A stretch of 64,000 nt of DNA from the human T2T-CHM13v2.0 reference genome, Homo sapiens. Position numbers and translations under genes: made by a program. The stretch lies in the NCBI RefSeq assembly GCF_009914755.1, contig NC_060931.1; one strand, written 5' to 3'. Positions 1 through 64,000 of the stretch are shown here, piece after piece (position 1 is the stretch's first letter; the number at the start of each line of letters is the position of its first letter). The notes under the pieces were generated by a model. The model was not told where the DNA came from. It saw only the letters and a list, made by a program, of their open reading frames with translations, and made no database searches.

Positions 1-144
1 GGTCAGTGGAGCTTCAGACTTCAGCTTATGATGCTAGGAGAGTACATTGTTTCTGGACTGTTTGTATCCTTTTTCTCTCGTTTTCAGCGGTGCACTGGTT
101 TAAGTTTGCTCAGCTACATGTGTGTTTCCTCGTCTCCCTTCTAG

Positions 145-203
145 GTACAAGCAGAATCGATCTGGTCGGCTTACCATAAAGAGTCTCTGTCTGTCAAATG
201 GAG
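145..203 (+). CDS. MEST: MEST coding exon (exon 6), alpha/beta-hydrolase-fold protein
   Basis: ctag|GTACAAG...GGAG|gtaatt; encodes [19 protein letters not shown], matching the MEST protein. Confidence 0.96.
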
Positions 204-315
204 GTAATTGCCTTGGCGGTAGGTAGAAAGTGGGTGTAATCTAGAAGGGCCATCTTTAGATACAGCGGCACCTAAATGGTAATCTGATAATATTTCAAGT
301 AGACATAATTAAACT

Positions 316-920
316 ATGGGATCTCTACCTCTTCTGTGCCATCAACTCCTTTGGTGGTCTGACAAGATTTATGGACCCTTTCTCAGAATGTTTTAAAATA
401 AAGAAACAAACAGCATTACAAAGGATAGTGACTTTACTTACATAGTCAATAAAAAGCTGCATTATAGTCACATGTGCTTTTTCAATGCATTAGATAGCAA
501 GTTCTAGTGGAGGACCTAGTAACAGCTATATCAGAAGGAGTGAGGAGTGTAAAGACTGTTTGCCATATCTGAAACAACTGCAATAGGTTATGAGAGTGTA
601 GGATTGAAGATACAGAAAAAAGCCACAAGTGTTTCTAATACTACTATGATGTTAGTGTAGAAAATCCTTACTTAATGTCATCAATGGGTTCTTGGAAACT
701 GTGACTTTAAATGAAACGTTATAATGGAACCAATTTTTTTTCTCATCAATGTTTTAAAGAAAGGATGTTATTCAAGGACCTGCTGTACCTCATTCTGCTT
801 AAAGCCGAAGTTTCCAAGAACCTATCCTGATGTTAAGTGAGGACTTAACTGTATGAGATTCCCCAACTCCTAACTGATGGCAGTGCCAAGTTTCAGTTAG
901 AAAATACCGAACCCCTGATT
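316..920 (+). mobile_element. hAT-Charlie DNA transposon relic (MER119/Charlie7-like) with nested MER6-like element
   Basis: 'ttatggacccttt ctcagaatgttttaa' resembles the MER119 5' part; family assigned from memory. Confidence 0.45.
655..853. mobile_element. MER6-family TcMar-Tigger relic
   Basis: Inverted ends 'ccttacttaatgtc..gggttcttggaaact' / 'agtttccaagaacc..tgttaagtgaggact'. Confidence 0.55.
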
Positions 921-1435
921 AGACTTTCTGGGTAGCCAGCTTGCAAGTTCATGAATATCCAAATGTCTCCTGAACGCCTTAAGAGCAGACTGGGAGAGAA
1001 ATCCGTCTCTCCCTTTATCACTTATGCTCATGGCTTTCTTCCACTGACTCTGAAGAGAAAGGGAAAAGGAAAAACTCTAGGGTTTTTAAAGGACCTATAC
1101 TTATTTAAAAACTTCTTGTTTTATTCTTACAGCCCAAATCATTAACCCTCGTGTTCTGAGTGATAGGGGGAAATGCTAAGGGGAGTCAGAGCCTGGTTAT
1201 CAGCATTTTGGATGACCATATATTTTCTCCCCGTTTCACTATCTTTAAGATGGGAAAAGTAATTCCAGTGGGATTTATTGTGACCAGTTAAACACAGAAT
1301 TCCTGGAGAAGTAATTAGATGACAGTTTTAAATTGTTATTTGTAATTCTGTTTTGGTAGTAAAGGCTGCAGAGGTGATGGTGAATAGGGTGGGTAGTTTC
1401 TGATAATGGGCTTGCCTTTGACCTAAATGTAGGTA

Positions 1436-1560
1436 GGCTGGGTGAGGTGGCTTGCACCTGTAATCCCAGCACTTTGGGAGGCTGAGGTGAGAGGATTGCT
1501 TGAGCTCGAGACCAGCTGGGCAACCCAGTGAGATCCCGTCTCTATAAAAAAAAAAAAATT
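1436..1560 (+). mobile_element. Alu monomer (FLAM-like)
   Basis: Left-arm Alu sequence with poly(A). Confidence 0.85.
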
Positions 1561-1600
1561 AAAGCTGTAGGTAAATGACTAAGATAAGTCTCTTCTACAG

Positions 1601-1641
1601 GTATCTTTCCTGAGACTCACCGTCCACTCCTTCTCCAAAAG
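1601..1641 (+). CDS. MEST: MEST coding exon 7
   Basis: ctacag|GTATC...CAAAAG|gttggt; GIFPETHRPLLLQK. Confidence 0.95.
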
Positions 1642-2187
1642 GTTGGTACTTCACTGATAGACCTTTAGTTTTAGGATTTGTACTGACGTAAATAATGCTG
1701 GGACCTTTTAAGGGCCATAGCTCCTGTAACTGGCAGTAGTTAAATCCTCTTCCTTGTGAATTTCTATTAATGAAGTTACTTTTTCCCTTCTTAGGCAACT
1801 AAAGCAGAGGCAGTGGCCCCTACGTAAACCCAAAACCAATCCTAAGAATAAGAGATCAACAAATATTTGGAGAAATTACAGCTATGGAAAGATCTGTGTC
1901 ACAAGCTTGATGTTTGAACAAATTAGGATCCTACTCTAAACTTGAATATATCAGAGTTAAAGTTTTAGGGATTTAGTGAATTGTAGAAAAGTAATCTTAG
2001 ATGGAATTAGAAATAGATTTGTCTTCCTTGAGAGAAGAATGCGGGTAGGCAAAACAAAATGCCAAGTACCAAACCATTCAGTAGCAGGAGATTTGGCTAA
2101 AGATTTAGTTCCTAGTATAAAACCTTTTGCCCCGGTGAGGATCTTCCTCTGGGTTCTTGAGCTTTACCTCCACTTATTCCCCTCCAG

Positions 2188-2258
2188 CTACTCAAAGATG
2201 GAGGTGTGCTGTCACCCATCCTCACACGACTGATGAACTTCTTTGTATTCTCTCGAGG
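2188..2258 (+). CDS. MEST: MEST coding exon 8
   Basis: ctccag|CTACTC...CGAGG|gtaagt; [24 protein letters not shown]. Confidence 0.96.
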
Positions 2259-2446
2259 GTAAGTGTCACTGTCAAAGATTGTGGCCTAGAGCAATGTCGT
2301 GAAAAGTTGCTGCCATTACAATTCTGGGCCAAATCCTAAGGCTTGATATTTTAAAGCAAAGGTGTTGGCCGCTTGCCAGGGAAGTAGAAGGAATTCATAA
2401 ATCACTTATGGGTCAGACTGCATGGCCCAGACTGCATGGCCTCTGA

Positions 2447-2617
<171 letters not shown>

Positions 2618-3449
2618 TAAGAAGTTACCCTTTGCTTTGGTTTCCAGAGAAGTGTTTTTGTGGAGAGTGGGGATTGCTTGTTCTGTTCCTTGCTGGCTTA
2701 TTCCCTATCACAGGAAGGCTGATGATGACCTATGGGGCAAACCAAAAAGTCATGGTCTATATGAAGAAAGAAATAGAAAATAAGAGTGAAACTGGACTCT
2801 TTGTTAGTATTAAATGCTTCAAAGTATTGAATCATGGTTGTGAAAGTAGCCTAGTGCCTCCCTCAAGGTACAAGGCTCTTCCTTTTGCCTATCTTTCTGC
2901 AGCAACGGGGAGTGAGAGGGCAGACTTCTCTTTCTCTGTCTTGTACAAAGAATTCCCATGCCTTGGTTCAAATGAGAATGTAGACACTTTCACAAGGGAC
3001 CCAGAGGTGGTGATAGCTGTAACTACTTGGGATAAGACTCTGACTTCTAGCCACCTGGCTCAGTGTAGCTTCCAGTGTTTTTACTGATGGCTTTGCTGGG
3101 GATTGTATGTTAGAGGGAGCCAATCCTCCCACCCTCTCCTAAGCCCCAACAGGATCCCTGAATATTTCATTTTAGTATTAAAAAACTGAAGAACAATTAA
3201 GACTGTCTTTTAAAATTATATTTTCCTTTCCAAAAAGTAAATACTATTTGTAAGATGAGATATTTGAGGTTCACAAAAATAACTGTCCTGGAGTTGCCAG
3301 GCAGAATGAGTAGAATACATGAGTTTGAGTTCTAAAATGTGGCAGTGGTGTCTTACGCTGGAGAAAGAGGAATCCTCTCCATTTTATCTGTGGTCAGATG
3401 AAGCTTTGTGCTCATCAACATCTACACTTAGAATTTTGAAGTAGATGTC

Positions 3450-3732
<283 letters not shown>

Positions 3733-3794
3733 AAGTAGATGTCAACACAGAAGATCATGTGTTACAATCCTCTTATTTTAAAAATGAGGAGGCT

Positions 3795-3968
3795 AGCCAG
3801 GTCCTTTGGCACATGCCTGTACTCCCAGCTACTTGGGAGGCTGGGGTGGGAGGATCTCTTGAGGTCAGAAGTTATAGCTGTAGTGAGCTATGATTGCACC
3901 TGTGACTAGCCACTGCACTCCAGCCTAGGTAACATAGGGAGACCCTGTCTTTTAAAAAACAAACCAAC
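3795..3968 (+). mobile_element. Alu right monomer (FRAM/AluJ-like)
   Basis: Right-arm Alu sequence; TSD aaaatgagga. Confidence 0.8.
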
Positions 3969-4363
3969 AAATGAGGAAACCGAGTTGAAAGATCTGTGTT
4001 ATATGTTTGAGTCAGAGAGGTAGGTAGTGGTGGAGCCTAAATTGGAACCTCAGACCTGGGCTTTTTAGTTACATAAAATCCAAACCAACTGTCAGCCTTC
4101 CTAGATCTCATTCCCTGCTTAATAAATACACAAACCCACTAATTCTTATATTGATAGTAGGCATAATCACTACTAGAGCTACATGGTGGTTAACTCTAGA
4201 GGTTAACAGAAATGGATAAATTAAGTGGGACATTTCCAGGAATGCTAAACTGCTTCTGGATTAAGAAATTGTATCTTGTGTTCCTTGTGGCTCGTTATGC
4301 CCTTGAATCCCTGTAACAGTAAAGGTTTCTTGTTCTGCACATGCTGACTTACCTGTCCTACAG

Positions 4364-4440
4364 TCTCTTACAGTACATCAATCAGAGGAAGAAGTTCAGA
4401 AGGCGCTGGGTGGGAGCTCTTGCCTCTGTAACTATCCCCA
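4364..4440 (+). CDS. MEST: MEST coding exon 10
   Basis: ctacag|TCTC...CCCCA|gtgagt; [25 protein letters not shown]. Confidence 0.96.
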
Positions 4441-4514
4441 GTGAGTATTTTTGTATTATTGATAGGAAACTGAAGGACTATAGGGTTAAAGTAATCGCAA
4501 CTCCTTTATACAAT

Positions 4515-4706
4515 TAGGGTTACCAGATTTAGCAAATAAAAATATAAGATACCCAGTTAAATTTGAATTTTAGATAAACAACAAATGCTTTTTTAGTATT
4601 TAAGTATATGTTGTACAATATTTGGGACCTACTTACACCAAAAAAAAATCATTTTTCACCTGAAATTCAAATTTTCTGGGTATCCTTTATTTTACTGGCA
4701 ACTGTA
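4515..4706. mobile_element. MER53 palindromic DNA transposon (MITE)
   Basis: tagggttaccagatttagcaaat...acccagttaaatttgaatt ... aattcaaatttt.ctgggtatcc...ctggcaac. Confidence 0.75.
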
Positions 4707-5246
4707 CTCATGACATCTGGAACAGTGATGTGTGTGTGTAGAGTGAAGTATATAAAAAGCTGAGACATTACTGTAAAGGTAGTTGGTATTACTGATTTCT
4801 GTGGTGTGCATTGTCAGTGACTGCCACATTACATGCTGAATTGCTCGGACAGAAGGCTGTTTGGATTACTAATCAAGAGGCTATAGGTGGTTTGTGCTTA
4901 TTTGTCTTTTCATTCTTACAGATTTAAAAAAAAATTATGGTGTTTCACACACAGTGATTAGTGCTCAGGAAATTATTGGTTGATTTCAAATGTCAAGGGT
5001 CTGTTATAACTGAAGAGAGACTTAAAGAATGATAGTATCCTGGACTTAGAGGATGTTGAAAGTTGGGCATATCCCATTTGGTCCAGGGTGCAGGAGAGCT
5101 GGATGAGGGACCAAATGGTTGTCTGTAGGAGGAGATGTGTCCAATGAATGAACTGGTACGTGCCTAGCAGTTTTTTAGAGGTTACCTAATAAAACAAGCT
5201 AGGTTTTGTATCACACAAAAAATTATTTATAGAAAATATTTTCTTG

Positions 5247-5552
<306 letters not shown>

Positions 5553-5615
5553 GAAGAAGAAAACATTTCTTTTCGGAGAGGAGTTAATTTTAGGGTGGGA
5601 GTAGAACAGATGTGA

Positions 5616-5717
<102 letters not shown>

Positions 5718-6533
5718 TGAGTCTCCCCGAGAGAAGTCTATGTTTTGTTAGTATCTCATCCTGACAGTGGTAAACAGAATTGCCTGTTGAGGGCTATTGG
5801 CTCTAGCCATTGTCTTTAACCTCGCTGGCTGTTCATCCAGGAAACAATAAAAAGATTGAGTTGAGGAATCTTATTCTAACATAATTGTAGTATCAAGACA
5901 TTCAGTTATACGTTCTCTTGATTTATACATAGTCTGTTTTCACTGTCATGACTGCTACATATTCCTTGGTGTACAAAAAGCTCTCATGTGAGTCAAAGGT
6001 TGAAAGTGGATATACCTACAAAGTGTTTGTTTGTTTTAGTCTGATTGTAAAGCCAATTCATTGGTTTAGGCTGAGCAGATGGCAAGGAGAGATTGAGAAG
6101 AGCTCATTGTGGAAAAGTGCCTTCTCATTGGTTGCTATTCTCTCTAGGTACTTACTTGGAAGGTATCAGAATATGAAATCTTGATTATGTCACATAAGAA
6201 TGTTCCATACCTTCCTGTGGCCTACTGGATACAAGCTAGTAGTAAACAGCTTGCATATAATTTTAAATAAAATACCCCCTGTCTCATCTCCTCCTGGGAT
6301 TAAGGGAAGATCCTTGGTTATCTCTGCTTGGGCAGTGAGTTGCTGTGTGATCCACTTGTTTGATGCTTCATCCTTCTCTAAGGAGCTGAAAGTCATCTTG
6401 CTTTGACAATTGTTGCAAAAGTGTTATATTTTCAAGTTGTTGTTTGTTGGATTATGAACATTTAAAAACTAGTTTGTATAAATGGAATTGGCAAGTTTAT
6501 CTGCCTAAGATACAATTTCAGAGTAGAAGGTGA

Positions 6534-6776
<243 letters not shown>

Positions 6777-7975
6777 GCTGGAAAGAGTAGCTTCCCTGTA
6801 TTACCTCCCCTACTCCCTTATCTGTTGTGTATTCCACTTAGGAAGAAATGCCCAAAAGAGGTCCTGGCCATCAAACATAATTCTCTCACAAAGTCCACTT
6901 TACTCAAATTGGTGAACAGTGTATAGGAAGAAGCCAGCAGGAGCTCTGACTAAGGTTGACATAATAGTCCACCTCCCATTACTTTGATATCTGATCAAAT
7001 GTATAGACTTGGCTTTGTTTTTTGTGCTATTAGGAAATTCTGATGAGCATTACTATTCACTGATGCAGAAAGACGTTCTTTTGCATAAAAGACTTTTTTT
7101 AACACTTTGGACTTCTCTGAAATATTTAGAAGTGCTAATTTCTGGCCCACCCCCAACAGGAATTCTATAGTAAGGAGGAGGAGAAGGGGGGCTCCTTCCC
7201 TCTCCTCGAATGACGTTATGGGCACATGCCTTTTAAAAGTTCTTTAAGCAACACAGAGCTGAGTCCTCTTTGTCATACCTTTGGATTTAGTGTTTCATCA
7301 GCTGTTTTTAGTTATAAACATTTTGTTAAAATAGATATTGGTTTAAATGATACAGTATTTTAGGTATGATTTAAGACTATGATTTACCTATACATTATAT
7401 ATATTTTATAAAGATACTAAACCAGCATACCCTTACTCTGCCAGAGTAGTGAAGCTAATTAAACACGTTTGGTTTCTGAATAAATTGAACTAAATCCAAA
7501 CTATTTCCTAAAATCACAGGACATTAAGGACCAATAGCATCTGTGCCAGAGATGTACTGTTATTAGCTGGGAAGACCAATTCTAACAGCAAATAACAGTC
7601 TGAGACTCCTCATACCTCAGTGGTTAGAAGCATGTCTCTCTTGAGCTACAGTAGAGGGGAAGGGATTGTTGTGTAGTCAAGTCACCATGCTGAATGTACA
7701 CTGATTCCTTTATGATGACTGCTTAACTCCCCACTGCCTGTCCCAGAGAGGCTTTCCAATGTAGCTCAGTAATTCCTGTTACTTTACAGACAGGAAAGTT
7801 CCAGAAACTTTAAGAACAAACTCTGAAAGACCTATGAGCAAATGGTGCTGAATACTTTTTTTTTAAAGCCACATTTCATTGTCTTAGTCAAAGCAGGATT
7901 ATTAAGTGATTATTTAAAATTCGTTTTTTTAAATTAGCAACTTCAAGTATAACAACTTTGAAACTGGAATAAGTG

Positions 7976-7981
7976 TTTATT
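7976..7981 (-). terminator. COPG2 poly(A) signal AATAAA
   Basis: TTTATT on + strand, ~410 nt past the COPG2 stop. Confidence 0.8.
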
Positions 7982-7988
7982 TTCTATT

Positions 7989-7994
7989 AATAAA
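7989..7994 (+). terminator. MEST poly(A) signal AATAAA
   Basis: Canonical hexamer at the expected mRNA end; further AATAAA at 8103 and 8196. Confidence 0.8.
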
Positions 7995-8393
7995 AATGAA
8001 TTGTGACAAAAGTGGACTCTGGCTTCCCCTCCCCCCTCCCCCCCACCCCTCTGGGATAAAAATTTTCCAGCATTGCCAGGAGCTTTCAGGTACACATTAA
8101 AGAATAAAATGAAGTTAAGCAGCTGGAGTATAGGATAGTATTTGATTTTCAAGATCACCCAAAGCTGCACTATCGTCCCAAAGCTGACCAAGTAGAATAA
8201 AAAGAAAAAAAAAAAAAACAACCCATGCGCAAAGATAGACATTTGCTTGATCTGCTGGCTCAGGGCCAAATGTTTAATTTGCTTCTCCAAAGTCATTCAT
8301 CTTCAAAAGTCTGATTCTGGGAAACTGATGCCACTAGCCTAAAAGCCCACTGACCATGTAGTGTGCATCAGTTTCCTCTTGTCCAGTAAGCAT

Positions 8394-8524
8394 TTATCCA
8401 ACAGAAGCTAAGATAACATCTACAGGTGTTCTCTCTTTACTTCTGACAGTCACCTGCATGGTCACTCCATCGGCTAAGGCCAGCCTGGACCTCACCAATA
8501 AATCATAGCCACCTCTGAATATAC
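8394..8524 (-). CDS. COPG2: COPG2 exon 24 (last), coatomer gamma-2 subunit C-terminus
   Basis: cag|GTATA...; [43 protein letters not shown]. Confidence 0.96.
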
Positions 8525-8991
8525 CTGAGAGAAAAAAGTAAGGAAAACCATATTAAGAACCCAAAACAAGCACTGGATAATGAAATTTATCATGCTATCC
8601 CTGCATCTCCTTTCTATTAGTTTAGTTTAGCTTTTCCAGAGACTTGTGGAAACTGAATCCTAAACAAACATAAATTCCAAATATATATATTTTTATATTC
8701 CCATGAAACCAGGTACATAGAAGGTATTCAAAAATACCAATTTGGAGTACTCAAAAGGAATGTTGGTGGTGGCCTTGGTATCTGTTGGAGAGATTTGTTT
8801 TGGGCCAAATGTACATCTTAAAAGAATAACCAAGAATAGCATGCAAAACAAATTATTCATTTTGACTGGGTATCAAATTGTTACTCATATAATGGGATGA
8901 TGGGACAACAGCAAGGCATAAGATGCCCATCTATATCCTATTATTAAGCTTTGCAAGAAAATGGAAGGAAAATCTGATGGAAGCTTCTTAC

Positions 8992-9090
8992 CTGCCAGAT
9001 AGAGCGAATGGGAATTCTTGTTCTCAGGTACTTTATCGGACCTCTCACATGGCTGCATGCCCAGAAATGTGATGATATTGTTGACAGCCT
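8992..9090 (-). CDS. COPG2: COPG2 exon 23
   Basis: AG/GT bounded; [32 protein letters not shown]. Confidence 0.95.
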
Positions 9091-9402
9091 CTGTGTTGAG
9101 AAGATGTATGAGACAGTATTAGGAAAGTAAAGCACAGGGATCTCCCTCTGCACCAGTGTATGCTGGGAGCTGGGGTGGAAGGGGTTGTTGGTGAAGGGGG
9201 TTGTTGGTGATGTGTAGAGGGAGGCTACTACTGGACTAGAAAATGGCTGATCAATTAGATGATGAAGACAGGGTGCTGGCCTTTTAAGTAAGAGATTTAT
9301 GAAGTTTTTTTTTTTTTAAAGGAGTTCTTCTGGAGTAACAAATATGCCTGTTAGGTGTTATACTGTTATCAGGCAATATACTGATAGCAAAATGGGTCTC
9401 AC

Positions 9403-9541
9403 CTTCAAGGGTTTTGGTAGAACTGAGGGCAAAGGTTTCCTCTTTCTCAAAGGTATCTCCCACCTCTTCCCAAGCAGCAGCAAAGTTAGGCTTCAGTACT
9501 TTCTGAATATGGTCAGACACAGTCACTTCGAGATCTTCCAG
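9403..9541 (-). CDS. COPG2: COPG2 exon 22
   Basis: tag|CTGGAAG...GAAG|gtgaga; [46 protein letters not shown]. Confidence 0.96.
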
Positions 9542-10279
9542 CTAGTGGGTAATAAGCAGTCAGTAAAGAAAAGTCCTTTCTGTTATAGGGCAAAGATAAA
9601 GGAACTAGTCAATATGGTCCTCCGGAGCCTAGAGAAAACTCTACCACCAAAATAGTTTAAGTTCTGTAGTCTGGATAAATCTAATGTTGTAGCCCTTAGC
9701 AAAGGAAAGCAAGAAAACAGAACATCTGGCAAGAGCCTCAGATCAACATCTGTAGCCCTGAGGTACAGAGTAGTCATGTTGCACCCACACTTGACCACTG
9801 AGTTCTGGGCACACGGTACCCTCTGATCATTCACTAAGAGGTTGATATTTTTTAAAAAAAGTTTTCCCTCCATTCTGTGAAGGCTTTTTAATCCATGATC
9901 TGGCTATAAACTAACAGCTGCTGAAGCAAAAACAAAAAACCAAAAAACAAAACCAACCCCCTCCCCAAATCATTTTAAATAAAACTGATCTCAATGAAAA
10001 TCATGTCATTATTTTCATCTCTTAATTATCCCTATTATAAAGAAAAAAAAGGGTGAGTTTGTTTTAATGATGAAGTGGTAAATCTCAATTCTCTCTGGCC
10101 TGGTGCTGTCCAGTTACAGAGGAGGGTTAGTCCAGGTCCTCCTAATTTGTCATCTGTTTCAGAAGAATAGAAATCCCTTAAGTTTATGTCAGATGCTCCT
10201 AGAAAAATGTTCTCTCAAGGCAGAAGTCACTTAGTGTTGTGAAGGTGTCAAAGAAAGTCTCTATGCTGGGAAGACTCAC

Positions 10280-10377
10280 CACATACTCATCATCATACCC
10301 ATCCTCATCTGGAACTCCAGTGTTAGGGTCACAGTCCCGGACTGTAAACTTCATGGTGCAGCTAAAGGAGCCTGCAA
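10280..10377 (-). CDS. COPG2: COPG2 exon 21
   Basis: ccag|TTGCAGG...GTG|gtgagt; [32 protein letters not shown]. Confidence 0.96.
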
Positions 10378-10515
10378 CTGGAGAAGAAGGGAGGCAAACC
10401 TGCATCAGTGGGGAGTGCAAGGGAGACGTTTCCATCATTTCTTAGGAAGTGCCATCTGTACTCAGCACTGTGTTCCACATTTTCCAGTTAAACACACATG
10501 CCCTGTTGTCTGGGG

Positions 10516-10743
10516 TAGTGGTTCTCAAAAGCAGCCTACAAGCGGGTCAGGAAGGCAGTCTCACAAAGCATGAATGTAAAGTCTATTCCACGCTGTGGGT
10601 TACAGCAGTACAGAAATGATAACATGGGCAGACTGTTTCTCTATTGGTATGAAGAAAGCAGCAGAGAGGTACTTTTGGGGGCTTTTTGCCATGCCTATCA
10701 AAGGGGCCTAAATGTTGAAAAATAAATATTTTGAGAACCACTG
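10516..10743. mobile_element. hAT-Charlie (MER5-type TIR) MITE
   Basis: Perfect TIRs agtggttctcaaaa (10517-10530) / ttttgagaaccact (10729-10742). Confidence 0.65.
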
Positions 10744-11319
10744 CTGTAGGACCTGACCAAAAAAAAAAACAAAAAAAAAACCTGTGGTAAAGAGCATACA
10801 GATCATCAGATTAACATTGACCAATCTCATCAGCATCTCAATACTATCTTTAGATTGTGGACTGATGGCGGGTCCACAGATCACCAGAGAGAACTTGCTT
10901 TATCTGTCAACCTTCAGCCTAAAGTGAGTAGGTCAGTAATGAGTTTCTACTATTGGTAAAGTCAGTGTCTTAAATGGAAAAGCAAGTGGGCAGTTGTATG
11001 TTTTCACACAAGTGGTGTTAAGTAATAAGAAATGGAGGTGGGGGTACATTTTTGGAAAGTGAAGTCTTTATAAAAAGTAAAGACAGTATTTTCTGAAATG
11101 TTTGAAGGAGGGGATTTAGCAAGCAGGGATGAAGAAAAGGCATTTAGGATCTTGTCTATGGTCTGGAAAAAGCTTATAGGTACAAAAAATATTAGATATT
11201 GGGAGAGTTAAAAAATTATTTGGGGGATAGGCAAGGAGAGGAAAGAACAGGCTCAGATGTGAAGACCATATACGACAGATTGGGTAATAAGACTTTCATC
11301 TGCTCAGTCTTGACTTTAA

Positions 11320-11465
11320 ATTCCATCCATTCATCCATCCACACATGTAGTGACTGTCAATACATGTTGACATTACACGTAAAGGTATAAGCTTATGTGC
11401 CAGACACTTGGATAAAAAGATGACTGAGACATGATCTCTGTCTCTAGGAGCTGTCTAGGAGTTAA
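11320..11465 (-). mobile_element. L2 3'-end fragment
   Basis: (catc/cattc)n tail then 'tatgtgccagacact...tctctgtctctaggagct'. Confidence 0.55.
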
Positions 11466-13651
11466 ATAAGTGTGTGGGCTGTGTGTGTGTGTGATCTATC
11501 TATGACTTTACAACTCAATGCCATAGATCCTTTAAGTTTTAAGAGAGTGCCATGTGAGGGTGCGGGATTAACAAATAGCCTGGGAAAACTGTAAAAAATG
11601 TGAAACGATATAATAGTTTAACTGGCTCTCAAAAGATGCAAAAGAGCTTTGGCAAGCAGAGGAAGATGTACAAACAGGCAAAAGGAAAGAGGCCAGAAAG
11701 TCCACCGGGCAGCTGGAAACAGTAAGAGGCATGCTAATGCCTAGGTGCTGAGAAGATAATTTGTTTAGGAATAAATTGTAAAATACCTTGTATTTCAAAT
11801 GATTTTCCAACAGGCTCTGGTGAGCTGAGGCAGTCAAGAGATTGAAAGGTTAGAGATAAGCTAGATAAGGTGCCTAATTTAAGCCACTGGTGGGGACTAT
11901 GAAGAATGGGTCTGAATTCAGAGAGCAGATGGATTCAACAGAATATGCTGAAAACAGACGATGGCAGTGGGTTTTCCCATATAGGAAAGAATGAACCTAT
12001 CAAGCCTGCAGAATCAATTTCAATGCCATTAGGGGTTGAGAAAAGAACGACTGTGGTTTAATTAGGATAGGATTTTCTTCAGAGAGAAGGGGAAAGAAGT
12101 GAAAGTTAACACAAGGCCAGAACAGGTCAGGTGAGGCATTTTTTTTAAACCATGAAAGAGATACAGAATATGGTAGGGGAAAAGGTCATGATCAAGTTAG
12201 AATGAAGAGTCAGGAGAGACATTAATTATAGCAACCCAGTGTGGTTCCAATTAAGCAGAGAGGCTACAGCAAATGAGGAGGACAAAGAGACAACATCAGG
12301 TATGAAGGCAGATCACAGACTGGGCACAGGGGCTGAGTTTTATGTGGAGGTAAAGACAGAAGACACTTACATATAAGGACCTGATACAGAGAAAGAGATT
12401 AAGGAAGTAAATAGGAATGGTGTTAGTAGAGATAATGTTCCTGGGAATTTTTTTACTTAAATGGTTTGATTGATACAATGAGAGGTTACAGGGATCTAAG
12501 GAAGTCTAGGCAGTAATCTGTCGAAGCTGCTGGAGAGGATGACGAAATGGGGCGAGGAGGCAAGATGCGGGGGCCTTTCCATAGCAAGAAAATACTGAAT
12601 GCACTGCCATAATGTAAATATGAGAGTTACACAGACAAAGCAAGGCAAATACCAAAGAGAATCAGGAAAGAATGCCCTGAAGATCTGCATTAAAACTGTT
12701 CTCTGAAATTAAGCTTGTCTTGTGAGGATTCACTGAAAATGAGAGTCAACCACTAAGGAGATTTGTATGAAAAGAACCCAGCGAATTAGAGAAAAGATAG
12801 ATGCTGGCAGCTAAGACAGGAGAGGGACATGTGAGTTGGGCCAGGGTACAGAAAATGCAGTGTGGCAAAGGGCAGAGTGGGAAAGGTGGGAGGGAGCTGC
12901 CAGGTCTCAACCACCTGGGGGAGACCATGACAAAGTAAGAGACACTTATGAGGTATTTCCGGAAAGCTTTGTTAGAATAATAATTAAAGAAAAGGGTATG
13001 TCACTAGGGCAAAAGATTAGAAAGAAGGCAAAAGAGATGGATCTGTACAGGCTAACTGCAGCAGTCTATGCAGGTCTGGACTGAACTGAGAAGCAATGGG
13101 TGCAGCATAGTGTGTAGGACATCGAGGAAAGCTGGGCAGTGAGTGCCAAAATAAGCAATACACACCTACCTGGAAAATCGTGTTGAGTCTGTGGGAATGC
13201 TGTACAAATGGTGGGAGGGAGTTTTTCTCTAGGACAAATTCAGAAAGGGAAGGAGGAATGGTACTGGAAAGCAACATTAGAGTTGTCCTCAGATGAAAAG
13301 GAGTTGGTCACTAAGGAATGACACACATCAACAGGAAGGTAAGACAGCATTGCTGGGCCAAAAGTCATAAGAGAGTATGAAATAAGAGACTGGAAGCAAA
13401 GGAAAGAAAATATTACATAAGGAAGGGCCTACTGGCAGAGCAGGTGTGGAATAAAGATTTAGAATGGGGTATCCTGTCTAGGTCTAAATGGTCGGCTGCA
13501 TGGGAAATACACAGAAAGGGTTAAGGAGCAAGGAATTCAGTAGGAGGCAGCAGCAGACTAGCTCTTAAAGCTTTTGAGGGAATGGCTAATTAAAGGACTT
13601 GCTTGATAGGAAAGTTATAAACTGATGAATGCTGATAAAAAGCTATAGATG

Positions 13652-14056
13652 GGCCGGGTGCAGTGGCTCACGCCTGTAATCCCAGCACTTTGGGAGGCTG
13701 AGGCAGGTGGATCACCTGAGGTTGGGAGTTCAAGACTAGCCTGGCCAACATGGTGAAACACTGTGTCTTCTAAAAAAAAAAAAAAAAAAAAAATACAAAA
13801 TTAGCCGGGCGTGGTGGCCCATGCTTGTAATCCCAGCTACTTGGGAGGCTGAGGTAGGAGAATCACTTGAACCCAGGAGGCAGAGGTTGTGGTAAGCCGA
13901 GTTGGTGAGCCTTGTTAACTCTCCTTGTTAATACACAACTCTCCTTGTTAATATACAACTCTGACAATTTAACATGAGCCAAGCCCCATTGCACTCCAGC
14001 CTGGGCAACAAGAGCAAAACTCCATCTAAAAAAAAAAAACAAAAAACAACAAAAAA
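13652..14056 (+). mobile_element. AluS with internal ~75 nt non-Alu insertion
   Basis: Alu consensus; TSD aaaaagctatagatgg. Confidence 0.9.
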
Positions 14057-14213
14057 GCTATAGATGGCAACTTTAGAAATATTAGGCTTGATTTATTAAG
14101 AGAGTGTGAACATGTAGTTTGTCCAGAGAATGGATTATTGCTACTAGATGGGGAATGGGTGATTATGAAGAGTGAAGTAAAAAAGTCTATATCTATTTCT
14201 GTAGAGATGGTAA

Positions 14214-14475
14214 GGCCGGGTGCAGTGGCTCACACTTGTAATTCCAGCATTTTGGGAGGCTGAGGCTGGCAGATCACTTGAGGTCAGGAGTTTGAGACCA
14301 GCCTGGCCAAGATGGTGAAACCCCGTCTCTACTAAAAATTTTTGTAAAAATACAAAAATTAGCTGGGCGTAGTGGCACATGCCTGTAATCCTGGAGGTTT
14401 CAGTGAGCCAAAATCACGCCACTGCACTCTAACCTGGGTGACAGAGTGAGTTTCCGTCTCAAAAAAAGAAAAAAG
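14214..14475 (+). mobile_element. AluS with right-arm deletion
   Basis: Alu consensus; TSD agagatgg(t/c)aa. Confidence 0.9.
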
Positions 14476-14626
14476 AGAGAGATGGCAAGTGAAAGGATGA
14501 CTGACAGTTAAGATATCGTAGACTATTGCACAGTGTTCCACTGAAGTTGCCTAGAAGTTACTCTGCTATGTGAGGATTGGCTAAAAGTGACAGACATTTC
14601 CTAGGGAAACATGAATGAAAATATCA

Positions 14627-15030
<404 letters not shown>

Positions 15031-15097
<67 letters not shown>

Positions 15098-15118
15098 CAC
15101 ATATACATATATATGTAT
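15031..15118. repeat. (TA)n(TG)n(TA)n compound microsatellite in Alu tail
   Basis: Directly visible. Confidence 0.95.
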
Positions 15119-16734
15119 GGGTAGGGAAGGGCATTAAAGAGGGCCAGAATGAGGAACACCAGAAGATGGCAGAGCTGCATATGCAGTAGAGAGATGTGAG
15201 TTAAGCTGGGTTACAACCAAAGAAGGAAAGAGAATACAAAGAGTAAGTAGATAAATAAGAACTGGTGTCATGAGGAAGTGCCATCTGGGAATCTTTGCTT
15301 GAATGATGTTTGAAGCAACAAGTGTGACCAATAGAGTGAAAGGTCAAGGAGTTTAAATGGAATGGATTCTTGCCATAGGCAGTGGCAGGAACCCTATGAA
15401 GGTCTGGAATGAACTGAAAGTGCAAGTGTTTTCAGAGTAGTGTGGAGGTGACGAGGAAGAAAAGACTAAATTCATGAGAATGATACACAAGATGATAGCT
15501 GAAAAAACAAGTGACTAACAGTTGTTCTACTAGGGTCAACTGGGGAAAATAGTGGAAGAGCCTGCAGAAGAGACGGAGTCATTTGAAGATTGGCAGGTAT
15601 TGACTGGAGGGATACGGCCCCATAAGTGTAAGATTAAATAAGGAGAGACTGGAAACTGTGTAAAGGGAGAACTATACAAAGAGTAGGTAAGCGTAGGTGG
15701 AGTGGCATGGACAGGTAAAATGAGGAAAGTGTTTCCCAGAATGGGAAATCTTGTAAACCCTTAAAAAATGTGGGTTTATTCAGTCAAATGTTGGCTCTTA
15801 ATTGCAGACTTTGAAAAGCAGTAGATACAATGGAAGAAGAACAAGTGCTTGAAAAGTAATGCGAAGCTTTTGTGAGAAGTTTAATGAGAAGGATTAGAAG
15901 GAGATGGATTAAGATGAGCCCTAATAGGGCAGCACTTAAAGACACCAGGATAGATCTTTGAGTAGTTTGTAGAATGGATGACTAATATTGGAAGAGGAGT
16001 GGCTGGAGATCATGTTGGAAACCCATCTCAAGGGTGAAACTTCTTTGTTGCCAGGTACAGATGGTAGATGAAATTTTACTCTATATAATTAAGGGAGGGC
16101 AAATCACCAAAGGGGAGAAACAAATGAATATCATGTAAGTGCGGTATTAAAGTTACTCTTAGAAGTTACTCTGTCATGTGAAGATTTTCTACAGATGAGA
16201 GACAGACACTAGAGAGAATTTGGCTAGGAAGTGCCATTCAGGAGGAGACAGAGTCCATCTGAATGAAATATGGACAGCAGCTAAAAGAAGGGAGGCTGAA
16301 GATAAGGTAGCGTACATCTTTAGGGCAAGATAGGTAACAAGGAGAAAAGGAATAGAAGAAAACATTAAAGTTGACTCCAGATGAAAAGGTCATTTGAAGA
16401 ATGGCAGGACTGACTGGAGAGACAGTCCCATATTTGGGCCAAAAGAAATGAAGAGGGGTTAAAGCTAAGGGGAGCATTAAATAAACTAGATAATGATTCT
16501 GAAAAGGTGGCGTGGTAATAAGAAAGACCACAGCGCCATAAAGATGCCTGGAGAATCCTGCCAGATCTCAGAATGGGCCCAACTGGCCAAATTCAGTGGG
16601 TGTAAGGCCAGATTGCAGTGACTAGTATATGGGAGAGAAGGAAAGACCTGAATAGGAATGAGTCAGTAGACTCGCTCTTGATGCCTTAGTGGGAGATTTT
16701 TAATTAAAGGGCTTGGTTGAGGGAGAAGTTGAAG

Positions 16735-17286
16735 AGCAATGCTTCTTAGAATGTGTTACATGGCACTATCTAGGAATCTGTTAGAAATATGAATTCTTTT
16801 CCCCTCCCCCAGACCTAGTCAGTCAGAAACTCAGGGTGCATTAATCTGTTCTCACATTGCTATAAAGAAATACCTGGGACTGGGTAACTTATAAAGAAAA
16901 GAAGTCTAATTGGCTCAAGGTTCCACAGGCTGTACAGGAAGCATGGCTGAGGAAGCCTCAGGAAACTTACAATCATGGCGGCAGGTGAATGGTGGGGAGC
17001 CAGCACTTCACAGGAGAAAGATAGAGAGTGGGAGGAGGTACCACACACTGAAAACAGTCAGGTCGTGTAAGAACTCTATCACAAGAACAGCACCAAGGGG
17101 ATGGTGCTAAACCATTTATGAGAAACTGGCCTCATGACCCAGTCACCTCCCACTAGGCCCTACCTCCAACACTGGGGATGACAGTTCGACATGAGATTTG
17201 AGTAGGGATACAGATCCAAACCACATCCTGGGGTAAGGCCCTGCAGCTTGTTTTAACCAGCTGCAGTTGGAGAACCACTGCTTTAG
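16735..17286. mobile_element. MER5A-like DNA transposon interrupted by an MST LTR
   Basis: 'tgttagaaatatgaattc..cccagaccta..tcagaaactc' before and 'gttggagaaccactgctttag' after the LTR. Confidence 0.65.
16837..17228 (-). mobile_element. MaLR solo LTR (MSTA/MSTB)
   Basis: Reverse complement of the MST consensus (ctcacattgctataaagaaatacct...catgagatttg...atccaaacc). Confidence 0.85.
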
Positions 17287-19734
17287 ACAAAGGCAGGCTA
17301 GGAACAATTCTGATAAAGAGCCTCTGCTAGCAACTGTTGTGTTAGGGTCAGCTGAAAATTAAAAGAAGCAACTGAAGAGACTTGAATGAAAGGAGAGGAG
17401 AGATGGAGAGAATGGAGGTGATGGAGGGTACAAAAGGGAAGGGATAAATGAATGAGGCTGGAGGCTGAACTTGCAGCACAGTAAGCAGGCCAGTGAGGAA
17501 GGGCACTGAAGCATGACAGGATGAGGAATACTGGGACAGGGAGAGTAGCAACTCTGGTAGAGTGATTTTATGTTAATCCAGTCACAGCCACTCAAGTAGA
17601 CAGAGGAAGGAGAGAACGTGGCTAGGTAAGAATTGAGGTTATGAGGGGTCACTGTTCAGGAAGCTGTGGATCTCAGATCCAGTGTGCAGTCTGAACAGTG
17701 AGTGTTGAGTGTGAGGGGTCTGTTTATCCAAAAGACAGTACTGAATCTATGGAACTGACATACACAGTCTCTGAATGAAGGAGGGATACTGAATATAGTT
17801 TTTATAAGGCAAAATAAAAAGGTGTACAATAGTGAAGTTAAAATTGCTTCCAGACGAGAAGGCATCACTTAGTATTGACCAAAAAAAGTGTCAATGATAC
17901 TAACTGGAGGTATTTGGCACCATACTTGGGCGAAAGGTCATGATGGAAAATAAAGAAGCCAGGTTAGATGCTATCTAAGGGGAAGGGAAGGCTTATCTGA
18001 AGAGTAGAAAACTGGTTTTGAATGAGGGAGACAGTGGGGATATGAGGGGAGGAAACCTCAAAAAGAATATGTATCCATCACTATGAAAGGTTAGGCTATA
18101 CAGGGGAAGCCTCCAAAGGGAAATCTGGAAAAATGTTCTGAGAGGGACATTAAGGATGTACTCAGAAATTAAGAAAACATATTAGGACTTGCCAAAAGTG
18201 AGAGAAGCAACTGAGGAGACTTATATGCAAAAATCGCAAAGAAGGAGAGAACAAAAGATGGAGGTTGGATGCTAAATAGGGAAAGAGAACGTGTGAATGA
18301 GGTAGGGGGCAGAACATGCAGTGCAGAAAAACAACAGATATGGAAGGGCATTAAAGAGGGCTAAATGGGAATATTAGGAAATGAGAGTTGGGAATTTGTC
18401 AGAGTTGTGTATTAACAAGGAGAGAGTAAGGTAAGAAGGTGGCAAAGTAAGAGCCAGGGCATAAGGTTTTGCTGTCCAGGAAGCTTTGTTGGAAAAATGT
18501 TAGAAGTAATGGGTTTGGTCAGTATGGTGAGAGGTGAGAGAGGCTAAATGGGATGGGCATAAAGGGCAGGCCAGTGGCAAGAATCCTATGAAAGTGTAGG
18601 CAGATCTGAGAGCACAGACAAATACAGTGGAGAATGTGGCACAGGGCAGAGGGCAGTGGGCTGAGCAGCGAGTGCCCATGGGGAGGGGAGTATCCAGAAG
18701 AACCCATTGAGTCCCTAAGAATGACACACAGGTGACAGCTGAAAGAAGGAGGGACACAGAAGATATAGCAGCATGATTCTCTGGGGCAAAATGAGGAAGA
18801 AAGGAATGGAAGAAGAAAGTGAAGGGTTCCTGCTGATGTGAGGGGATGACTGGAGGAAAGGCAGGTATTGACTGGGGGGTAAAGGAACCATTCTTGGATC
18901 AAGGTTATGATGGAATAAGAAGGAAGAGAGAGCTGGCTAGCTGAGTAAAGGACCATCGTATAAAACAGACAAAAGTTAAGACTAGATGGAGTGGCAACTA
19001 GGCAGATCAGATGTATTTTTAAAAGGGGAAACTGCTAAGATCTCAAAATGGGCCCAAGTGGTCAAATTGGGTGGGAAGGCCCAATGGTAATGAATGGTGC
19101 ATCTAACAGAGCTTCGGGGACCCAGGCAGAAATGGGAATTAGTAGATTAGCTCTTGATGCTGTAGGTAGAAATTTTTGGTTAAAAACTTGGTTAATAAGA
19201 AAGTTTAAGGGAGTTTTATTAAGATGAATTCTCCTAAAAAGGTACTGCTAGCAACCTTTAAATACATCGGTATTGACCATTTAGGGAGGGTGGGTGAGTA
19301 GTTTGTCTGTAGAGGAAATTAATTGTATTTCTTGAGGACTGGTAGGGAATCATGAGGGAAGTAAACCTCAAGAGTATAATGCTATATCCACTGCTATGAT
19401 AATTTAATGCTAGTAGCCAAAATGGATAGGTAAGATATGATAGAGCATAACAGGATAAGAAGAAAGGATTTTTCATCTAAGTAATGGGAGCACTGTGTTA
19501 ATTAGAGCAGGGTTCTGAGTGGTCAAGTTGCAAAAAGACAAATAAGCTGTGGACTAAAAAGAACTGGAATGGAGAAATCTGTCAAATCTCAGAAGGAGTC
19601 TAATGGGTTAAATGTGTGTTGTTGAAGAATTGCAATGAGTGGTGTAGATGGTGAAGAGCAGCGAAGGCCTGAATACGAGCAGGAGCCAGAAAACAGACTA
19701 GCTCTTCAAGTCTTGATGGGAAGTTTTTTCTATT

Positions 19735-19995
19735 GAGAACACATATACATACATTTATACAGCATTGCAAACACAGCACTACGTATTAATTATGGATATG
19801 TAGTAAAATTATGAAAATATGTATGAGGATAAGTATCAGATTCATGTAGTGATTTTCTCTTGGAAGGGAGAGAGGTAAATGATTTTGGGGAGTGATACCG
19901 AGGAAGTCTCAACTATATGTGCAATATTTGGTTTCTTTAAAAAAGATCTGAAGCAAATGTAACATCAAGATAGGAAGAAGTGGGTGTATTCATTT
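19735..19995 (+). mobile_element. Old L1M 3'-UTR fragment
   Basis: 'tcttggaagggagagagg...aaagatctgaagcaaat' typical of L1ME/L1MC 3' ends; interrupts an array unit. Confidence 0.45.
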
Positions 19996-20391
19996 TGGGG
20001 GAATGAAAAGTTTTAATTAAAGAGCTTTGTTGATAAGAAAGGGTAGAGGGGGAAGATCAGGGTGAATCTTGATTCAAAGCCACTGATAGCACCTGAAAGA
20101 CTGGTTTGAGAGAGCAACTGGAGAGCATGGGCAAGTGGTTTATTTGGTGAGAAGATGATCTGTATTTGGTATGGAGCAGGTGGGTGGCATTGAGGGAGTA
20201 TACCTCAAGAGTATACCTTGAGAAGAATGATGTATCCATCACTGTGATTATCGATGGAAGCTGATAATACTGATGTTAATATATATGACAGTGCAAATAA
20301 AGGAAATTAGGAAGAACTTGCTGAAGTATGATACTAAGATTTGCTCAGAACAGAAATATTATGTTAGAACTGGCTGTAAGAGCAACTATTA

Positions 20392-20886
<495 letters not shown>

Positions 20887-23249
20887 TCAGTGGAGTTGTA
20901 TGTTAAGCTAGATACCAACCATGGGAGAAAAGGGGGGAGTGAGAACATAGCAAATAAGAACTGGAGTATTTGGTGCTGCCCAGAAAGCTTTGTTGGAAAA
21001 AGATTTGAAGCAATTGGTGGAGTCAACAGAATGGGAGGTTAGAGAAAGATTAATGCGACGGACTTAAAATGGGTCAGAGCAGGGATCCCAGGATGTCCAG
21101 ACTGAATGGAGGGTGGAAAGAGATTAAGTACAAAGTGAGGAAGATGGAAGATGGTTGAATAGTGCTGAATATCAAGAGTGTACATATCATCCAAAAGAGA
21201 TGTTTATATCCACTAAATGATACAGCTGAATGAAGAAAGAATGCTGGAGAAAATGTAAGGAGTTTGCAGCCAAAGGAGAAAGAGAAAAAGGAGAAAAGGA
21301 GTAGAAGGGAAATGTTCAGGTTGTTTGTAAATGGAAAGACATTATTTGAATAGTCACAGATATTGACAGGAAAAATGGCTGTTGCTCTATACTTAAGCCA
21401 AAGCTCATGATAGAAAAAAGAAACAGAGGATAGCAAGTCAATAAATGGGACGTTGTATGAATTAGAAAGCAGTTTTGAGTAGGTGGAAAAACAATAAGAC
21501 AGATCAAGTATAAATTAAAGAAACAGAACTGTCAGACTGCAGAAGAACCGTATACAGAATGAGAAAAGATCAGGAGTCTGAAAAAGAATAGAAGTTGGAT
21601 AGGCTGGCACTTGAAGTCTTAGTGGGAAATTTATTTCTTAAGTGACTGCTTGCTAGGGAAGGTTAGAAGGAGATGAATTAAGATAAACCCTGATAAGAAG
21701 CCATTGGTGGAAACCTTAAAAACATGAGGATTGACAGGTATAGATCGGGATTCTTTGTAGAACAAATGAATGCTACTGGTTGAGGACTGGTTGGGAATCA
21801 TGATAAGGTTAACATCCAGAGAATAATTCAGCATTCACTTATTATAGAGTCAGTGGGTAAATGATTTGTAGAATATTTACGATATGGCAGGGCAGATATT
21901 CAAAGGGAGTTACAAAAGGACATAGCAGTAAGTATGATGTTAAATTGGCCAAGAAGTTAAGAAATAATGTTAGGATTGGCTGAAAGTTAAGCAACTGAGA
22001 AGACCTGTGTATATAAAAAAGAAAAAGGAAAAGGGAGAGGAGAAGATGCTTGGTTGGAGGAAAAAAATGTATGACTTAGTCTGGGTTTGGAATATGCAAG
22101 GTATGAAACAGCAAATATTATTGAGACCAGAATGAGGAATTCAGATATCACCAGCTATCTGCTCATACAGCCTAAATACTTGTTAATATGAAAAGATTTA
22201 CATTATATATACATCTCACCATGTACTTAGAAAATCTGGTGCAGTGAGTTAGCATTCTTGTGCTAACAAAAACTTTTAGCTTGCACCCAAGCCTACTTGA
22301 GATGGCATATTTTTGCCGTGGTTCTTGTGCTGATAGGCTCATTCCCTATGCTGAAGGATGTTAAATGTGTTATGCATTATTCCTGTCATCTTCTCCATAA
22401 TATGAGCGGGACAATTCAAGCAACTCATCAGGTGGTAAGTAAATATTTCCAAAAAACTTCTTGTTTTTATATTTTATTTAAAAATGTATATGCATTTGTT
22501 ATTTATATTGAAAACATTCCATTGTTCCTTGCAGTATAGAAGGCAAATGCAATTATAGTCTTTATTATAGTAGGAGACCATTTTGTATTACACACAAACA
22601 TGTCTGCTAATGAACTGATGATATGTTAAATAATTAGGTCATTATCCTTTAAAATGGTGTATATTATGAAAAATACTTAAAAGTTTTCTTTTATCATAGT
22701 GTTTTAGTGATGACTGAGAAAATAGGTTGAGTTTTTTTAAAGGGAGATGGATAAGAGCTTTTTCAAATTTAAGATAATGCAATGTAAGTGTTTGCTACTA
22801 AAAATTATTATTCAAGCACACAGGATAATGAAAATTGCTTGTACTTGAAAAGTCGAGTCAGGAAGAAAACTGTGTAGGCAGTTCTTCAAGGGAGAAAGAA
22901 AGGGACAAGATAAAATGATAACTAAAAATTGGACATAAGAGAGACAGTGTCCAGGAAAGTACATTTGCATTAAAAAGTGCAACGGACAGAAAGATTAGCA
23001 ACACATTCAGTGAAGTGGACATAAAACAAGGCAAGTGGCAGGCATCCTACCAAGGAACAAACAGAGAACTAAAGCAGTTCAGCACAGTATGCTGGAAAGA
23101 AGAAATACCGAAAGGGACTGAGCAGTGAATGGCGAACAGAAGGAGGTGCCTGACAGCAAGATCTTAGTGAATACACAGGAGTGACACACAGTGTATGGGT
23201 GGTTAACAATGTGCTCTTCCAAGGCAGAAAAAGAAAAACAACAGAATAA

Positions 23250-24260
23250 AGGGAAAAGGCATTTAAAATTTACCTTAGGATGGGAAAAGTCATGCGAGGA
23301 TGACATACTAAAAAATAAGATTTGCCACTATAATCGTATCATATGGAACAAGGAAGAAAACAAGTGATGGACACTAAATAAAAAGAGCACTGCATGGATT
23401 TGGCAACATTTCAGAGTAACTTAAGTAAACACAGGGCAAATCAGCTTCACAATAAGGAAACCCAGAAACAATGAGGTCAGAAGAACAAGAGCATAAATTA
23501 AGAAAAGAGTTATATGATTAAAGATGGACCAAAGATACGGAAGGGAAAAAGGGTGAGGTAGAAAAGAAGCAAGTCAGAAGACAACTATATGCATCAGAGT
23601 AGAATATTAGAAAAAGGCAAAAACAAAAAAGGTGGAGAGGCACCGTAGATTGAGTAGTATACTTAAATGTGATTCCAAAAAGGAGGAAAGAAGTTCAGAA
23701 ATGAGTAGAGGAACTGAGCTGAGACAGGGGAAAGGGAACCAGGAAATGGAATTGAAGGGTGCACATCCACATCTAGAAAGGGCTGCTCACTGCACCAGAA
23801 AGACAGTGGTAAACAGATTATAGTGGCACAGGGGCTTCAAAGTGTCAAAGAAGAGAAAAAGAGGTGCAGAATGGATTGCCAAATGAGCTTCCAGGTAGGA
23901 CTAAGAGAGTCTTTAAGAAAATCCAAAAATGAGATGAAAACATCCTGAATAATAATGAAAAGATAGGAAAGATGCATGGATTAACAGTATGAAGATAATG
24001 AAAATACTATAGTACAGTAAAAAGAATGCATGATGGGGATAAGAGGAGTGGGGAGTAACTGGAGGCAGTCCTAAAGGTGGAATCTTGCCACCTGTGTCAC
24101 AGTATGTAAACTTCAAGGATAGGAAATATTAAAATAAGAACAGAAAATATTGTACGGGTGTGGAAGCTATCAGGCCGATACGAAGGGGGTTTAGAGTATA
24201 GGTCGCTTTCATGTACTGAAGGGTCAAAGTTTCAATGTAGATCTTTAAGAGAAATCCTTT
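23250..24260 (+). mobile_element. Ancient L1/HAL1 ORF1-like fossil
   Basis: A-rich; LERAAH resembles the L1 ORF1 IERAHR motif. Confidence 0.35.
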
Positions 24261-24539
24261 TCAAGAGTCGGAGGGCGAGTGTGGAGTAGAGAAACGAGGC
24301 ATGGGAAGAATGGGGTGGAAGGATGCCAGAGGAAGAAAAGGAAATGTGCAGAAGAAAAGGAAATGTGCAAAAGAAAGTGCTTCCATGGGAAGACTACCAG
24401 GTTAGTTAGAATGCGAAAAACACAAAAAATGCTAAGTAAGAAGTATAAAAAGCACATGAAAGAAGTAGTAAAAAAACGAACAAACAAAAACAGGTATAAA
24501 GGGGCATTCTGGCCCTTCAAAACAATGATCTTCAACAGT

Positions 24540-27500
24540 AAATGCAAGCACAAGAAGGCTCCAGGCTTGGGAGGCCAAGGTGGGTGGATCGCTTGAGGTC
24601 AGGAGTTCGAGACCAGCCTGGCCAACATGGCGAAACCCTGTCTCTACTTAAAAAGAAAAAAATCAGCTGGGCGTGGTGGTGGATGCCTGTAATCCCAGCT
24701 ACTTGGGAGGCTGAGGCAGGAGAATTGCTTGAAGTCCAGAGGTGAGGGTGCAGTGAGCCGAGATCGCACCACTGCACTCCAGCCTTGGGCGACAGAGTGA
24801 AACTCTTCTCTCAAAAAAAAAAAAAAAAAAAAAAAAAGAAGGCTCCAGGCCTCAAACGGGAGACTGAAGTGCAGGGAGTCCAGGTGGCCATAGGGAGTCA
24901 AGGTGGCTGTCCACATCAGTGATTCTTATCTGAGGTGGGGGGTGGGTTTCACCCGAGGGAGGGCTGGGGGCATGGACCCCCAGGCAGGCCTATCCAATCA
25001 TCTGAAGGGTGAGCAGTGTTCAGCTCAGAAAAAGTAAAGGAAAAAAAAAGCAATCTCTAAAAGGAACATAGACAATAGCAAAAGAAGAAACCGAGCCCAA
25101 AAGATGCTTCTGATAGGCCGCCTTGGGGTCCTGCATCCTCGGGTGAGAATCACTGGTGGATGTGGGAGGATGGAGAGCCGGGCAGATACGTGGAGTGCGA
25201 GGGGAAGACGCACGTGCAGTGGGGCTGATGGAGGCCATCAGGGTCAAGACTGTCAGGTGTGGGAACACAGTTCCCGACAGACCAGGACAAGGATGACAGC
25301 TAACAAATGGATGTAGCTGAAAAGGCAATGGGACCACGGTGGTGCAGCTGGGGTTTCCAACGCCTCGGTCCCAGACTCAAGGACTCAGGTGGAGGAGTGA
25401 GGCCCAGAGAAGGGCCCAGTGACTCAGAGGAAGTGGGCTGTGCGGGTGAGAGCAGAGAGCAGGGGATCTGTTGTCACGGGGAGGAAAGGCACAAAGGGGA
25501 ATGGAGACAGCGTGGAAGGAGAGCGTCTTGAAGACATCGGTGCTAAGGAGGGAGGAGGCAGGAGGAGGGTGGGACTGACAGGAGCACCCAGGAGGAGCGG
25601 AGGAGCCGGGTCTCAGGCAGGGCGGGAGAGTCAGGTTGAGACTGGGTGCGTTTGTGCTGGCGGGGCAGGGGGATGAGGGTGGGTAGGTGGAGGCGGGACA
25701 GGAGTGAGCGCTGATGACAAAAGTGCTGTGGTGACAGGAAGAAGGTAGGAAATTCACAGGCGCATGTTCCCCAGAGTGTTTTCACAAGAATGTGAAAGAA
25801 AGGATGCAAAGGGAATTGAGAAGGTTTTGGGGAGTCAGGGTTGTGGGGTGCTGGAAGGTACCCATAGCCTGGACCACTGGGATGTGGACACTGATAGCTG
25901 GGCAGAGCAGGTGGATTCAGTGCAGTACGTGTGATGCAGAGATGACTGCATCTGGTGGAGCAGCGGGTGCGGGGCCAGGTCAAGAAGGGAGGAGGTACCT
26001 GAGTTCACGACTTAGGCCAGTGGGAGAATCACAGATTGTGCTGAAAAAATGCAGGAGGGTGCAGGTGGGACAGTACCGTGCTATGCAGTAGAGGAGGAAA
26101 GCAGGAGAAACGACCAACCTGCGCCCCAGGGGCTGACTGCTGGGACATCAGGGGATGAGTTTGCAACACATGGGAGAGGAGGACAGAGGAGAGGTGTTCC
26201 CTAATGGGCAAGAAGAATGAGTCGGAGCAGGCAATGGAGCCCAGCAGCTAAGAGAGGAGAGCCTGTTGAGAGCAGGAGGGATGCGCTGCAGTAAAGGAGG
26301 CATGCCAGGCGCCAAGAGGGAGGGAGCGGATGCAGAGAATCCAGGGACTTTACCCCAGATGGGGCAAAGTGTGTGACGCAGTTCATGGATGACAAAGCAT
26401 AGTGTGGGTAAGATAAGCAAGGAATGAAAGAGAGGTGGGAGGAGGCCAAGGAAGAAGCAGGGCATAGAAGTGCTGCTACCTTGGAAACACAGGGGACCAC
26501 GTGTCAATGAAGGGTGTGGTGAGATGATGAAAGGTCAGGTGGATTGAGTTCGACAGAGGAAAGGACTGTGTCCGCCATGGTGGAACAGACAAGGTAGGAT
26601 GGTTTCAAACAGCAGATGGACTCAGTACAGCATGCTGGGGATAAAGAGGCTGTGGCAATGGTGGCAGCAGTGAGGGTAGGGAAGGAAGAATTGGATGCTG
26701 AAGACGAAGTGGAGGGTGTCTGGAAGAGAACAGTGGGAGAAAATGGGTGGATGAGTGATGCAAGGTTTTAATGTGAATCCTGAGGAGAAAAAGAGAGACG
26801 TGGGAGTGGGGCAGCCATTTGAGGTGGCATATGGGATGCATGTTGGGTCACGTAAGTGAATAGGAAAAGAAAGGGACTGAAAGCATTTAACAGGAGACAA
26901 CCTCACAAATCTGTGGGGGTGATGAATGCTGGTCAAGGGGCCAAGGTGGAAAAGTGAGGGGAATGCAGAGTTCTCAAACTGGGGCACTGACAGATCTCAT
27001 GTGAAAAGTTGGTTTCATGACCGTCATCAAGGCCAGACTGTAGGATCAGAGCAGATGCAAGAGCCCAGGAATATGCGGAACTAGGTCCACAGGAGAATGT
27101 GGGGGATGGGGACAAATGACTCAGGTTAAATGAAGGAAATAGCATCACTGCATGGTAAGATGGCACTGGGCATGGTAACCTCAGGGACTTGGCAATGGAC
27201 TCGTGGTTTGAGTCTATTGTGTGGGTAGAAAGATGCTTGCAAATAGTGGAGGAGTAGTTAGGAACCAATGCAGAGGAAGCAATTCAGAATGATCACTGAA
27301 TCTGAGCTTCTGCTGTCACGGAAGGCTAAAAGGATAGAGATATAGCTTACAGCTGAAAGTATGTACATAGAGATGAAATAAAGTAGGCAAGGGAGAGTCT
27401 CAAACACAGTGGGTCTCGTAGTTGTAATGGGAGTTTAGATCAGTATCAGCTGGGTACATGGGACAGAGTATGGCCAAGGACTGGAGAGAGCTGGGGTGTT

Positions 27501-30500
27501 TGGTGCTGGAGTGTGGACTTCATTTATGGAAAACTTCATCTAGAGGAAAACAGGAGGAAAAGCAGAGGAGGACAGAGAGTGGGACCTATGTAAGAAGGTC
27601 TTAAATTCTACACACGGGTGTTGTGAAGGTAGTGCAACCAAGAGGGAAAGAAGAAATGAGTGACCTGGACAGCCTGAATGGGTAACGAAAGGGTAGATGT
27701 GATGGGCAGGGATGCATCAGCTCACTGGGGCCGCACCTGAGGTAAATGGAAATAAAGGAGGTGAGGAAAGGAGGAAGAGAAGGAAGTGGCGGGACTGGCT
27801 GTGGAGTTTTGTGGGAGCCTTCTTGATGGGACAGAAAGAAAAAAGAGGAGAAAAGGCTGGAGTGTAAGAGGGGAAGGAAAAGGCAGCCTAAGGGAAGGCG
27901 CTGGCCTGAATCAGTGGAAGATCTGGAGGAGCAACAGAAAACAGTTCTTGAAGAGAAGGTGGGATAGAGAGAGGAAGGAAAAGTTTGAGCGGTGAGGAGA
28001 GCAGGTCAAAGTAGTGAGCACATCCCTATGGAGAAGAGATGACTGAGCCCGATGAAGCAATAGGCCCTGGGTGGTTGAGAGAAATATGGGCCACAGACAG
28101 GCAGGTACCTTCCCTTGGCCAAGGAAGCAAGGAGAAGAAATGTGGACGCAAGGGGAAAGGCTTCAAGAAAGAATGTGGAAGTGGGACGATAAGGCAGCGC
28201 AACGGGGGAGTCACCTACAGAAGACAGGGTGGAGGGGCCCCCAGGGAAGGATGGAGGGCAGAAAGCGTGGTGGAAGGGAGCTGGGCAGGACAGCCACAGG
28301 CAGGACAGCCATAGGTGGAGTGAGGTGAAGGGGCAGGTCCCAGAGTAGGAACAAAGGAATTTGGAGTGCTCAGAGCAGCCTGCAAGGTTCAGCATGGGGA
28401 AGGGAAAGTATAAGAGGGGTGGACAGCAATGGGCAGGAAGGAATGACTGCTCTTAAAGCCTTGAACTTTGTTGCAAAGGTGTGAATCTTGGGCCAGGCTC
28501 TTTACTACGGATCCGGCGGGAAAGGGTGGGTGGTGGGGATGGGGTTCGGGGTGGGATTTGGGATTGGGTTTGGGATGGGGTTTGGGTGGGGGTTGGGAGC
28601 AGTGGGATTGCAAGTGGGAAAGGGGTGGGGATATGGGTGGGGGTGGGAATGGGGGTGGGGGGAGGCAAACCAAACTCTAGGCATTTGAAAAACCATCTTA
28701 CTTAATTGAGCTGGTGGACTATTACATGTTGACTACTGGGGGTGATGGATACTGGCTGGAGAAGACCTCTGAATCCAGTAGAGTAGCTTCAGGTAGGGTG
28801 GAAGTTCAAAGTAAAGAGACTGAGGCAAACAGGAAGCCCCTGAAGGACCTGATGGGTGTCCATAACACCTGACAGTCATATGGGTAGGTGGGGCCACAAG
28901 TGTGTCTGTAGGGATTTTAAAGAACAAATCTCTCATACAGAGTGGATTTTGAGACATGTGTGTTTCAGTGAGTAGACAGGGAGGAGAACAAGGTGATTTC
29001 AAGCAGAGAGTGCCTGGCATACATGGGGGTAAGGGAGGGAAATGCTAAGGTCTTTGAGTAGGAAGTGTAGCTGGAACTGCAAAGTAATAAATGCTGGAAA
29101 TGGCAGAGTAAAGGCCAGGGAGTCAAGGTGGCTGTCCACAGCAGTGATTCTTATCTGGGGTGGGGGGTGGGTTTCACCCGAGGGAGGGCTGGGGGCATGG
29201 ACCCCCAGGCAGGCCTATCCAATCATCTGAAGGGTGAGCAGTGTTCAGCTCAGAAAAAGTAAGGGGAAAAAAAAGCAATCTCTAAAAGGAACATAGACAA
29301 TAGCAAAAGAAGAAACCGAGCCCAAAAGATGCTTCTGATAGGCCGCCTTGGGGTCCTGCATCCTCGGGTGAGAATCACTGGTGGACACGGGAGGATGGAG
29401 AGCCGGGCAGACATGTGGAGTGAGAGGGGAAGATGCATGTGTGGCAGGGCTGATGGAGGCATCAGGGTCAAGACTGTCAGGTGTTAGAACACAGTTCCTG
29501 ACAGACCAGGACAAGGATGACAGCGAACAAATGGATGTAGCTGAAAAGGCAATGGGACCACGGTGGTGCAGCTGGGGTTTCCAACGCCTCGGTCCCAGAC
29601 TCAAGGACTCAGGTGGAGGAGTGAGGCCCAGAGAAGGGCCCAGTGACTCAGAGGAAGTGGGCTGTGCGGGTGAGAGCAGAGAGCAGGGGATCTGTTGTCA
29701 CGGGGAGGAAAGGCGCAAAGGGGAATGGAGACAGCGTGGAAGAAGAGCGTCTTGAAGACATCGGTGCTAAGGAGGGAGGAGGCAGGAGGAGGGTGGGACT
29801 GACAGGAGGACCCAGGAGGAGCGGAGGAGCCGGGTTTCAGGCAGGGCGGGAGAGTCAGGTTGAGACTGGGTGCGTTTGTACCCGTGGGATGTGGGGGAAG
29901 AGGGTGGGCAGGTGGAGTGGGGACAGCAGTGAGCGCTGATGACAAAAGTGCTGTGGTGACAGGAAGAAGGTAGGAAATTCACAGGCGCATGTTCCCCAGA
30001 GTGTTTTCACAAGAATGTGAAAGAAAGGATGCAAAGGGAATTGAGAAGGTTTTGGGGAGTCAGGGTTGTGGGGTGCTGGAAGGTACCCATAGCCTGGACC
30101 ACTGGGATGTGGACACTGATAGCTGGGCAGAGCAGGTGGATTCAGTGCAGTACGTGTGATGCAGAGATGACTGCATCTGGCGGAGCAGCGGGTGCGGGGC
30201 CAGGTCAAGAAGGGAGGAGGTACCTGAGATCACGAATTAGGCCAGTGGGAGAATCACAGATCGTGCTGAGAGAATGCAGGAGGGTGCAGGTGGGACAGTA
30301 CCGTGCTATGCAGTAGAGGAGGAAAGCAGGAGAAACGACCAACCTGCGCCCCAGGGGCTGACTGCTGGGACATCAGGGGATGAGTTTGCAACACATGGGA
30401 GAGGAGGACAGAGGAGAGGTGTTCCCTAATGGGCAAGAAGAATGAGTCGGAGCAGGCAATGGAGCCCAGCAGCTAAGAGAGGAGAGCTTGTTGAGAGCAG

Positions 30501-33500
30501 GAGGGATGCGCTGCAGTAAAGGAGGCATGCCAGGCGCCAAGAGGGAGGGAGCGGATGCAGAGAATCCAGGGACTTTACCCCAGATGGGGCAAAGTGTGTG
30601 ACGCAGTTCATGGATGACAAAGCATAGTGTGGGTAAGATAAGCAAGGAATGAAGGACAGGAGGGAGGATGGCAATAGACAAGGAGGATGTAGAAGATGCT
30701 GGCACCTTGGAAAAGCTGGGCACCACAGTGTCAATGAAGGGCATGGGAACTGATGAAATGTCAGGTGGATTGACTTTGAGACAGGAAACAATTGTCTCCA
30801 GCATAGTAGAACCAAAAATGTAGGACGGTTAAGGGTGCCTTAAGATAGCAGATGGATCCAATGCTGCATATTGTGGATAAAAAGGATGGCAATGTTGGCA
30901 GCAGCAAGGGCAGGGCAGGAAGGGAGCTGACATCAAGGAAATGACTGCAGAGTGCAGTCATTGACTTAGAAAGTGGCAGAGGAGGGAGTGGATGCTGAAG
31001 ATGAAGCTGAGGGTCTCTGGAAAATAACAGTAGGGGGATGTGCAGTACATATTAACTAGAAAAACAGAAACTGCTCTAAAGTCCTCAAGGCATGATGTCA
31101 GACTCAAGATGGGTCCAGGAAGTTGATGGACATAAAAAAGGACAGAAGGTGCATGATAGGGGGAGAATCTCATGAATTTGAGGGTCTCAACATTGGTAAA
31201 GGGGCCAAGTGAATAGAGGGGAGGCAGAATTCAGAGTCCCAAACTGAGGTGTCCGCAGATCTCAGGATACGTTGGTGGTATGCCTGGTATTAAGACCAGA
31301 CCACAGAGGCAGAATGAAGCAATAGCTCCAGCAGCCTTTAGGAGAAAGTGGGTTAAGGGCCAAAGTGATTGGTTAAACAAAGGAAGCTGGTCAGCACTGC
31401 ACACTAACATGGCACCTGCATAAAAACCACAGACAGGTAACTTTAGGGACTTCACAGTGGACTCAAGCAGACTGATCCCAGATTGTAGGTAGAAGTGTGT
31501 TTGCAAAGGCCAGAGGAGCTGTTAGGACATAATGCGATGGAGACAATTTGCAACAATCACTGAATCCACGTTTCTGCTGTTTAAGGGTGGCTGAAAGGAT
31601 GGAGGTATAGCTTGTAATGCAAAATATACGCAGAGGTTCATAGTGAAGCTGAGGAGGAGGGCCTTCAAAAGTTAAGTGGGAGATGTTTAGGTCAGTAGCA
31701 AATGGGCCCAGTGGGAGAGAGTATGCCCAGAGTTTGGAGAGGGTCAGGGTGTCGGGTGCTGGGATGAGGGCTTCATGTTTGGAAGACGCAAGGTAGAGAG
31801 CAAGAGAGGAGGAAAGGTAGAACAGGATGGAGGGCAAGACCTGTGTAAGAAGAAGTCTTAAACTGTAAACATGGGTGTAGTGAGGGTAGTGTGGCTAAGA
31901 GGAAATGGATCCAGATGGGCTTGATGGGGAGCAGATGGGCAGGCACGATGGCAGGGGTGCATCGGCTCACTGGGGCTGCATCTGAGGTAAATGGAAATAA
32001 AGGAGGTGAGGAAATGAGGAAGAGAAGGAAGTGGCGGGACTGGCTGTGGAGTTTTGTGGGAGCCTTCTTGATGGAACAGAAAGAAAGAAGAGGAGAAAAG
32101 GCTTGAGTGGAAGAAGGGAAGGAAAAGGCAGCCTAAGGGAAGGCGCTAGCCTGAATCAGTGGAAGATCTGGAGGAGCAACAGAAAACAGTTCTTGAAGAG
32201 AAGGTGGGATAGAGAGAGGATGGAAAAGTTTGAGCAGTGAGAGCAGGTCAAAGTAGTGAGCACATCCCTATGGAGAAGAGATGACTGAGCCCGATGAAGC
32301 AATAGGCCCTGGGTGGTTGAGAGAAATATGGGCCACAGACAGGCAGGTACCTTCCCCTGGCCAAGGAAGCAAGGAGAAGAAATGTGGACGCAAGGGGAAA
32401 GGCTTCAAGAAAGAATGTGGAAGTGGGACGATGAGGCAGTGCAACAGGGGAGTCACCTACAGAAGACAGACAGGGTGGAGGGGCCCCCAGGGAAGGATGG
32501 AGGGCAGAAAGAGTGGTGGAAGGGAGCTGGGCAGGACAGCCACAGGTGGAGTGAGGTGAAGGGGCAGGTCCCAGAGTAGGAACAAAGGAATTTGGAGTGC
32601 TCAGAGCAGCCTGCAAGGTTCGGCATAGGGAACGGAAAGTGTAAAAGGGGTGGACAGCAATAGACAGGAAGGAATGGCTGTTTTTAAAGCCTTGAACTTT
32701 GTTGCAAAGGTGTGAATCTTGGGCCAGGCTCTTTACTACGGATCCGGTGGGGAAGGGTGGGTGGTGGGGATGGGGTTCGGGGTGGGGTTTGGGTCTGGGT
32801 TGGGGATGGGGTTTGGGTGGGGGTTGCATGGGAGGGCAGGGTTGGGAATGGTGGGAGTGGGGCAGGGCATGGGGAGAGGGAATCAGGGTGGGTGGGGGGT
32901 GGGGAGTGGGGTATGTTGAGCCAAGCCCCCAGCATTGAGAACACCACTGTATTTAACTGATAGATTATATATGTTCAGGGTTGAGGGTGATGAATTCAGG
33001 CTAGGGAAGACCCTGAATCCAGGGAAAAAAGAAAGTAGCCTCACGTAGGGTGCAAGGTCAAGGTAAGGGGCTGGATTCTTACAAACAAAAAGGATTATGT
33101 GGATCAAAAGGGAAGTCTCTTAGAGGGGGGCACCTTACCACAAAAGTGGTGATTAAGGAAAAGGGACAATAGTCAACACCCAGAAGAACAGGTGGAGGCC
33201 AAAGGTAAGGACAGAGTACCTGAGAGTCCTATCAGGTGGCAGGGAGGGGCACAAAGGGTGGGGTGGGAGGCACTGAAAGAACAACTCTCACAAAGAGTGG
33301 GATTCCACCTATGTTGTATTTCAGAGAGAAAATAAGGAAGGGAATGCGGTAGTTCCACGTGGAGAGTGCCAGGCCTATTTGAGAGGGGCAGAGGAGGAAA
33401 TGCTGAGATATTTGATTAAGAAGTTAAAGGAAAGCACTAGAATGCTCCAGGCCTGAAACTGGAGAGACTGAAGTGCAGGGAACCAAGGTGGTCGCAGGGA

Positions 33501-36500
33501 GTCAAGGTGGCCGTCCACAGCAGTGATTCTTATCTGGGATGGGGGGGTGGGTTTCACCCGAGGGAGGGCTGGGGGCACGGACCCCCAGGCAGGCCTATCC
33601 AATCATCTGAGGGGTAAGCAGTGTTCAGCTCAGAAAAAGTAAGGGAAAAAATCAATCTCTAAAATGAACGCAGACAATAGCGAAAGAGAAAACCGAGCCC
33701 AAAAGATGCCTCTGATAGGCCGCCTTGGGGTCCTGCATCCTCGGGTGAGAATCACTGGTGGACACGGGAGGATGGAGAGCCGGGCAGACATGTAGAGTGA
33801 GAGGGGAAGACGCACGTGCAGCAGGGTTGATGGAGGCATCAGGGTCAAGACTGTCAGGTGTGGGAACATAGTTCCCGACAGACCAGGACAAGGATGACAG
33901 CAAACAAATGGATGTAGCTGCAAAGGCAATGGGACCACGGTGGTGCAGCTGGGGTTTCCAACGCCTCGGTCCCAGACTGGAGGACTCAGGTGGAGGAGTG
34001 AGGCCCAGAGAAGGGTCCAGTGACACAGAGGATGTGGGCTGTGCGGGTGAGAGCAGACAGCAGGGGATCTGTTGTCATGGGGAGGGAAGGCGCAAAGGGG
34101 AATGGAGACAGCGTGGAAGGAGAGCGTCTTGAAGATATGGGCGCTAAGGAGGGAGGAGGCAGGAGGAGGGTGGGACTGACAGGAGCACCCAGGTGGAGCG
34201 GAGGAGCCGGGTCTCAGGCAGGGCAGGAGAGTCAGGTTGAGACTGGGTGCATTGGTGTGGATGTGAGGAGGAGGGTGGGGGGAGATAAGAGTGAGTGCTG
34301 ATGACAAAACTGCTGTGGTGACAGGAAGAAGGCAGGGGATTCAGAGGCAGAGGCTCCCCAGAATGTTTTCACATGGTGTGAGAGAGAAGGGTGTGAAAGG
34401 TATCGGGAAGGCTTCTGGGAGTCAGGGTTGTGGTGTGCTGGAAAAGTCCCATAGCCTTGGCCACTGGATCGTGAGCATGGACAGCAGAGGAGGTGGATTC
34501 GGTGCAGTACGTGTGACGCAGAGATGACTGCATCTGGTGGAGCAGTGGGTGCGGGGCCTGGTCAAGAAAGGAGGACACACCTGAGAACATGAATTAGGCC
34601 AGTGGCAGAATCACAGATCGTGCTGAGAGAATGCAGGATGGTGCAGGTGGGACAGTACCATGCTATGCAGTAGAGGAGGAAAGCAGGAGAAATGACCAAC
34701 CTAGGCCCAGGAGCTGGGAGCTTGGAGAGCAGAGGGTGAGTTTGCAGCACGTGGAAAAGCAGGACAGAGGAGAGGTGTTTCCCAATGGGCAAGAAGAATG
34801 AGTTGGAGCAGGTTATGGAGCTGAGCAGCTTAGAGAGGTGAGCTTGTTGAGAGGATCAGGGAATATGTTCCAGCAAGGGAGAATTTGCATCAAAATCCTT
34901 GGTTTTGCTGTTCAGGAATGGCAGAAATGAATGGAGGTGTAGCTTGTGAAGCAAAATATTCACAAGGAGAAAGAGACAGCCTGAAGCTCTAAGGTGTAGG
35001 GGTTGGGGCACAAGGGTGGGGGTGGGAGGTCCTATGCCAAGGACCAATAAGGAGGGAGAGACATGGGGAATCCAGAGACTTTACAAAGTCTATGAAGAAG
35101 CCCATGGAGGAGAAATCATGGTACAGGTAAGACAAGCAAAGAATGAGGGAGAGGTGGGAGGAGACCAAAGTGGAAGGAGGGTGCAGCGGTTTGGCACCTC
35201 AGAAATGTTGGGACAATGTATCAGTGAGGGAGAAGGTGAGAGGAAGGAAGGTCGGGGGGATGCCATCTAGAGAGGAAACCAGTGTCTCCCTAGTGGCAGA
35301 ACGGAGAAGGTAGAATGATCAGAGCTCAAATCAGACAGTAGATGAATGAATACAGCATGTTAGGGACAAAGAAGCTGGCAGTGGCAACAACAGTGAGGGC
35401 AGGTCAGGCTGGGAGCAGACATTAAGGAAAAGACTCCTGAGTGCACTGACTGACCCTGAGGTGGTAGGGAACATGGACTAGATGCTGAAGACCAATCAGA
35501 GGGTTTCATAAAGACAACAGTGTAAGAAAAGGCAGAGGATGGCTGGTGAAAGGGTCCACACTTTATCCAGTCTGGAGTCAGAAGGCACTATGTGGGTCGT
35601 GAGATGGGTCAGTGATGTTGATGGAAAAAGAAAGGGACAGGAGGGGCGTAAGAGGAGAAATAACCTCATGAATTTATTGGGGTGGGGTGGGGGGGGGTGG
35701 AGCAGAGTTGAGCTTTGATAGAGGAACCAACATGGAAAACAGGAAGATGGAACAAAGAATTCCCAAAATGGGGGTGCGCCAGACCTCATGGTGCAAATTG
35801 TTGAAATAAGCAGTATTAAAGCCAGATCATAAGAGCAGAGCAGATCGAAGAAGCAAGAGCCTGGGCATTTTTGCAAATTGAGGCCCTTAGGAGAAAATGG
35901 GGGAAAGGGCCAAAGTAACTGGGGTTACAGAGAGGGCATCAGGAATCACTGCACATGAAGACAGCACCTCCACAGAAACCACCGGCAGGGAACTCAGGGA
36001 CTTGGTGATGGACTCATATCGTTTGAGTCCAGCATGTGGGGAGAAAGATGCTTATAAAATGGCAGAGGAGGGACTGCTAAGCAATGCACAGAAGACAATT
36101 TGCAGTAATCACTTAATCCTTGGTTTTGCTATCCAAGAGTGGGAGAAAGATATGGAGGTGCAGCTTTCGAAGCAAAATATCCACAGATGTCATGAGGCTC
36201 CAATGGGGGTGGGGGGCACAGGCTTCATACCTAGTGGAGCATCATAGGATTAGTGGGAAAAGTAGGTCGGTAGCAAATGGGGATGCAGCAATACAGAGTA
36301 AATCCAGTGGTAGTCAGGGTGGCAGAGATGGGTAGAGGCAAGGGTAATTCTTTCTTGGAGGCAAGAGTGGAGGAAAGGTAGAACAGGACGGAGGCCAGAA
36401 CCTGTGTAAGAAGGTCTTAAATCCTAAACACAGGTGTAGTAAAGGTAGTGTGGCCAAGAGGGAAAGAGGAAACGGTGGATCTGGACAGCCACAATAGCAA

Positions 36501-39500
36501 GCAATATGGGCAGGGGTGCATGGGCTCACTGGGGCCCTATCCAAGGTAAATGGAAATAATGGAGATGAAGAAAGGAGGAAGAGGAGGAAGTAGCGGGACT
36601 GGCTGTAGAGTTTTGTAGGAACTCACTTCATGGAACAGAAAGAGAAAAGAGGAAACAAGGCTGGAGTGGAAGAGGGGAAGGAAAAGGCAGCCGTAAGGGA
36701 AGGCGCTGGCCTGAATCAGTGGAAGATCCGGAGGAGCAATAGAAAACAGTTCTTGAAAAGAAGGTGGGATAGAGAGAGGATGGAAAAGTTTGAGCGGTGA
36801 GGAGAGCAGGTCAAAGTAGTGAGCACATCCCTATGGAGAAGAGATGACTGAGTCAGATGAAGCGACAGGCCCTGGGTGGCTGAGAGAAATATTGGCCACA
36901 GACAGGCAGGTACCTTCCCTTGGCCAAGGAAGCAAAGAGAAGAAATGTGGATGCAAGGGGAAAGGCTTCAAGAAAGAATGTGGAAGTGGGACAATGAGGC
37001 AGCGCCGACAGGGGAGTCACCTACAGAAGACAGACAGGGTGGAGGGGCCTCCAGGGAAGGATGGAGGGCAGAAAGCATGGTGGAAGGGAGCTGGGCAGGA
37101 CAGCCATAAGCAGGACAGCCACAGGTGAAGCGAGGTGAAGGGGGAGGTCCCAGAGTAGGAACCAAGGAATGTGGAGTGCTCAGGGCAGCCTGCAAGGTTC
37201 GGCATGGGGAAGGGAAAGTGTGAAAGGGGTGGACAGCAATGGGCAGGAAGGAATGGCTGCTCTTAAAGCCTTGAACTTTGTTGCACAGGTGTGAATCTTG
37301 GGCCAGGCTCTTTACTACGGATCCGGCAGGGAAGGGTGGGCTGGGTGGAGGGGATGGGGTTTGGGGTGGGGTTTGGGTATGGGATGAATGGGTGGGGCAG
37401 GGTTAGGGGCAGTGGGACTGGGACTGGGGGAGGGGTTGGGGTGGGGTGAAGTGGGCCAAGCTGTAGGCATTGAGAACACCATCTTATTCATCTGAGCTGG
37501 TGGACAATTACATGTTGAGTGTTGAGGTTGATGAATACAGGCTAGAGAAGACATCTGAGTCCGGCAAAAGAAGAAAAAACAGAGTAGCTCAGGAAGGGTA
37601 AAAGGTTAAGGTAAAGGGCTGGTTTCTGGGAAACAAACAGGATGATGACCACCAAATGGGAAGTCTCTCTGGGGGCACCTGGTCAGTGATATGAAAAGAG
37701 GAGGGATGATGAAGGAAAAATGTCAGTAGTAAGGGCCTACGAAAATTAGATTGAGGCCAAAGGTATTAACTGAGTGCCTGGGAGTCATATTAGATGGGTC
37801 AGGGCATAAAGGGTGGGGTGTGGAGGTGTCAGAAGCGCAACTCTCTCATGCAGACTGGGCTTTTGGGCACGATGTGTGTTAAGGGGTAAATGGGGCAGAC
37901 AATGAGGTGGTTCCAAGTGGAGAGTGCCAGGACTGTTGGGCAGGGGGAGGGAAATGCTGGTCTTATGAGTAGGAAGTGTACCTGGAAATACCAAAATACT
38001 AAATGCTAGAAATAGGAGAGTAAAGGCCAGGGAGTCAAGGTGGCCGTCCACAGCAGTGATTCTTATCTGGGGTTGAGGGGTGGGTTTCACCCGAGGGAGG
38101 GCTGGGGACATGGACCCCCAGGCAGGCCTATCCAATCATCAGAGGGGTGAGCAGTGTTCAGCTCAGAAAAAGTAAGGGAAAAAAACAATCTCTAAAAGGA
38201 ACACAGATAATAGCAAAAGAAGAAACCCAGCCCAAAAGATGCTTCTGATAGGCTTCCTCGGGGTCCTGCATCCTCGGGTGAGAATCACTGGTGGACGCGG
38301 GAGGATGGAGAGCCGGACAGACATGTACAATGTGAGGGGAAGATGCACGTGCAGCGGGGCTGATGGAGGCATCAGGGTCAAGACTGTTAGGTGTGGAAAC
38401 ACAGTTCCCGACAGACCAGGACAAGGATGACAGCGAGCAAATGGATGTAGCCGAAAAGGCACCGGGACCATGGTGGTGGAGCTGGGATTTCCAGCGCCTC
38501 GGTCCGAGACTCGAGGACTCAGGTGGAGGAGTGAGGCCAAGATAGGGGCCCAGTGACACAGAGGAAGTGGGCTGTGCGGGTGAGAGCAGAGAGCAGGGGA
38601 TCTGTTGTCACGGGGAGGGAAGGTGCAAAGGGAAATGGAGACAGTGTGGAAGGAGAGCGTCTTGAAGACATGGGCCTTAAGGAGGAGGGAGGAGGTGGGA
38701 GGAGGGTGGGACTGACAGGAGCACCCAGGAGGAGCAGAGGAGCTGGGTCTCAGGCAGGGCAGGAGAGTCAGGTTGAGACTGGGTGCATTCGTACCGGGGG
38801 GACGAGGATGGGCAGAAAGTGGGACACGAATGAGTGACAAAGACAAAACTACTCTGGTGACAGGAAGAAGGTAGGAGATTCAGAGGCAGAGGCTCCCCAG
38901 AGTGTTTTTCCACAGTGTGAAAGAAAGGATGAGAAAAGAATCAGGAAGGTTTAGGGGAGTCAGGGTTGTGGGGCCCTGGAAAGGACTCATAGCCTGGGCC
39001 ACTGGGACGTGAGCTTGGACAGCAGAGCGTGTGGATTCAGTGCAGTACGTGTGACACAGAGAGGACTGCATCTGGTGGAGCAGTGGGTGCGGGGCCAGGT
39101 CAAGAAGGGAGGACACACCTGAGAACACGAATTAGGCCAGTGGCAGAATCACAGGTGGTGCTGAGAGAACGCAGCATGGTGCAGGTGGGACAGTACCGTG
39201 CTATGCAGTAGAGGAGGAAAGCAGGAGAAACGACCAACCTGGGCCCAGGAGCTGGGAGCTGGGAGAGCAGAGGGTGAGTTTGCAGCATATGGGAGAGCAG
39301 GACAGAGGAGAGGTGTTCCCCAATGGGCAAGAAGAATGAGTTGGAGCAGGTTATGGAGGCCAGCAGCTTACAGAGGTGAGCTTGTTGAGAGGATCAGGGA
39401 ATGTACTGCAGCAAGGGAGGCATGCCAAGAGCAAGAGTGTGGGTGTGAACGTAGAGAATCCTCCTTTTTGCCCAAAAGGGGCGAAGTGTTTGATGCAGGT

Positions 39501-42500
39501 CATGGAGGAGAAAGCATGGTGTGGGTAAGACACGGAAGGAATGAAGGAGAGGTGAGATGAGGCCACAGAAACAGGGTGTAGAGGTGTTGGCACCTTGGAA
39601 ACATTGAGGACCGTGTGTCAATAAAGGGCATGGCGAGACGATGAAAGGCCAGAGGACACAACAGAGAGAGGAAACCACTGTTCCTTAGAGGCAGAACTGA
39701 GAATACAGGACGGTTAGGGGTGAACTGAGACAGCAGATGGACTCAGTACAGGAAGTTGAGGACATGGAAGCTGGCAGTGGTGTCATCAGTGGGGGCAGGG
39801 CAGGAAGGGGTCAGAGTTCAGGAAAGATTCCTGAGTCTGTGGATTGACCTGGCGGAGACAGGGCACGCAGGACTGGATGTTGAAGAGGAGGTGGAGCATG
39901 TCTGGAAGATGAAAGTGGGAGGAAACAGTGGTGCAGGAATTAAATGTGAACCTTGTGTGGAAAAAGTGAGACATTGGAGTGGAGCAGCCACATGGAGGTG
40001 GTGTGATGTGAGTGGGGTCAGGGAAGTTGATGGGAAAAGAAAGAGATTTGTGGTGCAGGAGGGGAAAGAACATCATGAAGTTGTGGGGAGCTTAGTGTCT
40101 GTACAGGGTCCGATGCAGAAAAGGGGAAGGAGGAAATCAGAGTTCCCCAAATGGGGTTTTATCAGATCTCAGGGAAGTTGGTATCATGCTTCTTATCAAG
40201 GCCAACCCATAGGATTACGGTAGGGAGGCAAAATCCCAGGCTTTTCAGAAGTGGATCCTTAGGAAAGGAAAGTAGGGGGAAGGTGCCTAAGTCACTCAGG
40301 GTAAATGGAGGAAATGGGGCATCACTGCACATTCAGACAGCACCTGCATGGAACGTACTGGCAGGTAAACCTTGGGGGCTGGGGGCCTGGGGGGGATGGA
40401 CTCATGTGTTTTGAGTCTAGTATGTGGGCAGAAAGATACTTGCAAGTGTTAGAGGGAACTAATGGAGAGAAGACAATTCCTAGTGACCACTGAGTCTGAA
40501 CCTCTGTTGTCAAGGGAGCCTGAGAGGATGGAGGTGTAGCTTGCAACTGAAAATATGCACTACACCACACTTCACTACAGAGGTGCAGTGAAGTAGGAAG
40601 CGGGGGCCTTCAAACACAGGTAGCATCTTAGATTTAGTGGGAGATTAGGTCAGTAGTAAATGGGCACAGTGGGCATGCCCAGAGTTTGGATAGGATGAAG
40701 GTTTGGGTGCTGATACGGGGGCTTCATTTTTGGAAACTTTTTCCAGAGGGCAGAGAGGAGGAAAGGCAGAACAGGATGGATGGCAGGACCTGTGTAAGAA
40801 GAAGGTCTTAAATTCTAAACAAGGGTATAGTAAAGGTAGTGTGGCCAAGAGGGAAAGAAGAAATGGTGGATCCAGATAGCTTCAATGGGTACTGCAAGAT
40901 CAGGTGTGATGGGCAGGGGTGCATGGGCTCACTGGGACCCTATCCAAGGTAAATGGAAATAATGGAGATGAAGAAAGGAGGAAGAGGAGGAAGTGGCGGG
41001 ACTGGCTGTAGAGTTTTGTAGGAACTCACTTCATGGAACAGAAAGAGAAAAGAGGAAACAAGGCTGGAGTGGAAGAGGGGAAGGAAAAGGCAGCCTAAGG
41101 GAAGGCACTGGCCTCAATCAGTGGAAGATCTGGAGGAGCAACAGAAAACAGTTCTTGAAGAGAAGGTGGGATAGAGAGAGGATGGAAAAGTTTGAGCGGT
41201 GAAAGCAGGTCAAAGTAGTGAGCACATCCCTATGGAGAAGAGATGACTGAGTCAGATGAAGCGACAGGCCCTGGGTGGCTGAGAGAAATACTGGCCACAG
41301 ACAGGCAGGTACCTTCCCTTGGCCAAGGAAGCAAAGAGAAGAAATGTGGATGCAAGGGGAAAGGCTTCAAGAAAGAATGTGGAAGTGGGACGATGAGGCA
41401 GCGCCAACAGGGGAGTCACCTACAGAAGACAGACAGGGTGGAGGGGCCCCCAGGGAAGGATGGAGGGCAGAAAGCATGGTGGAAGGGAGCTGGGCAGGAC
41501 AGCCACAGGCAGGACAGCCATAGTTGGAGCGAGGTGAACGGGGAGGTCCCAGAGTAGGAACAAAGGAATGTGGAGTGCTCAGGGCAGCCTGCAAGGTTCG
41601 GCAGGGGAAGGGAAAGTGTGAAAGGGGTGGACAGCAATGGGCAGGAAGGAATGGCTGCTCTTAAAGCCTTGAACTTTGTTGCAGAAGTGTGAATCTTGGG
41701 CCAGGGTCTTTGCTATGGATGCAGTGGGGAAGGGTGGGTTGGGTGAAGGGGATGGGGTTTGGGATGGGATTTGGGTTGGGACTGACTGGGTTGGAAAGGA
41801 GGGAAGGATTGGGAGCAGTGGGGTGTGAGTGGGAGAGGAGGTAGGGAACCAGATGGGGAGAATCGAGCCAAGTTCTGGGTTGGAGGAAACTTTCTTATTT
41901 AACTGAGCTGGTGGGTTACATATCTAATGTTGCAGGTGATGAATACAGGCTGGGGTAGCCGTCTAAATCCACCGAAAGAAGTAAATGAAAGTGGTTTCTT
42001 GTAGGTCGAAAGGTCAAGGTAAATGGCTGGTTTTTAGGAAACAACTGAGAACTCGGGAAACAAAGGGGGAAGTTTCTGCAGGCCGATCTTGTAAGGGATC
42101 TGAAAAAAGGGGTGGGGATTAAGGAAAACTGACAATAGTAAGCACCCATAAGAAACAGGTTGAGGCCGAAGATACTGACACAGGGCCTAAGAGTCCTATC
42201 AGGTGGGAGGACAAGACGTATCGGGTGGGGAGGCATTAAAAGAACAAGTTTCCAATGCAGACTGGTGTTTGGGGTCAGAGGTGTGTTAAAGGGCAAATAG
42301 GGAAGGAATGAAGTGGTTCCAAGCAGAGAGTTCCAGGCCTAATGGGGGTGGGCAGACAAAAGATGAGATGTGTTAAGTGGGAAGTTAAATGGCAAGTACT
42401 AGAATGCCACCTATGGCAAGCACTAGAATGGTCTAGGTGTGAAATGAGGGAGTAATGTCAGGGAGTCAAGGTGGCCATCCATAGCAGTGATTCTTATCTG

Positions 42501-44680
42501 GGGTAGGGGGTGAATTTCACGTGGAGGGAGGTCTCTGGACATGGACCCCCAGGCAGGGCTATCCAATCATCTGAGGGGTGAGCAGTGTTCAGCTCAGTAA
42601 AAGTAAGGGAAAAAAAATAGCAGTCTCTAAAAGGAACATAGACAATAGCAAAAGAAGAAACCAAGCCCAAAAGATGCTTCTGATAGGCCGCCTTGGGGTC
42701 CTGCATTCTTGGGTGAGAATCACTGGTGGATGCGGGAGGATGGAGAGCCGGGCAGACACGTGGAGTGTGAGGGGAAGACGCACGTGCAGTGGGGCTGATG
42801 GAGGCATCAGGGTCAAGACTGTCAGGTGTGGGAACACAGTTCCCGACAGATCAGGACAAAGATGACAGCGAGCAAATGGATGTAGCCGAAAAGGCACCGG
42901 GTACCCTGGTGGTGGAACTGGGTTTTCCAATGCCTCGGTCCCAGACTCAAGGTGGAGGAGTGAGGCCTAGAGAAGGGCCTAGTGACACAGAGGAAGTGGG
43001 CTGTGCGGGTGAGAGCAGAGAGCAGGGGATCTGTTGTCACGGGGAGGGAAGGTGCAAAGGGAAATGGAGACAGTGTGGAAGGAGAGCGTCTTGAAGACAC
43101 GGGCCTTAAGGAGGGAGGAGGTGGGAGGAGGGTGGGACTGACAGCAGCACCCAGGAGGAGCAGAGGAGCTGAGTCTCAGGCAGGGCAGGAGAGTCAGGTT
43201 GAGACTGGGTGTGTATGGGGTGGGAGATGAGGACGGGCAGAGAGCGAGACACGAGTGAGTGACAAAGACAAAATTGCTATGGTGATAGGAACAAGGTAGG
43301 AGATTCAGAGGCAGATGTTCCCCAGAGTGTTTTTACACAGTGTGAAAGAAAGGATGAGAAAAGAATCAGGAAGGTTTAGGGGAGTCAGGGTTGTGGGGCC
43401 CTGGAAAGGACTCATAGCCTGGGCCACTGGGACGTGAGCTTGGACAGCAGAGCGTGTGGATTCAGTGCAGTACGTGTGACACAGAGAGGACTGCATCTGG
43501 TGGAGCAGTGGGTGCGGGGCCAGGTCAAGAAGGGAGGACACACCTGAGAACACGAATTAGGCCAGTGGCAGAATCGCAGGTGGTGCTGAGAGAACGCAGC
43601 ATGGTGCAGGTGGGACAGTACCGTGCTATGCAGTAGAGGAGGAAAGCAGGAGAAACGACCAACCTGGGCCCAGGAGCTGGGAGCTGGGAGAGCAGAGGGT
43701 GAGTTTGCAGCATATGGGAGAGCAGGACAGAGGAGAGGTGTTCCCCAATGGGCAAGAAGAATGAGTTGGAGCAGGTTATGGAGGCCAGCAGCTTACGGAG
43801 GTGAGCTTGTTGAGAGGATCAGGGAATGTACTGCAGCAAGGGAGGCATGCCAAGAGCAAGAGTGTGGGTGTGAACGTAGAGAATCCTCCTTTTTGCCCCA
43901 AAGGGGTGAAGTGTTTGATGCAGGTCATGGAGGAGAAAGCATGGTGTGGGTAAGACACGGAAGGAATGAAGGAGAGGTGAGATGAGGCCACAGAAACAGG
44001 GTGTAGAGGTGTTGGCACCTTGGAAACATTGAGGACCGTGTGTCAATAAAGGGCATGGCGAGACGATGGAAGGCCAGAGGACACAACAGAGAGAGGAAAC
44101 CACTGTTCCTTAGAGGCAGAACTGAGAATACAGGACGGTTAGGGGTGAACTGAGACAGCAGATGGACTCAGTACAGCAGGTTGAGGACATGGAAGCTGGC
44201 AGTGGTGTCATCAGTGGGGGGCAGGGCAGGAAGGGGTCAGAGTTCAGGAAAGATTCCTGAGTCTGTGGATTGACTTGGAGGTGGCAGGGCATGCAGGACT
44301 GGATGTTGAAGATGAAAAGGAGTTTCTGGAAGATGACAGTGGGAGGCAACACTGTGTGTAGACTGTGCAAATTTACACTGGCATACCACATGGAATGAGA
44401 GAGTCTGGCAGCCATTCTAAGGCAGTTATTGGGATGTAAATTTGATGACGGAAGTTTATGGTAAAAGAAGGGACAGGAGGCAGGTAGGAGGGGAGATAAC
44501 CTTATGAATTTGTGCAGGGCTTAGCATCAGTAAAAGGGCTGACATGGAATAGGGGAAGGTGGAATGCAGAGTTCCCAAAGTGGGGGCACTGGCAAATCTC
44601 AGGGGCAAGTCAGTGGTATGTTCGGTATCATGGCTGAGTGTAGGAGCATTTTAGGGAATAGAAGTTAAATCCTAGACGAC
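24540..44680 (+). repeat. Macrosatellite: five tandem ~4.2-4.5 kb units (fifth incomplete)
   Basis: Anchor 'tcca..cagtgattcttatctg...ccaatcatc' recurs at 24908, 29133, 33512, 38045, 42476; duplicated ORFs in the track at offsets 4225, 4399, 4425. Confidence 0.95.
24567..24836 (+). mobile_element. 5'-truncated AluS at the left edge of the macrosatellite
   Basis: TSD aagaaggctccaggc on both sides. Confidence 0.92.
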
Positions 44681-45169
44681 AAGCGAGTGGGGTAACAACA
44701 CTTTACCTGTCATGGTAACTACTTCATTGAATAGGAAAACAGAAAAAGAAGAAACCTTATAGAGGGTGATGGTAAAGCAACCCCAACTGATATGGAAGGC
44801 AGTGTTGGCAATCACTGAAGGTCAGGATTTTGAAAGCAAACAATTAACAATGTAAAATTTGCAAGTGTGGGGGTTGGACATAGGTTACTATGTGTTTAAT
44901 GTGGTCTCCAACAAAATTAGCAGAGCCAAAATGAGAAGGAAGTATTACTCTGTTTAACAAGATTGAAATTAAGGGGACAGTATACAGTTTAAACCACTTT
45001 GGGATTTAGGAATGTCAGAGTTGGTAGGGTGGGTATTGTTGCCCCTTGATCCACAGTATGGAATAATGGCAAAGAGGAAAACTATATAGAAAGAACTTGT
45101 CATTAGGGAATTTGGTGGCTTCCTTAAAGCTCCTTGAGGGAAACACTTGATGAATGCTTAGAGTCAGGA

Positions 45170-48100
45170 GAATAAACGGTCCCATATAGAGATAGGTTTA
45201 TGAAGCGGAGTCTGAAGGATGAGCTTCATCAGCAATCCTCAGAATGTCAGTTCTACTAGCTAAGGATGCAGGTAAGTATGTTGGACACCAAGAGAACAGG
45301 AAGGAAGTGTTTTGAACACTGGAGGTGGGTCATGAGGAAGCTTATACATATTCACATTGTGAATCAATTTCAAGGACAGATGAACAAAGACTGGGCGTTA
45401 CCAATAGAGCAGGGTTTTGTTTTGTTTTTCCCCTAAGGCAAAAGGCAGAAATGAGTGGGTACACCATGATTAAGTTGCATTCTGTAGAGATAGGATCATT
45501 TAAGTCAAGTCAGCAACAAAAATTAGAGACATTGAAGATGATGGGGTAGAAAAGGGGTATCAAATAGGTTAGAAAGATGGCTTGAAAGGAAATGAGGGAA
45601 ATTTCAGTGAGTTTGAGGAATGGCAGACTGGGTATGTGACAAATGAGTGGGTAAATAAGGAAATCTCAGATTGAGAATCCTGGCAGATCTTTCAATGGGT
45701 TAGACTGCAGGAATATTGATTTTAAAGCCAGACTGAAGCAAATTCTAGTGATAAAGGAAGGGGAAAGGGTGGCTGAATCAAATGTTCTACCAATACTGCT
45801 TTTTTTAGTATTTGAGTTAAAATTCAGATTAAATGCTTGGCTTAGAAGAATGCAAAGCTTCACTGAGCCTAATAATATGGATCCCAGTGGGTGAGTGGAG
45901 GTGAGTTAAAGTAAAAAACTCTGAGGCAAATCTTACTTAACTGAAGTTGTGTTTTTAGTACAGAATGCCAAGTTAATATGGTTAATACTGAACAAAAAAT
46001 AATGGAAGGGCAACTACAGTAGCTTAAGATGGCACTTTAAGGAAGTGTAGGCAGAAAGTCAAGAAATTAAAATAATTATGAATCATTATATGGCAGGCAA
46101 TATTTCCAGTGAAAATCAGAGAAAATAAACTCACATACATGTACTGTTACAGCTGATCTTAGTATGAATATTTTCTATTAAAGACTGTTTTAAAATAAGT
46201 TATTAATATTTGTTGAAATGGTTCCAGATAACAAGAAATATGATGCAATAAAACCTGATAAATAAAAGCAATATAAAGATTAGAATGGTTTTGAATAGGT
46301 AGTGGAATAAAAAGTTAAGTTGGTAGTTGCATTAAAAAGGTCAAACATGGGGAATAATTGGTAGAATGTTGTGTATATAATATATATTGTTACGGGTGCA
46401 ATAAATATTCAGGGGAAACAGAGCTGCTGAAAGAGAATGAATGCTTAGAAGGAATGTTGCCTTAAAGGCTTTTCTAAAACTTTTTAGGTAAAGGACAAAT
46501 TCTGGGAGGACGAAAGATAATAAGTAGGACTAGTTACATAGAGACTTAGGATGTCCATAGTCTTTCAAGAAATTGCCCAACCTTTGCGAGAAGGTGTTAT
46601 GGTAATATATTGATGTTGGGTTAAAGCAAATTTTTTCAGATAGGGTAGATTTTTATACATTTATAAAGTAAAGGGGAGTAGGAAAGATTAAAGATAGATC
46701 AAAGAAAGGAATAATTGATGGAACAACTTTCTGGAAGAGATTAGAGGGTATGTGTCTTTTGAACTCTGGAAGACTTGATTTTAGAGAGGATAAAGGAAGA
46801 AAGTGGATAATTCTAGAATTAAACACCAAAAGGTTCTATGTGTCTGGCACCATGTGAAGCAACTTACCTATTATTTCATTTCATTTCATTTCATTTCATT
46901 TCATCCTATAACAGTCCTAAGAGATCAAATAATTTGTCCACGATTACACAGTCAGTATGTAGCAGGGCCAGCATTCAAATCCTCATCTGTCTATCAAACC
47001 CATATTCCCTTCTATTATGCTATACTGTTTTCAAGTTGAAGGAAATCAAACCAAGAATTTCTGTTTTTTCACTGCGATTATAAGGAAAAATATTATTTTT
47101 CTGAAATGAGACATATTGATGTTTAAGACCTTGAGGTGACAGGTAAAATTTGGAATATCTGTGATGGGAAAATGCAAAAAGGAAGGAATGGGTGAAAGAT
47201 ACCTATTACCATCTATGCCCTGGTATTTCACTTCTTCCATTGCACAGCATAGACTTTAGATTGGCCATGGATTAAAAATTTGAGAATTCTGACAAAAAAC
47301 TAAATAGAAAGGAGTTTGTTTTTTAAGTAGGTATATGATGGGTCAAATATAAACTTACTACTAACAAAACTTTAAACAATTCCCTAAATGCCAAACTTTT
47401 ATAAACAAAAATCAAACAAACCATCAAGCAAAAGAGTCCATAGCCAGCAGACCAAATGTTGAAATCTCTGGGCTAATTTGTAAGATCTATGTTTTAAAAC
47501 TCCTTAGTGAAGAGGGGCAAGAAAACCTCTCCTCTTTTTCCTCTCTTGGTGGAAATGTTTTGTTGTTGTTGTTGGTTTTTTCCTATACTATATGTAATTT
47601 CTATATTGTTGTTTTGTGTATTTTGGTATTATAAAATTATACTTCTTAGATTCCGTTAAGAATACTTTCTGGGGTGTGAGCCACCTGAGTTATTAGTTAG
47701 CAAAATGAACCTGGGGAAGTGGGAAGAGCTAGTATTCTCAATTGGCAAGGGATTGATTCTTCAATGGGTTCAGCATTTCACTTCCCTCTGAAATTAAGTG
47801 GCAAAGTAATAGCATCCCTTAAAAAACAGGACATTGGTGAGAGGTAGAATAGCAGGAGGAATTTTGAAACATGGAGGGATGGCTACTGGAAAAGAACTGA
47901 TGAAGTGCAGAGTCTCTCCAGACAATGGTAGAAACCACAGGACTACATTAAGATTGGGCCCAAATACTAGTTTAGAAAAAGGTAAATAAAACTAGCTTTA
48001 CTTAAGAGTACAGCCAGCTTAATTACTGGCTAGTGGACATATTTCAGACAAATCTAACTGGAGAGAAAAACAGACCAGGAGAGAAAGCGAAGTTACAAGG

Positions 48101-48610
48101 AAATGGAACTAGAGAAACCTCACAAAGGGATAAAGGAGGTAATTAAAGGTTAAAGCCAGATAGCCTCGAGCTCAAAGGAGAAATATTGGAGGCCAGATAG
48201 GAAAGTGCCTTCCTACTCAGGGGGTTATGGATCCAGGGTGGCTAAAGAATAGAAGTAGAGTTCCACCCAGGGCCAGAGGGAACAATCTGGGATTCAGACA
48301 CAGCAGTGGTGCCAACGTGAATCTACCTCGTGCTAGAGTCTGAGTAGCCTAGTCTATCACCCAACACAGATAAGACTGGACAGGGGCTCCCAGGAACCAA
48401 CATCTAAGAAGGGAGTTTGGAGAGGGGCTAAAAGAAAGCAGGTTAAGCCCCAAATGTAACTGAATGATGACCAGGGATAACTATTTACTAGTGCTTTTAT
48501 GATTTATTGTAACTCTGTAACTTTCCCAGTATTTGTTAATTTTTTAACTTCTGTTTCTCCTGTACTTACGAGCAGTAAAAGTTGTTCAAAACATAAATGT
48601 GATGTGTGTG
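45170..48610 (+). ncRNA. COPG2IT1: COPG2IT1 (CIT1) imprinted antisense transcript; boundaries approximate, 5' end not visible in sequence
   Basis: Known to lie antisense in COPG2 intron 20 (recalled). 3' end supported by TGTA motifs, AGTAAA 48574-48579 and a GU-rich element 48598-48622; 5' limit is from memory only. Confidence 0.5.
46830..47020. mobile_element. MIR fragment with (TTTCA)n
   Basis: 'ctatgtgtctggcacc', 'aatttgtccacgattacacagtcagt..gggccagcattcaaatcc'. Confidence 0.55.
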
Positions 48611-49370
48611 CTTATTTCTGTGAAAACTGGGTAACAGTTACGAATATTGTGCACTGAACATGAGAAGAGAAGAAATCAAGGAGGAAAATGATGATGGGGG
48701 GAATCAAGTAGAATAAATACTTGACATTCACCTTCCCAAGTCTCCAAATAAGTAAATACTACTATTGGCACTAGTTGGCTGTCTTTTAGGGGCTATTTCT
48801 CCACCCTGCAAAGACTGCATATGGGTCAAGGAGGGAATTAAAAGCCCTTCTTAATGTGGACACACATGGTTGGCTAAGCTACTCACTAGGCTGAGACATG
48901 CTCTCAGACACCAGCCTTATGCTACAGGACCTTCAAAAATGATGTATTTTAAAATGCCAACAATCTACTACATAACCAAGTTCTATCTAACTAGATAGAA
49001 ACTTTGAGGAGAAGAGGGTCAAGATTCTTCACAGGAGACCAGGTATATGAACTCTCACAAGTGGTCACATTATTCCAACAGAAAGCTTGAGTTCCTTTTT
49101 GTGCTACTGCTATACACACTCAGTTTCTCTTTTAAGATTAAGTGTTCAGCAAATTTTACTCAGAGATTTAGTTTTAAAATTAATATTTCTGCAGCAGTAA
49201 ACCATTTTATAAATATATATATTCACACACACACAAACACACACACACAAACACTCATCATTAAATTCTAGAAAAGCATCACATTCTTAAACTGAGCATT
49301 TGAAGAGTTGAAGAGCTCACAAGGAAATGCATTCTGAATCACGTATCTCCTCCCTTCTGAGGGTTAGTAC

Positions 49371-49542
49371 CTGCTGTAGGGTCATCATCAGGCAAACGAA
49401 CAAGAGTGTAACATATTCCTGGTTGGTTATAAGGAAGGCTGGGGGCTGGGATACAAGACAGCACTTCATAGGAATCTGATGGCTCCATCTGCACTGTCAC
49501 TTTTTCCAGCAGCTGGTCATTGAGAGTGTTGGTGCAGTCAAA
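49371..49542 (-). CDS. COPG2: COPG2 exon 20
   Basis: ttcag|TTTGAC...GCAG|gtacta; [57 protein letters not shown]; phase joins exon 21. Confidence 0.95.
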
Positions 49543-50099
49543 CTGAAAAGTCAGTAAATGGAAAAGCTGTGAAGGATAACAAGTTATCCTTCCTACTCAT
49601 AACCCACTACTCAGCTCTGGAACCCACTATACCTTCTATCTCTACAGAGCAGGGTAGGTCTCCTCCTAAGATTCTTCTTTTGGCAACAGGGAGAGCCTTA
49701 TTCTTGAGGTCTTTTGTTTATATTATTCATCAGTTTTTTCTCTTTCCTGAGACTGCTGTCTCAAACAAGATGGCAGAAGTCTGATGGCTGTCAAATCTAA
49801 GTTCTCAGAATAGCCCACTTAATCTACCCTGATGTTAAATGCTGATTTTAGAAAATTGGTTATACTTTATGTTGTCCAACTTCATCACACATTTCAGTTT
49901 TATGTCCTTTAGATTTTAACCATCAAAAGTTACCCATCACATGAAGGGATCTCTATAGCTCTGGTGTTAAGCAAGAAAACCAGAAATTCTGCCAAATTAA
50001 TTCTCTATAATAGAAACTAGAATTATAGGTAAAGGATATTTGTCTCAAAGCATACCAGTTTATACTAAATCTCTACAGCAGCCAAGGGCATTATCTTAC

Positions 50100-50239
50100 C
50101 TGGAACACGATGTGATTGGTAAACATGTGCTTGATACATCGAACAAAATATTCTGTCTCTGCTTCTGTAAGTTGAACAGGCTCAGAAGACTTGAACAAGG
50201 GTCCTATATTCAGAAACTCAGGAATGGCAGCCAATTGTT
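50100..50239 (-). CDS. COPG2: COPG2 exon 19
   Basis: atag|AACAATT...CCAG|gtaaga; [46 protein letters not shown]. Confidence 0.95.
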
Positions 50240-50317
50240 CTATCAAGAAAAAAGAACGTAGGCTATGAAGAAGACAGGGAAAGACTTCAGTCTGGATGCT
50301 TAAAAAATGCTTTAGTT

Positions 50318-50701
<384 letters not shown>

Positions 50702-51010
50702 TCAAGTAAGTAAGCTTATATATTAATGAAAGCAAAAAGCAAAAAAAAAAAAAAAGAAAGTAAATACTTATTTTACAATGAGTTCCCTGTTAACCAACGA
50801 GATACAGAAAAGAAAAACATTCCCAATTAGCAATTACAAACTGGAAAGTTCATGGACTCCAGGTAGCCTCAGCAACTATACCCTATGGTGTTCAGCCACA
50901 CGAAGATTTCCTATATTGAGAACCGATCAATTTGAGTAAGACTGGTAGACTTTTTATATTTACAATGCCTAGGGGAAAGATTATTACGTCTAACCATCAA
51001 ATCATCATAC

Positions 51011-51073
51011 CTTGGAAAATGTCTTGCCTGGAAGGAGCCAACTTCTCTGGCTTAGTAGCCACAAGTGTGATTT
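51011..51073 (-). CDS. COPG2: COPG2 exon 18
   Basis: tatag|AAATC...CAAG|gtatga; ITLVATKPEKLAPSRQDIFQ. Confidence 0.92.
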
Positions 51074-51779
51074 CTATAAAGACAGATATGAGCAAGTAAG
51101 TGAACTTCTCCCACTACTATCAAGCTAGCAATGCAGACAGAAAGAGAGGAGAGCAGACATTTCTAGCAGATATATAATGAGCTATTACTAGATCATACTT
51201 ATAGGTTATCTATCACTTCTGGTGGGGGGACACTCAAATTAAAATGTATTTAGTGAACATATATTGTGGAATCATAAAGTAAGCCCTAAAAATATAGAGT
51301 TTGCTTTAAATGGACTGGAATGTACAAAAATTACTCAGAAAAGGAAAAACAATTTATTTTAAAAATCTTCTCATGATCAAAATAGGAAAAATTACTTATA
51401 TCAACAGAAAAACTGAAAATGTTGAAAATAAGCATAAAATTGTTTCTTCCCAGTTTTGTGTTCTAACCACTAAACATTTATGACTTCTTTTGTTTTTGTT
51501 TTTAAGTTTTAAAGTTAGATATTCTTTGGGAATATTTTTTATGATTGTCGCCCATAAATTCTTTTAAGACGAACCTCCAATAACAAAATCAATTAACTTA
51601 GAGATTATCAACTTCAGAAAATAAAAATAGGAGGCGACAGCACTATTACTGCTCTGAGATGCACAGTGGCAACTGACTTCAGATACTGTAATGCTTTGCA
51701 TTAAAAAAAACCCTTCATTTTGGAGTGCATTTCATCTTACTGCTTTTATGTAAAAACCAGGAGTTTTTTTTAAACTCTA

Positions 51780-52130
<351 letters not shown>

Positions 52131-52221
52131 GAGTGACAATTAAATGAGTATTAGAGAAAATATGCTAATATTTTTTAGTTTTGCAAAACTACTTATACAC
52201 AGAAAAACGAATAGAGTGAAC

Positions 52222-52347
52222 CTGCTTTCTGTTCAAAGACAGGAGCCATAGCAAGAGGAATTGATTTCATGTCAAACGGTTTTTCTGAAGGCTCCAACGT
52301 GTACTGGTGTAAGGCTTTTTCCATCCCTGGTACAGAGACCGTCAAAC
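52222..52347 (-). CDS. COPG2: COPG2 exon 17
   Basis: cacag|GTTTG...GCAG|gttcac; [42 protein letters not shown]. Confidence 0.95.
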
Positions 52348-52930
52348 CTGTGAAACATAGAGAAATCTCAGCATTATAACCTCTTGCCAATCCTCGAATC
52401 CAAATAGGCCCAGGTTTGTAATATTTATCTAAGCTTTCTGAAGGAAGAGAAAAATATAACCAAAAGCTTTATAACCTAAATATAAAAATAAAGGATATTC
52501 TTGAAATTACCTTATAAACTTATAAACTGACTTATTTCATTCAAGGAAACATGGGAGCATAGCATACACATTTTCAACAAAATGTATGTACCTCCCAGAA
52601 AAGAAAGCAACTTAGCTATATGGGAACAATGATAGCATAAGAAAACGGGAAAAATGTAAACCCATCCAAGAGGGAGTTCAAGGAGAACCAGGAATAAGTG
52701 AGCAACGTTCCTAAAAAATGTAAGGGCCCAATCTATATTCTTATAGATTGCTGCATAGGAATTATCATTACCAAATTAGAAAATATCCTAATTTTCTCTA
52801 GAAATGGAAGTGCACTCAAAGACAAAAACCAAGCATTTGCCTAGTGAAGTTAGCTCATATGCAAATCATAAAATATGCTTCCAAGACACCATTTGAGGAA
52901 CAAAAGTGTACATCCTTGGCTTTCACTGAC

Positions 52931-53034
52931 CATTAAAGATATATGTGGCATTTAGTGCCATCTGCCTCTGCTGCAGCACATTCAGATAGAAGGTAGCTCT
53001 GTCTCGTACCTCGTCATCAGTATCCATCATACAC
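52931..53034 (-). CDS. COPG2: COPG2 exon 16
   Basis: gacag|GTGT...AATG|gtcagt; [34 protein letters not shown]. Confidence 0.95.
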
Positions 53035-54044
53035 CTGTCCAGGGGAAACAGAATAGTCATGTCACAGTACCCCAAAGACTTCCAATAGCTCTACTACCAA
53101 ATCTAAAGGACACAGCTCAGGTCGTCATCTGATACTACCTTTAAAAAAGTGCTCAACAATAGCCAACAGTGGCTCCTAAAGTCTTCACAAATCTTGGGTA
53201 CTGCTCTGAATTACTAAAGAAATACTGCTACTGTGAATCACAAGCACTACATAAGTAGGCATTAAAATAACGAGGAGCACAAGAACATGAAATAGCAGTC
53301 TGGAGTCTTTTCTTCCATCTGTAACTACATGACCCTGTTGAAGACTTAGACTTCTCTGTAATTAGGAAATGGGAGTATTATACTCTCCAAGGATACTGAA
53401 AAGATAAATTCAAAATCCAGCCACTGTTTTTGCTCAAATGACAATTTGTTTTACGTAAACTAGCCAACCTTTGGCTTGTAATTTATCTGCTTCAATTATA
53501 AGATGCAATCACAGTTTGCTAAAGCAAGTCTTTTCCTCATCAAATAGAGTCATGAAGACAATGAAAAACTATTATTTTTAACTCTGCATAGTGAATTACC
53601 TAACAGTTTTTTTAAGTAAGCCCCTGTTGTACAAATTGAGGCAAATGTATTTAAGTCACTTTCTCAAAATCATGTGAGAGAAAGCCAAAATCAAATGTGA
53701 CATGTACCTAGCAAATAAAACCCTATGGAGAACTAATATTTTAGGGAATGGGGCTGGGAAGAGAAGCTCTATAAATAAGAGTGAGGAGTGATGGAAACAT
53801 GTAGGCTATTGTGTAAACCAAGGCTAGGGGCTTTCATGAAGTGATCAGTCAATAGCACATCAAATTGATTGGGAGGTATACATAATTACTAAAAAGAGAA
53901 AGGAATTGCCATTTGCCCCTGACTTGCTCCAATAACTCTACTCTTAGGGCTTAGAGTGCATCCGCCCTATGGTAGAATGAGGATTTCACTGTTTAACCAT
54001 ATAGAATTCTTATTTTTTTTTAGAAAAGACATTATTTAACTTAC

Positions 54045-54120
54045 CTCTGTAAGAGTACAAGGATGCTTGGGAGAAGACTCTCATTCTGAGCCCCAAATTT
54101 AGCCAAAGCACTCACAGCAG
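54045..54120 (-). CDS. COPG2: COPG2 exon 15
   Basis: tatag|CTGCT...AGAG|gtaagt; [25 protein letters not shown]. Confidence 0.95.
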
Positions 54121-54479
54121 CTATAATGAAGCATACAATTATGGTACATAAATATTGGTTTCTCAGAGTTAACCAATAACCATTTGAAAAAAAATTAGAA
54201 AAGTGTCCCCATGTTCAGTGGAGATAAACTCCCTTGTTTTATTGAGTGTTTCTTGATCTTATTTCTTTGATACTGTTAAGCATAAATAGAATTCTGCAAG
54301 CCCAAGAGAGCTCTGAATAGGAAAATCTTCCAAAAATTGAGGAAAAAGATTCATATAGATTTTCTGTAGGAGCTATATCTCCACCCCACCACAACCCCTT
54401 ATATATCACACTGATGTCATTAAGCTCTAATCTCAAACAACCAGCCCCAAGCATAAAAAGAAATTCTATTATTAAAATT

Positions 54480-55800
54480 CCTCTCATTCAACAAAGATTC
54501 ATTGTTCACCAAACTTTTGTCAGGAATTGTGCTAGGTACTGGGACAGATAAAAGACATGTCCCTGATCTCAAGGAGCTACACTCTAGTGGGAAAGATAGG
54601 TATGTAGAGAGACAATTACAAGACATCATAGGTAAGTCCATGGAAGAAATATATCCAGGATGCTATGTGAATACACAGAAAGGAACTAAATCCGAATTGG
54701 TGGTGGAAAACTAAGACAAAGAGTTAATACATATTACTTGAGCTAAAATCTGAAGACCAAGTACTGTTAGCCAGAGGAAAAAGGCAGGATAAGAGTATTA
54801 GAGGCAGAGAAAATAACACGTTCGAATGGCCCCTGCCCAGAGAAGAAAGTGTGGTGTATTACTGGACAGTTGGGCAAGGCTGAGCAAAGGACCCATGTTG
54901 GAGAGCAAGAAGAGACAAGGGAGAGACTGGCAATAAAACAAAATTAGGGTATGGTTTAATCTCAACATTATTATTAAAGGATATTAAATATGAGATAAAT
55001 TTGTACATTTGAAAGTCCCCCCCGCCTTTTCTTTTTTTTTTAGCAGAGTGTAAAGAATAGGCAGGATATATGTGAGTCTAGAAGCAGTCAGATAGCTAGG
55101 GATCTGAAACGGATGACAGCCTCAATCAGCACCAAGAAAATAGAAGAGAATGAAGAAATATTAAGGAGACACAATTGAAAGCGCTTTGCTAAAGAACAGA
55201 TAGGGGCTGTAAGGCAGCAGAACAAGATTCTATCTTGATAACTGAGTGGATGATGAATGTGAGGTTAGTTTGAATTTCAGGTTGAGTTTGAAGTGCTTTA
55301 AGTTATTTGGACAAACAAGTTCAGGAAAGAGACATGACTGGAATGTCACAGCCTATTAGCAGAGCTCTGAAAATGATCACCAAGAGGAATGTAGATGTTG
55401 AGAAGTCAAAATCTTACAGAGAACTAATATTTTAAGGAATGGTGCTGGAAAGAGGAGCTCTATAAATAAGAGTGAGGAGTGATGGAAACATGTAGGCTAT
55501 TGTGGAAACCAAGGCTATGGGGTTTCACGAAGTGTTCAGTCAATAGCACATCAAGTGGACTGAGTGTAAACAAAGGTAAGAACATTAAAGTATCTAACTT
55601 GATTTTACAACTAGTTTATAAGTAATTTTCAATAAAATTACTTGAGGATTTTTAAGGGAGAGCTACATTATTCTGAGTTAAAGAGAAAAATGGATAATGA
55701 ATTCATGCAGGCAGCTAATAACGGCTACTTCAAGTTTATCTCCGAGGGGAAGGAAAGTATAGAGTCAGTAGCTAGTGAAAAGCTCATAGACAGTTTACAT
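54480..55800 (-). mobile_element. L2 fragment (3' region)
   Basis: 'cattcaacaaa...tgtgctaggtactggg...gtccctgatctcaaggagct..tctagtggg' is the L2 3' end reversed. Confidence 0.65.
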
Positions 55801-56170
55801 CTTTAATGGGAGAGATTTGGATCTATTCATATGCTAAGGGAAAGAAAGATTAGGGAGGAAAAGTCGCTTAAAAATATATATATAGAAACACATAAACAAA
55901 TTCTACAAACATTCATGCTTACGGCTATAACTGAAAAAACGGATGAGCCATCATAGTATTCCTATCTTACTGAAAGCGAAGGGTTATTTGTCTAATCTAA
56001 GGCAAAAATGAGGGTGGAAATTGAGTACAAAGAAAGATATCTGGGCCCTAAGCATGCTCTAAAATCCCACCATCCAATAAATCCTGCAACTTCATTTTCC
56101 AATTTCATTATCACTCTCTTAAGTATTTCAAAAGATCAGCATCGTCAATATCAGTGTCCCAATGACTCAC

Positions 56171-56414
56171 CAGCTCTGACAGCCTCATTCTCCAGGACAA
56201 CCCTATTAAAAATAAAACGGATATATTTGGAGGGGACAGGCGTTCTAGGGCCCTCTTTGCCCAACAAGTGTAGAATCTTAGTAGCCAGAACAGTGTGTTC
56301 ACAGTCCTCAATGAATTCACAAAGGTGGGCTAGGCCTGCTTCTTTACTCTCAGGGTTCTCTTCCACAATGCTGATTATACAGTCCACAATGGCCCGCTTG
56401 TACTCAAAGCCTCC
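56171..56414 (-). CDS. COPG2: COPG2 exon 14
   Basis: gccag|GGAGG...GCTG|gtgagt; [81 protein letters not shown]. Confidence 0.96.
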
Positions 56415-56726
56415 CTGGCAAAAAAGAAGATAAAACTGCCATTCATTCTAGGGACACATTTTGGAGAAATGCTTACACTCCAAGGTTTATGCTTATAATA
56501 TTCAAATTTCATTTCCCACCTTTTATGAAAGAAGCAAAAGTGTTTTTTCTCCAAGTGGGGAAAGCAAAGCAATGGCATGTTTAGTAATAAGACAGTAACC
56601 AGACTTAGTGTACTACTTGAGAGGCATACTGAGATGATAAGGAAATCTTAAAACACTATGGTATTTCATGGCAATCCTAAGAATTTAAGACAGCAACTTC
56701 CTATGATTAAAAAGTAGTCTACCTAC

Positions 56727-56822
56727 ATCATCTCGGAGCATGTTGGAGAGGAAAGTCATCATGACACTGTGCTTTCGAGGGTATTTCTGACAGAGAGCAC
56801 TAATTGCCTGTACAACCACCAC
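56727..56822 (-). CDS. COPG2: COPG2 exon 13
   Basis: tacag|GTGG...GAT|gtaggt; [32 protein letters not shown]. Confidence 0.95.
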
Positions 56823-57200
56823 CTGTAGAAAAACAAAAAGAATATTCATTTTTATGACTGTACAACTACCACCTATAAAAAGCAAACAGAGAAAAGACAT
56901 TCATCTTTATAATTATGGCTACTAAACATACTTTCCTACTTACTACAAGCTAAGAAGATCCTGTAGTTGCCTAAAATGACAATAATTGTTCTTCATGGAA
57001 GATAACCAAGGAGACCACAAAGGAAAATACAAAGCAATGTAAAAATAAAGTTCATTCAACAGATCCCTTCCCTCTGTCTCAGACAAATGATCACATCAAA
57101 GATTTTAAAGTGAACCATAAAGATAAAAAGCTTGAACAGACTGACTTCCATAGAAGAATAGAGAAAGCTATCAAGGAACTACTTCACAAAATGGTTTCTA

Positions 57201-58157
<957 letters not shown>

Positions 58158-59189
58158 ATCGGATAACCCCAAATCCATATATACAGTTTCAGAGCATAGA
58201 AAATGAAAGAAAATCTCCATAATGTTTGTATGAAGCAATGATACTTAAGCCTAATAAAGATGGTATATATGTACAGAAAGAAAAATTACAGACTAAAATC
58301 ATTTATAAATACCGATGTAAAAATTCTAAGAAATATATTAGTTAATAGATTCTAACACTACCTTAAAGAAATAATGCACCATGATGAAATGGGTTTTATC
58401 AAGAATGTAAAGATGGTTCAGCATTAGAAAATTGATAAAATAACATCACATTCATGAGTCAAAGGATTATATCCAAAATGCTGAAAAGGCTTTGATAAAA
58501 TCCAACATCCATTCCTAATAAACATTCTTGAAAAAAAAAGGAACAGATGGATATGTCCATAACATAAACATATATACTTCAATCCTAATGACAGCATATT
58601 ACTTAATATGGAACCCTGAAAGGCATTCCCATTGAGGTCAGAAGTGATGCAAGGATGCCACTATCTCCACAATTATTTAGCATTATTCTGGAGATATTAG
58701 CCAATGCAATTAGATAAGGGAAAACAAAGAAACAAGAATCGGAGAAGACAAAACAAACAAAAATATCTTTATTTTTAGATGACATGATGGTATATATGAA
58801 AACCCTAGAGAATGAATAATAAAACTAACTCGATAATTCACCAAGGTAGCAGGATATAAAATTAACATGCAAAACCAGTAATATTCATATACATAAATGA
58901 TAACCAGGTAGAAGATAAAATGGAATAAAAAACATTTATAATAGCAATGAAAAAGGTAAGTTATTTAGAAATAAGCATTTTAAAACCATTCAAAACTAAT
59001 ATAAAAATATTTTTTATAAAACATTCTTGAAAGGCATAAAAGCAGATTTGAACAAATTAAAAGACATCCTTGTTCTTAGGATGTTCCAACATCATCAGGA
59101 TATGTATTCTCCCCTAACTTATGAATTTAACGTGATCCCAACAGAAAATGTCAACAGGGTTTTTTATGAAGCTAGACAACTTGATACTA

Positions 59190-59536
<347 letters not shown>

Positions 59537-59848
59537 CATGCAAGAATAGCCAGGAAAACAATGAAAATAAAGAACTATGATGGAGGGCTAAGCATCCTAC
59601 AAAGCTTCTATATTTAGAACAGAGTATAGCAGTAGTATATGAATAAACAGACCAATATATAAGTAGAAAAGACACTCCAGAAACAGACTCAAGTACATAC
59701 GCAACTTTTTTGAGTTTGTATGAACATACAAACTCAAGTACATATGATAAAGATGATGTCTGAAATTACTGGGGCAAAGACGGTCTTAAAAATTTTCTTT
59801 CAGCTTTCCCGTCTACAGAAAAAATTAAAATAATTTTTTTTTAGATAA

Positions 59849-60242
59849 GGTAATGTGGTTTGGATCTGTGCCCCCAACCAAATCTCATGTTGAATTGTAA
59901 TCGCCAGTGTTGGAGGTGGGGCCTGGTGGGAGGTGACTGGATCATGGGGGCGGATTTCCCTGCTGGTGCTGTTCTTGTGATAGTAAGTTCTTGTGAGATC
60001 TGGTCATTTAAAAGTGTGTAACACTCCTCCACACCCCCCTTGGTCATGCTCCTGCCATGTAAGACGTCTGCTCCTGTTTTGCCTTCCACTGTGAGTAAAA
60101 GCTCCCTGAGGCTGCCCCAGAAGCAGATGCTGCCATGCTTCCTGTTCAGCCTGCAGAACTGTGAGCCAATTAAACCTCTTTTCTTTATAAATTACACAGT
60201 CTCAGGTGTTTCTTTATAGTAGTGTGACAACATACTAATACA
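59849..60242 (+). mobile_element. MaLR solo LTR (MSTA/MSTB)
   Basis: tggtttggatctgtg..aaatctcatgttgaattgtaat...ttctttatag...ctaataca. Confidence 0.88.
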
Positions 60243-60244
60243 GA

Positions 60245-60519
<275 letters not shown>

Positions 60520-62729
60520 TAAATAGAATTTTGGGGGGCAACTAACTGTGTAGTCAATGGAAAAGGATAAGATTGAATCTGTTTATAGCATATATAATAA
60601 AAAAATTCAATGGACCAGAGATCTAAATGTAAAATATGAAACTATAAATGTATTAGAAGAGAACATGAGTGAATTACTCTAAAATTTGAAGGGAATATAA
60701 TTTTTAATTATGAATTCAAAGTCAAATAAAATAAAAGGTTGGCAAATATGACTACCTAAAAAAAATAACACTTTTGCATGTCCAAAGACATCATAAGAAA
60801 AGTCAAAAGACAAATGACAAACCGGGAGAAGATATTCATAACATCTTTCACAGATAAAGAGCTAATATCCTGAATATACAAAAAAATTAAGGAAACAAAA
60901 GACTAAAAATCCTAAAGAAAATGCGGAAAATGCAGCCTACCCAACCCATTGCAGCTTCTGCCAACACCAACATAAGACTGCTTGTGTCCCTGTAGGTTGC
61001 TCCAACATCACTACTGCCCATCACCCACACCACCCCAGCTGCCAGGGGCCGGAGAACCCACTCACACACTGAGCTCACTGCTCTCAGTATCTCTTTCTAG
61101 CAAGCCACCTTGAGGCCCAAGGATAGCCCTCTAGTACCCACAAACACTGGAGCCAGTGTAAGCTGGGCCTAAAAATAGGCACATTTGGTGTACTGCTGCC
61201 ACTACTGGAGCCCAAAGACTGACTGACTATGTGTCCAGATCCCCAGCTAAACTTCACCACAACCTCAACTAATGCCTGTACCCTAAGTCACTGAGGAATC
61301 ATAGAGACCACTGACCCTGTGTACTGCTCAAGAGGTCATACGAAGATCCCACTACCACAGGCACTCAAAATCAAAGCCAAGGTATCTTAATAACAAATAC
61401 ACGTCTTTAGCAAAAAACTCACTCCTACAAATGCAATTTGAAAAAACTAGAACAGCAACTGCTACACCAGATGCACAAAACTGTCTGCTTGAATACATGG
61501 GTAAAGTTTGTTTTTTAAAAGTCTGGATGCATACTAAGTAGAGAGTAAATAGGGTTAGTTATATTACTTGACTGAGTATAAAAAAAGAATGAAGCAATAA
61601 AATGTTTCTACTTTTATTCTTTTAACTGAAATTTATTTATTTATTTTTTTAAAATCATCTCTGACATACTCTCACCAGTTCTATTCAACCCTGTTCTGGA
61701 AGTACTTTTTTAATTAGGCAAGAAAAACAAAGGAAAGGCATTTGGATTGGATATAAAGAAGTAAAACTGCCTCTATTCACAAATGGCACAATTATTTATA
61801 TAGATAATCTCAAGGAATACGTATAATGATGACTAGAACCAGTAAAAGTACTCAGCAAGGTTACAGGATACCAAGTTAATATGGAGAAGTATTTTTTAAA
61901 AGTTTTTCATTAATAGTAAACAATAAAATAAAAATTTTAATAAAATATCAAAAGCATAAAATATTTAGATATAAATTTAACAACAGATTTGCAAGACCTC
62001 TAGAGTAAACACTACAAAACACTGCTCAGAGAAATTAAAGAAGATCTAAAGGGAGAGATATACCATATTCATGAAATAGAAAAATAATGTTAAGATGTCA
62101 GTTCTCCCCAAATTGATTTATAGATTCAACACAATCCCAGTCATAATCCTAGCAGGCTTGTTTAGTAGAAATTGATAAATTGGTCCTAAATTTCATAGGA
62201 AATGCAAAGGAACCAGAATATTAAAAAAGAAAAAGTTGGAAGACCGCACTACTTAAGAGGTACCATAATGCTACATTAATCAATATTAGTGTGGTACTGG
62301 TACTGGATTGACAAACAGTTCAGTAACATAATACAAAGCCCAAAAATATACCTAAAATATATGGGTATTTGCTTTGTAGACAAAGGTGCCAAAGCACTCC
62401 AACAGGGAAAAGGAAGTCTTTCCAACAAATTATGGTGGAATACAGTAGATATAGGTATGGAAAAAATACTGAACTTACCAAACAAACAGTAATTCAAGTT
62501 GGATCATTGCCTAAAATGTAAAATCTAAAACCATAAAGCATTTAGCCTAAAGCATGAGAAAACAAGTAGATAAAGGTTTCTTAGGGAACAGTAATAACTA
62601 TGAAAGAAAAAAATTGATAAATTAGACTTCATAAAAATTTAAAACTTCTGCTTCTCAAATGATACCGTTAAGAAAATAAATAGGCAGCCAACAGACTGGG
62701 AGAAAATATGATCATGTTTAAACTCTTAC

Positions 62730-62918
62730 CTTGAACTCATCTGAGATTTCAGACACAAAAGAAGATATCTGCTTCATGAGCCGGTCCACACTGCTCTCAC
62801 TTCCTGTTTTGAGGAGTGTAGTAATGGCTAAGGTAGCAATGCTTCTGTTTGAGTCTGTGATTAAGTTTTCTAAGTCCAGATTGCAGGCAGTAACAGCAGA
62901 GGGGTGCTTCATTGCCAC
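62730..62918 (-). CDS. COPG2: COPG2 exon 12
   Basis: acaag|GTGGCA...AAG|gtaaga; [63 protein letters not shown]. Confidence 0.95.
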
Positions 62919-63429
62919 CTTGTGGAAGGGCAAGAAAAAAAATTAAGCAAATTGCTTTTGATAAAGGCCAGAACTTAAATTTTAATTGAGGTAAGTGGCA
63001 ATCCAAAGAGGACAGGATAAGTTAAAAGTAATTGCTTCAAAAACAAAAAGAATGGCTCCAGTTAACAAGGTATATCTTTTAATAAATGATCAACGGCCAG
63101 AGTATAGCATCGTACTCTCTTTTGTTAGGTTCCTCTAACCTTTCTAACATTACCATTTTTAAAAAATTATAATTGGCCTGTATTTCCTTATAGTACGTGT
63201 GTTCATATACGTCTATTCTATTAGATGTTAGGAGTACTGACAACAGGATCTAGCATAGTAGTCAGTGCTCGACAAAGACTGTTAATATCTTATCAGTTAA
63301 AAAATACTGCTGCATTTCAAGACGCAAACTCCAGCCAAACTGCATTATCTATGGTTACTACATGGTCTGCCATTCTCCTGCATCCTTGTTTTTGTTGATG
63401 TTGTCCCACCTCTTTGTCTATCCCAATAT

Positions 63430-63751
63430 TGGTATGGAATCCCTTACCCACAATTTGGAAAATCTGAAAACACTCTGGAAAGCAGAGCACTGGGATGAAA
63501 ATCCATTTAACAGCAAAACATGACCCAAACTAATGCGAAACTCTTTAATTCTTAATTTATACCACTTGACAAGGATAGTCATATGTTTTGTGCAAAAATA
63601 TTAATGTTTTTTAATGGTGGGATGCTGCCCCAGGCCCACTGGGGTTAGTAAATAAGAGATAACACCATATAACCTTTCTAAAATTTAACTAAAAGCAAAT
63701 TCTGAGACACATCTGGCCCCAAGATTAGAGATGAGGGATTGTAGACCTGTA
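63430..63751. mobile_element. MER46C/Tigger-like DNA transposon
   Basis: Ends 'atcccttacccacaatt' / 'atctggccccaag..gatgagggattgtagacctgta'. Confidence 0.5.
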
Positions 63752-63773
63752 TCAACTCTTTAAAAACAATTTA

Positions 63774-64000
63774 GGCCAGGCTTGGTGGCTCATACCTGCA
63801 ATCCCAGCACTCTGGGAGGCCGAGGTGGGCAGATCACCTGAGGTCACGAGTTTGAGAGCAGCCTGGCCAACATGGCGAAACCCTGTCTCTACTAAAAATA
63901 CAAAAATTAGCCGGACGTGGTGGCAGGTGCCTGTGATCCCTGCTATTTGGGAGGCTGAGGCATGAGAATCGCTTGAACCTGGGAGGCGGAGGTTGCAGTG
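63774..64000 (+). mobile_element. AluS (cut by window end)
   Basis: Alu consensus. Confidence 0.92.

What the first reader, a model, noticed from the sequence alone, without database searches (positions are those of the whole stretch)
24540..44680. Intronic macrosatellite downstream of imprinted MEST: candidate repeat-domain lncRNA system
Seen: five head-to-tail 4.2-4.5 kb units, G/A-rich on +. Each unit is block A (~1.5 kb, conserved, CpG-containing, hairpin-rich), block B (diverged), block C (~0.8 kb, conserved), a G-tract and block D (diverged); copy 5 stops in B. Established (recalled): mouse Mest has long neural read-through transcripts (MestXL) into Copg2 that reduce paternal Copg2 expression, and human COPG2IT1 is a paternally expressed antisense RNA in intron 20. 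Inference: the array could be the functional repeat core of a >40 kb MEST-direction RNA, analogous to the repeats of XIST, FIRRE or DXZ4, and could vary in copy number.
Basis: partly seen in the sequence, partly recalled or inferred. Interest (0 to 1): 0.8.

Follow-up and report, generated by a model that had tools for sequence, protein, structure and literature searches.

The report
Old G-rich tandem array behind MEST
A real, very old five-unit tandem duplication fills half of one COPG2 intron just downstream of the imprinted gene MEST, and its one-sided G-richness could help MEST read-through transcription dampen COPG2, but this role is untested.

Summary
Window 24838-~44673 is a head-to-tail array of 4.6 units of 4.2-4.5 kb, and every genome-wide match to it lies inside it. 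The blocks are as described: A and C are alike between copies (K2P 0.02-0.19), while B and D are homologous but near saturation (K2P 0.40-0.64 in B). So the duplication is ancient, and A and C are kept alike by gene conversion, possibly with constraint.

The + strand is 67% purine and 37% G. It holds 19 of the window's 20 + strand G4 motifs, and none lie on the - strand within the array. Each unit starts with a ~260-nt inverted repeat (z -4.4).

I found no CpG island, no CTCF consensus, no Pfam domain, no known RNA family and no snoRNA-like element. The XIST, FIRRE and DXZ4 analogies therefore fail on the features I could test.

The array lies between the MEST 3' end and COPG2IT1. In mouse the equivalent stretch is the body of the paternal MestXL transcript, and it was an assembly gap in 2011. 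My best reading (0.4) is that the array is the body of human MESTXL and an R-loop/G4-prone interference zone. A neutral passenger duplication is about equally likely. No searched paper describes the array.

The parts
24563..24837 (+). Alu element at the 5' edge of the array. Not part of the repeat unit.
   Evidence: It matches the other dispersed ~300-bp repeats of the window. It gives Rfam SRP and Alu-derived miRNA sub-threshold hits. The target-site duplication AAGAAGGCTCCAGGC is seen on both sides.
24838..44673 (+). Whole tandem array: 4.6 head-to-tail units, G/A-rich on the + strand.
   Evidence: Self-blastn and an nhmmer profile of the units. All 4, 5, 9 and 5 genome-wide matches of block C, block A, unit 4 and the hairpin lie inside it.
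24892..29116 (+). Unit 1 (4225 bp). Block A 24892-26282, B ~26300-27598, C 27599-28528, G-tract 28518-28662, D to 29116.
29117..33494 (+). Unit 2 (4378 bp). Block A 29117-30507, C 31856-32759, G-tract 32749-32911.
33495..38028 (+). Unit 3 (4534 bp). Block A 33495-34864, a unit-specific ~150-bp insertion 34883-35032, C 36415-37343, G-tract 37329-37455.
38029..42459 (+). Unit 4 (4431 bp). Block A 38029-39402, C 40806-41741, G-tract 41726-41833.
42460..44673 (+). Unit 5, truncated in block B. Block A 42460-43827. A weak possible remnant of the start of block C lies at 44717-44845.
24900..25170 (.). ~260-nt imperfect inverted repeat (long hairpin) that opens block A. Paralogous copies lie at 29125-29395, 33504-33772, 38037-38305 and 42468-42740.
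   Evidence: MFE -105.7 kcal/mol, z -4.35 on + and -5.50 on -, with 0 of 200 shuffles as stable. 81 predicted pairs, 97.5% of cells paired in the five copies, but covariation is not above shuffles. The five copies are the only ones in the genome.
28518..28662 (+). G-tract of unit 1, a (GGGATGGGGTTT)n-type G4-forming microsatellite. The same element lies at 32749-32911, 37329-37455 and 41726-41833.
   Evidence: TRF and the G4 motif scan
10378..45000 (+). GC-skewed, purine-rich domain covering COPG2 intron 20 up to COPG2IT1. The array is its G-richest distal half.
   Evidence: GC skew is +0.24 to +0.42 in 5-kb windows here, against 0.009 +/- 0.10 in the rest of 264 kb.
45155..48597 (+). COPG2IT1 (annotated), the likely 3' end of human MESTXL. 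AGTAAA at 48574-48579 and a GU-rich stretch 48598-48622 flank its end.
   Evidence: Hub annotation; sequence read. In mouse, Mit1/Lb9 is the 3' end of MestXL (PMC13691114 Discussion).
48484..48508 (-). Poly(A) signal (AATAAA on the - strand, 48508-48503) and end of the short COPG2 isoform. It is convergent with the COPG2IT1 end and overlaps it by 114 nt.
   Evidence: Hub annotation (other COPG2 transcripts, exon 48484-49542); sequence read.

Best explanation
The feature is an ancient, locus-specific tandem duplication of about 4.6 units of 4.4 kb. It fills the distal half of COPG2 intron 20.

Two parts of each unit, blocks A and C, have stayed alike. Gene conversion explains this, and constraint may add to it. 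The rest of each unit has drifted to near saturation.

The array lies inside the paternal MEST read-through transcription unit (MESTXL), which ends at the COPG2IT1 poly(A) site. It is therefore most likely the bulk of that nuclear RNA.

Proposed mechanism (inferred, not shown):
1. When Pol II bypasses the MEST poly(A) sites, as happens in neural cells in mouse, it copies the array in the sense that gives G-rich RNA.
2. G clusters in block A, block C and the G-tract nucleate R-loops. G4 structures form on the displaced strand, and one long hairpin forms per unit.
3. These slow the polymerase and hold the RNA at the locus.
4. This builds a five-fold repeated obstacle for the convergent COPG2 polymerases on the same paternal chromosome.
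5. Those polymerases then stop, or use the intronic poly(A) site at 48484, which gives the short COPG2 isoform.

On this reading the array acts as DNA and nascent RNA in cis. It does not act as an XIST-like protein-binding repeat domain.
For: Shown in the sequence:
- The array is real and locus-specific.
- Divergence is mosaic. K2P is 0.04-0.13 in A1, 0.02-0.19 in A2, 0.06-0.10 in C (three pairs computed) and 0.40-0.64 in B. B and D are truly homologous: 69-100% of the query aligned at 60-73% identity, against 0 for shuffled targets.
- Identity breaks abruptly. U4-U5 is 98-99% alike and then drops to 68%, which marks a conversion tract.
- 19 of the 20 merged + strand G4 motifs in the window lie in the array, and 0 lie on the - strand there.
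- The array has 31 G4 motifs against 10.2 +/- 2.8 in dinucleotide shuffles of itself, with 0 of 100 shuffles as high.
- GGG runs reach 49.5 per kb, against 10-18 per kb elsewhere.
- A rough re-implementation of a recalled R-loop-forming-sequence model gives 16 of 18 + strand hits in the array, covering 10.0 of 19.8 kb. It gives 0 hits on the - strand of the whole window, and the hits coincide with blocks A and C plus the G-tract.
- GC skew is +0.41 to +0.42 here, against 0.009 +/- 0.10 around. The sign is opposite to the slight negative skew of other COPG2 introns, so COPG2 transcription does not explain it.
- The hairpin has z -4.35 and is kept in 5 of 5 units.
- The strong 5' splice-site hexamer is depleted on + (9 against 17.8 expected, 0 of 100 shuffles as low). 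PAS hexamers are sparse at 0.45 per kb, against 1.8-3.8 per kb in the flanks.

From papers:
- Mouse MestXL runs from Mest through most of intron 20, and much of it is retained in the RNA. RefSeq models have terminal exons of ~22 and 7.5 kb (PMC13691114 Discussion).
- Paternal H3K36me3 covers ~40 kb within Copg2 (passage).
- MestXL is nuclear and sits at the Copg2 transcription site. Knock-down raises paternal Copg2 by 66% (PMC13547231 passages).
- Mouse and human intron 20 both had a gap in 2011 (PMC3287194 passages).
- Pig has a paternal antisense RNA here and paternal short COPG2 isoforms (PMC12969872 passages).
- The closest precedent is R-loops over the Snord116 repeat cluster, which modulate the paternal Ube3a-ATS (review PMC4169248 passages).
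Against: - No expression, R-loop or methylation data for the human array were available. Transcription across it is inferred from the annotation and from mouse.
- COPG2 is reported as biallelic in human brain (PMC13691114 Discussion passage), so the interference itself may be weak or absent in humans.
- The mosaic of alike and diverged blocks can arise neutrally, because conversion persists only where identity is still high.
- CpG sites decay freely. Only 4 of 42 CpG columns in A1 are intact in all five copies, and TG/CA products dominate. This looks like ordinary methylated intronic DNA.
- The hairpin shows no covariation above shuffles: 201 of 500 and 174 of 500 shuffles reach the observed values.
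- The absence of Alu/L1 in the array is explained by few L1-endonuclease target sites: 0.2 per kb against 1.6-3.5 per kb.
- The G-skew covers all of intron 20, not only the array.
- The splice-site depletion is one nominal result among 40 motif tests.
- The R-loop scan is my own approximation of a recalled model.
Confidence: 0.4

Rival explanations
1. Neutral passenger. This is an old intronic tandem duplication with no function of its own. Blocks A and C stay alike only because gene conversion sustains itself wherever identity is still high, and B and D escaped conversion by chance. Transcription through the array, if any, is incidental to MEST read-through, and interference would work equally well with any 20 kb of sequence.
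For: - Pair-specific abrupt breaks in identity are typical of conversion tracts.
- GC content is higher in the alike blocks (0.55-0.60) than in B and D (0.46-0.50), as GC-biased conversion predicts.
- CpG decays freely.
- There is no covariation in the hairpin.
- There is no CpG island, CTCF motif, coding domain or known RNA family.
- The Alu-free state is explained by a lack of target sites.
- A UPD7 methylation study found no extra DMR for COPG2IT1 or COPG2 (PMC4053454 passage).
Against: - The same block boundaries hold for all older pairs: A and C are 85-96% alike and B and D 35-69%. Chance escape would not obviously produce this.
- G4 clustering is three times what the array's own composition gives.
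- The strand asymmetry is extreme and of the opposite sign to the host gene's.
- Gaps at the same place in the old mouse and human assemblies hint that the array is retained across eutherians (inference).
Confidence: 0.4
2. First reader's reading. The array is an XIST/FIRRE/DXZ4-like repeat domain that recruits proteins such as CTCF or RNA-binding proteins, shapes chromatin or nuclear position, and varies in copy number.
For: - It is a tandem repetition inside a probable long nuclear RNA.
- Blocks are conserved between copies.
- G-runs at 49.5 per kb would offer many sites for G-run-binding proteins (recalled, not tested).
Against: - 0 CTCF consensus matches with up to 1 mismatch in 64 kb.
- CpG observed/expected is at most 0.47.
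- There are only 4.6 copies at 77-93% overall identity.
- There are no short-period motifs other than the G-tract.
- There is no structure signal outside one hairpin.
Confidence: 0.05
3. The array acts through the other strand. As part of the COPG2 pre-mRNA it is a 20-kb C/U-rich intronic tract that binds pyrimidine-tract proteins. It tunes intron 20 removal against use of the intronic poly(A) site at 48484 (short COPG2 isoform), independently of MEST.
For: - The - strand is 67% pyrimidine.
- An annotated short COPG2 isoform ends in this intron at 48484 with AATAAA.
- 10 Y10NCAG 3' splice-site-like motifs lie on the - strand of the array.
Against: - Those 10 motifs match expectation (12.1 +/- 3.2).
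- The short isoform's poly(A) site lies upstream of the array in the COPG2 sense, so the array is transcribed only after that choice point.
- In pig the short isoforms are paternal, which points to an allele-specific cause such as MESTXL rather than to a property of the pre-mRNA.
Confidence: 0.07
4. The repeated long hairpin is the functional part. Each unit supplies a ~260-nt double-stranded RNA that is edited or diced, or that keeps the RNA in the nucleus. This would resemble inverted-repeat Alus in 3' UTRs or the small-RNA host arrays of other imprinted loci.
For: - The hairpin has z -4.35/-5.50 and is kept in 5 of 5 units with 97.5% of cells paired.
- It lies in the best-conserved part of block A.
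- Mouse MestXL is enriched in the nucleus.
Against: - Covariation is not above shuffles.
- No known miRNA or snoRNA family matches inside the array at E up to 5.
- There are 0 C/D-box candidates.
- The ~110-nt A-rich loop and the interrupted stems are unlike a canonical miRNA precursor.
Confidence: 0.05

Closest known systems
SNORD116/SNORD115 tandem clusters inside the paternal SNHG14/UBE3A-ATS transcript (15q11-q13)
   Same: - Both are imprinted loci where a long paternal read-through transcript starts at the imprinting-centre promoter, is made in neurons, crosses a tandem array of kb-sized units, and runs antisense into a convergent gene whose paternal allele it lowers.
- R-loops over the Snord116 repeats modulate that transcript (review PMC4169248 passages). 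That the Snord116 units are GC-skewed is recalled, not checked.
   Different: - No snoRNA or other known small RNA lies in the units here.
- There are 4.6 copies rather than tens.
- The units are far more diverged.
- The reduction of COPG2 is partial in mouse and is reported absent in human brain.
Immunoglobulin class-switch regions (recalled)
   Same: Kilobase-scale tandemly repetitive DNA with G clusters on the non-template strand. It forms R-loops and G4 only when transcribed in one sense.
   Different: Switch repeats have short units (tens of bp) and serve AID-targeted recombination. Here the units are 4.4 kb, complex in sequence, and lie in an imprinted intron.
DXZ4 / FIRRE / XIST repeat elements
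   Same: Tandem repetition associated with a long nuclear non-coding RNA at an epigenetically regulated locus.
   Different: - No CTCF consensus and no CpG island per unit.
- Low copy number and high divergence.
- No short repeated RNA motif.
Terminal GC skew and R-loop-assisted termination at 3' ends of closely spaced genes (recalled)
   Same: A G-skewed stretch on the sense strand downstream of a gene's poly(A) site, next to a convergent neighbour.
   Different: Those stretches are about 1-2 kb. Here the skewed domain is ~35 kb, half of it is a tandem array, and transcription is thought to continue through it rather than stop.

Membership tests
Macrosatellite of the DXZ4/D4Z4 type | Head-to-tail tandem units of a kilobase or more | tested here: met
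   Units are 4225-4534 bp, with 4 full and 1 truncated.
Macrosatellite of the DXZ4/D4Z4 type | Many copies of high mutual identity (typically above 95%; recalled criterion) | tested here: not met
   There are 4.6 copies. Long self-matches are 77-93% identical, and blocks B and D are 60-73% identical.
Macrosatellite of the DXZ4/D4Z4 type | Copy number polymorphic between people | not testable with these tools
   Only one assembly is held. The longest identical runs between units are 253 and 240 nt.
DXZ4/FIRRE-type CTCF-binding repeat | A CTCF site in each unit | tested here: not met
   The recalled consensus CCASYAGRKGGCRSY gives 0 matches with up to 1 mismatch in the 64-kb window. This tests the motif only, not binding data.
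DXZ4-type repeat | A CpG island in each unit | tested here: not met
   The highest CpG observed/expected in 500-bp windows is 0.47. CpG columns decay to TG/CA.
XIST/FIRRE-type RNA repeat domain | Short repeated RNA motifs or modules within a mature nuclear lncRNA | tested here: not met
   TRF finds only the G-tract and a few minor repeats. Whether the array is in a mature RNA could not be tested for human.
Imprinted small-RNA host array (SNORD116/115, C19MC, C14MC type) | Each unit encodes a snoRNA or miRNA | tested here: not met
   Rfam gives 0 hits at gathering score in the window and nothing credible inside the array at E up to 5. My C/D-box scan gives 0 candidates on both strands. Novel small RNAs are not excluded.
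R-loop-prone G-skewed repeat (switch-region / Snord116-like) | G clusters and strong positive GC skew on the non-template strand of the relevant transcript | tested here: met
   GC skew is +0.41 to +0.42. 19 of 20 G4 motifs lie in the array. 31 motifs are seen against 10.2 expected. 16 of 18 RLFS-like hits fall in the array and 0 on the other strand.
R-loop-prone G-skewed repeat (switch-region / Snord116-like) | Transcribed in the G-rich-RNA sense | not testable with these tools
   Inferred from the COPG2IT1 annotation and from mouse MestXL. I saw no human RNA data.
R-loop-prone G-skewed repeat (switch-region / Snord116-like) | RNA:DNA hybrids detected on the locus | not testable with these tools
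   No DRIP data are at hand. A search for 'R-loop' with 'COPG2' gave 4 papers, none about this locus judging by their listings.

The most novel reading that the evidence does not exclude
The array is a sequence-encoded collision zone that has been kept since before the eutherian radiation. It has five modules, each with a long hairpin, two G-cluster blocks and a G4 microsatellite. The modules form R-loops only when read in the MEST sense. On this reading they are the actual cis-effector that turns neuron-specific MEST read-through into paternal-allele attenuation and premature polyadenylation of COPG2. It would be a snoRNA-less counterpart of the Snord116 R-loop region, and it went unseen because it was an assembly gap in both mouse and human.
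Probability: 0.15. Interest if true: 0.75.

Novelty: new member of a known kind. Interest (0 to 1): 0.45.

Why it matters
MEST/COPG2 is a textbook case of imprinted transcriptional interference. Two 2026 studies still leave open whether the act of transcription or the MestXL RNA itself represses paternal Copg2.

None of the papers I could search or read mentions that the body of this transcription unit is a tandem array with extreme one-sided G-richness. In 2011 the stretch was a gap in both reference genomes.

If the array matters, inverting it would separate 'any transcription' from 'this sequence in this sense', because inversion keeps length and read-through but swaps the strand. It would also show whether R-loop-prone repeats are a recurring device of imprinted antisense transcripts, as at Snord116.

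If the array does not matter, it remains a clean example of block-wise concerted evolution in an old duplication.

Tried and rejected
- Transposon or coding origin: 15 of the 42 stop-free frames of at least 110 aa (the 15 I picked as longest) gave 0 Pfam families. The long - strand frames are a by-product of pyrimidine richness.
- Dispersed repeat family: rejected. All genome-wide matches are local. The search skips very common words, so this is a lower bound.
- Further decayed copies in the purine-rich flanks: none. nhmmer, also with --max, gave only 3 weak hits outside the array. The pre-Alu flank does not align to unit ends.
- CTCF array: 0 motif hits.
- CpG islands or a secondary DMR: not supported.
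- Known RNA families: none.
- C/D snoRNA: none.
- PRDM9 13-mer as a cause of block-limited conversion: 6 sites in the array, not placed in blocks A or C, and the shuffle control is not matched to the array's composition. Uninformative.
- Alu/L1-free state as a sign of constraint: rejected, because target sites are 8-17 times rarer there.
- Triplex-forming polypurine tracts: 9 runs of at least 20 nt against 4.2 expected, but these are paralogous copies of a few sites, and there is none of 25 nt or more. Weak.
- Poly(A)-signal depletion on +: not seen relative to composition (9 against 5.3 expected).
- RNA structure conservation by covariation: no signal.
- Literature searches for a prior description. 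All found nothing on the array:
  - macrosatellite + COPG2: 1 paper, unrelated
  - COPG2 + tandem repeat: 16 papers, none on this by title or abstract
  - macrosatellite + 7q32: 1 paper, unrelated
  - COPG2 + VNTR: 1 paper, unrelated
  - Lb9 + Copg2 + repeat: 4 papers
- The words 'repeat' and 'tandem' do not occur in PMC3287194 or PMC13547231. In PMC13691114 they occur only in other senses.
- Yamasaki 2000, Lee 2000 and Powell 2013 are not held, and subscription journals are not searched, so a description there cannot be excluded.
- Earlier findings of this scan were not open to the session.

Full report
THE OBSERVATION

A self-comparison of the window gives direct + strand matches at offsets of about 4.2-4.5 kb and their multiples between ~24840 and ~44585. 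All have E = 0, and identities run from 77 to 93% over 1.2-6 kb. Tiling unit 1 in 300-nt pieces recovers four further copies in register.

A global alignment of the units anchored on block A, together with an nhmmer profile built from that alignment, gives these coordinates:
- U1 24892-29116
- U2 29117-33494
- U3 33495-38028
- U4 38029-42459
- U5 42460-~44650/44673, truncated

The profile finds nothing credible in the flanks. The sequence before the Alu at 24563-24837 does not align to unit ends. The array therefore starts at about 24838, right behind that Alu, whose target-site duplication is visible.

Between the older pairs (U1 or U2 against U3 or U4), identity is 85-96% in block A and block C. 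It is 35-69% in B, the G-tract and D, counting gaps. TRF finds one (GGGATGGGGTTT)n-type tract per full unit.

LOCUS-SPECIFIC AND NON-CODING

Searches of the whole T2T genome returned only hits inside the array:
- block C (600 nt): 4 hits
- block A (1446 nt): 5 hits
- unit 4 (4431 nt): 9 hits
- the hairpin (271 nt): 5 hits

That tool skips very common words and scores only the best candidates, so this is a lower bound.

Fifteen of the 42 stop-free frames of at least 110 aa gave no Pfam family. The many long - strand frames follow from the lack of purines there. Rfam gave nothing at gathering score in the window. At E up to 5 it gave only Alu-derived hits and chance-level matches.

AGE AND MODE OF EVOLUTION

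Between-copy distances differ five- to ten-fold between blocks (that script stopped before printing the remaining block C pairs and block D):
- A1: K2P 0.04-0.13
- A2: K2P 0.02-0.19, with subfamilies U1/U2 and U4/U5
- C: K2P 0.06-0.10 for the three pairs printed
- B: K2P 0.40-0.64

B and D are nevertheless homologous. Between 69 and 100% of each query aligns in one or two HSPs at 60-73% identity. Shuffled targets align over 0%.

Identity also breaks abruptly and in a pair-specific way. U4-U5 is 98-99% alike over alignment columns 1600-2000 and then 68%. U1-U2 falls from 99% to 88%, 77% and 61%. These are the marks of gene-conversion or unequal-exchange tracts laid over an old duplication.

A distance of 0.4-0.6 between paralogues in one lineage is of the order of the human-mouse neutral distance. 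That figure is recalled, and the dating is a rough inference of about 100 million years or more.

CpG sites in block A decay freely. Only 4 of 42 CpG-bearing columns in A1 are CG in all five copies, and 81 of 106 non-CG states are TG or CA. CpG observed/expected never exceeds 0.47. So the units carry no protected CpG island.

The alike blocks are also the GC-richer ones, which fits GC-biased conversion. What conversion alone does not obviously explain is that the block boundaries are the same for all older pairs. That could mean constraint, or that conversion persists only where identity never fell too low. I cannot separate these two without other species.

COMPOSITION AND STRUCTURE-FORMING POTENTIAL

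The + strand of the array is A 0.298, G 0.369, C 0.154, T 0.179.

In 264 kb around the window, 5-kb windows outside the array have a GC skew of 0.009 +/- 0.10. The windows from 10 to 45 kb, which cover COPG2 intron 20 up to COPG2IT1, have +0.24 to +0.42, and the array sits at +0.41 to +0.42. Other COPG2 introns show A>T on + but a slightly negative GC skew. The G-richness therefore has the wrong sign to be a by-product of COPG2 transcription.

The G-run evidence is as follows:
- G-runs reach 49.5 per kb, against 10-18 per kb elsewhere.
- 19 of the window's 20 merged + strand G4 motifs lie in the array, and none on the - strand there.
- Counted without merging, the array has 31 motifs against 10.2 +/- 2.8 in dinucleotide shuffles of itself, with 0 of 100 shuffles as high.
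- A rough re-implementation of a recalled R-loop-forming-sequence model puts 16 of 18 + strand hits in the array. They cover 10.0 of 19.8 kb and coincide with blocks A and C plus the G-tract. There are 0 hits on the - strand of the whole window.

The claim of hairpin richness reduces mainly to one element. Positions 24900-25170 form a long imperfect inverted repeat with MFE -105.7 kcal/mol, z -4.35 on + and -5.50 on -, and 0 of 200 shuffles as stable. It is kept in all five units, with 81 predicted pairs and 97.5% of cells paired. Covariation is not above shuffled controls, since 201 of 500 and 174 of 500 shuffles reach the observed values. Elsewhere block A is mildly more stable than shuffles (mean z -1.1 in 200-nt windows; -0.3 to -2.8 in 300-nt windows). 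Blocks B to D are not.

WHAT THE ARRAY IS NOT

- There is no CTCF consensus with up to 1 mismatch anywhere in the window (recalled motif).
- There is no C/D-box candidate.
- The PRDM9 motif is uninformative.
- The absence of Alu and L1 inside the array is explained by 8-17 times fewer L1-endonuclease target sites.
- Polypurine runs are only modestly enriched and none reaches 25 nt.
- On the + strand the strong 5' splice-site hexamer is depleted (9 against 17.8, 0 of 100 shuffles as low). PAS hexamers are sparse at 0.45 per kb but not below what the composition gives. The first result is one nominal outcome among 40 tests.

CONTEXT FROM ANNOTATION AND PAPERS

The array lies between the MEST 3' end (8184) and COPG2IT1 (45155-48597). 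The COPG2IT1 end has AGTAAA 18 nt upstream and a GU-rich stretch downstream. It lies 774 nt before COPG2 exon 20. The mouse MestXL poly(A) site is given as about 720 bp before exon 20 (PMC13691114 Discussion).

In mouse:
- MestXL starts at the Mest promoter, spans about 45 kb with about 38 kb inside Copg2, and retains much of intron 20 in the RNA. Mit1/Lb9 is its 3' end.
- Paternal H3K36me3 covers about 40 kb within Copg2 (passage).
- The RNA is enriched in the nucleus and sits at the Copg2 transcription site. Knock-down raises paternal Copg2 by 66% (PMC13547231 passages).

MacIsaac et al. wrote in 2011 that both the mouse and the human intron 20 sequences contained a gap. Without the gap, the mouse interval summed to a transcript of about 13 kb (PMC3287194 passages). 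Set against today's 38 kb, the missing mouse piece was of the order of 25 kb. This is my arithmetic and it is rough. It is the size and the place of the human array, which suggests, but does not show, that mouse has one too.

Pig has a paternal antisense RNA here, and its short COPG2 isoforms are paternal (PMC12969872 passages). A study of chromosome 7 uniparental disomy found no extra DMR for COPG2IT1 or COPG2 (PMC4053454 passage). COPG2 is described as biallelic in human brain.

None of these texts mentions a tandem array. 'Repeat' and 'tandem' are absent from two of them and used in other senses in the third. Five targeted searches found no description. Three older papers are not held.

READING

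What is shown is an ancient, locus-specific array that evolves in concert block by block. Its sequence is prone to R-loops and G4 in the MEST sense only, and each unit carries one strong hairpin.

What is inferred is that the array is transcribed as the body of human MESTXL, and that these properties slow polymerase, hold the RNA at the locus and obstruct the convergent COPG2 polymerases. Those polymerases would then stop or use the intronic poly(A) site at 48484. The closest precedent is the Snord116 repeat cluster inside Ube3a-ATS, where R-loops modulate the paternal transcript (review PMC4169248 passages).

I give this reading 0.4 and a neutral passenger duplication 0.4. The last failed every defining feature I could test.

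VERDICT

As far as I could search, the array is an undescribed new member of a known kind. It gives the field a clean experiment, inversion of the array, on an open question at this locus. Interest 0.45.

Noticed in passing
window 48484-48597: The short COPG2 isoform (- strand; AATAAA at 48508-48503; end 48484) and COPG2IT1 (+ strand; AGTAAA at 48574-48579; end 48597) have convergent poly(A) sites, and their transcripts overlap by 114 nt. This fits the pig report that short COPG2 isoforms are paternal.
   Followed up: partly
window 10378-24562: The proximal part of COPG2 intron 20 is also purine-rich and GC-skewed (+0.24 to +0.36) although it is not part of the array and has a lower GC content (0.39-0.43). 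The skew is therefore a property of the whole intron.
   Followed up: partly
window 24892-25684 and paralogues (block A1): Among decayed CpG columns, TG states (55) outnumber CA states (26). That means more C-to-T change on the + strand, which would be the displaced strand in a MEST-sense R-loop. The cells are not independent events, and blocks A2 (26 against 21) and C (14 against 17) show no such excess.
   Followed up: no
window 34883-35032: Unit 3 carries a ~150-bp insertion at the A/B border. Part of it (34893-34966) resembles a piece of block B (profile positions 2475-2547, E 9e-10).
   Followed up: no
L012 7884-9967 (about window 91.9-94.0 kb, outside the window): A GC-rich stretch with (CCCTCT)n followed by 37-49-bp and 127-bp VNTR-like repeats looks like an SVA retrotransposon in a COPG2 intron (family name recalled). 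It accounts for the only other G4-rich 5-kb window in the 264 kb examined.
   Followed up: partly
window 24553-24567 and 24838-24852: The Alu at the 5' edge of the array has a clean 15-bp target-site duplication, so it inserted within a few bases of the array boundary.
   Followed up: partly
window 24838-24905: The unit junction lies only ~50-70 nt upstream of the long inverted repeat in every unit. A palindrome at the breakpoint could have promoted the original duplication by fork stalling or template switching.
   Followed up: no
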